From positions 2,046,001-2,110,000 of the forward strand of contig NC_088812.1 in NCBI RefSeq assembly GCF_011386835.1: a DNA stretch of 64,000 nucleotides, in the 5' to 3' direction. Under the pieces are notes generated by a model. It was not told where the DNA came from. It did no database searches and saw only the letters and a program-made list of their open reading frames with translations. This DNA comes from Chrysemys picta bellii (lineage: Eukaryota). Below are positions 1 through 64,000 of this stretch, in pieces. Position 1 is the first letter of the stretch; every line of letters begins with the position of its first letter. The position numbers and the translations under genes are program-made.

Positions 1-1099
1 ATTTCACGACGGGACACGCCTGGCACAAGCACGTGCAAGAAGTCACCGATGCTCCTTACACGGGGAGAGGGGGGATTCCTGGCTGCCCCCTCCCCCAGCC
101 ATCTTCTGGGGCTGGATCTCAGCTCACTCCAGTTCTCAGCCCCATCGGCGCCCAATCCCACATCCTTGGAAAGAGGCGAGTGGGGGTGACTGGCAAAGGC
201 AGGAGGGGTGGTCCGCTCACACGTCTATTGGTGGAGGAGGAGAGGGGAGATGCCAGCTAGGACCCCATAGCGCATGGGGTCCCTCCCACGGACCCACCCC
301 ACCAAGGCCGTGCTAGGAAGCGGTTCACGATTCTATCCCCCTCCCCCAGTGCACATCCTGGGGACCCCCCCCACACCCATTCAGCCTACACCTGGCAGGA
401 GGGGGCCCTGCTGGGAGGTGGAAGCAGGTTTTGGGGTGCACCAGGCTATTGGCTGTCAGAGGGGATGGGGACATGGCACCCCCAGTGCATAGGGAGCTGC
501 AGAGCTCAGGGATGCCCCACAGGGGAGGGATCGGGGGGGGGGATCAGGGCTGGGAGTGGGGGCACCATGGGGTTAGAGGGGCTCATGGGAGGCAGAGAGA
601 GATGCACGGGGATGGGCGGAGGTGCACAGAGTGGGGTGCCCATGGAGTAGGTACAGGGTACCATAGGGTACCATAGGGGGGTTCTGCTGGGGCTGTGGGT
701 TGGGGACTGGGTACCCCGAGGGGGCAGTGGGTGCCTTGGGTGCCCTCAGTGGGTACCCTTGGGGGTGCTGGGTGCCCTGGGTGCTGGATGCCGGGTGGGT
801 GCCCTGGGCCATGAGGGCTGGGTGCCCCAGGGAGGCTAGCTGGGGCGTGGGCACTGGGTGGGGGAGGTTGTCTGGGGGGGGGGCACTCAGTGCCCAGGGT
901 GATGGGTGCGTGCGGGGGGGTGCCCAGTACTGGGTACCCTGGGTAGTGGGTGGGTGCTGGGTGCCCGGGGGGGGGGGGCTGGCTGGGGGGTGGGTGTCCT
1001 GGGCAGGTGGCTGGGGAAAGTTGGGGGCTGGGGGGGGGCAGGATGGGTGCCCCGGGGGAGGTGCTGGGGGGCACTGGGGGGGCAGGATGGGTGCCTGGG

Positions 1100-1460
1100 G
1101 GGGGTCTCTGGGTGCCCAGGGGGGCGCTGGGTGCCCGACGGGGGTCTCGGGGGGGGCGCTGGGTGCCGCGGGGGGGCCCTGGGGGCAGGGGGGGTCCGGG
1201 GGGGCCCTGGGGGGGCCCCGGGGGGGTCTCTGGGTCTCTCACCGGTTGATGCGCTGGGCGAAGGCCCGTCGCTCCGGGGCCGCCATGTGGCTCCGTCCCG
1301 CCGCCGCCGGCTCCGCTCCGCGCTGGGCGCCCCGGGCCGGGCCGGGCTGGGCAGGCGGGGCCGAGCCGGGGGCGGCACCTTCCGGGTCCGGCCGCCGGGA
1401 CTGCGCCGCCCCCTGCCGGCCGGAGCCCGACAGGGGCAGCGTCCCCTATAGCGAGACCCC
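1100..1460 (-). promoter_or_regulatory. CpG island / GC-box promoter region of DOCK6
   Basis: Very high GC and CpG density with GGGGCGG boxes around exon 1. Confidence 0.7.
1243..1286 (-). CDS. DOCK6: DOCK6 coding exon 1 (MAAPERRAFAQRINR); the gene continues leftwards out of the window
   Basis: ATG at 1286 in a CpG island, 44 coding nt, then a GTGAG donor at 1242. The peptide matches the DOCK6/DOCK7 N-terminus as recalled (DOCK6 MAASERRAFAHKINR, DOCK7 MAERRAFAQKISR). Adjacency to TSPAN16 favours DOCK6. Not present in the ORF track. Confidence 0.85.
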
Positions 1461-1746
1461 TATAGACCCCCTATAGACCGAGACCCGCTACAGAGACCCT
1501 TCCCCTATGCAGATTACGAGAGAGCCCTGTACAGACACCGCCCCTATAAAAAACCAGCTATAGGCAGAATCCCTTATAGACATGCACCCATAAAGACAGA
1601 GACCCCCCCCATAATGAACTCCGTAGAGAGACCACTTCCCCCATAGAGAGCCCTCCGAGACAGAGACCCTTCTCGGGCACCTATCGATGGACTTTTCCCC
1701 TCTAGGGAGACCCCCTATATAAACAGTGCCTTTAGAAAAGACACCT

Positions 1747-2122
1747 ATTCATAGACTCATAGAATATCAGGGTTGGAAGGGACCTCAGGAGTTATCTAGT
1801 CCAACCCCTGCTCAAAGCAGGACCAATTCCCAACTAAATCAACCCAGCCAGGGCTTTGTCAAGCCGGGCCTTAAAAACCTCGAAGGAAGGAGATTCCACC
1901 ACCTCCCTAGGTAACCCACTCCAGTGCTTCACCACCCTCCTAGTGAAAAAGTTTTTCCTAATATCCAACCTAAACCTCCCCCACTGCAACTTGAGACCAT
2001 TATTCCTTGTTCTGTCATCTGCCACCACTGAGAACAGTCTCGATCCATCCTCTTTGGAACCCCCCTTCAGGTAGTTGAAAGCAGCTATCAAATCCCCCCT
2101 CACTCTTCTCTTCTGCAGACTA
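1747..2122 (-). mobile_element. CR1 LINE 3' fragment
   Basis: The minus strand encodes the C-terminal CR1 ORF2 peptide ([25 protein letters not shown]) and ends in a (TTCTATGA)-type tail. Confidence 0.9.
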
Positions 2123-2601
2123 TTAACAGCATCATCCCCTATAGAAATACATCTGTAAAGGCAGAGAGACCATTTCCCCTAGAGAAATCCCATAAAGAGG
2201 GAGACTCCCCTCTTTCCCCTATAGAAATAACTCTGACCCTATAGGGAGTCGTCCCCCCCATACTTTAAGGCGATCCGACTCCTCGCCCACCTGTGCAAGG
2301 AGTGAGGCTGGGTGTTGTTTATTCTGTGGGGCTGGTGGGTCGGCCTGTTATTAGCTGTGCTGTATTATAGGGCAGGGCCCTGTAGTACCAGGCGCTGCCC
2401 AGACCCAGACCGAGATCACGGTCCCATTGTGCAGTGCGCTGCCCAGACAGACATTGAGAGACAGTCCCTGCCCCAATTAACTCACAGTCTAAAGAGACAA
2501 AGGGCGGGAGGGGAAACTGAGGCACATAGAAAGCAGGGGATTTTCCCAAGGTCACCCAGCATCTCTGGCCACCCCAGCTCAAACAAGATATATTAGAACC
2601 G

Positions 2602-3195
2602 AGAAAAGTACCGTGAAGGGCAACACAGATGATGAGGGGGATGGAACAGCTGCTGTGTGAGGAGATTACAAAGACTGGGACTGTTCAGCTTGGAACAGAG
2701 ACGACTAAGGGGGGATCTGAGAGAGGTCTGTAAAATCGTGACTGGGGTTGAGAAAGTGACTAAGGAAGTGTTATTTACCTCGTCACATAACACAAGAACC
2801 AGAGGTCACCCAATGAAATTAATAAGCAGCAGGTTTAAAACAAACACAAGGAAGTATTTCTTCACACAACGCACAGTCAACCTGTGGAACTCCTTGCCAG
2901 GGGATGTTGGGAAGGCCAAAAGTATAACTGGGTTCAGAAAAGAACCAGATAAGTTCATAGAGGGTAGGTCCCTCAATGGCTGTTAGCCGGGATGGTCAGG
3001 GACACAACCCCATGCTCTGGGTGTCCCTAAACCTCTGACTGCTAGAAGCTGGGACTGGACGACAGGGGATGGATGAGTCAATAATTGCCCCGGTTTATTC
3101 ATTCCCTCTGAAGCATCTGGCACCGGCCGCTCTCAGAGGCAGGACCCTGGGCTAGGCGGACTATTGATCTGACCCAGTACGGCGGTTCTGATGTC
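2602..3195 (+). mobile_element. CR1 LINE 3' fragment
   Basis: Encodes [15 protein letters not shown]...[16 protein letters not shown], followed by the CR1 3' UTR. Same subfamily as 8290-9200. Confidence 0.9.
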
Positions 3196-3451
3196 CAGTT
3201 GCCTCCCAAGGCCTAGTCCAGCCCTACCCACCAGGCCCTGCTGCCCCTTCCCTGATTGGTAATGCGCTTCTGGCCTCATGTCTCTGGAGGCCAGGCTGGG
3301 GCTGCCTTGTATGCAGACTGGGAGACGGGTGGGCCGGGCCGTGAATGCCAAGGTGGCAAGGACAGGTAGGTGAAGACGGCCTGGACTAGAAACACAGGAG
3401 AGGCCAGAGTTACACATCACATGAGAGTGAATTGGAATTTTCCCGCTCTAT

Positions 3452-3648
3452 AAATTACATTAATGGAGATATCCCATCTCCTAGAACTGGAAGGGACCTT
3501 GAAAGCTCATCAAGTCCAGCCGTCTGCCTTCACTAGCAGAACCAAGTACTGATTTTGCCCCAGATCCCTAAGTGGCCCCCTCAAGGATTGAACTCACAAT
3601 GCTGGGTTTAGCAGGCCAATGCTCAAACCACTGAACTATCCCTCCCCC
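3452..3648 (-). mobile_element. tRNA-derived SINE (tortoise PolIII/SINE type) with a CR1-like 3' end
   Basis: The minus strand begins GGGAGGGATAGTTCAGTGGTTTGAGCATTGGCC...GTGAGTTCAATCCTTGAGGGGGCC (A/B-box tRNA-like head), followed by CR1-like tail sequence. A second copy lies at 12184-12370. Confidence 0.8.
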
Positions 3649-5166
3649 CTTAGAGATGGGATAAGATTCAATTGGAAACAGGAGCGGGCAGATCTATAGA
3701 TCAGATGGGATCAAATTAACTTGCCTTGGATTCGATTGCAATAGAACGAACAGATTGAATTAGCTACAGACAGGGTTAGTTACAATGACTCGGACTGGGC
3801 GGGGGCCCATCTAGCCCGGTATCCCGTCTCCGACAGTGCCAGCAGCTTCAGACACAGGCCCACAGAGCCCTGCAGAGGCAGTGGCAGGAGACGTTCCTTC
3901 GGGACCCCGGGCAGCTCCGGGCGGGCGGATTCTCCAGCCAAACCAAAAGCTCTTTTCAAACTCTGCTTTCCCAGTCCTGAAATTCTTTCTGTTAACACGG
4001 GGACAGGTCCTGAGCTGGTGTCAATCGCCCGAGCCCCACGGATTGATACCAGCCGAGGATCTGGCCCAAGAAATCTGACCCCCAGCGCTGAACGGGGACC
4101 CTCATTCTCTTGACGGTAGGATATTGGCAGTTGAAGCCAGACACAATCCAACTGGAAATAAGACACACATCTTTCCTGGGGGGTGAGTAAGCACGGGGGG
4201 GTGGGCGGCAGGGGGAACTCCCCAGAGAAGTGGTGGATTCTCCGGCTCCTCATGGCGTCCCATCCAGCCTCACTGCCCACCTGGAAGATGTTTTAGCCGA
4301 ACACAAGCAGCTCGGCACGGGCACCTGGGTGAAACGGAACCGTCTGGGCTGTACAGGAACTCTGGCTAGACGCAGGTGGGCCAGGCAGCCAGTGGGCCCC
4401 GGCCCGGGCTGGCCCCTGGGAATGGAGATGACGGTTGGGTTGCCAGGCACGGAGGGCGCCTGTAACCGAGCCACAACAAGGGGTAAACGGGGCGGTGATG
4501 GCGTCAGGATAACACTCAGCGGTGCCCTGGGGTACAGCGAGACACCCGCTGACCTCCCACCGCAGGGCACCGGCTTTCCACGCCCGGCAGGAAGATGGAG
4601 AAACATCCCCCTCTAGTGATGCTTTGCAGAACAGCCGCATGAACCGCAGGGGTGTGTTGGCCAAGCTCGGGGTGAGATTTTCCCCTGCTCCAGCCAGCAG
4701 CGGCCCCACGTCCCCGGGCAGTAGCTGACAGCTGCGGAGCCATCTGCCCTGATTCAGGTCAATGTTCACAGGCATCCCGGAGCGGTGTCAGCTGCACAAT
4801 CAGAGCAGGGGCCCGTCTCTGAGAGGGGCCAGGACCAACTGCTCCGAGACACCCTGCTGCAGAAGGCGGAGATGGGACATCCTGCCAGTGGGGACAGCTC
4901 CTTCCTGACCGCTCCCCACCAAAGGTCTGCTCAGGCCCTGAAGCATGAGGCTTTATAACCCTTCCTAAGTCACTCTGGCTTTGAATGTTCTCGTTAAACC
5001 AAGAGCCCAGTGGATGTAAGAGAACTCAGGACAGGGCAGCAACAACATTACGGCCGGGTCTGGTTGTGTTCTGGTGGCCTGATCCCCTCCTGGGGTAAAT
5101 CAGCCTCAAGCCAATTCAGTCAATTGAGCTGCTCTGATTCACGGCGGGCCAGGATCCGGCCCCAGA

Positions 5167-5384
5167 NNNNNNNNNNNNNNNNNNNNNNNNNNNNNNNNNN
5201 NNNNNNNNNNNNNNNNNNNNNNNNNNNNNNNNNNNNNNNNNNNNNNNNNNNNNNNNNNNNNNNNNNNNNNNNNNNNNNNNNNNNNNNNNNNNNNNNNNNN
5301 NNNNNNNNNNNNNNNNNNNNNNNNNNNNNNNNNNNNNNNNNNNNNNNNNNNNNNNNNNNNNNNNNNNNNNNNNNNNNNNNNNNN
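5167..5384. other. Assembly gap (218 N)
   Basis: Run of N, with (GATA/GACA)n on the right flank. Confidence 1.
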
Positions 5385-5464
5385 GGGATAGATAGATAGA
5401 CAGACCGAGGGGTGTTTGGGGACAGACAGACAGACCGACCGAGGGGTGTTTGGACAGATGGATC

Positions 5465-5560
5465 TATCTGAAGAAGAGCTCTGTGTAGCTCGAAAGCTCG
5501 TCTTTTTCACCAACAGCAGTTGGTCCAATAAAAGGCTCTCACCCCCGTGTCTCCCTGGAC
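5465..5560. mobile_element. Short interspersed repeat fragment, probably Penelope-like
   Basis: GAAGAAGAGCTCTGTGTAGCTCGAAAGCT...GTTGGTCCAATAAAAG resembles a common reptile Penelope-type terminal sequence (from recall). Confidence 0.45.
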
Positions 5561-5669
5561 AGGTAAGTCCATTCCTTTACTGCACTGAAATGAAATTCAG
5601 GCCCTTTGACAGGTCTCCAGATGAGCAATCCCACAGCCATGAGTCACCTTTTCAAACTCTCGCCGTACC

Positions 5670-5800
5670 CTCTCTGGGCCTCAGCTTTCCCATCTGTACA
5701 GCGGGAATAATAATCCTTTCTCCCACCTTCTGTCTGTTCAGACTGTGAGCTCTTCAGAGCAGGGGCTGTCTCTCTCTGTGTGGCTGCGCAGTGCCCATGG
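5670..5800 (+). mobile_element. MIR/CORE-SINE-like element with an L2-like tail
   Basis: Core motif CTCTGGGCCTCAGCTTTCCCATCTGTA...ATAATAAT, then GACTGTGAGCTC...GCAGGGGCTGTCT. Similar copies lie near 9690, 16680, 20250, 21470, 22010, 26510, 44960, 47990 and 63340. Confidence 0.7.
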
Positions 5801-6120
5801 TACGGGGCCCTGATCTCGGCCAGGATCTGGGCAGTGCCTGGTGCGTCGGGGCCCTGATCTTGGTCGGGGTCTGTGCAGCGCCCGGCGCGATGGGGCCCTG
5901 ATCTCGGCCGGGGTCTGAGCAGCGCCCGGCCCGACGGGGCCCTGATCTCGGCCGGGGTCTGGACAGCGCCCGGCCCGACGGGGCCCTGATCTCGGCCGGG
6001 GTCTGGGCAGCGCCTGGCCCGACGGGGCCCTGATCTCGGCCGGGGTCTGGGCAGCGCCCGGCCCGACGGGGCCCTGATCTCGGACGGGGTCTGGGCAGCG
6101 CCCAGCACCATGGAGCCCCA
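5800..6120. repeat. GC-rich minisatellite, about 44-nt unit, 7-8 copies
   Basis: GGGGCCCTGATCTCGGCCGGGGTCTGGGCAGCGCCCGGCCCGAC recurs at about 44-nt spacing. Confidence 0.95.
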
Positions 6121-6496
6121 ATCTCAGCCATGTCCTAGCAGCGTTACCAGAACACAGATAATAATAGGTGGGGTTTTCCAAAGCTCCTCTCCCCAAGTCT
6201 CCGGGTAACCTGCGCTCCCCGCGGGCTCGAGGGAACTGCACCCCACGTTCCCCTGGGCCGATATGAGGCTGGGCCCAGAGCCCCACGGAAAGCTCTGCCC
6301 TCACCTCGGGAAGCAAAGCGTTAAAGCCGCGAGTGTACAAGCCAGTTGCATGTCTTCCCCTCCCCCTGCCCGGCTGGGAGTTCAGACGGGATCAGGTGGG
6401 GAGGGCGATGAAGTCCCAGAAGCAGGCACAACTCCAGCCCAGAGAGCGGAGACTGAACCACGGAGCCGCAGCTCACTGTTGTGCAGGTGGGGAGCC

Positions 6497-6697
6497 ACAC
6501 CCTGTGGAAAGGAGAACCCACCCACACCCACACACCCGCACACACACACCCGCACACACACACCCTGTGGAAAGGAGACACACACCCACACCCTGCATAC
6601 TGACCCGCACACACACCCTGCACACACACACACCCGCACACACACCCTGTGGAAAGGAGACACGCACCCACACCCTGCACACACACACACACACACA
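6497..6697. repeat. CA-rich compound repeat, three CACACCCTGTGGAAAGGAGA units
   Basis: Units start near 6497, 6559 and 6641 and are separated by (CA)n. Confidence 0.9.
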
Positions 6698-7738
6698 GCA
6701 AACTTCCCAGCCACCCCTCCAAGAGGTAAGAGCTTTTTGCATGGCCAATACCTGCATTTCTCTTGCTTGTGTAGCCAACGGAGGCCAGGTCCTCTGCTGT
6801 AGCTTGGGGAAATCAACGGAGTGGTGCCCGTCTTACCCCAGCCGAGGATTAGGCCCTGGGAGATTCAGGCCTGGGATGGTGCCGCTTGGCTCATCCCTTG
6901 TTTGGACTGTGGCCGCCCAAGCGACAAGGGCCTGGGCTCCGTGGGGCCGGCGGGGGCCAGCGTCGCTTCATGTCCCGCCTGGGCGCTGGGCTGAAGAGCG
7001 TGTCAGGGTCCAAGCCGGCCCGATGGTGCTGCTGCCTGTTCTCCCCTCCAGTCCCCAGCCCGCAAGAGCCGCGGCGGATTCTGCCATGGGGAGCAAGCGC
7101 CCGGATTCCAGCCTCTGGAGTCGCTGCCCCGGAGCCGGCGGATTTGGGTGAGGGGCGAAGCTGGTCGAGAGGGGGCATCCGGCCCCGCTCCTGCGACTGG
7201 CGAGGAGGGCAGAGTCCAGGCTGGCTGGCAGCGATGCCCAAGTCTGCGCTCTCGGGTACGCCTGTATGCTGAGGGCCTGCTCTAAGTGCTTTCTATCCCC
7301 CCCGCCCCCGTTTGTTCCAGTCCAGGCAGGCACCTTCCATTAGCGCTAATGGCAGGAAGGCACCCGCAGCCCCGGGAGCGCTGCAACCCTCCGGGGGAGG
7401 GAGGGAGCTTTGCACCCAGATCTGCAGCTGGTGTGGAACAAGCGTCACTCCATTGACTGCAAGGCAGCCGGTTTACCCCAGCTGAGGTCCCAGCGGGTCG
7501 CGGTTAGATCCAGCGCCCCAGACACATCAGACCCTTTCCAGCTCCGTTCTGCCCACCCTGGTTTCTACCCCCGAGGCGGGGTGGATGGAAGAGGGATTCT
7601 CGTCGCTCTGGGAGCTCTTGCCCCAGCTGCTCCCTCCTCCCAGGGAGACGTGATCTGATGATCACGACCTAATCGGGCTTCCCAGTGCAAGTGGCCGGCG
7701 AATCATCGAGCCAGGACCCTCTGGTGGGCTTCTGAACC

Positions 7739-8064
7739 NNNNNNNNNNNNNNNNNNNNNNNNNNNNNNNNNNNNNNNNNNNNNNNNNNNNNNNNNNNNNN
7801 NNNNNNNNNNNNNNNNNNNNNNNNNNNNNNNNNNNNNNNNNNNNNNNNNNNNNNNNNNNNNNNNNNNNNNNNNNNNNNNNNNNNNNNNNNNNNNNNNNNN
7901 NNNNNNNNNNNNNNNNNNNNNNNNNNNNNNNNNNNNNNNNNNNNNNNNNNNNNNNNNNNNNNNNNNNNNNNNNNNNNNNNNNNNNNNNNNNNNNNNNNNN
8001 NNNNNNNNNNNNNNNNNNNNNNNNNNNNNNNNNNNNNNNNNNNNNNNNNNNNNNNNNNNNNNNN
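7739..8064. other. Assembly gap (326 N)
   Basis: Run of N followed by an imperfect (TG)n. Confidence 1.
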
Positions 8065-8268
8065 GCATGTAGGCACATGTGTGTGCGCAGGTGTGTGTGT
8101 GTGTATGTGCATGTGCGTGTGTGTGGGTGTGGGTGTGTGTGTGGGTGGGTGGGTGTGCAGGCGTGTGTGTGCGTGCGTGCATGTGCAGCTATGTGTGTGT
8201 GTGCATGTAGGCACGTGTGTGTGCAGGTGTGTGTGTGTGTGTGTGCAGGCGTGTGTGTGTGCGCGCGC
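8065..8268. repeat. Imperfect (TG)n microsatellite
   Basis: Directly visible. Confidence 0.95.
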
Positions 8269-8289
8269 ACAGAGCTAGCACTTCGTACA

Positions 8290-9200
8290 CAGTGTGCTGT
8301 GGTCTCTCACAAAATGGCAGATGAAATTCAATGTTGATAAATGCAAAGTAATGCACATTGGAAAACATCATCCCAACTATACATATGAAATGATGGGGTC
8401 TAAATTATCTGTTACCACTCAAGAAAGAGATCTTGGAGTCACTGTGGAGAGTTCTCTGAAAACATCCACTCAATGTGCAGCGGAGTCAAAAAAGCGAACA
8501 GAATGTTGGGAATCATTAAGAAAGGGATAGATAATAAGACAGAAAATATCATATTGCCTCTATATAAATCCATGGTATGTCCACATCTTGAATACTGCGT
8601 GCAGATGTGGTCACCCCATCTCAAAAAAGATATATTGGATTTGGAAAAGGTTCAGAAAAGGGCAACAAAAATGATTAGGGGGATGGAACGGCTGCCGTAT
8701 GAGGAGAGATTAATAAGACTGGGACTTTTCAGCTTGGAAAAGAGACGACTAAGAGGGGATAGGATAGAGGTCTATAAAATCATGACTGGTGTGGAGAAAG
8801 TAAATAAAGAAGTGTTATTTACTCCTTCTCATAACACAAGAGCTAGGGGTCACCCAATGGAATTAATAGGCTGCAGGTTTAAAACAAACAAAAGGAAGTA
8901 TTTCTTCACACAGCGCACAGTCAACCTATGGAACTCCTTGCCAGAGGATGTTGAAGGCCAAGACTATAACAGGGAACTAGATAAGTTCCTGGAGGGTAGG
9001 TCCATCAATGGCTATTAGCCAAGATGGACAGGGATGGTGTCCCTAGCCTCTGTTTGCCAGAAACTGGGAATGGATGACAGGGGATGGATCACTCAATAAT
9101 TACCCTGTTCTGTTCATTCCCTCTGGGGCACCTGGCATTGGCCACTGTCACAATGGGCTAGATGGACCTTTGGTCTGACCCAGGCTGGCCGTTCTTCTCT
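8290..9200 (+). mobile_element. CR1 LINE 3' fragment (degraded ORF2 C-terminus plus 3' UTR)
   Basis: [17 protein letters not shown]...[17 protein letters not shown]...[17 protein letters not shown], with a frameshift between the pieces. Confidence 0.95.
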
Positions 9201-9365
9201 TATCAACAGAGGGGCCAGTGTTTTCTGGAGAGATGTGTGGGGCAGGAGAGCAAAGGGTGAAACTGCAACATCCGCAGATTTCCTGCAAACCTGAAATCTG
9301 ACCCAGTTTGTTAAAACGCTGGGTCTCTATATTCTTCTATCATAGATGTGTAGTTCCCAACATGC

Positions 9366-9615
9366 CAATGCCCTGCAATCCCGACCTGCAGCCCCCCAGC
9401 CCTGCCCTGGGCTCCCCCCCAGCTCTGCCAGTGCCCCTCAATCCCGACCTGCAGCCCCCTGCTAGTCCAGCCCTGGGCCCCCCAGCTCTGCCAGTGCCCC
9501 TCACTCCCGACCTGCAGCCCCCTGCTAGTCCAGCCCTGGGCTCCCCGCAGCTCTGCCAGTGCCCCTCAATCCTGACCTGCAGCCCCCTGCTCTCCCAGCC
9601 CTGGGCTCCCCGCCT
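9366..9615. repeat. Minisatellite, about 64-nt unit, about 4 copies
   Basis: CTCTGCCAGTGCCCCTCAATCCCGACCTGCAGCCCCC recurs at about 9423, 9487 and 9551. Confidence 0.9.
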
Positions 9616-12183
9616 AGCTTTGCCTGTGGCCTCACTCCTGACACTCTAGCACTGTGGACAATAGATTTATCCTTACTGTGAGGGTTACCCCCATTTCACA
9701 TATGGGGAAACTGAGGCACGGGGCAGGCGTGACTTGCCTGTGTTTCTGTGCCTGCTTTGCACATGGGTCTCACCAGCAGAGCGCTGGGCTCCCACTGCAG
9801 ATGGAGCTTCAGCGCCAGCCATCAGCACCCACATGGCTCTGCCGATGCCCCTCAACTCCGGCCCGCAGCCCCCTGCAGACCACACACAACACAGGGAGTC
9901 AGGCTGAAGCCTGCTGGATTCCCTGTTGGACAGGTTTCAGTGCCCCGCCCTGGGGCCCCTGAGCTCTCCGAGTGGGAGGCTGCCGTTAGCGGAACCCCCT
10001 GGATAAAGGGGTGCGGGCGGTTCCCAGCCGATTGGCCGCTGCTAGGCAACAGCTTCAGCTGCAGGGAAACAAGGAGCTAGGAGAAGACGCTGCAGAGGTT
10101 GCCTTGGGGAGCAGCGGTGCGGGGAGGAGCCTGGAGCCGCAGGGCAGGTTGTCCCATCGCTGCTGGGAGACGGGCAAGGCCCTGCTCCAGTCTGATCCGG
10201 CCAGTCCTTCGCGGGAGCCGTGCGCTGGGTGGATGTTGGATGTGATGAGTCTGCAAGGCTCCGCAGGCCCCCGTTCCCAGGCTCACCCGGACTCACTCCC
10301 CTTCCAGTGTCCAGAGCATGGGCTGGGGTGGCCCGGCCCCCGGCCGCTTCTGCAGAGTCTTGTGGGCTACGTGGGAGGGCAGGCTGAGCACCGCGGAACT
10401 GGCACCTGAGACCTCCCCACCCCCTCTTCCCGGTTCAGTGACTTGCTTCTCCAGGCGCAACCACCTCTTCTATAGCTTCCACATCTCAGGGGAGGCACCG
10501 CTTGGGAACCTGCCCAGCTCCTGAAGCAGTGAGGAGCTACCGAGCAAAGGTCCTTGCTGGCCCCAGCACGGGGCACCCTGTGACCTGAGCCCAGTGCCAA
10601 GGAGCCATGGCGGGAGGAGAGGCCCTAGAGCAGACAACTGACGAGACCCCGCGGCTGGAGCCAAAGCTGGACAATTCAGACTGGAAAGAAGGGGCAGATT
10701 TTGAACCGGGAGGGGAATTAACATTGGAGCAGCTGCCCCAGGGCCAGGGCAGATTCTCCATCACATGCCCGCTTGTCCTTCCAAATCTAGCGCAGCCGGA
10801 CGTGACGGGCTTGAGTGAGTTTCTAGGCCTGCGGGCCACAGGAGGTCAGAGAGAGCATGGGCCAGTGGCCAGAGCAAAAGACTAGCACTCTCCAGACTGG
10901 GGTTATTACCCACTCAGCACCTGGCCTGGCACTTCCCTGTCTCAGTTTCCCCAGCTAGCTAATGAGATTGGCCTCAATTTGCGGATCTACGACGGAAAAA
11001 GCGACTTAAGAGTGAGGTATTGTTCTCAATTGTCCCATCTGGCTTTAAAACCTAGCAGCCGCTTTCATGGTGCTTTACTCCCGCTCCAGGGGGGAAGCGA
11101 ATCCCTCTCTGCTTTTTGCTGCGGTCGCACATTCGGTGGTTTGCAAAGGATTCAACACACGATGCACCAATGCTCTGAGCCTATTACAGATGTGAGCAGC
11201 TCGTGTGATCCGAGTTCACAGCTTCCTAGATCCCCAGGCCAGAAAGGACCATTGCGATCTTCTGGTCTGAGCTCCTGGAGAACCCAGGCCCTGGGGATTC
11301 GGTTCAGACCTGAGACAAACACCCACCCTGATGTAAAAACCGCCAGTGCTTACAATCCACCGGGACCCGGGGGAAGCTGGGCCGCTGGGTAATTACTCTC
11401 CCCAGTACAAATTTGGGCCTTATTGCCAGTCAGAATTGGTCTAGCTTCAACTTCCAGCCGTTGGCTTTTGTTAGACTGAAGAGCTCCCTATGGTCAAATA
11501 TTTGTCCCCCTGTAGGTACTTAGACTGTGATCGAGTCACCCATCAACCTCCTCTTTGTTTAGCTAAACGGCTGGAGCTCCTGGAGCCTCTTGCTGTCAGC
11601 TGGGAAGGTCCTCGGGGGATGATGTTCTAGACAGTTATAAGCCCTGGTTATAAGCGATGTCAGTGGTTTGACAATTGATGGACTATTTATTAAAATGTCT
11701 AACCTCCAGGCATACAAGGTGTGAGCTCCACTGCAACCTGGCTGGGGGGGGAAGAGTTATTTCATACCAGCGTCTGGAACGCGGCTGGCCCGGACTGTTC
11801 GGAAATCGTCACTGTGGCCTTTCAAAAATCATGAGCTGTTGGGTTTTTTTAATCAGTTTTCTGGGGATCTGTTTCTTTCCCTTCCGTTTGTTGAGTCTTT
11901 GGGGGTCACATCTGCAAGCTTCTCTCTGCAGCCAGGACAGCTAGAAAGTTGCTTTATTTTTCTTTTCTTTTTTTTTTAAATGAAAACTGTGAGTCTCATA
12001 AAATCACCTGACTCCAGCAGCTGAGGCTTTAAGAAAAACCCCAAATAGAGTGAGATTTGGCAACACTGTAAACAGTGGGGAAAAAAACACATCCTCTTTG
12101 TCCCCTGTGTGGTCTGCTTTATCCCTCTCATCACACTTCTTATCTCAGGTGGTTTGGACAAGTCTGGGCCTGAGAAAGCTTTT

Positions 12184-12370
12184 AAATTTAAATTAATGGA
12201 GATATCCCATCTCCTAGAACTGGAAGGGACCTTGAATCCAGCCCCCTGCCTTCACTAGCAGGACCAAGTACTGATTTTGCCCCAGATCCCCAAGTGGCCC
12301 CCTCAAGGATTAAACTCACAACCCTGGGTTTAGCAGACCAATGCTCAAACCACTGAGCTATCCCTCCCCC
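12184..12370 (-). mobile_element. tRNA-derived SINE, second copy
   Basis: Near-identical to 3452-3648 apart from a short internal deletion. Confidence 0.8.
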
Positions 12371-12580
12371 CTTTGTGGGAAAGATCTCACTGGTTTCCAT
12401 GGTGGGAAGGGTCTTGCAGGGTCAGAGCTATCACCTTATTTATTGGGTGTATGACGGTAGTGCCTAGAGACTCACACCGAGTCGGGGGGGCCCCGGTAGT
12501 GCCGGGCGCTGCACAGCCCCCCCGGCCCCCGACTGAGCGGGGCCATGCTGAACCCCTTCTCCCCGTGTAGGTGCTGGAAG

Positions 12581-15500
12581 ATGGGCTGCTTCTCCTTCCT
12601 GAAGATGATGATGTTTGTGTTCAACGGCGTTATATTTGTGAGTAGGCGAAGCCCCGGCTGGTGGGCTGGGGGCTCTGATCCAGTGTGGACGGGGAGGAGA
12701 AGGCCCTGCAGGCTGAGGGTAACCCTGGGAGCTGCAGTGCAGAATGTGGCCCCGTACCACGGTGGGGAATGAAGGGAGGCCGCTCGCTGCTTACCAGCCT
12801 CTCTCCTCTCTCCCCCAGCTGAGCGGCTTGGCCGTGCTGGGCATCGGCATCTGGGTGAAGGTGGATGGAGGCTCCTTCGTGCAGATCCTGGGGGCCGCCG
12901 CGCCCCAGCTGATGCAGCTGATCAACGTGGGGTACCTGTGCATCGCTGTCGGCACCTTCCTGCTACTCATGGGCTTCCTGGGCTGCTGCGGGGCCATGAA
13001 GGAGAGCAAGTGCATGCTGCTGCTGGTAGGGGCTGCAGGACAACTGGGAAGGGCTGGGGGCTAACGGGCAGAGCACTGGCCTGGGGTCCAGGAGTCTCCG
13101 GGATCTCCGGCCAGCCAGCTCCCCTCTGTGCTTCATTCTCCCCAGGACGCAGCGGGGATAGCAGCCAGACCGGCCTTTGGGCACTAAGTGCTCCTGGGTA
13201 GAGGGGTTGCTAAGGGGGTTGGCTAGGACGCGGGACATTTCGTTTCAGATTCTGGCTTTGTTCCAGACGCCGAGTGACCTTGGGCACAGCGCCGCTGCGT
13301 GCCTCAGTTTCCCCTACCTACAAAGGGGGTGGAGGTCGTGGCAACGTCTGCAGAACCGGTTCCGTTTTGAACCTTGGTCGGAATCCTGGGCGAGGGGAGG
13401 CAGGAGTAGGGGCCAGAGGAGCTGAACGGCAAACCCAGGGTTTGAGTCTTGAGTCAAACCCAGGGGCAGAGCCAGAGATGGAGTCCAGGCCAAGGGCCAG
13501 TGCCAGGTATCAGGGTCAGCACTGGGGTTCCAGGGGTCGAGCGGGAGGCAGGTTGGTGCCAAGGTCAATACCGGCAGAGAAGCAGCCCCGTCACGGCAGC
13601 TGGTCACATTGGTATCCTCTGGGCGCTTCCCGGGATCCCAGGGGCTTATGGAGCATCAAGGAGCCAATCAGGGATTGTTAAACAACGGTCTCTCGGGGCA
13701 GACCGGGACAGACCGTCCAACGGCGCGCACCCTCTGGGGCTTGCGGATTGCCAGGGAGACAGGCTATGACAGCATGAGGAGGTGGCTGGCTGATCCCTCT
13801 GCAGGTCTGGGTTTGAGTCCCACCGTGGAAACCGGTGAGATATTTCCCACAAAAAGATTTTTCCACTTCATCCACCAGCTCTGCCCCACCCCGCCATCTC
13901 TCCCGGTTGGGAGGTGGGAACATTTCTCTCTCAAGGTTTTCTCGGACATTTTCACCCCCCAAATTCCCATTGCCGTTGGAAATGTTCAGGTTTCTGCCAA
14001 AAATACCCACCCCTGAAAGCCAGTGCGGGGAGGGAGAATTGGTTTTCAGCAACTGGTGTTTTGTGGCTTAGAGAAATGTCAGGTTTTGATAGAAAAATAC
14101 CAGAACTTTTTGTGGGAAGGAGGTGGATGAAAACCTGAAATATTTCTAAGAAATATTTGACGAAAATGTACAAAATTTTGTCAAAACATCCAGGGGAAAA
14201 ATATAATTTCCCAGCTAGCTCGGAGCTCAGCCTCTTCCAGAAGTCGGTATCTCTGTAGCTAACCCCGAACCCTCACTGTCTCCCCTAGGGGCTGGAAGCC
14301 AGATTTACAAAGTAGTTCAGAAGCAGATTCCTAGATGCTAAAGCCAGAAGGGACCATTGTGATCCTCCAGCCTGACCTCCTGTATAACACAGGCCGATCG
14401 ACCTTTCCCGACTCAATTCCTGTTTGAGCGAGAGCAGATCTTTTAGAAAGACATCCTGTCTTGATTTGAACACGGACAGCGCGGGAGACGCTGCCCCAGC
14501 CCTTTGGAACTTGTTCGAATGGTTAACTACCCTCCCGGTTAATAACCTGCAACGTCTTTCCAGTCTGAATGCGTCTAACTCCGACTTCCAGCCGCTGGAC
14601 CTTGTTAGACCTTTGTCAGCTGGACTGATGAGCCCTTTAATAAAACAGGCGCCTGCTGGAATGTAAAAAGTGCCTCAGTGAGTTAGGTGCCTAATTCCCA
14701 TTGGCTCTGCATCGTCAGTGCCTAAATACCCAGCTCTGGCCCTTGGGCGCGTAGGTCCCTTGCTGACCGTGACCACCTGCGAGCCGCCACACCTGGTACT
14801 AGGAGTAGTAGCAGCTCTTGCCTGAAGCCCCTTTGTCCAGCCCCGGGCATGGCGCCTGCAAAGGGGGAGGCCTCTGTGCTGGCAAGGGCAGCTTTTGATC
14901 TTGGTCTCTCTCTGTCTCCAGTTCTTTGTCATTATCCTGATTCTCTTCATCGCGGAGGTCGCGGGGGCCGTCGTCGTCCTCGCCTTCTCTTCCGTGGTAA
15001 GTTAAAGGCTGGGCTTTGCGAACATCCGAGCTGCCAGCCTGGGGCAGACCGGAGTCCGTCCAGACCCGGATCCTGTACCAGAGCACCAGGGAGTGTACAG
15101 AACAGAGCAGTTCGGTGAGCGGCCGCTGTCCTCCACTCCCGGCTTCTGGCCCCCAGGCTGGGAGCTGTTCGACTGCTCTCCTCCGCCTCGAAAACAGGAC
15201 CCAGGGGGACTCTGCTAAGGGAGGTGGAAAGTCCCGGGAGTCAGGATTCCTGGGTTCTCTCCTGGAGCACCCCCGGGGCCCTGGCTTAGGCTTGTCTCCC
15301 TAGATATTGTAAATAACCGTGTCAATAACAGTGCCTTGTACTCACTGAGCCTAGAGACAGCTGAGTGAGACACTGAGGTTTTGGGTCAGTGGCTGAACTG
15401 AAATTGTTTTAAATATTGTTTTGGGTTGACCCCAAACATACATTTTTTTTCTTGCCCAAACGAAAAACTGGAAAAAAAAGTTGTTCTGGGTTTGGTTTGG

Positions 15501-18500
15501 GTTTGGATGGGGTTTTTTTTACCCTTTTGGGGTTTGTTTGGTTTTTTTCGTTAAATTTAATTAAATGTAGAAATGAAATGTTTTGACTTTTTAGGAGACC
15601 CCCCACCCTTTTTGGGGGGGGCTGAAACTATGCAGCAAATTCAACCAAAACTGCATTTTTAGCCAATAAGCATTGTCCTCCCCCCCCCAAAAAATAATAA
15701 TGTGTCCAGCTCCAATCCTAATGACTTTTCCCTGGGTCAACATTTAAAACCCCTGTCAAAACACAAGATCAAGGGGACACTGACTGGAATCGAAAGGTGG
15801 CAACCTCAAGATTGATTGACAGAAATATTTTTTCACACTTTGTGCTATTCGTCTGCGGAACTCTCTGCCACTGGATGGTGCTTAGGCTGAGAACATAGCA
15901 AAATTCAGAGAGGGGTTGGATGATTACATGCCTACTAGCAGTAGAGTTGTGATAGTTAATGCAAATAAAGGGTGCTGGAAAGGAAATTAATCTTATACCT
16001 TCGTCTGAAGGATGTGACTTTGGCCACTGTCAGAGATGGGATATTGCGTTAGATGGACCGTTGGGCTGATCCAGGCTGGCCGTCCCTGGGTTCAACAAAT
16101 AGAAGATAAAGCTATAAAACATTAGTCTGCCCGGGTGTCTCCCGAGGGCTGGTGCGGTGCCTGGCTCGTTGCACTGGGGAGTTGTTTTGTTGGTCTGCAA
16201 AACTCAATAAAGGAAAAACCAAACAGCTCCCGAAAGACAAGACGGTGCCAATCTGTGCATGTCTCTGGTTTCCAGGCTGATATATTCATTGAGCACCTGA
16301 AAAACTGGGCTGTGAAAACTTTACGAGAGGATTACGGGAGGCAGGACGACGTGACTGCAATCTGGGACACAACCATGAAGGAGGTGAGCAGCGCGCATTT
16401 CGGCATTCCCCCTGGAAGAGATGGATTCGGCCAGCTGATGCATGGGGGGCAAGGGGAATTCCACCAGGGGTGGGGGGGAGATCTCCATGCTGGAAGGCCC
16501 CAATTCAGCAAAGCACATTAGCACACAGCTAACTCCAATGGGACTTGAGCGCATGCTTGAAGTTCAGCACCTGCAGCGGCAGCTCTTACATCACTCCTAG
16601 GGGTGTGGCTGGAGGGCTTTTGTGCTCTGGATAGTCTATGTTGGCCCACTGGGGAGCTGGAAGGATCATTTTCCAGACGGGGGAAACTGAGGCACAGAAT
16701 CTTGCCCGGGGTCACCCAGGGACTCTACAGCTGAGCTAGGAATTGAATGTAGATCTCCTGCGTCCCAGCCAAGCTTAAATGCAAAGCCACCCACTTCCGT
16801 TAGCGATCAGGCCTATGTGATTCACTTTCAGGGCAGGGGAAAGTTTTTACAACAGCCGCATCCTCCCAGGAGTCAAACCGTCCTGGACGTGAATCTAAAA
16901 CGTGGCTGTGGCTGTTAACCAACTGGCGTTCTTGTTCTAGCTGAAGTGCTGTGGCTTCAACAACTACAAGGATTTCAACAGCTCCTACTTCTACCAAACT
17001 CACAGCCAGACTTATCCCACGGGCTGCTGCCTGCCGCCCAAGCATGAGTGCCTGGAATCTGAACTGGACAGCACCAAGCAGGTAAGGAAAAGAGCTTAGC
17101 AAAGTATTTGCCATAGGAGACAGGCTATGTGTTGTTAGTGTATGTAGCGCTGAGATACGTGGTCTTCCAAATTCTTCTTCTTTTTTAGCGTTCTGAGCAA
17201 GTTTTCAGTCTTGGGAAGAAATTCTGTGTTCTTCGTTTTGGGTTAGCAAGACTCTGGGTAGAGTTTGCTGTCTGCCTCGGGCTCTGATTCGTCAGTTCTT
17301 GAGGCAGAGTTGCTCCTGGGAAAACTGGTTGGATTGAAATTCCAAGATGAAGGAATTGCCCGGCTTGCTGTCTGGGCACCTCTATGAACACTTCTGCCGG
17401 TAGATGCTGCATCTCCACTAGAGGATTTGCTGATAGAGTTGCATAGCTCTACCAGCCAACCCTGTCTAGTATAGACCTGGCCTAAGAAGAAACTTTCCCC
17501 GGGACAGTTTGTGGAACTGCCGTTGGTTTTTCACATCAACAGAGCATCTGGCCCTAGCTTTGATATGACAATCACATCCCCGGTTAACGAGCGGCGATGG
17601 GCCGTTGTGGGGAGAGACTGCCACTAGTGCCGAGAGGAGACGCACTGGCCCCATCGCCAGGACTCGCTGTTGTATCTGTGATTCTCTTTCCCCTCCCAGG
17701 GCTGCTTGCATGCATTCCAGACCTTCCTGAGCAGGAACGGGAGGATCGTTGGAGGGGTGGCGTTAGGAATCGGTGTGCTCCAGGTACGCTTTTGTGACAC
17801 ACTCGTGGGCTAGGACTAACAAGAACTGGCTCTGCTACTGCCTTGCTGGGTAACCGCTGGCAAGTAACTCCCCCCACCACCACTCACCCCTGCTCCGTGC
17901 CTCGGTTTCCCCACCGGTAAAATGGGGGACAGTCATCTTTCCTTGGATCGTGCCCCTCGGCATCTTGGCTTGAAAAGTTTGGCGGTGTCAGAGCTCAGGC
18001 GTGACGTTGAGAAGCCGGGGATATGGCGGGATAGGAGTGAGTGGCATTGGAATAGCTGTTTGGGGAGCGGAGTTTAAACAGCACCCGGCGTCCCACCAGG
18101 AGTGAATGGCTGTAATAGCTTGTGGGCCACTCCCATGAATGATGAGTCGAGGGCTGGGGAAATGCCTTCCTGGTCACACTGAGCTCTGACGCAGGTTTGA
18201 GCCCAAACCTTGCTTCCATTCGAGCACACATCAGTGTGACTTGGGTCAGCAACCGCTCAGGGCCGGGTCCCAGCACCCTGCAAAGGGGGGTGGTTCTGAG
18301 CCCGAGTCCTGCTGAGACTCGGGTCCGAGCCCTGTGACTTTGCAGTGTGGACACAGCTCAAGCCACAGACCTGAGTCAGAAGGTCAGCGGAGCGCAGTGT
18401 GGACGTGTCAGCACGGCTGTGAGACCCGGATCTAGCCATTGTAAACCCAGCTCGGACACTCAAGTGCGGGCGTGGAAACGAGGCCACAAGTCCAGGCCCT

Positions 18501-18989
18501 GCAGACCCGGGTTTACAGTGTAGTGCGGACAGGGGGAATTCTCTGGCCTGTTCTACAGGATGGCGAACTAGAAGATCTAATGATCTATTACAGGGTGGCC
18601 AACCTGACCCCGAGAAGGAGCCAGAATTTACCCATGTACATTGCCAAAGAGCCACAGTAATACGTCCCCCAGCAGTCCCCCATGAGCTCCCCCCCACTCC
18701 CAGCACCTCCCGCCCACCGGCAGCCCCACCGATCAGCGCCTCCCCCTCCCTCCCTGCACCTCCCGATCAGCTGTTTCGTGGCGTGCAGGAGGCTCTCGGG
18801 GGAGGGGGAAGGAGCGAGGACACGGCAGGCTCAGGGGAGGGGGCGGGAAGGGGTGGAGTGGGGGCTGTGCCCATGATAGAGCCAGGGGTTGATCAGTAAA
18901 TGTGTCTCCCTCTTTGTTTTCTTGTTTCCTAGCTGGCCGCAATGGCTGTTTCCCTGGTTCTGTATTGTCAGATCAGTACGAACGGCTGA
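12581..18989 (+). CDS. TSPAN1-like tetraspanin, 242 aa; join(12581..12637,12819..13025,14922..14996,16276..16383,16941..17081,17700..17783,18933..18989)
   Basis: All introns are GT-AG and phase 0. The N-terminus MGCFSFLKMMMFVFNGVIF resembles TSPAN1. Four hydrophobic segments, GFLGCCGAMKESKCML loop, large extracellular loop with CCG, PxxCC and six Cys. Ends LYCQISTNG*. Confidence 0.9.
14330..14640 (-). mobile_element. Degraded CR1 3' fragment
   Basis: AAGCCAGAAGGGACCATTGTGATCCTCCAGCCTGACCTCCTG is an antisense CR1 3' end. Confidence 0.65.
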
Positions 18990-21799
18990 AAAACAAGATT
19001 TCCAGCGGAAACACAAAATGCCTCTCCTGCCATCCATAACTCATCCTGCCTTTGCATCTTCCTGAGGTTCACTGCGAGAGAAACCTAACTTTTCTTATTC
19101 ATCACTAATCACTAATGTTTCCTGTTAATCTGTAAACGCGCTGAGCGATCAGATGGCGGCGACGCCAATGAGACTACAGTGAAAAGTGGGATGGTATCTT
19201 TTCCATGCTATTTTTTGTGTCTGTTTCAATGATAAATTCGATCTGATTTGTTTTTCTTGTGGGCGCAACAAGAAATTAGCTTAAAGGTGGCAGTCTAAAC
19301 GTCTAAAAGCGGAGAATGAAACCAACATGCCCCCTACCGCGTGTTATTGTAGACCCTACCCAAAACACGCACTGACTGAGGATCATTTATGTAGCTCTTA
19401 CAGTACTTCCTTTCATTTGTCACACGCTTTGAGCTGTGACCCAGTGAGCCATCGTACTCTCATTGCGTCTGAGTTGCAATGAAAAGGGCAGGTCACCCCT
19501 TTCAGAGTGACCGATTCAGGCTCTCTGCAAACTCAGGCAGATGTCACTGCATCGGTTACTTCACATTTTGAAGGTTTTCTTTGCAGCCGTAACAGCTAGA
19601 GCCTGGCTCCCTCCCCACTTCTTTTAGTGAAAGCAGAGACTTGGGGGAATCATTACGAATTCCATTCATCCCTCTGTGCTCACTACAGCTTTAAACATGC
19701 CCGACAATCTGAGAAACACTGAAACGATGCACTTTTACTGATGTAGCACATCATGAACTTGAATTCGAATGAAATATTTCATGTCCCTTTTTCCTCCCCC
19801 CTTGTGTGTGTTTGGAAAAGATCCAGTCAACAATGTGTCATTGGTTTTCTGCACCCGACAATGTTTTCTCTGCCAATGTCTTGTGTTTGTATCAATTAAA
19901 TATCCCTGATCTTTCTATGCAGACGTTGTTAGCTTGGCTATTTCGAGTGGCTGTTGGAAAGTGACAGGGTTCAGGGAAGAGCAAAGCTGGGTTTTGAAGG
20001 GAAAAAAATATTATTTCCCTTTGCTCATTTTGGAGTGAAATTCACCCCTGGGATTATGGACAGCACCAGATCTTAAATTCCCAAGGGGTGACTCTTATCC
20101 TTCTGGAATTCAATTGTCTGGTTAATTTCTCAAAGGAAGATGGGTTTTGTGCCTATTTATTGTTTGTGTTACGGTAGCACCCAGAGGTCCCCTGTACAAA
20201 CAGTCCCTGGCCCCCAAAGATTCTAAAGAGACAAAGGAAGGAGAACTCCATTTTACAGATGGGGAAACTGAGGCACGGGAAGGGGAAGTGACTTGTCCCA
20301 GGTCACACAGGGAATCTATAGCAAAGCCAGGAACAAAAACCCATGTCACGTGAGTCCCAGTCCCACCCCTTAACTATCTCCCGCTGAATGGAGATGAAGA
20401 GTTGTGGGCTGCATGTTCCAGCATGTGCCACTCAGCCTGCCCCGGCCCCGTGCCCTCTGCTGGCACGGCCCTGCTCCTGGCAGGGGGTAGCAGGGCACGG
20501 ACGGAACGGGGTCCCCTATTGTTCTGTGGGGAAGATATGATTTCGTTCCAAGCCACGGACCTACAGCGATGGAAAACTGCGGACCCGATAGACACCCTAT
20601 AGCAGTCCCAGTCTATGGCCCTACAGCCGTCCCACTCTCGGGCCCCTAGGGAGGAAGGAGGCAGACGCTGTCTCACAACGGAGCCTGCTCCCAGTTCCCC
20701 CCTCCTCCCCCGGCCCCTTCCAACAGCCATCGGACGACGGTTGGAAGCCCAGCAGGCACCGGGCGAGCCGCAGCGCAGGGGCCCGGGCCAAGGACACGTG
20801 AGCCCAGAGGCACGGTGCAGGGCCGGGAGCCAGGCCGGCGAGGGCAGGAGGCTCAGGAGAGCCCCGTGGGTGGGTAACCTCCGGCTCCAGGCCGCTGAAC
20901 CGGCTCTGAGCGAACGTGCCGGCCGCTCCCTCAGCTCCGGGCTTGTGAGTTTCCATCCTGAGGCCTGGGCGGCAGCCACGCCACACCACCCGCTAGGGCT
21001 GCCGGCCCCTGGGTGGGAGGCCTGGGTCCTGAGCGGGAGGCGAAGCCCTTGACGCAGGGAAGGGAGACGGAAGCGCCGGCATCGGCCCCCTGCTAGCCCT
21101 CTACGCGGGGCGAATTTCCCCCGCAGCGGAGTCAGGCTAAAGCTAACGGTGGCTGCGAGGGGGGAGAAGCGCTCTCCTTCCCCCAGCCCAGGAGTCACCG
21201 GGTCCAGAGACTGTAAAGCCGTGTCAATCATCGAGTACTGAAATCTCTCCCTGTGGGAGGGTGGGGGGGAGCTGGATTTTCACATGTCACGGGGAGCCCA
21301 TTCCCCCAAACTCAGTGACAACCTCTCAGAGGAACCACTGATCGTTATTTATAGGACGCACTGACTGGGGCCTCATTGTGCCAGGCGCTGCAGAGATGCA
21401 GAGCAACAGACAGTCCCTGTCCCGAGAAGCCTCCAGTCTAACTCGACAAAGGATTATTCCCCCCCCCCCGAGATGGGGAAACTGAGGCACAGAACGATGC
21501 AGTCACATGAGAGGTCTGGATCAGAGCCAGGAAGCAAAGTCCAATCTCCTGGCCCCCAGGCCAGTACTCACTAGACCAACCTCCCTGCCTAGCATTAGCT
21601 TTTAAATAAAAGTATTTGCCCTGTCATAAGTAAAAGCCTCCAACCATGTGTTGTGTTGCTAGTGGGTTTAACGTAAAACCGAGGTGGGAATGGATCTGAG
21701 AGGAAGCTGTTTACAGCAGCAAGTCCAGCTGAAAATCTCTCTGCCGTCTCTCCAACCTAGCACCCCTTCTGCGAGCGGCCGCACTGACCGGTTTTCACC

Positions 21800-24700
21800 A
21801 TGGCTCCCTCGCGCACTGGCTATGCCACTCTGAAGACTGTCATGATTTGCTTCAACACCATTATCCTTGTAAGCCTGTGTTTTCAGACACACGTTTATTT
21901 CGGTGTCTTACGGTGGCACCAGGGTCCCATGGTGCCAGGGGCTGCACAGACCCAGAGTGAGAGACAGTCCTGCCCTGAAGAGCTCACAGCCTAGCCAGGC
22001 ACCGGGTGGGAGGGGAAACTGAGGCACAGAGCAGGGAAGAAACTTGTTCACAGTCACGCAGCAGGTTAGGGGCAGAGCAAAGAATAAAATCAACCAGTCC
22101 TGTGCCCAGCGTTTAGGGGCTAGATCTTCAGCCGGTGTAGATCTCTGTTGACACTGATGGAGCTACAATGATGTACATCAATGGGGGAATCTGGCCCTCG
22201 GCCTTCAGGTAACGTGGCCTTTCACCCGAAGTTCACGTCACCCCACGGCTGGCCGGAACCGTGGGTCGTGCTCATCAGCCTCTGCTCAGTTCTTGGTGGG
22301 CAGACCTGAGCGGGGAGGAGGGTCTGGCCGTGGAACGGCACAGAGGGGGTGGCTCTCAGTTATGTTCATGCCCCTCCGGCACCGGGCTGGCATCTCTGCT
22401 CCCTGCCCCGGGTGAATCGGCGGCATGGCCGGAGCGCCAACGCACGCACGAGCTCCCCCACACACATGCATATACGTTTATTCTCTCCCCAGGTTGTCGG
22501 CTGCACCATGGTGGGACTGGGCCTGTGGATTAAACTGGGAAGCGCCTCCTTCGTCAGGGTCTTGGGCGCCACCTCGGTGTACTTTGCCCACGTCGGGTAC
22601 TTCTGCATCGTGGCGGGCAGCATGGTGGTCGTGCTGGGGTTCATGGGCTGCTGGGGCGCGGTGAAAGAGAACAGATGCCTCCTGCTGATGGTGAGTGCAC
22701 GCAGCTGCTGTCCGCTGGGGCGGCGTCCCGGCCCGCGAGGACGGGGCCACAGACCTTTCCCGCTTGAGCTAAGGGGGGGTCGAGCGTGCCGTTACGATGC
22801 ACCCATCGGCCCAGCCGTGTGATTTACCCCAGCTGGGGAGCTGACCCCCTACATTTGGCCCTAAACGTCGCTTGTACTATAACTAAGCAGTGGTCTCCCT
22901 TGCAGTCCCCAGCTGTTCCCTTCCATCCTTAGCGGGTGAAACTCACGCCCAGTCAGAGGGAGCGGGACAAGATCCACACACCACTTAAGCCCTTTGGCAG
23001 CTCGTGTGGTCCCCAGCCCTCTCTGTTCTGGGGGACTTTGACCTGCTTTCTACCCACGTGAACGCTTTGTTTAGCAGACAGCCTCTCAACCAGCAGCTGT
23101 CAAGACTCTTAGGGATGGGAATGACCCCCTAACCCCTGACCTCCTGACCCCTGTTCATCTGGGCAGCCACAGCCCCTCTAGGTTAAATCCTTTTATTGTA
23201 GTGTAAACTTGACTCCTGTGCCTCACTTCGCAATCCCTTCACCTTCATCCCAAACGAATCCGAGAGTGAACAAGGCCTCCGCGGTGTGCACTCACTGCGA
23301 CCTTCCAATGTCCTTCCACCCCCTCTCTCACAGTACTTCTTAATAATGCTGGTCATCTTCATCGCTGAAATCGCAGCAGCTGTCGTCGTATTCGCTTTCA
23401 CGTCCTTCGTGAGTATCCAGAATTCCCTTCTGATGTGGGAAATTCTCATTTTCCTTGACAAAGTTTCACCCCGATCCTACAAAGAAGAGTCGCTTGGGAT
23501 TGGGTCCTTTTTCCAAACGGGGAGAAATTTCAAAAGGGAAGTTAAGTGGCCAACTTTTGTGAGTTCCTTGGAAAATCCAGGAGTCGCGCGGGACCCTAAA
23601 CATCTAGTGACGTCTCGTTCGAATCGCACTGCACCAAAGAACGAGCCCGGAGTTTCCAAATCTGGAACTTTTGGTGGCCAAATAAAAAACTGTGGACAAA
23701 ATTTCCCCTCCAAGTTCTGATCATCTGGACTCTGAGCGCAGGTGGAATTCTGACTAACGGATTTGTCAAAAATGTCATCGCACATAAAGAAAAGAAAAAG
23801 GAAATCGCCCCCTCCCCACCTCGCATTTGAACCAGCTCCGTCCCTCAAAACCAACTCACAGCTTTAACTGAGGTCTACCCACTTCTCATCCTTAACTGAT
23901 GAAACGGTTCCTCTTTGCTTTAGAATGATTCCTACCGCATTATTCTGATTGTTTGTAAAGGCAAATTTAAATATGATCGATTCTCCTTTGGCTTGGATCT
24001 ACATTTACAAAGCTAAGGCCCAGATCCTGCACAGATTCACAGAGTTTAAGGCTACAACGGATTGTTATGATCTAGTGCGACCTCCAGCGTAACGCAGTCC
24101 AGGAAATTTCACCTAGTTATTCCTGTATCCAGACCAGTAACTTTTAGTTGGGTGAGCGACTGCTCTAGAAAGGTGTCCTGCCCTATCCCTTGGGAATCTG
24201 ATCCACTGGCTAATTACCCTACCGGTTAAGTACCTGCACCTTATTTGCACTTGGGCTTCATTTACACCCATCCACTGCAGGAGCAATAGATGTCAGGTTA
24301 AGTGCGTGAGTAAATCTGTGCAGGATCGGGGCCCACACTAGGGCCAAAGTGAGCTGGCTAGTCTGAGGCTGTCAGGTTTTACTAGCCCAACGTGCCACTT
24401 TGCTGTCTCTGGGCTAGATCTTTAGCGGGTGGCCATCAGCCCAGTTCCGCTGCGCTCGGCGGAGCGGTCCTGATTTACCCCACCTGAGGCTCTCTCCCTG
24501 AAAACCTGTGGCCACACGTTGGCACCAGACGGGATCTGAAGAGAAAGTATTTTCTGGCTCTAGACCCGTTTCATTCTCCCCGTTTAAGGCTCGCAGTATC
24601 GTCCTAGACAAATCGCTGGCTGCCTTGAAGAAGAAATACAGCGGCTACAAACACGATGATATCGTGTCCTATGGATGGAATGCATTCATGCTGAAGGTAG

Positions 24701-27700
24701 GGGACCCTCCGCCCCCCAGACCTCCTGGGTCAAAGGACTCGACACATGTGTTCCCACATTCTTATTACACATATTACGGTAGCTCCGAGAGGCCCCACCC
24801 AGTGTGCCCAGTGCTGCACATACACAGGGATAGTCCCTGCTGTGACGAGGTGGAGTGAGAGGAAGGACAGTCTAGTGGTTAGGACAGAAAATCCTGGTTC
24901 AATTCCCTTCTGTCCCATGCACTCCCTGTGTGACCTGGGGCCAGTCACCTGGGCTCCCTGGGCATCCGTTCCCCATCAGTACCATGGGAATCATAGCAGA
25001 GAGGTTGGGAGGAGACGCCCAGCTGGTACGCTGATGGGCCCACGTACACGCCTTAGACAGGGAGCAGAATTTACAATCTAAAGAGGCAGGCCAGGCGAAA
25101 GGGAGGCTGGTCGTATGCCCACCCTACAACTAGGAAAAGAGACACACAGATTCGCCCAAGTGGTTCTGTAACACAGCTGGGAACTGGATCCCACGGCAGT
25201 ATCTTAACCACATGCCCACCCACCCTTCAACGCTAGCATCTAGTGAGTCTCCAGGCCAGATCCTCCGTGTGAATCAGCACTGCTCTGGCGTCAAAGCAGT
25301 CAAGCCGATACACGTGCTAAGGATCTGCTGTGTAGATTTTTGGGGGCAGAAATTTCACACAGTCTCGGGCCGGACGGGATCGCCAGTCTGAGCTCCCGTT
25401 CAGCACAGGCCACTAAAAGCCACTCAGTGACTAGTGAGATCAAAGCATCCTAATCCTCAGAGACAAACGTCTTGTGAGCCACGGGCAGAGAATAGGGCCC
25501 ACCAAGGAGTGACCAATGCCTGCAGCCCCTGCCACGGCAGGGAACTGCTTAGGTGAGACAAGCCCCAGGACCCCAGTAGCGACCTGCACCCCGCACTGCG
25601 GAGGAAGGTGAAAAAGCTCTGTCAATCTTCCCAACCCCAAATCTGGTGGCCCCGAGCACGTGAGTGAGATTCACCAGCCAGACAGAGGAGTCTCTGTACC
25701 AGCTCAGAGCACTGGTCCATCCTGTCTGGTGTCCCATCTCCCGCTGTGGTTGATTTCGGACGCTTCGGACAAAGGTGGAAACCCCCCACCCCAGAATACA
25801 AGATGGGACCATTTTGCTCATCTAGTCTGACCTGTTGACCACAGGCCTTAGAATTTCACCCAGCGTTTACAACACGGGCATTTGATAGCAACCGAAGGGT
25901 TAAACATACTTCTCCTCTGGTAAAATCACCATTTGAGCAAAGGAGAACTGAGGAAATTCTGCCGGGATACAGCAGGGAAGGGAGGTAGGAAGGAAAAATG
26001 AAACGTTCGAGACCCTGGCCTGTAACAAACCCTGTTGTGTGTCGTTCCTAGCTGAACTGCTGCGGGGTTCATAACTACACAGACTTTTCCGGCTCTGCCT
26101 TTCAAATACGGACCAACCTGACTTATCCCAAAAGCTGCTGCAAAGATCCAACGAGCTCCGCATGCAACGGACGCAACGTCAGCAGCGTGGTCATCAACCA
26201 GGAGGTCACGGCCCGGTTTGGGGGTCGAAAAGGAAACTGTGGGAATAGTGCTGTTAAAAACCTAGCCTGCCTCTGTTGGAGTCGGAGGGAGCAAGGGAGC
26301 ACGTGGGGGAGTGATCAGCACCCTGATCTTGCAGCAAACGCTGCCTGGACGTCTACCTGCACCCACAGGGATCTCATGGCAGGATCGGTGCCTATGTGCT
26401 CTAAATTCAAAACCAGAAAGCACCTTGTACACCCCTTAAGTGAAGGCTGTGGGGCCTAGTGGGCAGGGCACTGGGTTGGCTCTTCCTGCAGCATGACTTT
26501 GGGCAAGCCACTCCCTCGTGCCTCAGTTTCCCTCTCTGTAAAGTGTGGGGGAATAACGATACAGCCCTCTTTTGGAAAGTGCTTTGGGATCTATGGATTT
26601 AGGCACAGCCATAGGCCAGTGGCCAGTCAGCCACGCAGGGGCTAATTCCACCCCTACCCCACCCCCGCGTGAAGGGAAGATACACTAGTTTGCCCAGCAA
26701 GTGTGCTGAAGCCAATGGGATTCCACCGGGGGATGGGCTCCCATTGCTTTTTGTTTCCGATTACTCTGAAAGCAGCCTACACCTCACCCTATTTTTTACC
26801 CTTCAGGGCTGCTTCCGCCGGCTGGTTTCCCTGATCAAAGACAAGAGCCTATTGCTTGGTGGAGCTGCCACCGGTGCCGCCGTGCTGGAAGTGAGTTTAA
26901 CCCAAGTTAGTCTGGTCTTAAAGGGACGTGTTCACTTTGAAGTACTCCAGTGATGCACAATTAGCCAGCTGTGCACAGGTCGACCACGATGGGTATGTGC
27001 AGCGCCTAACACAGCAGGGCCCTGACCTCAGTTAGATACTAGGGGGTTACACATAAACATAAGAACATAAGCACAGTCATACTGGGTCAGACCAACAGTC
27101 CATCTAGCCCAGTATCCTGTCTTCAGACAGTGGCTGGTGCCAGGTGCCCCAGCGGGAATGAACAGAACAGGGAATCATCAAACAATCCAATCCCTGTTGT
27201 CCAGTCCCAGCATCTGGCAGTCGGAGGTTTAGGGACACCCAGAGCACTGGGCTGCGTCCCTGACTACCTTGGCTAATAGCCACTGATGGGCCTGTCCTCT
27301 AGGAACTTCTCTCATTCTTTTCTCAACCCAGTTATACTTGTGGCCTTCACAGTATCCCCTGGCAAGGAGTTCCACAGGTTGATTGTACGTTGTGTGAAGA
27401 ATTGCTTCCTTTTGCTTGTTTATAAACCTGCTGCCTTTTCATTTCATTGGGTGACCCCTGGTTCGTGTGTTATGTGATGAGGTAAATAACACTTCCTTAG
27501 TCACTTTCTCCATACCAGTAATTATTTTGTAGACCTCGATCATATCACTCCTTAGTCGTCTCCTTGCTACGCTGAACTGTCCTAGTCTTTAAAACCTCTC
27601 CTCATACAGAAGCTGTTCCATACCCCTCATCATTTTTATCGTCCTACACTTTTTCCAATTCTATATCTCTTTTTTGAGCTGGAGTGACCAGAACTGCATG

Positions 27701-27850
27701 CAGTATTCAAGATGTGGGTGTACCATGGATTTATATAGAGGCAATATGATATTTTCTGTCTTATTATTCATTCCGTCTCTATTTTTCTCTCTCCCACTGC
27801 AGCTATTAGCTATGATGGTCTCCTTAATGCTGTACGCTAAACTGGAATGA
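21800..27850 (+). CDS. TSPAN16: Tetraspanin-16-like protein, 244 aa; join(21800..21868,22493..22690,23334..23408,24589..24696,26052..26204,26807..26890,27803..27850)
   Basis: GT-AG, phase-0 introns. Motifs WIKLGSASFVRVLG, KKKYSGY..DD, LNCCGVHNYTDFSGSAF...YPKSCC match TSPAN16 as recalled (KCCGVNNYTDFSGSSF...YPRSCC). DOCK6 is adjacent, as in human. AATAAA at 28221-28226. Confidence 0.8.
27058..27775 (-). mobile_element. CR1 LINE 3' fragment, antisense in the last TSPAN16 intron
   Basis: Reverse complement of the 8290-9200 subfamily, e.g. GCAGTATTCAAGATGTGGG...CCATGGATTTATATAGAGGCAATATGATATTTTCTGTC. Confidence 0.9.
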
Positions 27851-29209
27851 CAACATTTGAAGAAACCCAGCAGGAGGACTTCCCAAACCCTTGGAATTGT
27901 GTTGCATCAGGGCCGGGGGGGCGGGGGGACACACTGCACTACATGACAGCAAAGCTGAAATAGTCCCAAGCACTAACGACCCTGCCCCAGAGCCGTCATT
28001 GGGAGCAGGACCATTCATTTGCCCAGTTTTCAAACTCCATAGTTACAGAACAGAAAATCCTGGGAGCCATACCACTATGCAGGATCAAAGTTCCCCCAGA
28101 GCTTTGAATATGGAAACCACTCTGCACATGCGCGGTTATTAGTGACAAATGTACTGAACTATTTCTAGATTTATTATTCTCCATCCCCGGGCGGGGGGGA
28201 GATACCATTTAAACAGAGATAATAAACATGGGGAGACTGATTGCTAGGGTCTCTGTGTTTTTAAATGTGTCTCATCTTCCTAAAATACTCATCAACAGCT
28301 TGCTTACCTGTCTCAGTAGATACCAGGTTTTAATTCAGATCAGGCAGGTGTCTTTTTGCCAGGGGCCTGGAAAGGACTGAGAAGGGGATAGCCGCTTTCA
28401 GACCACTGAAGAGAAAAGGAGAGCGAATGGAGGACCAGGGCTATGTCCCATTAGGAATACCAATATACTATACGGCAAAGCGCTCCTAGGGCGGACCCAG
28501 CTATGCTGGCGAAAGGGTACAGTTTATTCCAAAGTGCAGTTTTGCTGGTATAACTGCGTCTACACTAGGTGCTTCTGGGAACACAACTGCCAATCAGAGG
28601 TCCCACCTCTTCCCACCGCTGACTGACACAGCTCTGCCGGCAGAGGTCTCTAGCGTAGACCTGGCCTAGGGCTCTGGAGATTCATAGATTTGAAGGCCAG
28701 AAGGGACCATTGTGATTATCTAGTCTGACCCCCTATAACACAGGCCAGAGACCTGCCCAAAAGACTCCTGCCTCCAGCCCATCACTTCTGGTTCTGACAC
28801 AGGTATAGTTACAGAAAGCGAATACCCCTCTCATCAGGTCAGTGACCCTCCTTCCCGGTGTCAAAACCAAATGCAAATAAACCATAAGCCCAGCCATCAA
28901 AAGCCCAACCCGTGATTACCACACCCCAGGGCCTGTGGCTAGGAGGAACGGCTAGAAACCCCAGACAGAGGAGAGAGTTATTGTGCCTTTCTCGTGGCCC
29001 TGGCAAACAGCAACCTTGGGGCAGAGGTTGGGGAATGCCGACAACCATGAGGTGAGAGGTCATGGCCTCAGGTGGGGGAGTGACAACTATGGAGGGCAGA
29101 GGTACAGGCCGAGGTGGCGGGGGAGGGACGACGACAACCGTGAGGGCAGATGGCAGAGATCAAATCCCATGGGAAGCAAGTCTAAGGGGGAAAAACAATT
29201 GAAGACAGT

Positions 29210-31255
29210 TGGCAGTTTTTCAAAGAGACATTATTAAGGGCACAAGAGCAAACTATGCCACTGCATAGGAAAGATAGGAAGTCTGGCAAGAGACCACCCT
29301 GGCTTAACCAGGAGATCTTCAATGATCTAAAACTCAAAAAAGAGTCCTACAAAAAGTGGAAACCTGGTAAAATTACAAAGGACGAATATAAACAAATAAC
29401 ACAAGTAGGCAGGGACAAAATTAGAAAAGCCAAGGCACAAAACGAGATCAAACTACCTAGGGACATAAAAGGAAACAAGAAAACATTCTACAAGTACATT
29501 AGAAGCAAGAGGAAGGTCAAGGACAGAGTAGGCCCGTTACTCAATGAGGGGGGAAAGACAATAACAGAAAATGTGGAAATGGCAGAGGTTAATGACTTCT
29601 TTGTTTCGGTTTTCACCAAGAAGGTTGGTGGCGATTGCACGTCTAACATAGTGAATGCCAGTGAAAATGAGGTAGGATCAGAGTCTAAAATAGGGAAGAA
29701 ACAAGTCAAAAATTACTTAGACAAGTTAGATGTCTTCAAATCACCAGGGTCTGATGAATTGCATCCTAGAATACTCAAGGAGCTGACTGAGGAGATATCT
29801 GAGCCATTAGCAATTATCTTTGAAAAGTCATGGAAGATGGAAGACATTCCAGAAGACTGGAAAAGGGCAAATCTAGTGCCCAACTATAAAAAGGGAAATA
29901 AGGACAACCCGGGGAATTACAGACCAGTCAGCTTAACTTCTGTACCTGGAAAGATAGTGGAGCAAATAATTAAGCAATCAATTTGCAAACACCTAGAAGA
30001 TAATAAGGTGATAAATAACAGTCAGCATGGATTTGTCAAGAACAAAGCATGTCAAACCAAACTGATAGCTTTCTTTGACAAGGTAACAAGCCTTGTGGAT
30101 GGGGTGAAGCGGTAGATGTGGTATATCTTGACTTTAGTAAGGCTTTTGATACAGTCTGGCGTGACCTTCTCATAAACAAACTAGGGAAATACAACCTAGA
30201 TGGAGCTACTATAAGGTGGGTGCAAAACTGGTTGGAAAATGGTTCCCAGAGAGTAGTTATCAGTGGTTCACAGTCATGCTGGAAGGCCATAATGAGTGGG
30301 GTCCCGCAGGGATAGGTTTTGGGTCCAGTTCTGGTCAATATCTTCATCGATGATTTAGATAATGGCATAGAGAGCACACTTATAAAGTTTGCGGACGATA
30401 CCAAGCTGGGAGGAGTTGCAAGTGCTTTGGAGGATAGGTTTAAAATTCAAACTGGAGAAATGGTCTGAAGTAAATAGGATGAAATTCAATAGGACAAATG
30501 CAAAGTACTCCATGTAGGAAGGAACAATCAGTTGCACACTTACAAAATGGGAAATGACGGCCTAGGAAGGAGTACTGGGGAAAGGGATCTGGGGGTCATA
30601 GTGGATCACAAGCTAAATATGAGTCAACAGTGCAACGCTGTTGCAAAAAAAGCAAACATCATTCTGGGATGTATTAGCAGGAGTATTGTAAGCAAGACAC
30701 GAGAAGTAATTATTCCGCTCTACTCCATGCTGATTAGGCCTCAGTTGGAGTATTTTGTCCAGTTCTGGGCGCCACATTCAGGAAAGATGTGGACAAATTG
30801 GAGAAAGTCCAGAGAAGAGCAACAAAAATGATGAAAGGTCTAGAAAACATGAGGTATGAAGCAAGATTGAAAAGAATTGGGTTTGTTTAGTCTAGAGAAG
30901 AGAAGACTGAGAGGGGACATGAGGACAGTTCCCAAGTACATAAAAGGTTGTTACAAGGAGGAGGGAGAAAAATTGTTCTTCTTAACCTCTGAGGACAGGA
31001 CAAGAAGCAATGGGCTTAAATTGCAGCCAGGGCGGTTTAGGTTGGACATTAGGAAAAACGTCGTAACTGTCAGGGTGGCGAAGCACTGGGATAAATTGCC
31101 TGGGGAGGTTGTGGAATCTCCATCGTTGGGGATTTTTAAGAGCAGGTTGGACAACCCCCTGGCAGGGATGGTCTAGACCATACTTAGTCCTGCCAGGAGT
31201 GCCGGGGACTGGACTAGATGCCTCTTGAGGTCCCTTCCAGTCCTGTGATTCTGTA
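29210..31255 (+). mobile_element. 5'-truncated CR1 LINE of about 2 kb, with a disrupted ORF2 reverse transcriptase
   Basis: Motifs [34 protein letters not shown] and KFADDTKL are split by stops and frameshifts. Ends in the CR1 3' UTR (GGTCCCTTCCAGTCCTGTGATTCT). Confidence 0.95.
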
Positions 31256-31659
31256 ACTTGGGAGTGGGGGGCGACCGACCCAACAAGCACGGGGCAGAGG
31301 TCAGAGCCTCGGGGGACGACAACCACCAGGACAGTGGTGGGAGCTTGGGGGGAGGAGCTAGAAATCTCTGCCTTTGGGATGGGGAGCAAAGGTCATAGCC
31401 TCACAGCTGGGTCAGAGGTCACAGGCTCAGGTGGAGGCAAAGGTCACATCTTAAGAGCCGGGTCAGAGGTCACAGGCCAGAAGGGGCAGCCGCATTGAGG
31501 CAAAGGCCATAGGCTGGCTAATGATCCCAGAGAGCACAGGTGAGAACAACCTCAGGTGGGTCATGCCCAGGAGAAACCACACACCCAAAGGATTATGGGT
31601 AAAAAGCTCTCTAACCTGTGGTCCCCCCCCCATATAAGCTGGTAAAGCCTGGCTCGTTT

Positions 31660-32700
31660 CCAATGTGATTGGACGATGAAGCTGTCAATCTGCCCAGAGC
31701 TTCAATCACTTTCCACTTCATTCCCTTCAAAGTCCCACCTTACTTGCCTCCCCAACGCCATTGGGCAAACAAATGATTCCCTTCCTTCTATAGGTCCAGA
31801 GTCCTGTCCATCTGCTATCGCCCCACCTTCACGCACATATTAACCAATGGATTTCCAAATAGGCAGAGTGAGATGGATGATTGACAGAATATGAACCAAT
31901 CAAATTCTGGACTCATTGGCTCATCCTCCAATAGGGAGGTAGATGGAATATATTACTTTTTATTGGCTTAGCTACCTATCAATCAAATTTAGACCCACCC
32001 CCCCAGCCACGCACCAATAAGGAGCTACCTTGGGCACTCTACGTTTCTGATTGGTTTATATATGTGTCACTCATTATAAGAACCGCCCATGCATTGCACC
32101 TTCCAATAAAGAAGTAGCGGGTAGAATCCCTTCCCTGTGAATGGCTCAAATGCCTGTCAATGAAATTCTCTCCTGCCTTTTCATCCTTCAATAGGTGCGC
32201 CGGATAGGCCTGTCCTGGGCATTTGCCATCTTTGATTGGTCCATAAAAATGTCAATCAATTATAATATCAGACCATCCTTAATCTTCTCCAATGGGAGTC
32301 CAAATATGAGCCACATTTCATCTCTGATTGGCTTAATCTCGTATCAATCAATTCGGGCCGTCGCCTACTTGTCCTCCAATAATAAAGCACATTCAGGGAC
32401 CCTTCCCTGTGCGATTGGATGAGTCCTCTGACACTCAGTTTTAACACCCGCCTCCTATCCCTTTAATAGGCCAGTCAGGTAAGCTGGCTCCTTCCTGATC
32501 GGGATTGGCTGCGTGTCGTTGTCACTCAGAGCGCTCCGCTGGTGTGACTGGCCTTCGAGCCTCGCGGGGGGCGGGGATATCGGCGGAGTCCCCGCCCCCC
32601 GATCCCACCGTGCTTTGCGGGGGTGTGTGGAGAGCTCGGCCTGGTTCCCGCGTTGAGCCCTCGCCGCCGCCGCCGCCTCCTCAGCGTCTCTCGCCGGCCT
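31660..32700 (+). promoter_or_regulatory. KHSRP promoter: CCAAT-box array running into a CpG island with GC boxes
   Basis: 17 CCAAT/ATTGG pentamers at 31660-32508, then GGGGCGGGG and CCCGCCCC boxes and a CpG island over exon 1. Confidence 0.75.
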
Positions 32701-32711
32701 CAGCCGCCGCC

Positions 32712-35700
32712 ATGTCGGACTATAGCCCGGCCGGGCCCCCGCCCTCCGGAGGGCCCCCCGGTGGGGGAGCCGGCGGAGCCGGAGCTGGGGGGCCGCCCCC
32801 GGGCGGAGCGGGCGCGGGAGGCGCGGGGGGGCCCGGCCCGGGCGGAGCGGGGGGGCCGCCCGGGGGGATCCGCAAGGACGCCTTCGCCGACGCCGTGCAG
32901 CGGGCCCGACAGGTGAGGGGGCGGCGGGGCCGGGCCGGGAGCCGGGGGGGGCCCGGGCCTGAGGCGCGATGGGGCGGGCGGGGCCGGAGCCTGGGGCCAG
33001 GAGGGCTAGAGGGGGGGGCGGAGGGAAGTGAAGGGGGGCGAGGAAGGGGGCTGGGCCGCGAGGGCTGGGAGCGTGGCGGGGGGGGGGGGTAGAATTGGGG
33101 GGGGGAGGAAGAGGTCTGGGAGCAGAGGGGAGGGGGTGAGAGGGGTGTGGGTTATGGGGGGAGGGCGGATAAGATGGGGGGTCTGGGAGGGGCTGAGAGG
33201 GGTGTGGGTTATGGGGGGAGGGCGGATAAGATGGAAGGGGTCTGGGAGCAGAGGGGAGGGGGGTGAGAGGAGTGTGGGTTATGGGGGAGGGCGGGTAAGA
33301 TGGGGGGAGGGAAGGGGTATGGGAGCAGATGGAAGGGGGGTGAGGAGTATGGGTTATGGGGGAGGGCGGATAAGATGGGGGGGTCTGGGAGGGGATGAGA
33401 GCAGGGTGGGTTATGAGGGGAGGGTGGCTAAGATGGGAGGGAGGGAAGGGGTATGGGAGCAGATGGAAGGGGGGTGAGGAGTATGGGTTATGAGGGGTGG
33501 GTGGATAAGATGGGAGGGAGGGGTATGGGGTCTGGGGTCTGGGAGCAGAGGGAAGGGAGGTGGAATTGGGGGTGGGGAACAGGTATGGGGGCCTGGGAGC
33601 AGAGGGAAGGGTGGAGAAGCGGGTAAGGGTTATGGGGATGGGGGGGGATAGGAGGGGGTATGGGTTAGGGAAGCGGGGGGGTGGAAGGAAGGGGTATGGT
33701 TGTGGGGGGGTAGGGTGGGAGCAGGGGGATAGACGGGGTATGGGTTGTGGGGGCTGGGGCCAGAGGGGAGGGGGCCTGGAGTGTGGGGGATGGATATGGT
33801 CTGTGGGAGGAGGGGGCCTTAGGGATGAGAGGGAGGTTGGGAGGGTTGGTACCAGGGCTGCAGGGAATGGGATGTAGGGAGAAGAGAATTAGGGACTGGG
33901 GGAGGAGTATGAGGTCAGTGTTGGGAACAGAGGGGCTGGGGTCTTAGGCGTGGAAGGGGAGGTGAAGGATTAGAGGGAGCTGGTGGAGATGATAGGCTGA
34001 GTGAAGAGAGGCAGGAAGGTGAGGGGATCCCCCAAGGTGGCCTACTGTTCCCCCATGGCAGTAGGATACTCACTTCTATCACCAGCTGGGAGAGGGAAAG
34101 GTCAGAGTTGTTCATCTGTGTTGAGCTTCAGGGTTTCATGGTCCATACTGAGGTTATTCTTCGCCTGGGTCTCACTTCTTGCTTCATGCATGTGGAAGAG
34201 GGGGATGGCCAGGCTCCTGGGTCTCTTCCCTCCCATGTGGCCAGCAGAGAGCTCTGCTCAGCCCTCCCCTGTCTTTGCTTGCAGCACCCACTGGGGCCTC
34301 ATCCCTAGGCCCACATTAAATAGGGACATGTTTGGGATGGCCCTCCTTAATTCTGGGGTTCCTTCCGTTCTTGTTGCAACATGACTGTCCCCAAAGGAGA
34401 AGGTTAGCAGTGTTAACCTCGTCCTCAGGTGGTTGGTGGTTTATCTAACCTAATGGGCAGTAGGGCCTGATGTCCCCATACATCCCAACTTCTGCAGGTA
34501 TCCCTTGTTTTTCTGACTTTGCAAGGCTAACGGAATGCTATAAAACCCCAGAGCCATGGGCCGCTAACCCAACTGCTCAAACAAGCTTGTCTCGCACACA
34601 CAGTCTACAAAAAATAGACACCCAACATTTGGGAGACGGGGTGACACTTCCCACTGAAATTGTGGAGCCGATTCACATCTTTATCAGCTAGGCAAGCCAC
34701 TGCAACTCATGGCTTCATTTCCTCAGACTACAGAGGAAGAAACGTAAATGCTGACAAGTCAGTCACAATTCAGATGAACGATTGCATTTGCAGAAGGAAT
34801 TTCTCTACGTTGAAAATGTCTGTATCCTGCTATGACTCGCGGGCACTGGTGGTTGGACATAGCGCTGAAATGTGCGCTCTGCTAACGTGCAGGGGAATCC
34901 TGCACTAGTCTTGCCACTGCACGGAAGTACTGAGATGCTGGTGATTTGGCGATATGTTTTATGCTAATTTTCTTCCCAACTTTTAGGTGTATTTTTCTGC
35001 AGTGCTAAAATCTTGGACTATTAATGCATCTGTGTGTCAGATGGATGCTACAGTATAAAACTGACAACTTCCGTTTGGAAAATGTGTTTCTGTAATTTAA
35101 TGTCTTGGATGCTTTATAGCTGGCTCTTGAAATTTGACTTTTAAAATGAGACTATTAATTTTGTTTGTAGGGGATCAAGGGGCAAAGCTCATTTCGTTCA
35201 GAAGTGAAGGATCCCAAAAATGAAACACATGTGCAACCTTAAATCCGGGATAAGTTTGTTTTTAATCAAATGAAGGGGTGGGTGGGATGGTTTAGTAGAC
35301 TAATAATGGGGTGTACAAAGCTTTTCACCTCTGTGTCCCTGATTGAAGTCCAGTTTGATAGCTACCAAAAGTGCTTACCATCAAATGGTGTGGCTGGGCT
35401 GGGGAGTTTAAGAACAGGTGTGCACTTAACTTTTGTCAACAGTAATGTCAGTTTAGGATGTAATTTTTAATGACACTTTTATACTGACAAAAGCCCTAGT
35501 GTAGACCCAGTTATGCCAGCAGAGAGAGACTTCTCTAGAAAATAGCTTCTTTCCTTTGGGGAACTGTGTAAACTGGCCTGGTACAAACACTCTTAATCTG
35601 CATCACCACTAGAAGAGTTTGCAAGGAGAGCCCTGCGTAGGACAATTTTTTTTTTTTTAAATCCTGCTCCTATCCTGCCCTGCAATACCCACTCCCACCC

Positions 35701-38700
35701 CCTCCTGCATTATTTCTTGCATTTTTATCCCACTCCCACCTGCAAAAACCTTAGATCCCACAAGAGAAACTGATTCCCTCCATGCTACTAAAAACAAAAA
35801 AAACCTCAAAACAATTCCATAAGTGTCTTTTTCTCTGAAAAAATGAAATTCAGACCATTTTTACCATTAAAAGAATAAAACAAATCTTTAACCATTTAGA
35901 GTTTTCTGTCACATTACTGCAATCTGGGGTGTGGGGGGTTTTTTTTTGCCCACCCAATTGCATCTGCAACAAAGTAAATTTTACCAGTTCCTGCTATTAT
36001 GGCAACAGGTCCTGCGGGACCTGCAGGATTCCAGTCCTGCTGCAGGGCTCTGTTTGCCAGGATCAGTATCTTGTAGCTATCCCAGCAAAACCTTTTCTGG
36101 TAGTGATCAGGCTTCAGTCGGCTTCTCAGTGAACAGGTGTCCACAACACACATCACCGGAGTTCCTCACCAAAGGGGTAAAATATTGAGTGGGCCATGGA
36201 AACTGAGCTGTCCTCTGCCCCAAGGAAGAGTCCCTCCAGGTCACTTGAGAATTGCAGTTCTTCCGGGCAGGGATAGGCTTCTGTGAATTGTACAGCAGCA
36301 AGCTCACTGTCGGCACTTAGCAATAATTACTAGTAGTAGTGGATGACACACATTGCTCGGGGCATTGTAGGGACTCTTGCCTTGCTGTTGGACTACCGTG
36401 GCTGTACTCGATTTGGCTAGGTAGAGAACTTTGACCTTCAGTGCTGTCAATCTTATGAACACTATAAAAATGACGTATCTGCCAATACCCAAGCACAGGA
36501 TTTTCTCTGTCCTGCAACAGCTGAGCACATCACCATGTCCTCTACTGTCTTCAGGTGCCTGTGGTGGTGTCAGCTCCTGTTGAACAGAATCCTAAACTTG
36601 AGTTGCAGCAGGTAAATAAACAAGGGAGCTACTTCTAAAAATCAGTTGAAAACCGACGTTAATGCAGTGTTAAGGTTGTGAATTTAAATGGGAAATACAA
36701 AATATCATCTGGTCGTCTTAATTCTATCCTATTGGATCTTAACTGTATACATTAATCTAACCAGTAATCGAAATGATGCATATTTGTAGGTACCAATTAT
36801 TAGCAAATCTACTCATTACACATTTGTCTTGTGTGCACAAATTCAGATTCTCATAAAAACACTAACTATTGCAATGCTTGACTTCTTAATTAAAATTTGC
36901 AACCTTCATGTTGTATTAACAATTTTTTTGCATTTAATTTCCTAAGTTTAATGAAAGAGGGAAATCTGTCTGAGTTGTGTACACTCATGTTAATGCAAAA
37001 TTAATGCATGCGCACACCTAAGAGACACGAGTGTATACTGATGCTTCCAGAGAGCTAGCTGGAGTGTGAGAAATTTGAACTGAGCGTGAGCTAACAGTTC
37101 TACATACAAGAAACACTGTTGTGACCCCGCGTTCTACCTGAGAGGTAGGAATGGGACAAAGTCTGTCTCAACTGGCGTTCAAAAGTGGACTCTTAGCTAG
37201 TGAAATTTGCTGCTGCACATTCTACTTCCACACTCTAACTCCAAATAATTTGAATGTGGTATAGTTCTCTTGACCAAGAGTTCTGGGTCTGGTAGGTATA
37301 AAGATTGAAGGTACTGCCACTTTTGAGTTAAATCAGTGAACAGAAACATAGGAAGGGACATTATAATGTATTTAATAAGGTTTTTTGCATAAAAATCGCA
37401 TTTTGGCTGAAATAAAGTACAAATCTTTCAGCCCCAGAAAATGTTTTTCAGGAAGTTAAGCACACAAGTTATTAGTATTTAGTAGCTGCAATTTTTCAGC
37501 TTTAATAGTGTTTGCTACATGCAAATACTATAATAAATGTCATTAACTCTATATATAGACCTAGGTTAGAGCAATTTTTTTTTAGTGCTGTAATAACATT
37601 CTAGCCCTCGCTTAGCTTAAGCGTGGTTGTTTAATGTAGTCCTCTGAACGGTGTAGTCTAGCCTAGGACTTTTTAAATGGCAGTGCAGTTATTGTGTGGT
37701 ATATTTAATGGACTGAAGGTCCTAGGGCTGGAGAATTTTGTTTTTGCTAATCCAGTTGCTTTTACTTTCCCCATTGTTGCTAATTTCTGGAAGGATTTTC
37801 CCTTTGGTAGTAACTGTACAATGCCAACTGCTTTCTTTTCAGATAGCGGCTAAAATTGGGGGTGATGCAGCTACCACGGTGAACAACAACACTCCAGACT
37901 TTGGGTTTGGGGGTCAGAAGAGGCAACTGGAAGATGGAGGTACTGCAGGGTGTTCGTTGTCTATATTTGAACAGCACCATTATGTGATGAGGACTGGGCC
38001 TTGGTGATACTTAGCACTTATATAGTGCTTTTGTCTGTAGAGCTTGGGGGGGGCTTTTCCGTATATCCCTATTGGACAGCTAGCACAGATGAGACGTGAC
38101 TTGCACAAGCTCTCACACAGCCACTGGCCGAGCTGGGAGTAACCCCAGTGTCTCTGCACTCTTAGTCGAGTACCCTCTCTACCTGAATCCATGGCCATCT
38201 CTGATTCCCACACCTGTAGAAGTGCCAGGGCCTTTCCGCATGGGTGAAAGATTCCTGGGTGTTTAAGCACAGGATGGACAGTACTACAGAAATGCTAGTT
38301 GTCATAGGTGCTTGGATTTAGATTAATTTTTATTTTGATAAGTTTCCATTGTTTAAATGTTCTGATGGTTTCCTTAATGCGGATGTGCATAGCTCACATC
38401 TAGCCCATCATGCTTCAAGAGTTGGTCTCCTATGTCACACGTCAGCATGTGGAGACGGGAGGCCACCTGTAAGGACTGGAAAGAGGTTGGCTTGCATCTA
38501 ATCTACTCCCTTCTCTCTTAAACAGACCAGCCAGAGAGCAAGAAACTGGCTGCTCAAGGTGACTGTAAGTACAACTTACATTAAAAGGGATGGGAAAAAT
38601 AACTTTATATGCCTGAGGAGGTGCTGTTAACCACATACAAAACCCTCTGATAGCTGTTGCTCACCTGAAGTGGGTGTTTCATGTTGAGGCTGAGAAAATA

Positions 38701-41700
38701 AGAGTGGATTGGGTGAAAGGAAGGGGAAGATTTGGGTTAGAAATATGTAGGAACCTGTTTTTAGCCTGCTGGGATTTTTATCTTCCATAGACTGCCTGGA
38801 TAGTGACTGATTTGTTGTTGGCTTTGTGGCATTGTTCTGCATTCTGGTATGTGAATTCATAACCCAAAACCTCTCGTGGTTTTCCTTTTCAGCAATGTCC
38901 GCTCAACTTGGACCGATCCATCCTCCTCCCAGGTAAACTCTACCTTCACCCTTCTCCCCCACCCCAAAGTCACAAGGCTTGTGAATTTGAACGGAACGTT
39001 CAGAACCAGATTAGCGACACCTCTTGTACTTCAGACCTCTGCAGGAGGGGCGACCGTGTGATGCCCCAAAACTTAACAAGCTGCTTTGCTCAGATGTGAG
39101 GCTTGCACTTTGAGTCGTGTGACATGCCATTGGGGAGCCGGGTCACTCCTGGCATGAGTGCCGTGTTGGTAGTGAGGGACGTGCTTCTTGGCCACCTGCG
39201 CGGTATTTCTAGCTCTCGTGCAGCCTTTGCTTTAGGTTTCATAGCTTTGGCTTCTGTAAAACCAGAGCACTGTGTGCAAATGCTGATACAGTGGACTCCA
39301 GGACACGTAACTAGTTTGCCATGCGTAACCCTGAGACTCGAGCATCCCCTAGACTAGTGCCAATAGCTCAGTCCCCTTCCAATCGGTCTGTCCTCCCAGG
39401 AGAAGGAAAGTCCTTTTTTCTTTTGTTTCTGATCGATGCAGGTGACTATCGGTTCCTTTTTTGTTACCCTCCCACTCCTCACTTTAAGCCGCTGACCGTT
39501 TCCCTTTGCAGGTCTACAGTGACTGAAGAGTACAGAGTACCTGATGGCATGGTGGGACTCAGTGAGTATTAGACAGGGAGGGAGCAGCCTGCCGTTGCTT
39601 TAGAGAAAGGCTTTCACTGTTACTTTTACTCCCAAATACCTTCCTGGCTTCTCAGTGCCAGTTTCTGAGCTTTTTGCCGAAAAGCTCAGTTGTTCTTGGC
39701 TCTTTGCTCTGATCCCCTTCACTGTGTTAGGTGACAGCTATCCGAGATCTGACTAGCACTTGAGTCTTATCCTGACACTCTGGCAACTCTGGTGTGGCAC
39801 TTGTGCCGGCCAGGAGAGAGGCAGAGTGGAGCATTGTTTTATTGAATGCACAGGCTCGGACTCCCTGCTTTAAATGGTAGGGATTAGATACTGAGGGCAA
39901 CGTCCTAGCTGGGTGTGTTGTCACCGTGGTTGTTGGCACTTCCATTGTGCACTGAGATTGTAGTCTGTGGGCAGTGGCATGGATTCACAGGAGTGTTGTG
40001 AAGGGCTCCGTGTTCCTCTCCCAGGGAAGAGGGGACTTTCAGTCTTGTCTGGCTGATCTGAGAAGCGGTGACTGGCTCTGAAGGGAGTCCACGCTAGACC
40101 TTTGCCAGAAGGAATGGTGGCTGTGACACTGGCTTCAGCGTGATGCTAAGCAGGAGAAAACTGGGCTCCGTTGCATACAAGATCTGAGCCCAGGAAACAG
40201 TTGGTTTACAAGATGCGGTTTCAATTGGCTTGGCTTTCTGAGCTTTTTGAGGCTAGTGAGGAGTTGGCTGAGTTTGGGGGCACCAAACTCCCCTTCCGAG
40301 GCTGATTCCTTTAGGCTGCCCAGGCCCTGTGGTGAACAAGGCCCTTCTGAGAGTCTTGTTTAACTAGATTTAATATTTGAATCGGTTGCTTGTCTTCCCC
40401 CTTCTGATGCCCATAGACTCGCATGGGGCACTGGACTTGAGCCCTGCATTCTGTTCGCTGCTGCTTCAGTTTCCCCTTCTCTAGAAAGGAGATAATGAAA
40501 CTCACTTGCCTTTGTAGAGTGCTTGGAGATTCATGGCTGAAAATTGCCACATGTTAGTAGCTGTGAGAGCGAAGATCATCCTAGAACCTGCAGTGTGGGG
40601 GGTGGGGCCTCCACTACATTATATTTGAACATTATTTTTACCATTCCTCCAGTAGAATGAAAGGCTTCTATCTTCTGCATGGAGATAGATGGATATTGGA
40701 TTGTTTTCTTTTTAAAGTGGTTGCAGATTAATAGACCATAACTGAATCACATGAAGCAGTTTGCTTTGAGACCTGTCTGCTAGTGACATTTCCTTTCTCT
40801 GTAGCAAGCTGGTGTTCCTTAGCCGTTCTTCTCCTTTTCTTTCTTTTTCCAGTTATAGGCAGAGGAGGTGAACAGATCAACAAAATCCAGCAAGACTCTG
40901 GCTGCAAAGTACAGATATCGCCAGGTATGGACTGGTGCAAGAACTCTGCAGAGCGCTCATGAATGCCCAGCTAGACTTGTCTTCCTGGGCCCCTTCATTT
41001 GAGGTGTAAATTTATACCGGTGAACATAATTACCCCTGTGAGCAATGGATGTGGTAGAGTCTCCATCTAATGTCTGTAGTATGTAGGGCTCTGTGGCAAT
41101 TCCTGGGTGAAGTTCTATACAGCTCACGTTATGCAAGTCAGACTAAATGATCATAATGGTCCTTTCAGGCCTTAAATCTCTGAATCAAAGAATGCCCCTA
41201 GCATCAAGCGTTCCTGAGAAATGTTCGAATGTGTTTCCGGGGGTGTATGTGGTTTAATAGTGTGTTAGACCGCTCTGGCCATGTCTTCCCTGGGATGCAG
41301 TGAGTTCGCTCATCTATACAATATTGCCTCGCTACTGTAGTGACATCCTATGAATACCAGGGGTCATTGATAGAACATGGCAGAGGCCATCAGCACCAGC
41401 AAGTATAACGGAACTTTGAGCCACATGGCACAGTGTCTCTCTGCTTAGAGAACTCCACCACAGAGCATTCCCCCTTCAGATCTCTGCCTAGTTATTCCAG
41501 CTCCTTAATTGTGCCATGGGCACGTTGTTTTCTGAAACCTGTTGCCCAGGCAGAGCTGACTTAGTTTGTAGAGGGAGAAAGCATAAGCACATCTGTAGCG
41601 GTTCCTGTGGGACCCTCCAGACGAAATGCCCTAGGAGCATGTCCTTTAACACTTTCTTCTCCTGCAGACAGTGGCGGATTACCAGAGCGGAGCGTCTCTC

Positions 41701-44700
41701 TGACTGGATCCCCAGAATCTGTCCAGTGAGTACACCCTTTATTCCACTATGGGTCCTGGTGCAGATTGGAATCACCTGTCTGTTGGGCAGGGACTTGTTT
41801 CTGAACTTTAAGCTCAAATCTTCAGAACTTCCTTTGTTTGCGCTGCCTCTCCTCCCTCACGGACAAACCACTGCCAACGGCTCTCGCTGTCACCTGCCTT
41901 CTGCTGTGTTGTCCTGGGGGTTCTGCTGCTGTTTGGTGGTTTTCTTCTTGGGAACTTTCCCTGTCTTCAGGGAGGACAAGGGCCTTATAGAGTTAGTGGG
42001 AAGAGAGACACCCTGAAAAAAATTCATAACCCTTCCCTTCCCCTTTCCAAAAAGTGAAATTCTGAGTGGGAGGTTTGCAAGCATAGGGTCTCCTGCCCCA
42101 TCATTAGAAGGGACTGTTAGCCTCTTGCCTTGAGCTGGGCAGTTGACAGCGTTCGGCCATAGGACGCTGCCGGTCTGGGGTTCTGGCCACAGGCCCCGCT
42201 CAGCCTGCTGCCGGCCTAGGTGAACAGAACCCCAGACCAGCAGCGGGCTGAGCGGGCCGGGGGCGTAAGATCAACATTTTAATTTAATTTTAAATGAAGC
42301 TTCTTAAACATTTTGAAAACCTTGTTTATTTTACAATACAACAATAGTTTAGTTATATAGTCTATAGACTTATAGAGAACATTAAAATGTATTACCGGCA
42401 CGTGAAACCTTAAATTAAAGTGACTAAATGAAGACTCGGCCCAGCACTTCGGAAAGGTTGCCGACCCCTGGTTTATAATCATGGAGTTAGGGTGTGGCAA
42501 TTGGGCCTGGCTTCTTGGCAAGGAATTGCTATCCTTGACTGAACAAACCCCTTCTGGAATGCGCAGGGCTAGACAGAAACCTGCGCAGTGTTATCTGGGC
42601 TGTCCAAGTCTTGGGACTTGGCATGGTGCGATGGGAGCTCACGGAGGGAGGCATCCTGGAAGGGAGCTGGGTGGGCCACTGCAGTACCAGGGCCTGGCCT
42701 GTGTATTGCATTATTAGTCTGAGGTGTACGAAGGGCTGATAGGTGCGCACACCCTCTCTGCTCACCACCATTGCTGGCTTTTTCTTTCCCCTCGCAGGAA
42801 GGCAAAAATGATGCTGGATGATATCGTGTCGCGGGGTCGTGGGGGGCCACCTGGCCAGTTCCACGACAACGCCAACGGGCAGAACGGCACAGTGCAGGAA
42901 ATCATGATCCCGGCTGGGAAGGCAGGGCTGGTGATCGGCAAAGGGGGAGAGACCATTAAACAGTTACAGGTAAGGGCTGGGAGCCTCCCAGGCTGAGGGG
43001 CAGGTGGACAGAGAACTCCTTGTGGTTAGAGCAGGGGGCAGTGCACCAAAGCTGCCCCTTTTCCCCTCACTTAGCAATTTCCTCCTGTCTCGTTAGCTCT
43101 CCCCGCATTGCGGCTCAGCCCCCTCTAGCAAGGTACCTTTGGTGGCCTCTTCATCTCGAGCATTGAAAGGCTTGTGCTCTAGGGCCAGTCTGATTCCTTC
43201 CGAAATTCTGGTCATTCACTAATGTGGGGTGTCCAGCTGTGCCCTGTTAGCTCAGGTGGGGTCCCTGGTCATCTCTTCCTCAGGAGACTCCGGAAAGGCC
43301 ATATAATGCCCCTAAGGCCCTGTCTATGCAAGAGGGGTTATGTTGGTGTTGCTCCACCACTCTAAGCTGGGCTTGGCACCCATCTAATTTACCAGAGTAA
43401 GTCGCTCTTGCAAGCCCCAGTTTGTACTGGAGCAACCCTGTGCAGACTTCCCTAGTCTAGATAAACCCCCAGGCAGTCTTTCTTAGCTGCCTCCCTGGCA
43501 TCTCTGGAAAAGTGCAGCAGGACCAGAGCGACACTGAGTCACACATGCATCCACCAGGGCACGGGGAATCCTGCCTAAGTCGGCACGTGTTCAGAAGGCT
43601 TCCCCACTGGAAGGGCTAGGAGTGTAACTCAATAGAAGCCTAAAACCCCGGAGATCCCAAAATCTACAGGTAGGGGCTTGTGCCCTCGGCAGTGATGGTT
43701 CCAGGGCTGGTCTCCACTGCCAAGTGCCGTGTCTGTGATGGAACCAGGGCTCACGACACGAGCTGAATTGTTGGGTGAGTCTCTTGAGACCAGGGTGAAG
43801 CTCCTGGAGTTGGTTAGTGGGGACATCTGGTCCCTTCTCTTTCCCCTGTCAGAGCTCAGGTCAGCGTAGGCTGTGGCAGGTGCGTAGCATGCTGGAGAGC
43901 CGCTGGAGAGTTCCAGCTATCGACTTGCCCAACCCCTGGCTGATTTCTTCCAATCTCCTCCACCCCAATGCAGGAGCGAGCTGGAGTGAAAATGATTTTA
44001 ATTCAAGACGGTTCCCAAAACACCAATGTAGACAAGCCTCTTCGGATAATCGGAGACCCCTACAAAGTCCAGGTAGGTCCGGCTGGCTCACTCTAGTGGG
44101 AGTGTGTGTATGTAACTATCTGTGTGGAGAGCGAGGGCAGGAGGTTGACTGACTGCACTGTTGCCCGATTTCCCCGTGGAGAAGGCTTGTTGTGGATGGT
44201 ATAAGGTGGTTCTCGTTACGTGTTTCCTTTATTGCAGCGGCTCTCAACCTTTCAGACTATTGTACCCCTTTCAGGAGGCTGATTTGTCTTGCGTACCCCA
44301 AGTTTCACCTCACTTAACTGCTTGCTTACAAAATCAGAGAGAAAAATACAAAAGTATCACTGCCCGCAATTACTGAACAATTGGCTACGGTTTCCTTTTA
44401 CAGTAGAATTATGAAATAAATCAATTGGAATATAAATATTGTACTTGCGTTTCAGTGTATAGTCTATAGAGCAGGGTAAACAAGTCCTTGTCTGTATGAA
44501 ATGTTAGTTTGTTCTGACTTGGCTGGTGCTTTTTCTGTAGCCTGTTGTAAAACAGGCAAATCTCTAGATGAGTTGATGTATCCCCTGGAGGACCTCGTGT
44601 ACCCCTGGTTGAGAACCTCTGCTTTAGTGGTCAGTGGTTGCGTCTGACGAAGTGGGTATTCATCCACGAAAGCTTATGCTCCAATACATCTGTTAGTCTA

Positions 44701-47700
44701 TAAAGTGCCACAGGACTCTGTTGCTTTTTAGTGGTCAGTGGTTACCTGCCTTAGGGCCATTCTGAAATGAACTACTTTGGCTCAAACCTTATAAATATCC
44801 TAGTGAGTCTCTTTGATCTCTCCAGAATGCTTTACGCATTCAGAATTGCTTCACACACACATCTCCCCCAGTGAAACCACTCTGGGTCCAACAGTACAAC
44901 TTTGTTTAGGACAGGAAGTGAATACTGAATAGTGTCTGCTTGAGAGGAAGGTTGGGCTTGTGGTTAAAGCACCAGGGTAGGAGTCTGGAGACTTGGTTTC
45001 TAGTCCCAACTCTGCCTCTCCACTTGCTGTGACACAGCGATGGACGCCTTGCGAGAACATGGACAAGTTGTATTTTCTATTTCCCCAAAACTACACTTAA
45101 ATGGGGTGTGGAAATGAATTTGATGTAAACTTCGGAGCTCCTCAGGTGGTGAGCACGGTACAGGTATAAACGTGTACTGACATTATTAAATTAAAGCAGG
45201 ATGCCTGGGTTGTAGCAGACACTGTATATCCTTGGGCAGTTTGACCTCTGTCTGCTTATACCTCCGTCAAAGGAGGCTGAATATACCTGCCACACAGCTG
45301 GAGTGGATGTTCTGCTAGTTCTAAATCCCTGAGATCCTCTGTGAACAAGTGCAAAGCAGGCGCTATGCTGCAGTGGCCTAATAGTACCTGCATGGCTAGT
45401 GAGAAAGAACGGAGGGCAAATTTGGGAATTGCCCAGCCGTGGCCAGGAGACAGGGAACAGCTGTGTGTGCCTGAACTATCCAACATGGCTGGGGGTGTGC
45501 GTGTCACTCGTGGCTCTTCGCTGGAGCGGCATTGTTCCCAGCCCTCGGTAGCTGCTGTGGGACCACTGGGATCCTTACCGGGACCACTGGGATTAAAGTT
45601 CCGTAAGCTAGCTAATGGTCCCCATGTATTTAAAGAAGGAATTCTTGGCTGGGTGCCCCATGGCCCATGCGAGCCTCAGTCAGTACTGCTTACTCTGGGA
45701 GCCAGGCCTGCAGCGTGGGGGTCACTGGTTCCCTGGGCTCACGTTGCTGTTTCTTGTTCGCAGCAAGCATGCGAGATGGTGATGGACATCCTGCGAGAAC
45801 GTGACCAGGGAGGCTTTGGTGACCGAAACGAATACGGTTCCAGGATCGGTGGAGGAATAGATGTAAGACCGATTTAGCACATTAGTTTAGGGGAAAGTCT
45901 GGTTCTGTCAAGGGAGGCTGTTACATAGTCTGACAGCAGGGGGCAGCAGTAACCAAACAAAACCTTGGGCCTGGTGTCCTAGGAAATTACTTCCTAGGTC
46001 TTAGCCGTGTTTCCTGTTCTCCAGTTAATTTTGCTCTTGGCCCTTGCTCAGGTCCCTGTGCCCAGGCATTCTGTCGGGGTGGTGATTGGCCGTAGCGGAG
46101 AGATGATTAAGAAAATACAAAATGATGCTGGAGTTCGGATACAGTTCAAGCAAGGTCAGAAGCCTAAATAGCTCTCCCCTTCCCCTTCCCCAGAGAATCC
46201 TGCCAAACCCATCACCTGCATGGCTAAGCGCCACGATTCTTATCTGCCAAAAACTCCGCCTGGGTGGTTCTGCGCACAAGTTCCCTTGGGTGTCGATATT
46301 GTAACTTGCATCATTCAGTGATCCCTTCAGAGTACCTCATTCATATCCGCACCATACTAGACTTTTTTGGGGGGCAGGGAGGGTATTTTTCCTGAAAACC
46401 AATAAGACAGATTGTTTTCCTTGGAAAAAATCTCTAGAATTGCCTATCCAGTCTCTCGCCTGTGGGTTAAGGGGTCAGGAAGGAATTGTCTCCCCCCCCC
46501 ACCCCCCCATGAGTGCAAATAGCCCAGTGCATTATCCAAAGTGGGATGGGATGGTGGCCACCTTCTGAAGCAGCAGGTATCAGCCACTTCCAGAGGCGGA
46601 TAACCTGGCTTAGGGAGCCAGTGGTTGCCCTTGAGTGGCAAATCCTGTGCTCTGAGCAGTTTAATGGAGAGAACTTTTATGCATAGAGCAGATTTCACTC
46701 AAGAGGTTAACTTCCCACATAGCTTAAACATACTACTTTAGCCATCTGCTTCTTCAGGCTGATTGGACATGTCACCTGCCCTTCCACCCACTGATCCTGT
46801 GTTAATGAAATGGGCACCATGCCTGCGTAAAAGGCAGACGAAGCCCATTTTAGCATGGGCTCGTCTGCTGCTAATGCCAAGTGTTCTGGGCCTGGCGCTT
46901 GTCCAGAGCCCTTGTCTCGAGGAGTCGGGCACGGCAATGGGGACCTCGCTTTGTTAAGCTGACTCCTGTGCTTGTTTCAGATGATGGGACAGGTCCTGAG
47001 AAGATCGCCCATATTATGGGGCCCCCAGACAGGTGCGAGCATGCTGCCCGGATTATAAACGACCTCCTGCAGAGCCTTCGGGTAGGTAACACTGGGGTGC
47101 CCTAGGAGGGGCTGACCCCACCCAGTGGGTTCCTTAGTTGGTGAATAGAGTGATTCAGGGAGACGGTCTCAGAACGAGACCCACCATGGGACAGGTTACC
47201 CTGCTGCTGTGGGGTTCTTCCACCTTCCTCCAAAACCTTGGGGGTTGCGTCTGCTGGGATACTGGGCTAGGCTGGCCTCAGGTCTGATCCAGTCTGGCTG
47301 TCCGGGTGTTCCTTTAACCAACACAGGAGTCTTAAAAAGAGAACCAGTGCCGCCACTTTTCTGCTGTGTGATGTATAAGGGGGCCTGAGGAGTCAAATTC
47401 CTTCCTACTTATTTCTAGATTTAAAAACCAATCAGGACTGTGTGGTCTTCCCTGGTTTTGGCAGACCCGTGGGAGATAGCAGCTCTGTTTATTGCAAGCT
47501 CTTAACACTTTAATTGAAAAGCTGAGTGTTGCAAATTAGGGTTCTTTTTAATCAAAATGTTAATTAGGTGTTAACAGAAACACTTACATGGTGACTCAGG
47601 GCATGACCACAGTAGGGGAGCTACAGTGTCACAGGTGTAGCGTCTTAGTGTAGACGCTTCCTACAGTGACCGTTTCTGTGGCTGTACGTAATCCACCTCT

Positions 47701-50700
47701 CTGAGAGGCAGGAGCTAGGTCAACTGAAGAATTCTTCTGGGGACCTAGCCGCTCCTTTGAGGGTTTGGTCAGCATAGCTACAGTACTCAGCAACCTAGCG
47801 AGGTCGAGCTAAATTGTAAGTGTAGACGGGGCCAAGGCATGCTTTACAGGCTCTTTACTGATTTTTAACTATTTCAGGTGTCCTTATTTCTTACTGAAAT
47901 AATTATCCCAGTGTAACCCATAGCGTGGATGCTGTTAGGATAACCTTTAGTTCTTATCAATAGATCACAAAGGAGATAGGGAAAGTGAGGTACAAGAAGG
48001 ACTTGCCCAAGGTCACCCAGCAGGGCAAAGCTGGGAAGAGAACCCAGAGCTTCCAAGTCCCTGGCCAGTGCGCTCTCCACTAGACCACACTGCCTCCCCT
48101 TATCTGTGCCTCATACCAGTATGGCTTGGTCCCTTTGTCAGGCTTGACAAAGCCCTGGCTGGGATGATTTAGTTGGGGATTGGTCCTGCGTTGAGCAGGG
48201 GGTTGGACTAGATTCCTCCTGAGGTCCCTTCCAACCCTGAGATTCTATGATTCTTTCCAATAAGGGAATAGCTGTACCAGGAGAACTGCCCACAGTAGGG
48301 GGCAGTGCCACGTTAACTGTACCAGGGCAAACCAATACAAAAAGCTGTACAAAAACAGTTAGCCCACTCCTAAAAATCTGTCCCTCTTAACAAGTAGCTT
48401 TTGCTCTTGTGTTGTCATTAACACGAGCTCTGTTCCCAGCCTTCCAACAGGCAGGACCTGAATTTAGAACCTAAATAACAAGGCAGAAAAATACTTTCTG
48501 AAGGGGCATTTCTCAACCCTTTCAGGATGGTGGCACCTACCTAGATGTCAGATTTTCATGACCACCCTCTAAACCAGGGGTCGGCAACCTTTCAGAAGTG
48601 CTGGGCCGAGTCTTCATTTATTCACTCTTAATTTAAGGTTTTGCGTGCCAGTCATACAGTTTAACGTTTGTAGGTCTTTCTAGAAGTCTATAATATTTAA
48701 CTAAACTGTTGTATGTAAAGTAAGGTTTTTTAAATGTTTAAGCTTCATTTAAAATTAAATTAAAATGCAGAGCCCCCTGGACCCGTGGCCAGGACCCGGG
48801 CAGTCTGAGTGCCACTGAAAATCAGCTCACGTGCCACCTTTGGCACACGTGCTGTAGGTTGCCTACCCCTGTCTAAACCGACTGTAAGAGGGGAAAAAAA
48901 AGTATCGGCTCAAACCTTATAGAATGTGTGTTTGGAGAGGCCGACTGACAATCTGACCTTGAAGGGAGAGGGAGTGAGATTTTCTTGGCTTTCAGTCCAC
49001 GCTCACAACCTGCCCCCAAGTGACCGCTCTTTGTGCGCTCTGGGGCTCAGGACCTGGCACATACCTGCTTTTCCTCCCTCAGTGGGTTGCTTTTAAAGCT
49101 CAAACTGCCTGAACCATCAGACTGATTCTCTACCCCCCCCCCCCCCCCCCACTGTCACAAGTGCCAAGATGTTAACCGCTGTACTTGGCTGCCAGTGACC
49201 CTTCCCTGAAGCTGTTTCTGCTGTTGTCTTGCAGAGTGGCCCGCCGGGTCCCCCTGGCCCAGGAATGCCCCCTGGAGGCAGAGGCCGTGGCCGAGGGCAG
49301 GGTAACTGGGGGCCTCCTGGAGGAGAGATGACCTTCTCGATCCCTACTCACAAGTGTGGGCTGGTCATTGGCAGAGGTGAGTGTCCTTTGCCATCATACA
49401 GCGGTTCCCGGTGTCTCCCCCGCCGCCGCTCCAGCAGAGCCCGAGCTCACAGCTCCACGCTCTCTTCCAGGCGGGGAGAACGTCAAAGCCATAAACCAGC
49501 AGACGGGGGCGTTCGTCGAGATCTCCCGGCAGCTGCCTCCCAACGGAGACCCCAACTTCAAACTGTTCATCATCCGCGGCTCCCCGCAGCAGATCGACCA
49601 CGCCAAGCAACTCATCGAGGAGAAGATCGAGGTGGGTGCGGGGAGTGCCCCCAGCTTCCACCTACCCCCACAGCGAGGGGGCAGCAGAGCACTGGAGGCT
49701 GACCCGGGGCATCGTGGCTCTCAGCACTTACGGATTATTTCCTCTCTCCAGGGCCCCCTCTGCCCAGTTGGACCTGGGCCTGGGCCTGGAGGGCCCCCGG
49801 GCCCTGCTGGCCCAATGGGCCCTTTCAACCCAGGACCTTTCAATCCAGGGCCACCAGGAGCTCCCCCTCAGTAAGTATTGAAATCTCCTGCCTCTTCGGG
49901 GGGGCGGGGGAGGGAGTGCACGACATGCTGCAAAAAGGTGCTTGTGGGCTGTCTTTAAGGGGGTGGACTGAGCAATAAATCCAGGGGCATCTGGTGGCCT
50001 GACAGGGGCTGCTCCCCTAGTGCCCAGGGAATCCCCTATAGTGTCTAGTGCCCGAACTTTGGACCATCCTTTCAGTCTGGAAGCAAGAAAAAAAATAACC
50101 CTAAGTTCTGCTGAGGAAGCTGCCAGCCAAAGGCCCTGCTCCTCCTGGCCTGTTCAGCCTGCGAGTGCCCCGGGTGGGGAAGATGGGAGACGGGCTAAGC
50201 CTGCAGAGACCTGGTGCCGGAGCTTGATGGACCACAAGCAGGGCTGCAGGGAAGAGTGGTCTTGGGCTTGCCCTTCGGTGGAGGTGTAAAATAGGTGGGG
50301 GTAACCCCACCAGCTCTCCAGTCAGCCGGCCTCTTCCCATCCTCGAGAGCTGTGCAGCACCAAGGAGCCCTGTCACTACCCTGGAGCCTGCCGTGCCAGG
50401 CCCTGCACAAACACAGACCAAAGCCTCCGTCCGTCAAAGGGACCCGCTAAGGCCCATCTGGCTCTTGTGGGCTGCCTGTCCCCCACTGGGGCTGCAGCAG
50501 GGCTCCGAGGACCATGCTTTGGGGAGATGAGCAGGGGGCTGCCCCAGCTGTACAGGGGCCTTCCCACCCTCCCAGTCAGCATGTCCCAGCGGGGTTCTGC
50601 TCCTCCCTCTGCAGTGCCTTCTGTCACCCCTCCTCATCAATGTCTCCTGCTCTCCTCTTTCAGCCCTGGGGCTCCTCCCCCCCACCCATACCCACCCCAA

Positions 50701-53281
50701 GGCTGGGGGAACACCTACCCGCAGTGGCAGCCTCCGGCCCCTCATGACCCAAGTAAGTACCCAGCGCTGCCCCTCGCGAGGGTAGGGTTGGCTCCGGGGA
50801 GCAGGTGGGCGGGCAGCCCTGTTCCCCACATGCTGGCCCAGGGCAGGAGGCGGGGTCTGTTCTCATACATGGCTCCTTTCCAGGCAAAGCAGCAGCGGCA
50901 GCAGATCCCAACGCGGCCTGGGCAGCGTACTACTCGCACTACTACCAGCAGCCCCCTGGCCCTGTGCCCGGGCAGCCACCAGCTCCCACAGCGCCCCCCG
51001 TTCAGGGCGAGCCGCCGCAGCCGCCCCCGGCCGGGCAGTCCGACTACACTAAAGCGTGGGAGGAGTATTACAAAAAACTAGGTAATGCCCTGGGGGAATC
51101 ATTTCGCCTATAGCGGGGAGGAGGGGGCACTATCCCGGGTGAAGAGTGCTGTGCTGGAGGGCAGCAGTGAATCGAGGGGCTCAGCCCAGCTCCTTGTGAC
51201 CCCAGGACTGACGCTGACAGGCCCTACGGCAAAGGCTGAGCCTTGAGGGTCCTGAGGACTGAGCTCCAGAGGCAGGTACCTCTTGCTCAGGGCTGAAGCA
51301 GACTGGCCTGGCCGCACGCATGGGTGGGTGGGTGGGGGGGGTGTTAGTGACAGGCCATGGGCTGATTTCCCCAGCACTGAGCAGTCAGATCTGTTCTGAG
51401 AGGGAAGGTCTCTGAGGTCAGGTGGAGAAAGGAGCATGGGGCAGACCCAGCAAGTTAGCAATGTGCCCCACAGAATCCGTGTGAACTTCCCCAGCCAGAG
51501 ATGCCAGTTCATGCTGGTCTCAACCCCACTAGGCAAAGGGGGCAGTGATACTGCCTGACTCCTCCTCCCTCTCCAGCTGCTCACTCCCTCGCCCACCTGT
51601 CCGGGGTCCCTAATGCATGTCTCTGCCCACAGGCCAGCAGCCCCAACAGCCCGGGGCACCCCCACAGCAGGACTACACGAAAGCCTGGGAGGAATATTAT
51701 AAGAAACAAGGTGAGTGAGGCCTGGAGCTCCTATGGACGGGGGTGGGTGTGTGGATCAGCAAGGAGAGCCCAGCTCCTGTCCGCTGACCATTGGAGACCT
51801 GGGGAGAGGGGTAGCCCTGTGCCCCTGGAGTCACTGACTCACCCCCTCTTCTCTCCCCTGCCCCATCGTAGCAGCTCAAGTGGCTACTGGTGGAGGACCA
51901 GGGGCACCACCGGGACCTCAGCCAGACTACAGCGCAGCCTGGGCAGAGTACTACAGACAGCAGGCTGCCTACTACGGACAGACACCGGGGGCTGGGGGCC
52001 CAGTGCCGCCACCCACACAGCAGGGACAGCAGGTGAGTGATCGGCCATGTGCCCCGCTGCCTGCCTTCAACCCCCAGCTGTAGCTCCTCCTGCCTGGGTG
52101 AGACCCTCGGTCCCACAGGAAGTGCTTCCTGAGCGGCATCTTTGTGCTCGTGCACCGGCTCCCACATCGGTCGTCGACGGGGATTCAACCCAGGACACCT
52201 CGACCTACAAGCATGAGCGTCTACTGCTTGAGCTAAAGGACCCAGTCCATTAGCTGGAGGCAGTAGTAGACTCGTAAACCTCTTCTATGGATCCGCCACT
52301 AGGTGGCAACACAGACCCACGCTGTTCATGTGGATTTACGTTGACCCGTAGACACCTGGGGGGGTGGTCGGAGGAGATGGGAGCTCAGGGAAATGGACAG
52401 AACTGGTAAGATTCTCCAGTTTCCACTGGGCTCTTAGCTCCGGCTCACAGGTCCATTTTCAGGGGCTAGGACTTCTTCGTAGGGTTAGGGGTTGTCTTAT
52501 CCATTGGGGGATGTGGGAGGGATCACTGTTAGCCCTGGTAGTTCGGGGAGATCGGGCTGCAGAGCTGTCGGAATACAGCGAGCGTCAAACCAGGGGAACT
52601 CGTTCAAAGAGAACCTGGGTGCAGATTCCTACGTTTCTGACCAGCTTCTCCTCTCGAAGGTGAGCGCACTCGGCAGCGCTGGACTGAAAGCGGCTGTTCG
52701 CTGACCCAGGGAGCTAGATTAGCTCCCGCTCAGCCTCTAGCCTGTCCTGCTGCAGCTCTCAGAGTCTCGGGCCTAGCGCCAGGCTGAGCAGTTACATTCT
52801 AGGGCCGCAGAAGCCTAAAAATCCGGTTTCAGCCACATTTAGGCACCTGACTAAGTGACTTTTCCAGCAGCACCTGGTGACTTCACTTGGTCTTGCTAGG
52901 GGCTCCGTGCCACTTACTTAGCTGCCTAAATATGCCGAATTTCAAGCAGCCCCCTTTAGAAATGCTTCCCCAGGCCAAGACTTTCATCTGATCTTCAGGA
53001 CTGACCAAAGCTGCTGCTTCCGAAACCTAGATTCTCTTCCAGACTTGACCTGCCAATTTCCCCTTTTCAAACACCCTGCTTCCGTGGTGGGATTTCCTAG
53101 TGTGCAGGGGAGTTGGGAGCCGAGGGCCAGTTTTCCCTCCACTCCCCAACTTGGCAGCGCAGTGCCAGTGCCGTTGCAGCAGAGGGGACCCTGTGTTGCT
53201 TTCGGACTCTTCCGTCCGTAGCGGTGTCTATCAGGGGTAACTGACTCCTGTCTCTCTCCCCGATCCTTGCAGGCTCAGTGA
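32712..53281 (+). CDS. KHSRP: KH-type splicing regulatory protein (FUBP2), 694 aa; join(32712..32912,37843..37939,38526..38564,38893..38932,39512..39561,40853..40924,41668..41725,42798..42969,43974..44072,45764..45862,46052..46154,46981..47081,49235..49376,49471..49631,49752..49870,50664..50752,50884..51081,51633..51710,51875..52032,53273..53281)
   Basis: 20 exons total 2085 nt with consistent phases. Gly/Pro-rich N-terminus ending [15 protein letters not shown], four KH domains with GxxG loops (IGRGG, IGKGG, IGRSG, IGRGG), Tyr-rich repeats ([12 protein letters not shown]), terminal AQ*. Confidence 0.97.
33000..33960 (+). repeat. G-rich low-complexity repeat at the start of KHSRP intron 1
   Basis: Recurrent GTGTGGGTTATGGGGGGAGGGCGGATAAGATGGGGGG units. 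Confidence 0.85.
42270..42470 (-). mobile_element. hAT-type MITE, partial copy (KHSRP intron 7)
   Basis: Ends in AGGTTGCCGACCCCTG, the reverse complement of the terminal inverted repeat of the 48575-48871 copy. Confidence 0.8.
44235..44621. mobile_element. hAT/Charlie (MER5-like) non-autonomous DNA transposon
   Basis: Terminal inverted repeats CAGCGGCTCTCAAC / GTTGAGAACCTCTG. Flanking 8-mers CTTTATTG and CTTTAGTG match 7/8, consistent with a target-site duplication. Confidence 0.8.
44640..44726. mobile_element. Short retroelement insertion (probably a Penelope-like end) with a 17-bp target-site duplication
   Basis: The insert is flanked by TTTAGTGGTCAGTGGTT at 44623-44639 and 44727-44743. 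The family call is from recall. Confidence 0.65.
48138..48253 (+). mobile_element. CR1 extreme 3' end
   Basis: Reverse complement of the 1747-2122 terminus, ending GAGATTCTATGATTCT. Confidence 0.85.
48575..48871 (+). mobile_element. hAT-type MITE (KHSRP intron 12)
   Basis: Terminal inverted repeats CAGGGGTCGGCAACCT / AGGTTGCCTACCCCTG. TCTAAAC is present on both flanks (7 bp of an expected 8-bp duplication). Confidence 0.85.
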
Positions 53282-53984
53282 ATTGAATGTGAACTTCCCA
53301 CCCGTGAAACCCTTTTTGTTTTTGGAAAGAGAGATGGCCGCTGTTGGGGAAGGGAGCCGGCCCCTGGGTCTGATTGCTGGGTTTCTTAGCGGAACCTCGG
53401 CTGCTCCTCCTTCGAGTCTCTTTAAAATAAAAATAAAATAAAAAAATAAAAATAAAAATATCTGAATCCTTCATGTTGAGCCAGCTGTAGAAGATAGCGA
53501 ACTAAAACTGCTGCAAGAACTCAGCCCTCCTGAAACACACGTCGATTTCAGGGTAACATGTTTTTTCTTTTCGTTTTGTTTTTAAAAAAAAATAAATAAA
53601 AAAACTTTACAAGGAGAAAAAAAAATCACTCTGCTTTTTAGTTAGAGTTGGAACATTCCTCGAATAAGGTGTCGGTGTTTCAGATAAAACAACCCCTTTC
53701 CCCCTCCCATTTTCCCACAATTGGGACTGGTCTGTCATGTATTTTGTCTGTTCAAGAGGAAACTGAAACAAACAAAATTGTACGCTCAGTTTTTACTTTT
53801 TACCGCTTGTTTTTAACTTCACAAATAAATGATAACAAAACCTGCCTGTGTCTGCTGGGTGGCGTCTGTCTGTCCATAGGGTTTTGAAGCGGATTGTTCT
53901 CATGATATAGCTGTTGTAAAACCTGATGAACTAGGAGCTCCTGTGGTTTTTTTTATAGTTTGAGCAGGCAATTGTGCTTTGTTA

Positions 53985-53990
53985 AATAAA
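53985..53990 (+). terminator. Probable distal KHSRP polyadenylation signal
   Basis: AATAAA followed by a T/GT-rich tract (TTTTTGTTTTG) about 700 nt after the stop codon. Confidence 0.6.
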
Positions 53991-55907
53991 ATGCTCTTTT
54001 TGTTTTGAAACCAACTCTGCTGCACTGTTTCCAAACCGAGCAACTGGCGATACGGTGCGCCCTGGGTACGGTCTGTTACGGGGGGCTTTAGGCCGGTGCC
54101 CCTCAGCGGGGTATCTGGCCTGTTGAGCTGAGGTTACCTCATGGGGTAAGGAATCACTTCTGCTGCCCGTTCTGAGGAACCAGTGGCGCTGTGCTCGGTC
54201 CATTCAATACCTCTGCTCTCTGAGCAATCCCAAAGGGCTGTAGTTTCACCTCTGATGCAGTGGGAATGGACCTGCCTAGGTAAGGCCTTAGCTGGCCCTA
54301 TCTGTGTAGTACCTGAACACCTCCCACTCATCCCTGTTAGACCCTACACCCCCCTGGGCGGCAGGGCAGAGCTCTGATCCCCACTGGAGGCGCAGACTGT
54401 GACATGCCAGATTCCTCAGGGGTCAGACCTTGCACCTGGTTTCCCCAGTCGTAGGCTGATGCCCTAAGCACTGGACCCTCCTCTGCTTACAGCCAGATGA
54501 ACCTCCCTCGGCTCGGACTCTCCGGCTCGTGCAGGAGGGTTGTCCAAGCAGATGAGTGTGAGGGGGACCCGTTGCTTCCCTGACTTGCTCTGGAGGGTCC
54601 GGGTAAGACACTGCTCCCATACAGCGAGGGCTGGAGAGCGCTGGCTATCAAAAGCAGCTTTGGAAAGGTTCTTTCCCATCCGCCCACTGGACAGTCCCCT
54701 GCTTGGGGTGACGCAGGGGGAAGCCTTCCCTGGAACCAGTTCCTGTGTCACCTCTGCTAGCCTCCCTGTTCTGCCCAGCCAGCTTCAGGGGCAGCTGAGG
54801 GGAGAGCTTGGCATAAAGCCCAATTTCAGACTGATGCAGATGTGGGGTTTTTGCCAAGCCCCTAGTAGCTAAATCCCCCCTGGAGTGGAGTGAGAGTCTC
54901 CCAGGGAGGGAGAATGAACCCTCGCCCGGGCAGGAGAACTGTTCTCCTCGTGGGGCCTTGCGTTCCAGCTCTCCCCAGGCACTCTGCCCACAGGCAGACC
55001 AACCTGTTGCTGGTATATTTCCCCCCCCCCCCCCCCCCCTTTAACCTGTGACTTGTGCTGAGTGTCTCTCTCCCCCTCCCCCTTGCTGTTGGCTTTTAAC
55101 ACTCAGCTCTGTGTGACCCGTGTGTGTTGTGGGGACAGCGTGTTTCTTTCAAAAGCTAACCTCTGTCCAAAGCTGGGGCCTGGCTGGGGCTCTCCTCACT
55201 CACATGTAGCTGGGTTTGAAGTCACGTATTGGAAAAACCAAAGGACTTCTGGTAATAAACTCCGTGTTTTGATGGATGCTCCTTGTCCCCTCAGAAGAAC
55301 CCTCCCCACTCTCCAGCCCGGCTGTCTCGTGTCATGCAGTCCTGCTCCTCTGAAGGGGGCTGATGTGGAAAGGCGGAGGGCTAATTCAGGGGTGGGGGGT
55401 GCAGCAAAAGGATGTTCCTGTACCTAGTGTGTAGGGAGTTAGGGGTTAGGCCAGGAGGCTGGTGAGGGAACTGGCTGCACTAGACAGCAGAGCAGGGAAT
55501 CACACCCTGCGGGATTTGCCCAACTCAAAGCAGCCAGTAGGGTGGAGCTGTGGCCATCTCCCCTCCCTGGGGTAAGGAGGGTCCCGGAGTCATTCGCTCT
55601 CTGCCCTAGGCCAGACCCATCTTCCTGGCTCCCCTGCTTGGGTCAGATACTTTCCTTGTCCACAAGGCCCTGGATTCCTGCGGGCGGGTTCTGTGCAGCT
55701 GGGCCCCTGCCGCGCTAGGCACCTTGGCTGCTTGTGTAACTACATCCTGCGGCTGCCTGGCTGGGGATGGGGAAGGGATCTGCATGTGGTGTCAGCTCTG
55801 GGCCAGCAGAGGGTGCTCACGCCCTAACCTGAGCCCCATGGGGTTGGGTGGGTGCAGAGGGCCGCCTGGCGTAGGGCAAGCGCAGGGCCCGGGCCCAAAG
55901 CTGAGCT

Positions 55908-55913
55908 TTTATT
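55908..55913 (-). terminator. Polyadenylation signal of the adenylate kinase-like gene
   Basis: AATAAA on the minus strand about 52 nt past the TAG stop. Confidence 0.7.
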
Positions 55914-55965
55914 TGAACACAGTCCCAGCCGCGGGGCGGCCCGGGCAGGGCACCAGGCACCTGGC

Positions 55966-58900
55966 CTAGCGGAGGCTGTCGATGACCGAGCAGCACTTTG
56001 CGAAGATGGTGTCTTCCGGCTCCTCGCCAATAATCTGCAGGACACAACAGAGCAGCTGGGGGGAGCAGCCCATGCCATGGGGCCCGGCCAGCCCCCAGCT
56101 CTATTCCCCTGCCCCTGGCATGAGTACCCGCCCCCTGGGAAACTTGGGTGCGCCTGTGCTGGGGGCAGGCAGCACTAGCCCTGCTCAGAACCGCTGGGTG
56201 GTTGCAGCTTTCGGGCAGCCCCGGCTGACACTGAACTCCTACGCGGGCTCGCTCTGGCCCTCTCCCCGCCCCGAGGGGCCTGCCCACGCACTCAGCCCCT
56301 GGAGGATGTTTCCACGCGCCTGGTGAGCGGAACCCAACATCCTGCTAACCCGGGGGTGGGTGAAGCTGTTGGCAGAGGCTGTGCCAGGGAAGGGGCCCTA
56401 ACCCCTAGTTCAGAGGGGCAGGGCTGCCTGCAATGGGCTCTGCTGGGAAGGGGGAGGGTCTGTCTCGGGCCACCCCCCACCTACGTTTCTGAGCAGGTTC
56501 TTCTGTTGGTAGTAGCTGATGACGGGCTCGCACAGCGAGTAGTGAGTCTCCAGCCGCTGGCGGATGCAGCTCTCGTGGTCGTCGGCCCGATGGCCGGTCT
56601 GGCCCCGCAGCAGCAGCCGCTGGATCATGGTCTCCGTCGAGCAGTCCAAGACGATCACGAAGTTGGGAAGACGCCCCACCTGCGGCATGGTAACGCCCCG
56701 TTCAGGGGGGCAGCAGCACCCGGACAGGCTGCTCCCTGGCCAGACACCGGAGGGGGGAGCTGAGGAATGGGCACCAGGACGTTCCCGTGCAAGGCGAGAG
56801 GATGGGGTGGGGGCAGAGGCCCTGGAGAAGGGGGAGCCGGGCCAGTGCCAGCCCATGACGGAGCCCTCCTGGGTCTGAGTTAGGGAAGGGGGGAGAAGTG
56901 GCTGCGTCTCCAGCATGTGCTCAGCCCCTCTGAATGCCTCATGCTGCCTCCCACGTGCCACATCTACCTCCTGGGTGTCAACACAGCCCACCCCCCGCTC
57001 TGGCCAGGGGCTGCTGGGCCTTCCTCCCCCCGTGGCACTTACCACGCGCTCAAAGTCCTTGGCCTGGTTGAGCTCCCGGGGGAAGCCATTGACCAGGAAA
57101 CCCTTCGCCTCCTCTCTCTGCAGCAGGTTCTCGTTCAGCAGGTCGAGGACGAAGCCCTGGGGAGACAGGAGCCCCCTCAGCGCTGGGGGGTAAGGGCTTT
57201 GGCCGGAGCCACCCCTGGCTGCGTGAGCAAGCGCCCCACCTCCCCCTGCCCACGAGCCTCCGGCTCCAGGACTCCAGACCCCCACTCAGCTCCTGGCCTC
57301 TCCCAGGTGCCTGCTAGTGGGGCGGGCCGAGCCCCAGCAAACCTCTTCCACCAGGCACCAGCTGGGCCGGAGCCAGAGCGGGGAAAGGAGGTGGGAGAGG
57401 GATGAGCGGGGCTAGGTATGGCAGGGGGCAGAGCCGGGAGCCTGGCACTTGCAGAGGGTGGTGAGAGCCAGCGGGCGGCTGATCCCTGCAGCCCGGGGGA
57501 AGGCTCTCACACTCGCAGGGCTCTTTTGCAGCCTTGGAACGTTTCTCAGGGCCCCTAGGAAGGGCCAGGTGCTGAGCTGATGAGTGGGAGCTGGGGGTGC
57601 TGCAATCCGGAAGGGAGGGAGGGAGGGGAGCCTCACTGAAGGCACGAGCGCTCCTTTCAGCATGATGTCCTTGATTTGTCGCCCCTGGCGCGTGGGCTCG
57701 CTGGCTTCCGCCCGCAGCAGGTTCCCCATGCCCAGGTGCTGGAACTGGTACTTGGCAGCCAGCCTCTCGCACTGTGTCCCTTTGCCGGAGCCTGGGCCTC
57801 CTATCACGAAGATGATGATTTGCGACTTCAGCATCTCTGCGGCGAGAGACAGAGGTTGGGCAGGGGAAGGGGTGAGACAAGCATCTCCCAAGGCGCATTG
57901 GACAAGCCTGATGCTGCGCAGTTTGAGGAGATCCCAGCCCAGAGTGGGGTGGCTGTGGGCACAAAATAGGCACGATTGCTGCTGCTCGATGGGGAAAATA
58001 AGCTAAGGGGAAGGGACCTGGCATGCCCGGCAGTGGGTACTGAGCTAGATGGACCTTGGTCCGGTCCAGTGTGGTAACATCCCCATCTCAACCATGCAGT
58101 AGACATCAGCTCCTGAAAACCCTCGTTAATTTAGTGCGGGGCTGACTGCCCTGGAGCCTCCTCTGTAAGTATCCCACTACTGCCACCAATGTGCTTCAAC
58201 CCAGCCCTGGAGAGACCCCTCTTGTGGCAAGCTCGCTCTCTGTGGCCCACCGCCCACCCCCATAAGGGGCCCATTAGGTGGATTTGGGGCTGTCCCCATT
58301 AGGAACTAGAGTCGCCACGCTGGCTGATGGGAGTCACAGCTTGAGCCCCTCTGGTGTCAATGCCCAGGAATGGCAATGGTAGAACCAGGAGCAGAATTTG
58401 GGCCAAGGCCTTTCAGTCACTGCCAGCTGTTACAAAGCAGCCACCTCGCTGGGACCTGCCCCCGTGAGCAAGGCCTCTGAGAAAAGCCAGGGTTAAAATG
58501 CCTGCTGAGCTGTTTATAAAACAGGGGGTTTGGTGTGAACCGGCCACCCCATAAATCGCATTCAATCATTCTCTAGAGACATCTCTACTCTGTACAATGA
58601 ACAAGCAGCCGGGGCAGTTAGGGGCTCCATAATGCCCCTCAGCTACCACGAGGGGCCAGATAAGAACACAGATGGGAGAACCAGCTGAGCTCTGTTCATT
58701 TCTAGCCGGGATAAATCGGTGGAGGAGCCGGGCCTGACCGTAAACCTGTGAAGAGAGCCCCTAGAAAACCCAGCCCAGCCGCTCCAGCGCAGTCGTTTGA
58801 AGCTACTGAGTGGTGTTCTTTCTCCAAAGGAATTTAGTGCTGTGAACAGGCTTGGGCTGGTAACCCAGGGCTCGGCATTTACCTATGCAGACACGCTGCG

Positions 58901-59598
58901 CTGCCGGCACTCGCTGCCACATGCACATCCCCTTCCCTGGCCCAGATGGACACACACACACTGCCACTCCATGTGCACCCATCTCCTCCCTCGGACTTTC
59001 TGCGCCAAGCAGGGAATGAGTTTTGATCATCACCCACGGGAGCTGGATTCCAGGTGTCGAGGCCGGGCTGGTGGGTTTCACCCCCCAATGCTCCCTTCGA
59101 GCCAACATCCAGCGTCCCTAGTGCAGTGAGATCAGGGTACGCCCCGGACCAGCGTCTTCCCCCTACATCCCAGCCAAGCTAAAGTGCTGCTAGCAAATAT
59201 GCACGGTTTTCCTCCTGGAGCCAAACGCCTTCTGTTGACCTGCTGGCCGAAGCAAGAGTTCCCGGAAGAGTCATCCGGTAACAAGACAGCAAATTAAAGC
59301 CTCCATCAGGGCCCAGCATCTCCATTGCTTGGGCGGATTTGTCCCTTCCCAGCCTTCTCTCAGCTCTAGAGACCCCACTAGACCCCACTCCCCTCCCAGA
59401 GCTGGGAATGGAACCCAGAGCCCTGGCTCCCTGGGCTCTAACCAGCAAGACATACCCACCCCTTCCTACATTTTGATGCCCCTGAAAGCACAGAAAGCCC
59501 CACCCCGCCATGTCCCCAGAGCCAGCTCGCCCTTTACCCTGCAGTTCAGGATTCAGAGGCTTGGCAGTTTTAGGAAGCCGGGCCTGGCAGAGTCCCAT
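55966..59598 (-). CDS. Single-domain adenylate kinase-like protein (AK1/AK5 family), 212 aa; complement join(59538..59598,57637..57836,57043..57156,56485..56679,55966..56034)
   Basis: P-loop IFVIGGPGSGKGTQC, GALVP, GFLVNGFPRE..Q, short LID RLLLRGQTGHRADD...RLETHY, C-terminus SVIDSLR*. Splice sites are GT-AG with consistent phase (639 nt). The four downstream exons are secure; the first exon (MGLCQARLPKTAKPLNPELQ, strong Kozak, phase-1 donor) is inferred. Confidence 0.85.
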
Positions 59599-60055
59599 CT
59601 TCCAGGGCACAGACCGTTCCCCCGCTGCACTCCCTTCCCGGGGGGCCCCCCCAAGGTGCTGGCCTGGCCTGCAGCCCTCAAGCTCCTGTGGAAAACTAAT
59701 CTGGCCATTTTAGCCCGGGCCCTGCTGCTTAGCCGGATGGGCTTTCTGATGTCACAAGGCAGCCAGGCGCTGGCCTGTCGCCGAGGACAGGAGCAGCTGA
59801 GCGGGTGCCGGGATGCGCGGGGGCGATTCCAGGCGGTGCTGGGAGTGGGAGGAGGCCGGAGCACGTGGCCTAGTGACCCGAACGATAGAACCAGGACACC
59901 TGGGACCCCTCCCAGCTCGGCGACTCGCTGGGCCTCAGTTTCCCCCAGGGGAGGGGGCTAGATTCCCGGCTCCGAGATGTCCGGACGGGCCGAGTGACCC
60001 CGTCTGCCCCCCCAGACTGCGGGCAAGAGGCAGGAGAAGGGCCCAAGGAGACCCA

Positions 60056-60960
60056 CCCCTGGGGGCGACGGGCCCCGTCCTCCCCTCCCCCCACCCCTGG
60101 GGGCGACGGGCCCCGTGCCCCCCCTTCCCCCACCCCGGGGGGTGACGGGCCCTGTGCCCCCCCCTTCCCCCACCCCTGGGGGCGACGGGCCCCTGTGCCC
60201 CCCCTTCCCCACCCCTGGGGGCGACGGACCCCGTGCCCCCCCCTTCCCCCACCCCGGGGGGCGACGGACCCCGTGCCCCCCCTTCCCCCACCCCGGGGGG
60301 TGACGGGCCCTGTGCCCCCCCCTTCCCCCACCCCGGGGGGCGACGGGCCCCGTGCCCCCCTTCCCCACCACTGGGGGCGACGGGCCCTGTGTCCCCCCCT
60401 CCCCCCACCCCGGGGGTCGACGGGCCCTGTGCCCCCCCCTTCCCCCACCCCGGGGGGCGACGGGCCCCGTGCCCCCCCTTCCCCCACCCCGGGGGGTGAC
60501 GGGCCCTGTGCCCCCCCCTTCCCCCACCCCTGGGGGCGACGGGCCCCTGTGCCCCCCCTTCCCCACCCCTGGGGGCGACGGACCCCGTGCCCCCCCCTTC
60601 CCCCACCCCGGGGGGCGACGGACCCCGTGCCCCCCCCTTCCCCCACCCCGGGGGGCGACGGGCCCTGTGTCCCCCCCTCCCCCCACCCCGGGGGGCGACG
60701 GGCCCTGTGTCCCCCCTCCCCCCACCCCTGGGGGCGACGGGCCCCTGTGTCCCCCCCTTCCCCCACCCCTGGGGGCGACGGGCCCCTGTGTCCCCCCTCC
60801 CCCCACCCCGGGGGGCGACGGGCCCTGTGTCCCCCCTCCCCCCACCCCTGGGGGCGACGGGCCCCTGTGCCCCCCCTTCCCCCACCCCTGGGGGCGACGG
60901 GCCCCTGTGCCCCCCCTTCCCCCACCCCCGGGGGGCGACGGGCCCTGTGCCCCCCCCACA
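60056..60960. repeat. GC-rich minisatellite, about 39-40-nt unit, about 23 copies
   Basis: Unit approximately CCCCCCTTCCCCCACCCC(T/G)GGGGGCGACGGGCCC(C)TGTG. C-rich on +, G-rich on -. Confidence 0.97.
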
Positions 60961-60969
60961 CCCCAGGCG

Positions 60970-61230
60970 GTGATAGCTGACCCCCCCCCCATGCCGCCGT
61001 GGGGTAACTCCGCCCCTTTTCCCTGGGTGGCGGGGCACGGCCGTGCAGGTTCCCATAGCAACCAACAAGGGAGGCCTACTTCCGGTGCCAGGAGGCTCCG
61101 GCTTCCGGTCATGCGCGGTGAGCGGCGCACGCGCAGGCAGCCGCTCGGCAATTGGTCTGGACCGGGCGCGGGGCAGCGTCCAGCGGGGCCGGCGGAGGTC
61201 GCGGCTCGTGCGTGGCAGGTGGGGGCGGGT
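60970..61230. promoter_or_regulatory. CpG-island promoter between the divergent AK-like and GTF2F1 genes
   Basis: X-box GTTCCCATAGCAAC (61049-61062), two ETS/GABP cores CTTCCGGT (about 61079-61109), NRF1-like GCGCACGCGCA (about 61126-61136), inverted CCAAT (about 61151), candidate donor CAG|GTGGGG at 61218/61219. Confidence 0.75.
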
Positions 61231-61259
61231 AAAGGTCACGGGGGCAGGGGTCATTGGGG

Positions 61260-62050
61260 GCAGGGGGGCTGAGGGAGGCTGGGGATATGGGTCACTAGGG
61301 TAGGGGTGGGGGGAAGGTGGCTGGGAATGGGGGGCTGGAGGGGAGGGGTCACTAGGGGTGGGGGAGGGAGGCTGGGGATGGGGGGGAAGTGGCTGGGGCT
61401 GGGGGGCTGGTGGGGGAGGGTCACTGGGGTGGGGGAAGGTGGCTGGGAATGGGGGGCTGGAGGGGAGGGGTCACTAGGGGTGGGAGAGGGAGGTTGGGGC
61501 TAGGGGGGGAAGTGGCTGGGGGTAAGGGTCACTGGGGTGGGGGAAGGTGGCTGAGGATTGGGGGATGGTGGGGGAGGGGTCACTAGGGGTGGGGGAGAAG
61601 GAGGTTGGGGCTGGGGGGGAGGTGGCTGGGGGTAAGGATCACTGGGGTGGGGGAAGGTGGCTGGGGATGGGGGGCTGGTGGGGGAGGGAGGCTGGGGGTA
61701 AGGGTCACGGGTGGGGGAGGGAGGCTGGGGCTGGGGGGCTGGGGGGGAAGTGGCTGGGGGTAAGGGTCACTGAGCTGTGGGAGGGAGGCTGGGGATGGGG
61801 GGCTGGTGGGGGAGGGAGGCTGGGGGTAAGGGTCACTGGGGTGGGGGAAGGTGGCTGGGAATGGGGGGCTGGTGGGGGAGGGAGGCTGGGGGTAAGGGTC
61901 ACTGAGGTGTGGGAGGGAGGCTGGGGATGGGGGGCTGGTGGGGGAGGGAGGCTGGGGGTAAGGGTCACTGGGGTGGGGGAAGGTGGCTGGGAATGGGGGG
62001 CTGGTGGGGGAGGGAGGCTGGGGGTAAGGGTCACTGAGGATGGGGGCTGG
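61260..62050 (+). repeat. G-rich degenerate tandem repeat in the probable GTF2F1 5' UTR intron
   Basis: Recurrent GGGGTAAGGGTCACTGGGGTGGGGGAAGGTGGCTGGG and GGGGGGCTGGTGGGGGAGGGAGGCTG blocks. Confidence 0.9.
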
Positions 62051-62581
62051 TGAGGATGGTTGGTACTGGGAGGGGCTCTGAGTGGAGCATGAGGTCTGGG
62101 GCTCGGCATGATGTGACATGGGGGGGGCTGTGGCTGGAGGGGATGCCTGCTTGTTGCCGGGCTGTGGAGTGGAGAGCGGGGTGTGTGGTGGGACAGAGCG
62201 AGGGGGAGATGCTGAGCCATGGGGTGCTGCGGGAGGGGCATCAGAGGTATGTGGTGATTGTTAGGGGAATTCTTTAAAATTCCTGATGTCATTCAAGGCC
62301 TCTGCATGCAATTTAACCCTCCTAGGGCCTGGAAGGAAACATCCTGGGGGAGGGCCGGGCCGTGGAACTGGGCACACGAGACACTGGTTCAGTATTGTGT
62401 CTTGGCTTTATACCTTTGTCCAGTATCATTCCCAGCACCAACCAGCAGACCCCTGGTTCCCCCTCCCAGCCCCGCGCGGGTTCCTGCCAGTGCTTGCTCT
62501 GCTAACCTGCTGGAAACACTGACTATTTTTTCTCTCTTAGAGCCTTTCCTGGAAGCCCAGGTGGACACGTGCAGGGTCAAA

Positions 62582-63750
62582 ATGACCTCCCTGGTAAGTT
62601 CTCAGTTTCCTCTAAGTCATTGTAGGTTTGGGAAATGTGCCCTGTCTCCTTGGCCTAGACTGATACCCATCTAGTTCGGGATCCAGTCTCCGAGTGACTC
62701 GTCCTGAGTGTCCCAGAGGAAGCTGCCAACCCCTCATCGCCTGTCAACTCTTCTTATGTGAAAATCCCTCCCTGACCCCAGCTAATGCCCTGAAGCAAGA
62801 GGACAGAGAGCCCTTATTAATTTCTCCCCCTCTCCTGTGTCCCCGACCGTGATCGGGGAGGGGAACTCCCTGACTAGCCCTTGGGTACCGCACACCTCTG
62901 AAATGAAACCTCACTCTTTGTTCTCTCCCCAGGGCACGAGTAGCCAGTCGGTTACAGAGTATGTGGTGCGAGTACCCAAGTGAGTCCTTTCTCTCTGATT
63001 TCCCAGCCCTCTCTGCCCACGCGGCGCCTGGCTGAAAGCTCATCTCCCTGGGGAAAACAGACAGCCACAGTTTAAGATGTCAGAGCGGAGGTGGGGGAGT
63101 GTCCCCTGCATTGCTGGGTCAAATCAAGCTCAGGTCACTGTTCTCTGACAACGGATGAACTGAGCTGTAGGCCTCGGCCCCTCTCCCTGGCTATCCAGCC
63201 TCTGGTTTGTTTGATCTAAACACTATGCTTCCTGCTGAGCCCGAGGCCACGTCTCTTTGGAGTATTATGGTGATTCCCCAATTGAGATCAGGGTCCTGCC
63301 CTGAAGAGCTTGCAGTTTAAATAGACAAAGGGTGGGAAGGGAAACTGAGGCACGGCGCGGGACTGTGGTTTGCCCAAGATCACCCAGGTGCGCAGGGCAG
63401 GGAATTGAGCCACGCCGCCTGTTGTATCGGATCGATCCTACTGCACCCTGTGGTGGGTTCAGTACAGAGACGGGGGCCTGACAGGGAGGGGGGTCGGGCA
63501 GGGCTGAGGCCTGCTGGCAGCAGGGATTGGGTAGCCCTGCTGCCCGGGTGCGATTTGCTGTGTGGCTAGCGAGTGCTCGGCATAGTGCCAGGCTTCCAGC
63601 AGGGGGTGTGGGGATGTCACTCACTCCTCGAGCTGGAGCTGCTGGCCGCTCAGGTGTCTGCCCTCCTCTTGCTGCAGAAACACACCCAAGAAGTACAACA
63701 TCATGGCCTTCAACGCCGCCGACAAGGTCAACTTCACCACCTGGCACCAG
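62582..63750 (+). CDS. GTF2F1: General transcription factor IIF subunit 1 (RAP74), first three coding exons; join(62582..62593,62933..62979,63678..63750), continues beyond the window
   Basis: MTSL|GTSSQSVTEYVVRVPK|NTPKKYNIMAFNAADKVNFTTWHQ matches the RAP74 N-terminus. GT-AG sites with consistent phase. KHSRP is its neighbour, as in human. Confidence 0.95.
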
Positions 63751-64000
63751 GTAGGATGCCCCCGAGCCCCACATGGCCAGGGCAGCCTGCCCGCTGCTTG
63801 GAGGCACTGCCAGGTGCCGGAGCTCCCTTAGCGCTGACGGCCTGGCCACTCCAGCGGGGTGGATCGATAGTTGTGACTGCATCTGGGGCCGGGCCTGGCA
63901 GCAAGGCTAGAAATACTGGGCACAGCGCCCCCCCCATAATGCACTGGACCACAGGGCAGCCTCTTGCTTCCCCACCATGCTGGGGAACACATCTGGGCCC

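Follow-up and report, generated by a model that had tools for sequence, protein, structure and literature searches.

The window analysed here, a stretch of 64,000 nucleotides from Chrysemys picta bellii, holds a minus-strand adenylate kinase (AK) gene that lies tail-to-tail with KHSRP and head-to-head with GTF2F1 (Table 1). Its five coding exons join into 639 nt encoding 212 aa, the only stop being the final codon. Each of the four introns is bounded by GT..AG, and the GC3 of the gene is 0.83, against a GC of 0.57-0.69 in its introns. In keeping with a preliminary description of this DNA, the open reading frame is intact over five exons with its own AATAAA (at 55913), the P-loop, NMP-binding region and short LID were all identified, and exon motifs of both KHSRP and GTF2F1 flank the gene. 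The exon breaks it had placed after LVPS and after ERV were located as described, but the last lies some 30 residues past the LID, after LLRN, rather than at the LID itself. The product is a single domain, as the same description had noted in likening it to AK1, the AK5-type arrangement of a dimerisation domain with two kinase domains being absent; the 5′ leader reaches position 60008 or beyond (contig 59538-60008 of public run X6), with the start of GTF2F1 about 1 kb beyond. An ATG further upstream, at 59708, was rejected as the start codon, being out of frame. A scan of the 64-kb window for mitochondrial-carrier motifs found nothing.

Table 1. Features of the turtle AK gene and its neighbours (positions in the window; AK1 equivalents in brackets)
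Feature	Position	Strand	Remarks
KHSRP	40855..55259	+	KH and C-terminal repeat exons; exon motifs 40855-51937; AATAAA at about 55254
AATAAA polyadenylation signal of turtle AK gene	55908..55913	-	52 nt past stop
Exon 5, coding part	55966..56034	-	69 nt; Cys-Cys pair and stop
Exon 4	56485..56679	-	195 nt; short LID with Arg146, Arg150, Arg156, Asp158, Asp159, Arg167 (Arg128, Arg132, Arg138, Asp140, Asp141, Arg149)
Exon 3	57043..57156	-	114 nt; Asn110, codon 57090-57088 (position of Mg-anchoring Asp93), Arg114 (Arg97), Gln118 (Gln101)
Exon 2	57637..57836	-	200 nt; P-loop (Gly33 at 57801, Lys39), Met57 (Thr39 position), Arg62 (Arg44), NMP-binding region
Exon 1, coding part	59538..59598	-	61 nt, phase 1; MGxC N-terminal extension, predicted Gly2 myristoylation and Cys4 palmitoylation
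GC-rich tandem repeat	60052..60956		40-bp unit, 22.9 copies, between the divergent 5′ ends of turtle AK gene and GTF2F1
GTF2F1, first coding exons	62583..64000	+	exon motifs at 62957 and 63691; divergent from turtle AK gene

Splicing, distribution and family membership

The splice joints were checked in contigs of four public runs (X1, X4, X5 and X6), none of which is on record as RNA, and predicted introns were skipped in the contigs of three of them, with four introns removed in X6, two each in X1 and X4 and none in X5, a blank that is not read as lack of splicing. The joint 57836/59538 was present in an X6 contig, 57155/57636 in X4 and X6, 56677/57041 in X1 and X6 and 56034/56485 in X1, X4 and X6, such that the spliced-read check proposed earlier found all four introns removed. 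Mismatches numbered 4 in 513 nt of an exon contig against 48 in 1433 nt of an intron-1 contig of a related species (Fisher p=0.0012), and the two exon-contig changes that could be placed were both synonymous. The turtle AK gene is a real, spliced gene.

Three of the 212 residues of the turtle protein are changed relative to the Emys (P0011) and Malaclemys (P0167) proteins that RefSeq names 'adenylate kinase isoenzyme 1-like'. Orthologues, which databases often name AK1 or AK5 in error, were found in salamanders and caecilians, in turtles, alligator and squamates, and among mammals in monotremes, marsupials and placentals, rat and Mus caroli included. None from frogs, birds or ray-finned fishes was seen among the matches listed, those of the profile search being the best 150 of 1011 at 1e-30 (mostly multi-domain invertebrate and protist proteins), and this absence is too weak to be read as loss. 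The gene has evolved faster than AK1, with turtle and horse orthologues 64% identical compared with 84% for eagle and bat AK1, and the newt orthologue is 49-53% identical, equally so to AK1, to the C-terminal kinase domain of AK5 (AK5-C) and to a shark and coelacanth paralogue, here termed X. Nine orthologue models skip exon 3, which removes the equivalents of Asp93, Arg97 and Gln101. The only ape model seen, that of gibbon, is degenerate and looks dead; exon-3 skipping alone was rejected as proof of its decay, since it recurs in nine models. The one hint of conserved synteny beyond the turtle comes from the Pogona models P0039 and P0040, which are an ALKBH7-kinase read-through.

Literature searches, with most subscription journals outside their coverage, returned no published description of this gene and only gene-list mentions of LOC390877, and the ESM Atlas returned only generic AK and UMP-CMP clusters. 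Human LOC390877 (XM_017026805) is presumably an uncharacterised AK1-like locus at the same place between KHSRP and GTF2F1.

PF00406 matches the Emys orthologue, and a structure model of turtle AK (pLDDT 85) gave a Foldseek match to AK1 (E=1.6e-20) with a TM of 0.84 to AK1-Ap5A. Against TIGR01360 (AK1) turtle AK scores 212.6 bits, below the cut-off of 284.1, with Xenopus AK1 at 330 and Mandrillus AK5-C at 332, and against TIGR01359 (UMP-CMP kinases) it scores 159.9 bits, below the cut-off of 207.6.

Phylogeny and probable duplication history

The first tree omitted 19 of 65 C-domains (near-duplicates and four long-branch teleost AK5-C) together with a mis-cut Lampetra row; the topology tests against AK1 and of amniotes with AK5-C used 28 rows, and a second tree of 27 rows had three teleost AK5-C restored. 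The vertebrate AK1/AK5-family copies grouped together against tunicates (100/99), placing the duplications after the tunicate split, and the tetrapod AK1-like clade was supported at 100/97. This clade, AK5-C and X were separated from AK1 (99/97; 98/96 in the second tree), and its placement within AK1 was rejected (AU p=0.012, 0.0009 and 0.0002), settling the proposed check on whether turtle AK nests there, with a grouping of the clade, X and AK1 rejected only at p=0.0495. In both ML trees the clade fell outside AK5-C, which with its teleosts formed a single clade without it in the second tree (94/93). Joining the amniote members to AK5-C was rejected (p=0.010); joining the tetrapod AK1-like clade to AK5-C (p=0.41) or to tetrapod AK5-C (p=0.22) was not. 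X and the tetrapod AK1-like clade form an unsupported group, the sharks joining at 92/69 with coelacanth outside and the second tree giving a polytomy, and X as its orthologue gave p=0.40-0.48, which is a failure to reject only. The AK5 grouping could be an artefact of long-branch pull, AK1 being slow and the others fast. The earlier claim of a third AK1/AK5-family paralogue thus stands in that the gene is distinct from AK1 and groups with AK5-C, while its origin by genome doubling is likely; a later copy of the AK5 C-terminal half was not rejected (p=0.22). The exon breaks, previously taken to resemble AK5-C, were discarded as support for AK5 over AK1 as they do not discriminate, alternative AK1 models sharing the phase-1 start break and the break after the IVRK equivalent. 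AK1 and AK5-C have these exon sizes in common.

X comprises shark, ray and coelacanth proteins labelled AK1-like or AK5-like (P0396, P0402, P0404-P0406, P0424, P0432 and P0435). In a tree of N-terminal halves X (three rows, 97/95) stood apart from AK5 (ten rows, 99/97) and coelacanth X was rejected from within tetrapod AK5 (p=2e-6). X shares 66-73% identity with AK5 and 53-58% with long AK1. Long two-domain models are seen for Xenopus and Lampetra AK1 and for Mustelus, Carcharodon and Latimeria X, and these models of AK1 and X point to a single AK5-like ancestor that also had a short, acylated form. X is likely orthologous to the tetrapod AK1-like gene.

AK5 lies near FUBP1 and AK1 on the FUBP3 arm. 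KHSRP, which the preliminary description had put forward as a FUBP-family ohnologue beside an AK, is indeed listed as the 2R sister of FUBP1 in a curated ohnologue table, in paralogon 9 as quadruplicate D, with FUBP3, FUBP1 and KHSRP as quads A, C and D under the topology ((A,B),(C,D)) (Lamb, 2021). AK1, AK5 and GTF2F1 had no match among the rows listed of its supplement (Lamb, 2021). The separation of the tetrapod AK1-like clade, AK5-C and X from AK1 matches the doubling pattern ((FUBP3),(FUBP1,KHSRP)) given there, and the tetrapod AK1-like gene is likely to derive from the early vertebrate genome doublings (2R). The ancestor would have combined two kinase domains with a dimerisation domain, and an MG..C acylation signal would have been encoded by an internal first exon. 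AK1 would have parted from the line of AK5 and the turtle AK gene at the first doubling, and AK5 (beside FUBP1) from the turtle AK gene (beside KHSRP) at the second, with sharks and coelacanth retaining long and short forms of X, the likely counterpart of turtle AK, and tetrapods the short form only.

Predicted N-terminal acylation signal and active site

Gly2 is present in all 26 full-length orthologues (alignment A1) and Cys4 in 24, and an MGxC start occurs in 38 of 59 tetrapod models and in three of six X models. AK1-beta is myristoylated and membrane-bound (PMC2680645). As in AK1-beta, the conserved MGxC start predicts myristoylation and palmitoylation, such that Met1 would be removed, Gly2 myristoylated and Cys4 palmitoylated, with the predicted lipid anchor docking the enzyme on the membrane. 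Cys4 is missing in two of the 26 orthologues and turtles have Ala at position 6, a weaker myristoylation context than Ser. Neither the acylation-type N-terminus nor the altered active site figured in the preliminary description.

The P-loop Lys (Lys21 in the AK1 numbering used here), Arg44, Arg97, Arg128, Arg132, Arg138, Asp140, Asp141 and Arg149 are all present in turtle AK and retained in 55-59 of 59 tetrapod models. Two adenine-pocket residues, Gln101 and Leu66, are retained in amniotes. At the AMP site Thr39 is replaced by Met, Leu, Ile or Val in 59/59 tetrapod models compared with Thr or Ser in 8/8 AK1, the same position being Val in the AK5 N-domain and Ala in three of three UMP-CMP kinases. 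In 17 of the 59 models another residue takes the place of the Gly that follows the P-loop Lys, compared with none of eight AK1. Asp93 is retained in 36/59 tetrapod models (23 of 26 mammals). Asn stands in its place in 10 of 13 turtles (Asn110 of turtle AK) and, by a separate change, in mustelids (seals retain Asp), while 10 of 13 squamates have Glu.

The AK5 N-domain, with its Val, is active, so the change at Thr39 need not be crippling, and Thr39/Leu66 swaps move AK1 towards CMP and UMP. In AK1 the T39V change gave a specific activity of 19.5 compared with 110 (PMC3537612), while the Mg-anchoring Asp93 corresponds to Asp84 of E. coli, where D84A has a kcat of 1.8 compared with 330 per s (PMC11313852). 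The hydrophobic residue at Thr39 combined with Asn at Asp93 predicts low AMP-kinase turnover. ATP and NMP would still be clamped by the retained Lys39 and Arg cage. With Met57 the AMP base would lose a hydrogen bond and with Asn110 Mg would be positioned more weakly, such that AMP would be turned over slowly and the preferred acceptor may have changed. With Asp93 retained in 36/59, a slow enzyme suits this turtle lineage better than all tetrapods.

Interpretation and relation to known adenylate kinases

On balance, we lean towards a spliced, conserved third AK1/AK5 member, likely the 2R sister of AK5, whose predicted product is a membrane-anchored slow local NMP kinase rather than a bulk AMP recycler. 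That the turtle copy is a pseudogene or a chance set of exons is already refuted and hardly credible, as the frame is intact, the joints are spliced, the exons are constrained and identity is 57-75% across amniote orders, although the gibbon model, without equivalents of Arg44, Arg132 and Arg149, makes decay of the gene possible elsewhere. A younger duplicate of the AK5 3′ half, arising in lobe-finned fish or on the tetrapod stem and by chance beside KHSRP, with X a separate gene, is improbable. It would fit the unrejected grouping with tetrapod AK5-C, the frog, bird and ray-finned lineages missing from the matches listed and the even identities of the newt protein, but it requires one paralogue more, a fourth, and that the duplicate should have come by accident to lie in the matching paralogon. 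It is also opposed by the single AK5-C clade that includes teleosts, by the rejection of amniote members with AK5-C and by the MG[NI]C first exon, which shark and coelacanth X have as well and which was seen in none of the AK5 models examined.

The product could instead be a near-dead membrane-anchored nucleotide binder, a pseudo-enzyme or sensor in which the phosphate-binding cage was retained and turnover no longer needed, a reading we regard as unlikely but worth weighing. The repeated changes at Asp93, the replaced Gly after the P-loop Lys, the nine models without exon 3 and the faster evolution than AK1 are consistent with it, and AK4 is reported to be inactive yet nucleotide-binding (PMC2680645); against it stand the near-complete retention of the catalytic Lys, Arg and Asp set, the Asp93 of most mammals and the residual turnover of E. 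coli D84A. Less probable again is a fully active membrane isoenzyme with its acceptor site retuned to CMP or deoxy-NMPs by the hydrophobic residue at Thr39. The fixed replacement of Thr39 looks selected, UMP-CMP kinases also lack this Thr and the AK1 swaps point the same way, but Gln101 and Leu66 are retained in amniotes, the UMP-CMP model scores below its cut-off and Asn110 should lower any Mg-dependent transfer in this turtle. A broader reading is tentative and more doubtful than the favoured one. Vertebrates might have an overlooked tenth AK gene that arose at 2R as the sister of AK5, is dead in apes but still intact in rats and mice, and now encodes a nucleotide sensor or non-AMP kinase held at the membrane by two acyl groups. 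AK1, AK5 and the tenth gene would then be ohnologues that descend from a single two-domain gene with an internal acylation exon, of which each of the three has retained a different portion.

Nine mammalian adenylate kinases are counted in a 2026 review (PMC13437342). A tenth gene that is intact in rodents, horses and bats and is often mislabelled could mislead annotation, proteomics and the interpretation of knockouts, and would be directly testable in mouse. It would account for the relationships among AK1, AK1-beta and AK5 and offers a natural series for loss or retuning of catalysis, from Thr/Asp in shark through Leu/Asp in mammals and Met/Asn in turtle to the degenerate gibbon; ape loss, if true, would add one more candidate unitary pseudogene.

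Among known systems, AK1 and AK1-beta (PDB 1z83, 2c95) share with turtle AK the single short-LID domain, 45% identity and the catalytic Lys/Arg set, and AK1 models of frog, dog, bichir and Umbra have a similar MG..C N-terminal exon of 18-20 residues with a phase-1 junction. Unlike AK1, turtle AK belongs to a separate gene and clade, carries Thr39 to Met, Asp93 to Asn, Ser38 to Gly and Asp41 to Asn, has the acylation-type start as its main annotated form and lacks an internal intron in the P-loop exon. The AK5 C-domain (PDB 2bwj), the closest named lineage to the tetrapod AK1-like clade in both trees, shares 47% identity, relaxed evolution and a Cys before the LID helix, but the LID Arg/Asp set retained in turtle AK is often lost there (Arg138 is present in two of seven AK5-C), and the tetrapod AK1-like proteins have neither the dimerisation domain nor the first kinase domain of AK5. 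UMP-CMP kinases of the CMPK1 type have the same fold (TM 0.75-0.82) and an acceptor site without Thr, yet are 30-35% identical to turtle AK, which retains the AK-type Gln101 and Leu66. X, the third gnathostome paralogue in the N-half tree, resembles turtle AK in its short MG[NI]C forms and in a coelacanth model (P0423) that skips the same exon 3, and differs from the tetrapod AK1-like proteins in retaining Thr39 and Asp93 in six of six and in its persisting two-domain models.

Structure and transcription of the kinase gene

The five exons of the kinase gene join into a 639-nt frame encoding 212 aa with one, terminal, stop; every intron is GT..AG and an AATAAA lies 52 nt downstream of the stop, bearing out the intact five-exon ORF of the preliminary description. 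Its placement between KHSRP and GTF2F1 also holds, exon motifs of both flanking the gene with positions and strands that put it tail-to-tail with KHSRP and head-to-head with GTF2F1. GC3 is 0.83 vs 0.57-0.69 in the introns, and the protein differs from the RefSeq "adenylate kinase isoenzyme 1-like" of Emys and Malaclemys at 3 of 212 sites, marking the source as an emydid-like turtle. In this gene the leader ATG lies in another frame, where it would open an overlapping uORF; its equivalent is in frame in the Gopherus and Terrapene protein models (P0012, P0013) and lengthens them by 37 residues, which would mask Gly2.

Features of the kinase gene and its surroundings (window positions)
Feature	Position	Strand	Basis or remark
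KHSRP exon motifs	40855-51937	+	motif matches
Exon 5, coding part	56034-55966	-	coordinates joined to ORF
Opposite-strand GT..AG intron	56321 to 56512 or 56515	+	skipped in X1 and X5 contigs; overlaps exon 4
Exon 4	56679-56485	-	coordinates joined to ORF
Exon 3	57156-57043	-	coordinates joined to ORF
Exon 2	57836-57637	-	coordinates joined to ORF
High-copy interspersed-repeat fragment	59374-59418		intron 1; many unrelated contigs match
Coding exon 1	59598-59538	-	coordinates joined to ORF
ATG in 5′ leader	59708		
GC-rich 40-bp tandem array, 22.9 copies	60052-60956		separates divergent 5′ ends of kinase gene and GTF2F1
G-rich 66-bp arrays	61303-62046		first GTF2F1 intron
GTF2F1 motifs	62957 and 63691	+	motif matches

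The stretch is contained wholly or partly in 18 of the 24 sequencing runs listed, none recorded as RNA, and the contigs of four runs from four studies (X1, X4, X5 and X6) were compared with the predicted introns. All four introns were skipped in X6 contigs and two each in X1 and X4, with none of the four skipped in X5. Every joint had CT..AC ends on the + strand, matching a minus-strand transcript. In X6, which is from a related species, exons 2-4 differed at 4 of 513 nt in the pieces compared, and intron 1 at 48 of 1433 (Fisher p=0.0012). Both exon changes that could be positioned were synonymous, and one of them falls in codon 110, with Asn retained. The opposite-strand intron over exon 4 could come from KHSRP transcription continuing through the kinase gene or from a spliced antisense transcript.

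Orthologues and relation to AK1 and AK5

Orthologues were sought by word-index searches with exon 2, the Emys AK1-like protein (P0011) and a newt sequence, and by one profile search. They were found in turtles, alligator, tuatara, lizards and snakes; in monotremes, marsupials, afrotherians, xenarthrans, carnivores, bats, perissodactyls, rabbits, lemurs, a gibbon, rat, Mus caroli and Mus musculus (a partial model); and in three salamanders and three caecilians. None was seen in birds, frogs or ray-finned fish, the searches being too shallow for a claim of loss. Database labels vary between AK1, AK1-like, AK5 and nucleoside-diphosphate kinase. Two Pogona RefSeq models (P0039, P0040) fuse the start of ALKBH7 to the kinase, which suggests adjacency in a lizard; ALKBH7 neighbours GTF2F1 in human.

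Protein identity is 64% between turtle and horse (eagle-bat AK1, 84%), 55% between turtle and newt and 45-47% to AK1 and the AK5 C-terminal domain (AK5-C). The turtle protein does not reach the curated cut-off for AK1-type kinases (212.6; cut-off 284.1) or for UMP-CMP kinases (159.9; 207.6).

In a 46-row C-domain tree, the 17 tetrapod kinase-gene rows came out as one clade (100/97). Vertebrate rows as a whole grouped against tunicates and other invertebrates (100/99). The clade joined AK5-C and a shark/coelacanth "AK1-like/AK5-like" paralogue group, X, to the exclusion of AK1 (99/97; 98/96 with teleost AK5-C, itself on a very long branch, added). In keeping with the separate paralogue proposed earlier, AU tests rejected placing the kinase clade with AK1 (p=0.012) or with tetrapod AK1 (p=0.0009), as well as amniote members with amniote AK1 (p=0.0002); the clade with X and AK1 was borderline (p=0.0495). 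Amniote members with AK5-C were likewise rejected (p=0.010), but the whole clade with AK5-C (p=0.41) or tetrapod AK5-C (p=0.22) was not, nor was the clade with X (p=0.48, 0.40). Long-branch pull remains a risk, AK1 evolving slowly and the other lineages fast. Losses of LID and AMP-site residues mark the AK5-C of bird, frog and some rodents.

Two-domain models exist for X (Mustelus, Carcharodon, Latimeria) and AK1 (Xenopus, Lampetra). A 16-row N-half tree separated AK5 (99/97), X (97/95) and long AK1 (90/58), with X 66-73% identical to AK5 vs 53-58% to long AK1, and coelacanth X within tetrapod AK5 was rejected (p=2e-6), pointing to three paralogues of a two-domain gene in jawed vertebrates. 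Since three of six X models have short MG[NI]C forms and a coelacanth one lacks the exon matching turtle exon 3, X would be the natural orthologue of the kinase clade. At the AK1 loci of Xenopus (P0370) and Lampetra (P0264), the long models include a dimerisation domain and a first kinase domain resembling those of AK5, with an AK1-beta MG..C exon between the halves in P0370; they could be genuine long forms or fusions of neighbouring genes, and fish "ak5l" may be this N-half.

The exon breaks, previously read as AK5-C-like, proved not to be diagnostic: AK1 and AK5-C have these same exon sizes, and alternative AK1 models share the phase-1 start and last-junction breaks. Turtle exon 2 is without the P-loop-segment intron implied by AK1 and shark X models. 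AK5 is a neighbour of FUBP1, and AK1 belongs to the FUBP3 arm. In paralogon 9, FUBP3, FUBP1 and KHSRP occupy quads A, C and D, a pattern followed by DENND1A/B/C and SLC25A25/24/23, with topology ((A,B),(C,D)) according to the text; the available part of the table holds no match for AK1 or AK5 (Lamb 2021 and supplement, PMC8040251). Together these predict (AK1,(AK5,kinase gene)), the topology obtained. Of the proposed third genome-duplication paralogue, the distinct paralogue stands, and its 2R date is likely.

Predicted activity and membrane anchoring

The structure model of the turtle protein (pLDDT 85) has a TM of 0.84 to human AK1-Ap5A. Among 59 tetrapod models, equivalents (AK1 numbering) of Lys21 (57), Arg44 (57), Arg97 (58), Arg128 (59), Arg132 (56), Arg138 (57), Asp140 (55), Asp141 (58) and Arg149 (56) are kept. 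The Thr39 position is M/L/I/V in all 59. At the Asp93 position, 36 models have Asp, 12 Asn and 10 Glu, and one lacks the residue; 17 have another residue in place of the Gly following the P-loop Lys. The window protein has Met57 and Asn110 at the Thr39 and Asp93 sites; mustelids gained Asn independently, as seals keep Asp. Exon 3 is absent from nine models of orthologues (marsupial, primates, bat, rodents, aardvark, lizard and one more), the skipped form, also found in a coelacanth X model, staying in frame without Asp93, Arg97 and Gln101. In the single gibbon model, Arg44, Arg132 and Arg149 are replaced by Gly, Gln and Ser and a stretch ahead of the LID is deleted, so that this gibbon copy is predicted to be dead.

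We somewhat favour a slow NMP kinase anchored to the membrane. In human AK1, specific activity falls from 110 to 19.5 with T39V and to 0 with R132Q (PMC3537612). The kcat of E. coli adenylate kinase drops from 330 to 1.8 per s with D84A (PMC11313852). That site matches AK1 Asp93 by its spacing to Arg88 (Arg97), and the figure is for Ala, Asn being a milder change. A pseudo-enzyme that binds nucleotide appears unlikely, and a retuned, active kinase is rated a little lower still. Against crippling, Asp93 is retained in 23 of 26 mammals, and Val occupies the Thr39 site in the AK5 N-domain, which is active.

All 26 full-length amniote orthologues have Gly2, and 24 have Cys4; an MGxC start occurs in 38 of 59 tetrapod models, most others being 5′-incomplete or alternative. 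The Cys-Cys pair 204-205, encoded in exon 5, is likewise invariant (26/26; one Cys in amphibians) and is a possible second acylation or redox site.

A literature search, with most subscription journals and preprint supplements outside its scope, returned no description of the gene, and a 2026 review counts AK1-9 (PMC13437342). The gene, though annotated in databases, is an undescribed member of a known family of enzymes, one whose active site is altered and for which a lipid anchor is predicted; its observation is confirmed, and its first interpretation partly to largely upheld. AK1-beta-type MG..C starts were found in frog, dog, bichir and Umbra AK1, and AK1-beta is described as myristoylated and membrane-bound (PMC2680645), a precedent which, with Gly2/Cys4 conservation, predicts dual acylation of the turtle kinase.

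What the first reader, a model, noticed from the sequence alone, without database searches (positions are those of the whole stretch)
57043..57836. AK-like protein has Asn at the Mg2+-binding Asp and a remodelled AMP pocket
Seen: the canonical DG(Y/F)PR motif reads NGFPR (AAT codon at 57088-57090), and HLSTGDLLR reads HLGMGNLLR (57721-57732). The P-loop Lys and the residues equivalent to AK1 R44, R97, Q101, R128, R132, R138, D140, D141 and R149 are all kept. Established: AK1 Asp93 coordinates Mg2+ and is important for catalysis, and Thr39 lines the NMP site. Inference: this may be a nucleotide-binding, weakly catalytic sensor or pseudo-enzyme, or a kinase with changed metal or NMP specificity.
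Basis: partly seen in the sequence, partly recalled or inferred. Interest (0 to 1): 0.7.

Follow-up and report, generated by a model that had tools for sequence, protein, structure and literature searches.

The report
Turtle adenylate-kinase paralogue with Asn at magnesium site
A turtle gene for a little-studied, probably membrane-anchored relative of adenylate kinase 1 really carries Asn where these enzymes almost always have the magnesium-positioning Asp; the change is old, fixed and under selection, so it is biology and not an error, but its effect on activity is untested.

Summary
AAT at 57090-57088 (minus strand) encodes Asn at the AK1 Asp93 position. GMGN at 57732-57721 replaces STGD. 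K21, R44, R97, Q101, R128, R132, R138, D140, D141 and R149 are all kept.

The window is turtle DNA, not human. The finding covers exons 2-3 of a five-exon, 212-codon gene lying between a TFIIF-alpha gene and a KHSRP-like gene. An upstream exon encodes MGLCQ, a myristoylation/palmitoylation-type start.

The gene is an uncharacterised paralogue, auto-annotated "adenylate kinase isoenzyme 1-like". I found it in salamanders, turtles, alligators, lepidosaurs and mammals. It forms its own clade beside AK1 and AK5.

- **The pocket change is ancestral:** a hydrophobic residue at Thr39 occurs in all 56 orthologues checked.
- **The Asn is derived:** it occurs in 19 of the 20 hard-shelled cryptodiran turtle species sampled (Ser in Mauremys mutica). 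Softshells, side-necked turtles, alligator, geckos and most mammals have Asp. Mustelids gained Asn independently; most squamates have Glu; tuatara has Ser.
- **Selection persists:** dN/dS among Asn-bearing turtles is 0.07-0.28.

The most likely reading is a membrane-tethered kinase with weakened Mg2+ positioning, not a dead gene. A nucleotide-sensor or pseudo-enzyme role is not excluded. Interest is moderate.

The parts
59538..59598 (-). Coding exon 1: ATG at 59598-59596, MGLCQARLPKTAKPLNPELQ plus the first base of a split Glu codon. Donor GT at 59537-59536. Carries a Gly2/Cys4 lipidation-type N-terminus.
   Evidence: Sequence. Identical 20 residues in Emys, Malaclemys and Gopherus orthologues. 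M1 and G2 are invariant and C4 is at least 90% conserved in 32 orthologues. The PROSITE-style myristoylation pattern (recalled) matches 33 of 36 N-termini tested.
57637..57836 (-). Donor GT at 57636-57635.
   Evidence: Pfam ADK 65.2 bits against a cutoff of 26.8. PDB AK1 chains match at E about 2e-20 to 5e-19.
57775..57801 (-). P-loop GGPGSGKGT (AK1 G15-T23), canonical.
   Evidence: K21 is invariant in 56 orthologues.
57721..57732 (-). G-M-G-N in place of AK1 S38-T39-G40-D41, within HLGMGNLLR (57738-57712).
   Evidence: The Thr39 position is L, M, V or I in all 56 orthologues. The Asp41 position varies (Q, N, E, D, S, H, R).
57043..57156 (-). Coding exon 3: GFVLDLLNENLLQREEAKGFLVNGFPRELNQAKDFERV. 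Acceptor ccccag at 57157-57162, donor GT at 57042-57041.
57088..57090 (-). AAT = Asn at the AK1 Asp93 / E. coli Asp84 position (the outer-sphere Mg2+ anchor), followed by the invariant Gly.
   Evidence: Codons: AAT in the window and Dermochelys, AAC in Emys, GAC in Emydura, GAT in Alligator.
56485..56679 (-). Coding exon 4: short LID region with R128, R132, R138, D140, D141 and R149 equivalents all present.
55966..56034 (-). Coding exon 5: IIGEEPEDTIFAKCCSVIDSLR plus TAG (55968-55966).
   Evidence: The C-terminus is conserved from salamander to mammals.
55908..55913 (-). AATAAA polyadenylation-type hexamer about 50 nt after the stop codon.
   Evidence: Read directly. Inference only.
49356..51113 (+). 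Exons of the convergent neighbour gene, KHSRP/FUBP-like: a KH_1 hit in ORF 49356-49874 and an FUBP_C hit in ORF 50805-51113.
   Evidence: The same neighbour is annotated in the Emys locus L001. The window is collinear with L001.

Best explanation
**What it is.** The finding sits in exons 2 and 3 of an intact five-exon, 212-codon gene on the minus strand of a turtle genome. The gene is a distinct vertebrate paralogue of AK1, auto-annotated "adenylate kinase isoenzyme 1-like" and called AK1L here. It lies head-to-head with a TFIIF-alpha gene and tail-to-tail with a KHSRP-like gene.

**Shown.**
- It has the AK1 fold.
- It keeps the P-loop, all phosphate-clamping Arg/Lys residues, the adenine-reading Gln101 and the LID Asp pair.
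- It carries a conserved MGxC N-terminus.
- Its NMP pocket differs from AK1 in every orthologue (Thr39 to Leu/Met/Val/Ile; Gln65 to Ala/Leu).
- The Mg-site Asp became Asn once, on the stem of the hard-shelled cryptodiran turtles. It has been kept since under purifying selection.

**Inferred.**
- The protein is N-myristoylated and palmitoylated and works at a membrane, like the AK1-beta isoform.
- It still binds ATP and AMP and transfers phosphate, but more slowly. Asn can still hydrogen-bond the two Mg-bound waters, but without the negative charge Mg2+ is placed less precisely.
- The selected role is therefore local, low-flux adenine-nucleotide equilibration or sensing rather than bulk AK activity.
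For: **Gene model.** All four introns are GT-AG and the frame is open.

**Identity.** Pfam ADK scores well above cutoff on both ORFs. The closest solved relatives are vertebrate AK1 chains. The AlphaFold2 model of the near-identical Malaclemys orthologue has pLDDT 92.4 and superposes on human AK1-Ap5A 1z83 (TM 0.95, rmsd 1.3 A, 45% identity).

**Orthologues and synteny.**

**Phylogeny.** The AK1L clade, including salamanders, has support 98/91. It lies inside a vertebrate clade with AK1 and AK5 domain 2 (99/96).

**Site pattern.**
- Asn in 19 of the 20 hard-shelled cryptodiran species sampled.
- Asp in Pelodiscus, Carettochelys, Emydura, Pelusios, Alligator, geckos, salamanders and most mammals.
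- K21, R97 and Q101 are invariant across the 56 orthologues.
- R44, R128, R132, R138, D140, D141 and R149 are kept in at least 52 of the 56.

**Selection.** Pairwise dN/dS among Asn-bearing turtles is 0.07-0.28 (Fisher p from 2e-4 to 1e-6 for fewer non-synonymous changes). There is synonymous AAT/AAC variation in the Asn codon itself.

**Cost of losing the carboxylate.**
- E. coli D84A: kcat falls from 330 to 1.8 per s, Km rises from 70 to 470 uM, and no Mg density is seen. Mg still accelerates catalysis without the Asp (PMC11313852).
- Human AK1 D93A loses more than 90% of activity (PMC9138365).

**Lipidation motif.**. Membrane-bound myristoylated AK1-beta is a precedent (PMC2680645).
Against: - No activity, metal-binding, lipidation or expression data exist for this protein in any species.
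- An AK1 T39V mutant was reported to lose most function (PMC3537612). Every AK1L has a hydrophobic residue there, so the whole paralogue may already be a poor AMP kinase.
- The Mg-site residue changed at least five times in AK1L (Asn twice, Glu once, Ser twice). Alligator has Trp at the R44 position, and squamates vary the P-loop G22/T23. This pattern would also fit a function that does not need efficient catalysis.
- Conserved Arg and Lys residues are needed for nucleotide binding as well as for catalysis.
- dN/dS shows that the protein matters, not that it is a kinase.
Confidence: 0.55

Rival explanations
1. Nucleotide sensor or pseudo-enzyme. AK1L binds ATP/ADP/AMP and opens and closes like an adenylate kinase, but its selected output is a conformational or scaffolding signal at the membrane. 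Turnover is dispensable, which is why the Mg-anchoring Asp can be replaced.
For: - The Asp position was replaced repeatedly within one paralogue: Asn in turtles and again in mustelids, Glu in non-gecko squamates, Ser in tuatara and Mauremys mutica.
- In other AK domains the position is about 90% Asp.
- A hydrophobic residue at Thr39 occurs in all members, and AK1 T39V is reported as nearly dead.
- Alligator has R44W. The Asp41 position, which I recall as part of the lid-NMP salt-bridge zipper, varies freely.
- Purifying selection persists nevertheless.
Against: - Every residue that contacts the transferred phosphate (K21, R44, R97, R128, R132, R138, R149) and the LID D140/D141 pair has stayed nearly invariant since the amniote lineages diverged. 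That is more than simple binding would seem to need.
- Most lineages, including the salamander outgroup, keep Asp.
- Glu keeps the carboxylate, and Asn keeps the hydrogen-bond acceptor.
Confidence: 0.22
2. Changed substrate or metal preference. The remodelled NMP pocket and the uncharged Mg-site residue retune the enzyme towards another NMP/dNMP or another divalent ion such as Mn2+.
For: - S38-T39-x-D41 and Q65 are all changed.
- The GFPR (Phe, not Tyr) form of the motif recurs in the UMP-CMP kinase-type hits listed.
- From memory of the human CMPK1 sequence, that enzyme also has a non-Thr residue at the Thr39 position and Glu at the Asp41 position.
- Fold search places UMP/CMP kinases close by (TM about 0.9).
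Against: - Gln101 is the residue I recall as reading adenine N1/N6 in AKs and as Asn in UMP-CMP kinases. It is invariant in all 56 AK1L sequences.
- The tree puts AK1L with AK1/AK5, far from UMP-CMP kinases.
- Nothing here tests metals.
Confidence: 0.12
3. Gene in decay. AK1L is dispensable and drifting towards a pseudogene in turtles, and the Asn is simply a tolerated loss-of-function hit.
For: - The gene was not seen in birds, frogs, fish or anthropoid primates among the word-search hits.
- It evolves faster than AK1, with long AK1L branches in the tree.
- An older Chelonia assembly shows a 4-codon deletion in exon 3.
- Mustelids also lost Cys4.
Against: - The five-exon frame and all splice sites are intact in the window.
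- dN/dS is 0.07-0.28 with p at or below 2e-4 inside the Asn clade.
- The Asn codon shows synonymous change only.
- Predicted full-length 212-residue proteins exist in the turtle families for which a 212-residue model was retrieved, including the newer Chelonia assembly (P0160).
- Only four diagnostic substitutions lie on the stem where Asn arose.
Confidence: 0.06
4. Sequencing or assembly error at 57090 (true codon GAT).
For: None beyond it being a single transition.
Against: The same Asn occurs in independent assemblies of 19 hard-shelled cryptodiran species, with two different Asn codons.
Confidence: 0.01

Closest known systems
Cytosolic adenylate kinase 1 (AK1; solved structures 1z83, 2c95, 3adk, fish AK1 5x6k/5xru)
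   Same: - Same short-LID fold (TM 0.95, rmsd 1.3 A to 1z83).
- Same length class and P-loop.
- R44, R97, Q101, R128, R132, R138, D140, D141 and R149 are all present.
   Different: - Only about 45% identity.
- It is a separate gene at another locus (between the TFIIF-alpha and KHSRP-like genes) and forms its own clade.
- Thr39 is hydrophobic, Gln65 is Ala/Leu, and the motif has Phe instead of Tyr.
- In this turtle the residue at Asp93 is Asn.
- The lipidation-type first exon is constitutive.
AK1-beta, the p53-inducible, N-myristoylated, plasma-membrane isoform of AK1
   Same: - Both have an extra N-terminal exon beginning MG..C placed in front of an AK1-type core (AK1-type examples: P0329 Xenopus MGSGCS and P0331 MGACCS).
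- Membrane targeting by myristoylation is documented for AK1-beta (PMC2680645).
   Different: - AK1-beta is a splice form of the AK1 gene with a canonical active site.
- AK1L is a separate gene in which this form is the conserved one.
- Lipidation of AK1L is inferred from sequence only.
AK5 (two-domain brain adenylate kinase) and its degenerate domains
   Same: - About 45% identity to AK5 structure 2bwj.
- AK5 domain 2 groups with AK1L in the tree, weakly (93/77).
- Catfish AK5 domain 2 also lacks the Asp (Ser) and the R44 equivalent (Cys). That is a natural precedent for eroded AK sites.
   Different: - AK5 has two AK domains plus an N-terminal region I recall as a dimerisation/docking-like domain, and no MGxC start.
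- The AK1L/AK5 sister relation rests on a very long catfish branch.
E. coli Adk D84A and human AK1 D93A laboratory mutants
   Same: The same position loses its carboxylate. They give the only quantitative guide to the likely cost: about 180-fold in kcat for E. coli and more than 90% of activity for human AK1.
   Different: They carry Ala, not Asn. Asn keeps a carbonyl oxygen that can accept hydrogen bonds from Mg-bound waters. I found no D-to-N data.

Membership tests
Adenylate kinase family (Pfam PF00406 ADK), short-LID AK1 type | Profile match above the curated threshold | tested here: met
   ADK scores 65.2 bits (ORF with exon 2) and 60.8 bits (ORF with exons 3-4) against a cutoff of 26.8.
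Adenylate kinase family (Pfam PF00406 ADK), short-LID AK1 type | P-loop GxPGxGKGT with the catalytic Lys | tested here: met
   GGPGSGKGT at 57801-57775.
Adenylate kinase family (Pfam PF00406 ADK), short-LID AK1 type | Signature motif hhh-D-G-[FY]-P-R-x3-[NQ] with the Mg-anchoring Asp (PROSITE adenylate kinase signature, pattern recalled from memory) | tested here: not met
   The motif reads FLV-N-GFPR-ELN-Q. Only the Asp is missing. Asp is present in softshell and side-necked turtle orthologues.
Adenylate kinase family (Pfam PF00406 ADK), short-LID AK1 type | Phosphate-clamping Arg set and LID Asp pair (AK1 R44, R97, R128, R132, R138, R149, D140, D141) | tested here: met
   All are present by alignment to solved AK1 chains and are kept in at least 52 of 56 orthologues.
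Adenylate kinase family (Pfam PF00406 ADK), short-LID AK1 type | AK1 three-domain fold (CORE, NMP-binding, short LID) | tested here: met
   AlphaFold2 model of orthologue P0154 has pLDDT 92.4. Best PDB match is 1z83_A, TM 0.95 and rmsd 1.3 A. The window's own joined protein was not folded.
Adenylate kinase family (Pfam PF00406 ADK), short-LID AK1 type | AMP + MgATP = ADP + MgADP activity | not testable with these tools
   No biochemical data were found for any AK1L.
AK1 orthologue group (the gene encoding cytosolic AK1) | Groups with vertebrate AK1 in a tree | tested here: not met
   AK1L forms its own clade (98/91), separate from the AK1 rows.
AK1 orthologue group (the gene encoding cytosolic AK1) | NMP motif HLSTGDLLR with Thr39 | tested here: not met
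   The motif is HLGMGNLLR. The Thr39 position is hydrophobic in all 56 AK1L sequences.
Dually acylated (N-myristoyl plus S-palmitoyl) membrane proteins | Met-Gly start fitting the N-myristoyltransferase pattern G-{EDRKHPFYW}-x2-[STAGCN]-{P} (recalled) with a nearby Cys | tested here: met
   MGLCQAR fits. 33 of 36 AK1L N-termini tested fit the pattern and 33 of 36 have Cys4.
Dually acylated (N-myristoyl plus S-palmitoyl) membrane proteins | Lipid actually attached, with membrane localisation | not testable with these tools
   This rests on the sequence motif only.

The most novel reading that the evidence does not exclude
AK1L would be a third, overlooked vertebrate sister gene of AK1 and AK5. 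From memory of the human map, each of the three lies next to a FUBP-family gene, which would fit an origin in the early vertebrate genome duplications. Its selected job would be nucleotide sensing at a membrane rather than bulk catalysis. It would then be a natural adenylate-kinase pseudo-enzyme, or a near-dead enzyme, that has given up the Mg-anchoring carboxylate several times independently.

A sharper variant concerns the sequence context. The new Asn is always followed by the invariant Gly, and Asn-Gly is the most deamidation-prone dipeptide. The turtle and mustelid proteins could therefore be made nearly inactive and slowly switched on as Asn deamidates to Asp or isoAsp, acting as a built-in timer.
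Probability: 0.15. Interest if true: 0.65.

Novelty: new variant of a known kind. Interest (0 to 1): 0.42.

Why it matters
Adenylate kinase is a textbook model for Mg-dependent phosphoryl transfer. The Asp studied here is one of its most conserved residues, and removing it costs about two orders of magnitude in kcat in the laboratory.

This is a natural, long-lived replacement under selection. It arose twice as Asn and also as Glu and Ser, in an otherwise intact and probably membrane-anchored paralogue. It offers ready-made pairs for asking how much precise Mg placement a cell really needs: softshell (Asp) against hard-shelled turtles (Asn), and pinnipeds (Asp) against mustelids (Asn).

It also draws attention to a tetrapod adenylate kinase gene with no literature. 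It is only auto-annotated. A gene of that name was listed in 2026 among novel transcribed rat genes. I did not see it among anthropoid or bird hits, which may be why it has been ignored.

Tried and rejected
- **Sequencing error:** rejected by cross-species codons.
- **Human origin of the window:** rejected. The best hits are turtle proteins at 98% identity, and the window is collinear with an Emys orbicularis chromosome at about 94%. No contig that I took for human was fetched, and I did not look for a human copy.
- **Rfam scan of the window:** no hits.
- **Pfam on large ORFs around the gene:** nothing except one weak RVT_1 hit and the KH_1/FUBP_C exons.
- **Exhaustive representative search with an AK1L profile:**
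  - It was meant to test absence outside amniotes.
  - Its top 150 was swamped by multi-domain AK repeat proteins whose scores add up. It therefore cannot support any claim of absence from birds, frogs or fish.
  - It did supply the salamander orthologue and the AK1/AK5 rows for the tree.
- **Literature searches:** searches for "Asp93", "adenylate kinase isoenzyme 1-like", "AK1-like" and "Ak1l" found no study of this gene.
- **Compensatory changes:** I looked for changes accompanying Asp-to-Asn. Only four diagnostic substitutions lie on the stem of the Asn-bearing turtles, and none is at a known active-site position.
- **Model geometry:** side-chain contacts of Asn and Met could not be inspected, because model coordinates are not exposed to scripts.
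- **Joined window protein:** Natural orthologues P0002 and P0154 served as full-length proxies.
- **dN/dS method:** it was summed exon by exon without building a joined sequence.
Full report
**1. What is in the sequence**

The region is eukaryotic and spliced, and the gene lies on the minus strand.

| Exon | Coordinates (minus strand) | Length |
|---|---|---|
| Coding exon 3 | 57156-57043 | 38 aa |
| Coding exon 4 | 56679-56485 | 65 aa |
| Coding exon 5 | 56034-55969 | 22 aa, then TAG |

All introns are GT-AG, and an AATAAA follows at 55913-55908.

- The Asn codon AAT is at 57090-57088.
- G-M-G-N is at 57732-57721.

I aligned each exon to solved AK1 chains, using 8x1g_A, which I take to carry native numbering.

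- The Asn falls at AK1 Asp93, the Met at Thr39 and the second Asn at Asp41.
- K21, R44, R97, Q101, R128, R132, R138, D140, D141 and R149 are all present.

**2. The gene is larger than the finding**

Orthologous proteins are 212 residues long and begin MGLCQARLPKTAKPLNPELQE.

- That peptide is encoded at 59598-59538, with a GT donor. It joins the cag|AG acceptor at 57836.
It starts only the predicted 191-residue isoforms such as P0156.
- The full gene therefore has five coding exons and 212 codons.

Natural orthologues stood in for the full-length protein.

**3. Whose genome, and which locus**

The window is not human.

- Exon 2 is 98% identical to proteins of Terrapene, Emys and Gopherus.
- Exons 1-3 are identical to the Malaclemys protein. 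Exons 2-3 are also identical to Trachemys.
- The window is collinear with an Emys orbicularis chromosome at 83-95% nucleotide identity (about 94% across the gene and its downstream flank), introns included.

In Emys the gene is flanked head-to-head by a gene whose product hits TFIIF_alpha. It is flanked tail-to-tail by a KH/FUBP_C gene. The same KH_1 and FUBP_C exons are in the window at 49.4-51.1 kb on the plus strand. A Pogona gene model fuses this kinase to ALKBH7 (P0120).

From memory of the human map, ALKBH7-GTF2F1-KHSRP is the 19p13.3 gene order. AK1 lies near FUBP3 on 9q34 and AK5 lies near FUBP1 on 1p31. This suggests three sister genes from the early vertebrate genome duplications. 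It is a lead recalled from memory, not a test.

**4. What family it is**

- **Pfam:** ADK matches both ORFs well above threshold.
- **Orthologues:** a word search with the Emys protein found orthologues annotated "adenylate kinase isoenzyme 1-like". They occur in turtles, alligators, many squamates, tuatara, monotremes, marsupials and many placentals, including rodents, mustelids, strepsirrhines and others.
- **Salamanders:** the exhaustive profile search added Lissotriton and Pleurodeles.
- **Tree:** an IQ-TREE analysis of 41 AK domains recovers this group, AK1L, as one clade with support 98/91. It sits inside a vertebrate clade (99/96) that also holds AK1 and AK5 domain 2. Tunicate, arthropod and mollusc AK1-like proteins and plant UMP-CMP kinases lie outside. 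The AK1L/AK5-d2 pairing (93/77) rests on a very long catfish branch and should not be trusted.
- **Structure:** an AlphaFold2 model of the Malaclemys orthologue has pLDDT 92.4 and pTM 0.90. It superposes on human AK1-Ap5A (1z83; TM 0.95, rmsd 1.3 A) at 45% identity, and it is also about 45% identical to AK5.

I found no paper on this gene. A 2026 rat telomere-to-telomere paper lists an "adenylate kinase 1-like" on chr9 among novel genes with IsoSeq support (PMC13477028). I did not verify that this is the same locus.

**5. Which of the odd features are old and which are new**

I compared 56 AK1L sequences.

- **Thr39 position:** always Leu, Met, Val or Ile.
- **Gln65 position:** Ala or Leu in 53 of 56.
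- **Motif aromatic:** always Phe.
- **Asp41 position:** varies freely (Q, N, E, D, S, H, R).

The "remodelled AMP pocket" is therefore a hallmark of the whole paralogue. It is already partly present in salamanders, which have HLSMGDLLR.

The Mg-site residue was Asp ancestrally. Its distribution is as follows.

| Residue | Lineages |
|---|---|
| Asp | Salamanders, Alligator, geckos, monotremes, marsupials, most placentals, softshells (Pelodiscus, Carettochelys), side-necked turtles (Emydura, Pelusios) |
| Asn | 19 of the 20 hard-shelled cryptodiran species sampled: emydids, geoemydids, tortoises, Platysternon, Chelydra, sea turtles including Dermochelys |
| Asn, gained independently | All mustelids sampled; pinnipeds and panda keep Asp |
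| Glu | Non-gecko squamates |
| Ser | Tuatara, Mauremys mutica |

On the accepted turtle phylogeny (established knowledge) this means one Asp-to-Asn change on the stem of the hard-shelled cryptodires.

The codons are GAC in Emydura, GAT in Alligator, AAT in the window and Dermochelys, and AAC in Emys. The Asn has therefore been kept through a synonymous change.

For comparison, I counted 326 AK-type motifs from the representative search. Asp made up 293, Glu 15 and Asn only 2, and one of those two is probably a turtle copy of this gene.

**6. Is the gene alive?**

I computed Nei-Gojobori counts summed exon by exon. Within the Asn-bearing clade the values are:

| Pair | dN/dS |
|---|---|
| window - Emys | 0.07 |
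| Emys - Dermochelys | 0.21 |
| window - Dermochelys | 0.28 |
| Dermochelys - Chelonia | 0.07 |

- Against Emydura the values are 0.18-0.29, and against Alligator 0.11-0.16.
- The deficit of non-synonymous change is significant in every pair inside the Asn clade (p from 2e-4 to 1e-6).
- K21, R97 and Q101 are invariant, and R44, R128, R132, R138, D140, D141 and R149 are kept in at least 52 of the 56 AK1L sequences. The most notable exception is Alligator with Trp at R44.
- Only four substitutions are diagnostic of the stem where Asn arose, and none is at a known catalytic position.

The gene is under purifying selection and is not a pseudogene.

**7. How it most likely works**

*Established.* In E. 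coli Adk the equivalent Asp84 does not touch Mg2+. It holds two of the four Mg-bound waters and is itself held by Gln28, which is usually His in other AKs. The D84A mutant behaves as follows (PMC11313852):

- it loses Mg density;
- kcat drops from 330 to 1.8 per s;
- Km rises from 70 to 470 uM;
- Mg still gives a large rate gain without the Asp.

In human AK1, D93A loses more than 90% of activity and T39A only 20-40% (PMC9138365). Another study reports T39V as nearly inactive (PMC3537612).

*Shown here.* The His (AK1 H36) is kept, and everything that clamps the phosphates is kept.

*Inferred.*
- Asn can still accept hydrogen bonds from the Mg waters but lacks the charge. Mg2+-ATP should therefore bind with looser positioning and give a slower, not dead, kinase.
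- The conserved MGxC start fits the N-myristoylation pattern in 33 of 36 sequences tested, with Cys4 in 33 of 36. It resembles the membrane-bound AK1-beta isoform (PMC2680645). The protein probably works at a membrane, where low-flux local equilibration or sensing of adenine nucleotides could tolerate a slow enzyme.
- Gln101, which I recall as the adenine-reading residue, is invariant. AMP is therefore still the likeliest acceptor.

**8. Rivals**

- **Sensor or pseudo-enzyme.** This fits the repeated loss of the carboxylate, the hydrophobic Thr39 position and the Alligator R44W. It cannot be excluded, because Arg and Lys conservation serves binding as well as catalysis.
- **Changed NMP or metal preference.** This is possible but not favoured, given Gln101 and the tree.
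- **Gene decay and sequencing error.** Both are disfavoured by the selection and cross-species data.
- **Deamidation timer.** This is a speculative extra. The Asn is always followed by the invariant Gly. Asn-Gly is the classic fast-deamidating dipeptide (established chemistry, recalled). Slow post-translational reversion to Asp or isoAsp is conceivable and testable by mass spectrometry.

**9. Limits**

- There are no biochemical, lipidation or turtle expression data.
- Absence from birds, frogs, fish and anthropoid primates is only "not seen".
- I did not look for a human copy, by instruction.
- The N runs at 5167-5384 and 7739-8064 were left alone.
- Model coordinates could not be inspected for side-chain geometry.

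**10. Verdict**

It is a new natural variant of a known enzyme kind, and its interest is moderate. It offers natural Asp/Asn pairs for a classic catalytic question and flags an unstudied AK gene. Nothing here shows an unusual mechanism.

Noticed in passing
window 59598-59538 (minus strand): The upstream exon encodes MGLCQARLPKTAKPLNPELQ. A Gly2/Cys4 dual-lipidation-type start is conserved from salamanders to mammals in this paralogue, and AK1 itself has MG..C isoforms (Xenopus P0329, P0331).
   Followed up: partly
window 59707-59705 (minus strand): An upstream ATG (MARLV...) that extends the Gopherus and Terrapene gene models in frame lies 109 nt before the MGLCQ ATG here, so it is out of frame. 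It may act as an upstream ORF, depending on where transcription starts.
   Followed up: no
window 60000-64000: A very GC-rich stretch (0.68) lies between this gene's first exon and the divergently oriented TFIIF-alpha gene seen in Emys locus L001. It looks like a shared bidirectional CpG-island promoter.
   Followed up: no
window 49356-51113 (plus strand): Exons of a KHSRP/FUBP-like gene (KH_1 and FUBP_C hits), convergent with the kinase gene.
   Followed up: partly
window 29255-30115 (plus strand): A 286-residue ORF with a weak reverse-transcriptase (RVT_1) hit below the Pfam cutoff, probably a retroelement remnant.
   Followed up: no
window 5167-5384 and 7739-8064: Two runs of N (assembly gaps or masked sequence). 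They were left untouched.
   Followed up: no
L004 (Alligator mississippiensis) 1583-1777: The Alligator orthologue keeps Asp at the Mg site but has Trp at the AK1 Arg44 position and Ala at Gly22 (HLSMGRVLW, GKAT). This is a different erosion of the same active site.
   Followed up: partly
proteins P0067, P0075, P0164-P0186 (Mustelidae): All mustelids sampled have NGFPR, like the turtles. Their full-length forms also read MGLWTS, so the palmitoylation-type Cys4 is lost. Pinnipeds and giant panda keep DGFPR.
   Followed up: partly
protein P0275 (Hemibagrus AK5), residues about 373-567: The second AK domain of catfish AK5 has Ser at the Mg-site Asp and Cys at the Arg44 position. This is another naturally degenerate vertebrate AK domain.
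   Followed up: no
L005 (Chelonia mydas, older assembly) 1605-1706: Exon 3 shows a 4-codon deletion and several changes in this older assembly. The newer Chelonia protein (P0160, 212 residues) is full length and carries the intact GFLVNGFPR motif, so this is likely an assembly or annotation artefact.
   Followed up: partly
PMC13477028, Table 4: The 2026 rat telomere-to-telomere paper lists "adenylate kinase 1-like" (chr9:6.77 Mb) among novel genes with long-read RNA support. It is possibly the rat orthologue of this gene.
   Followed up: partly
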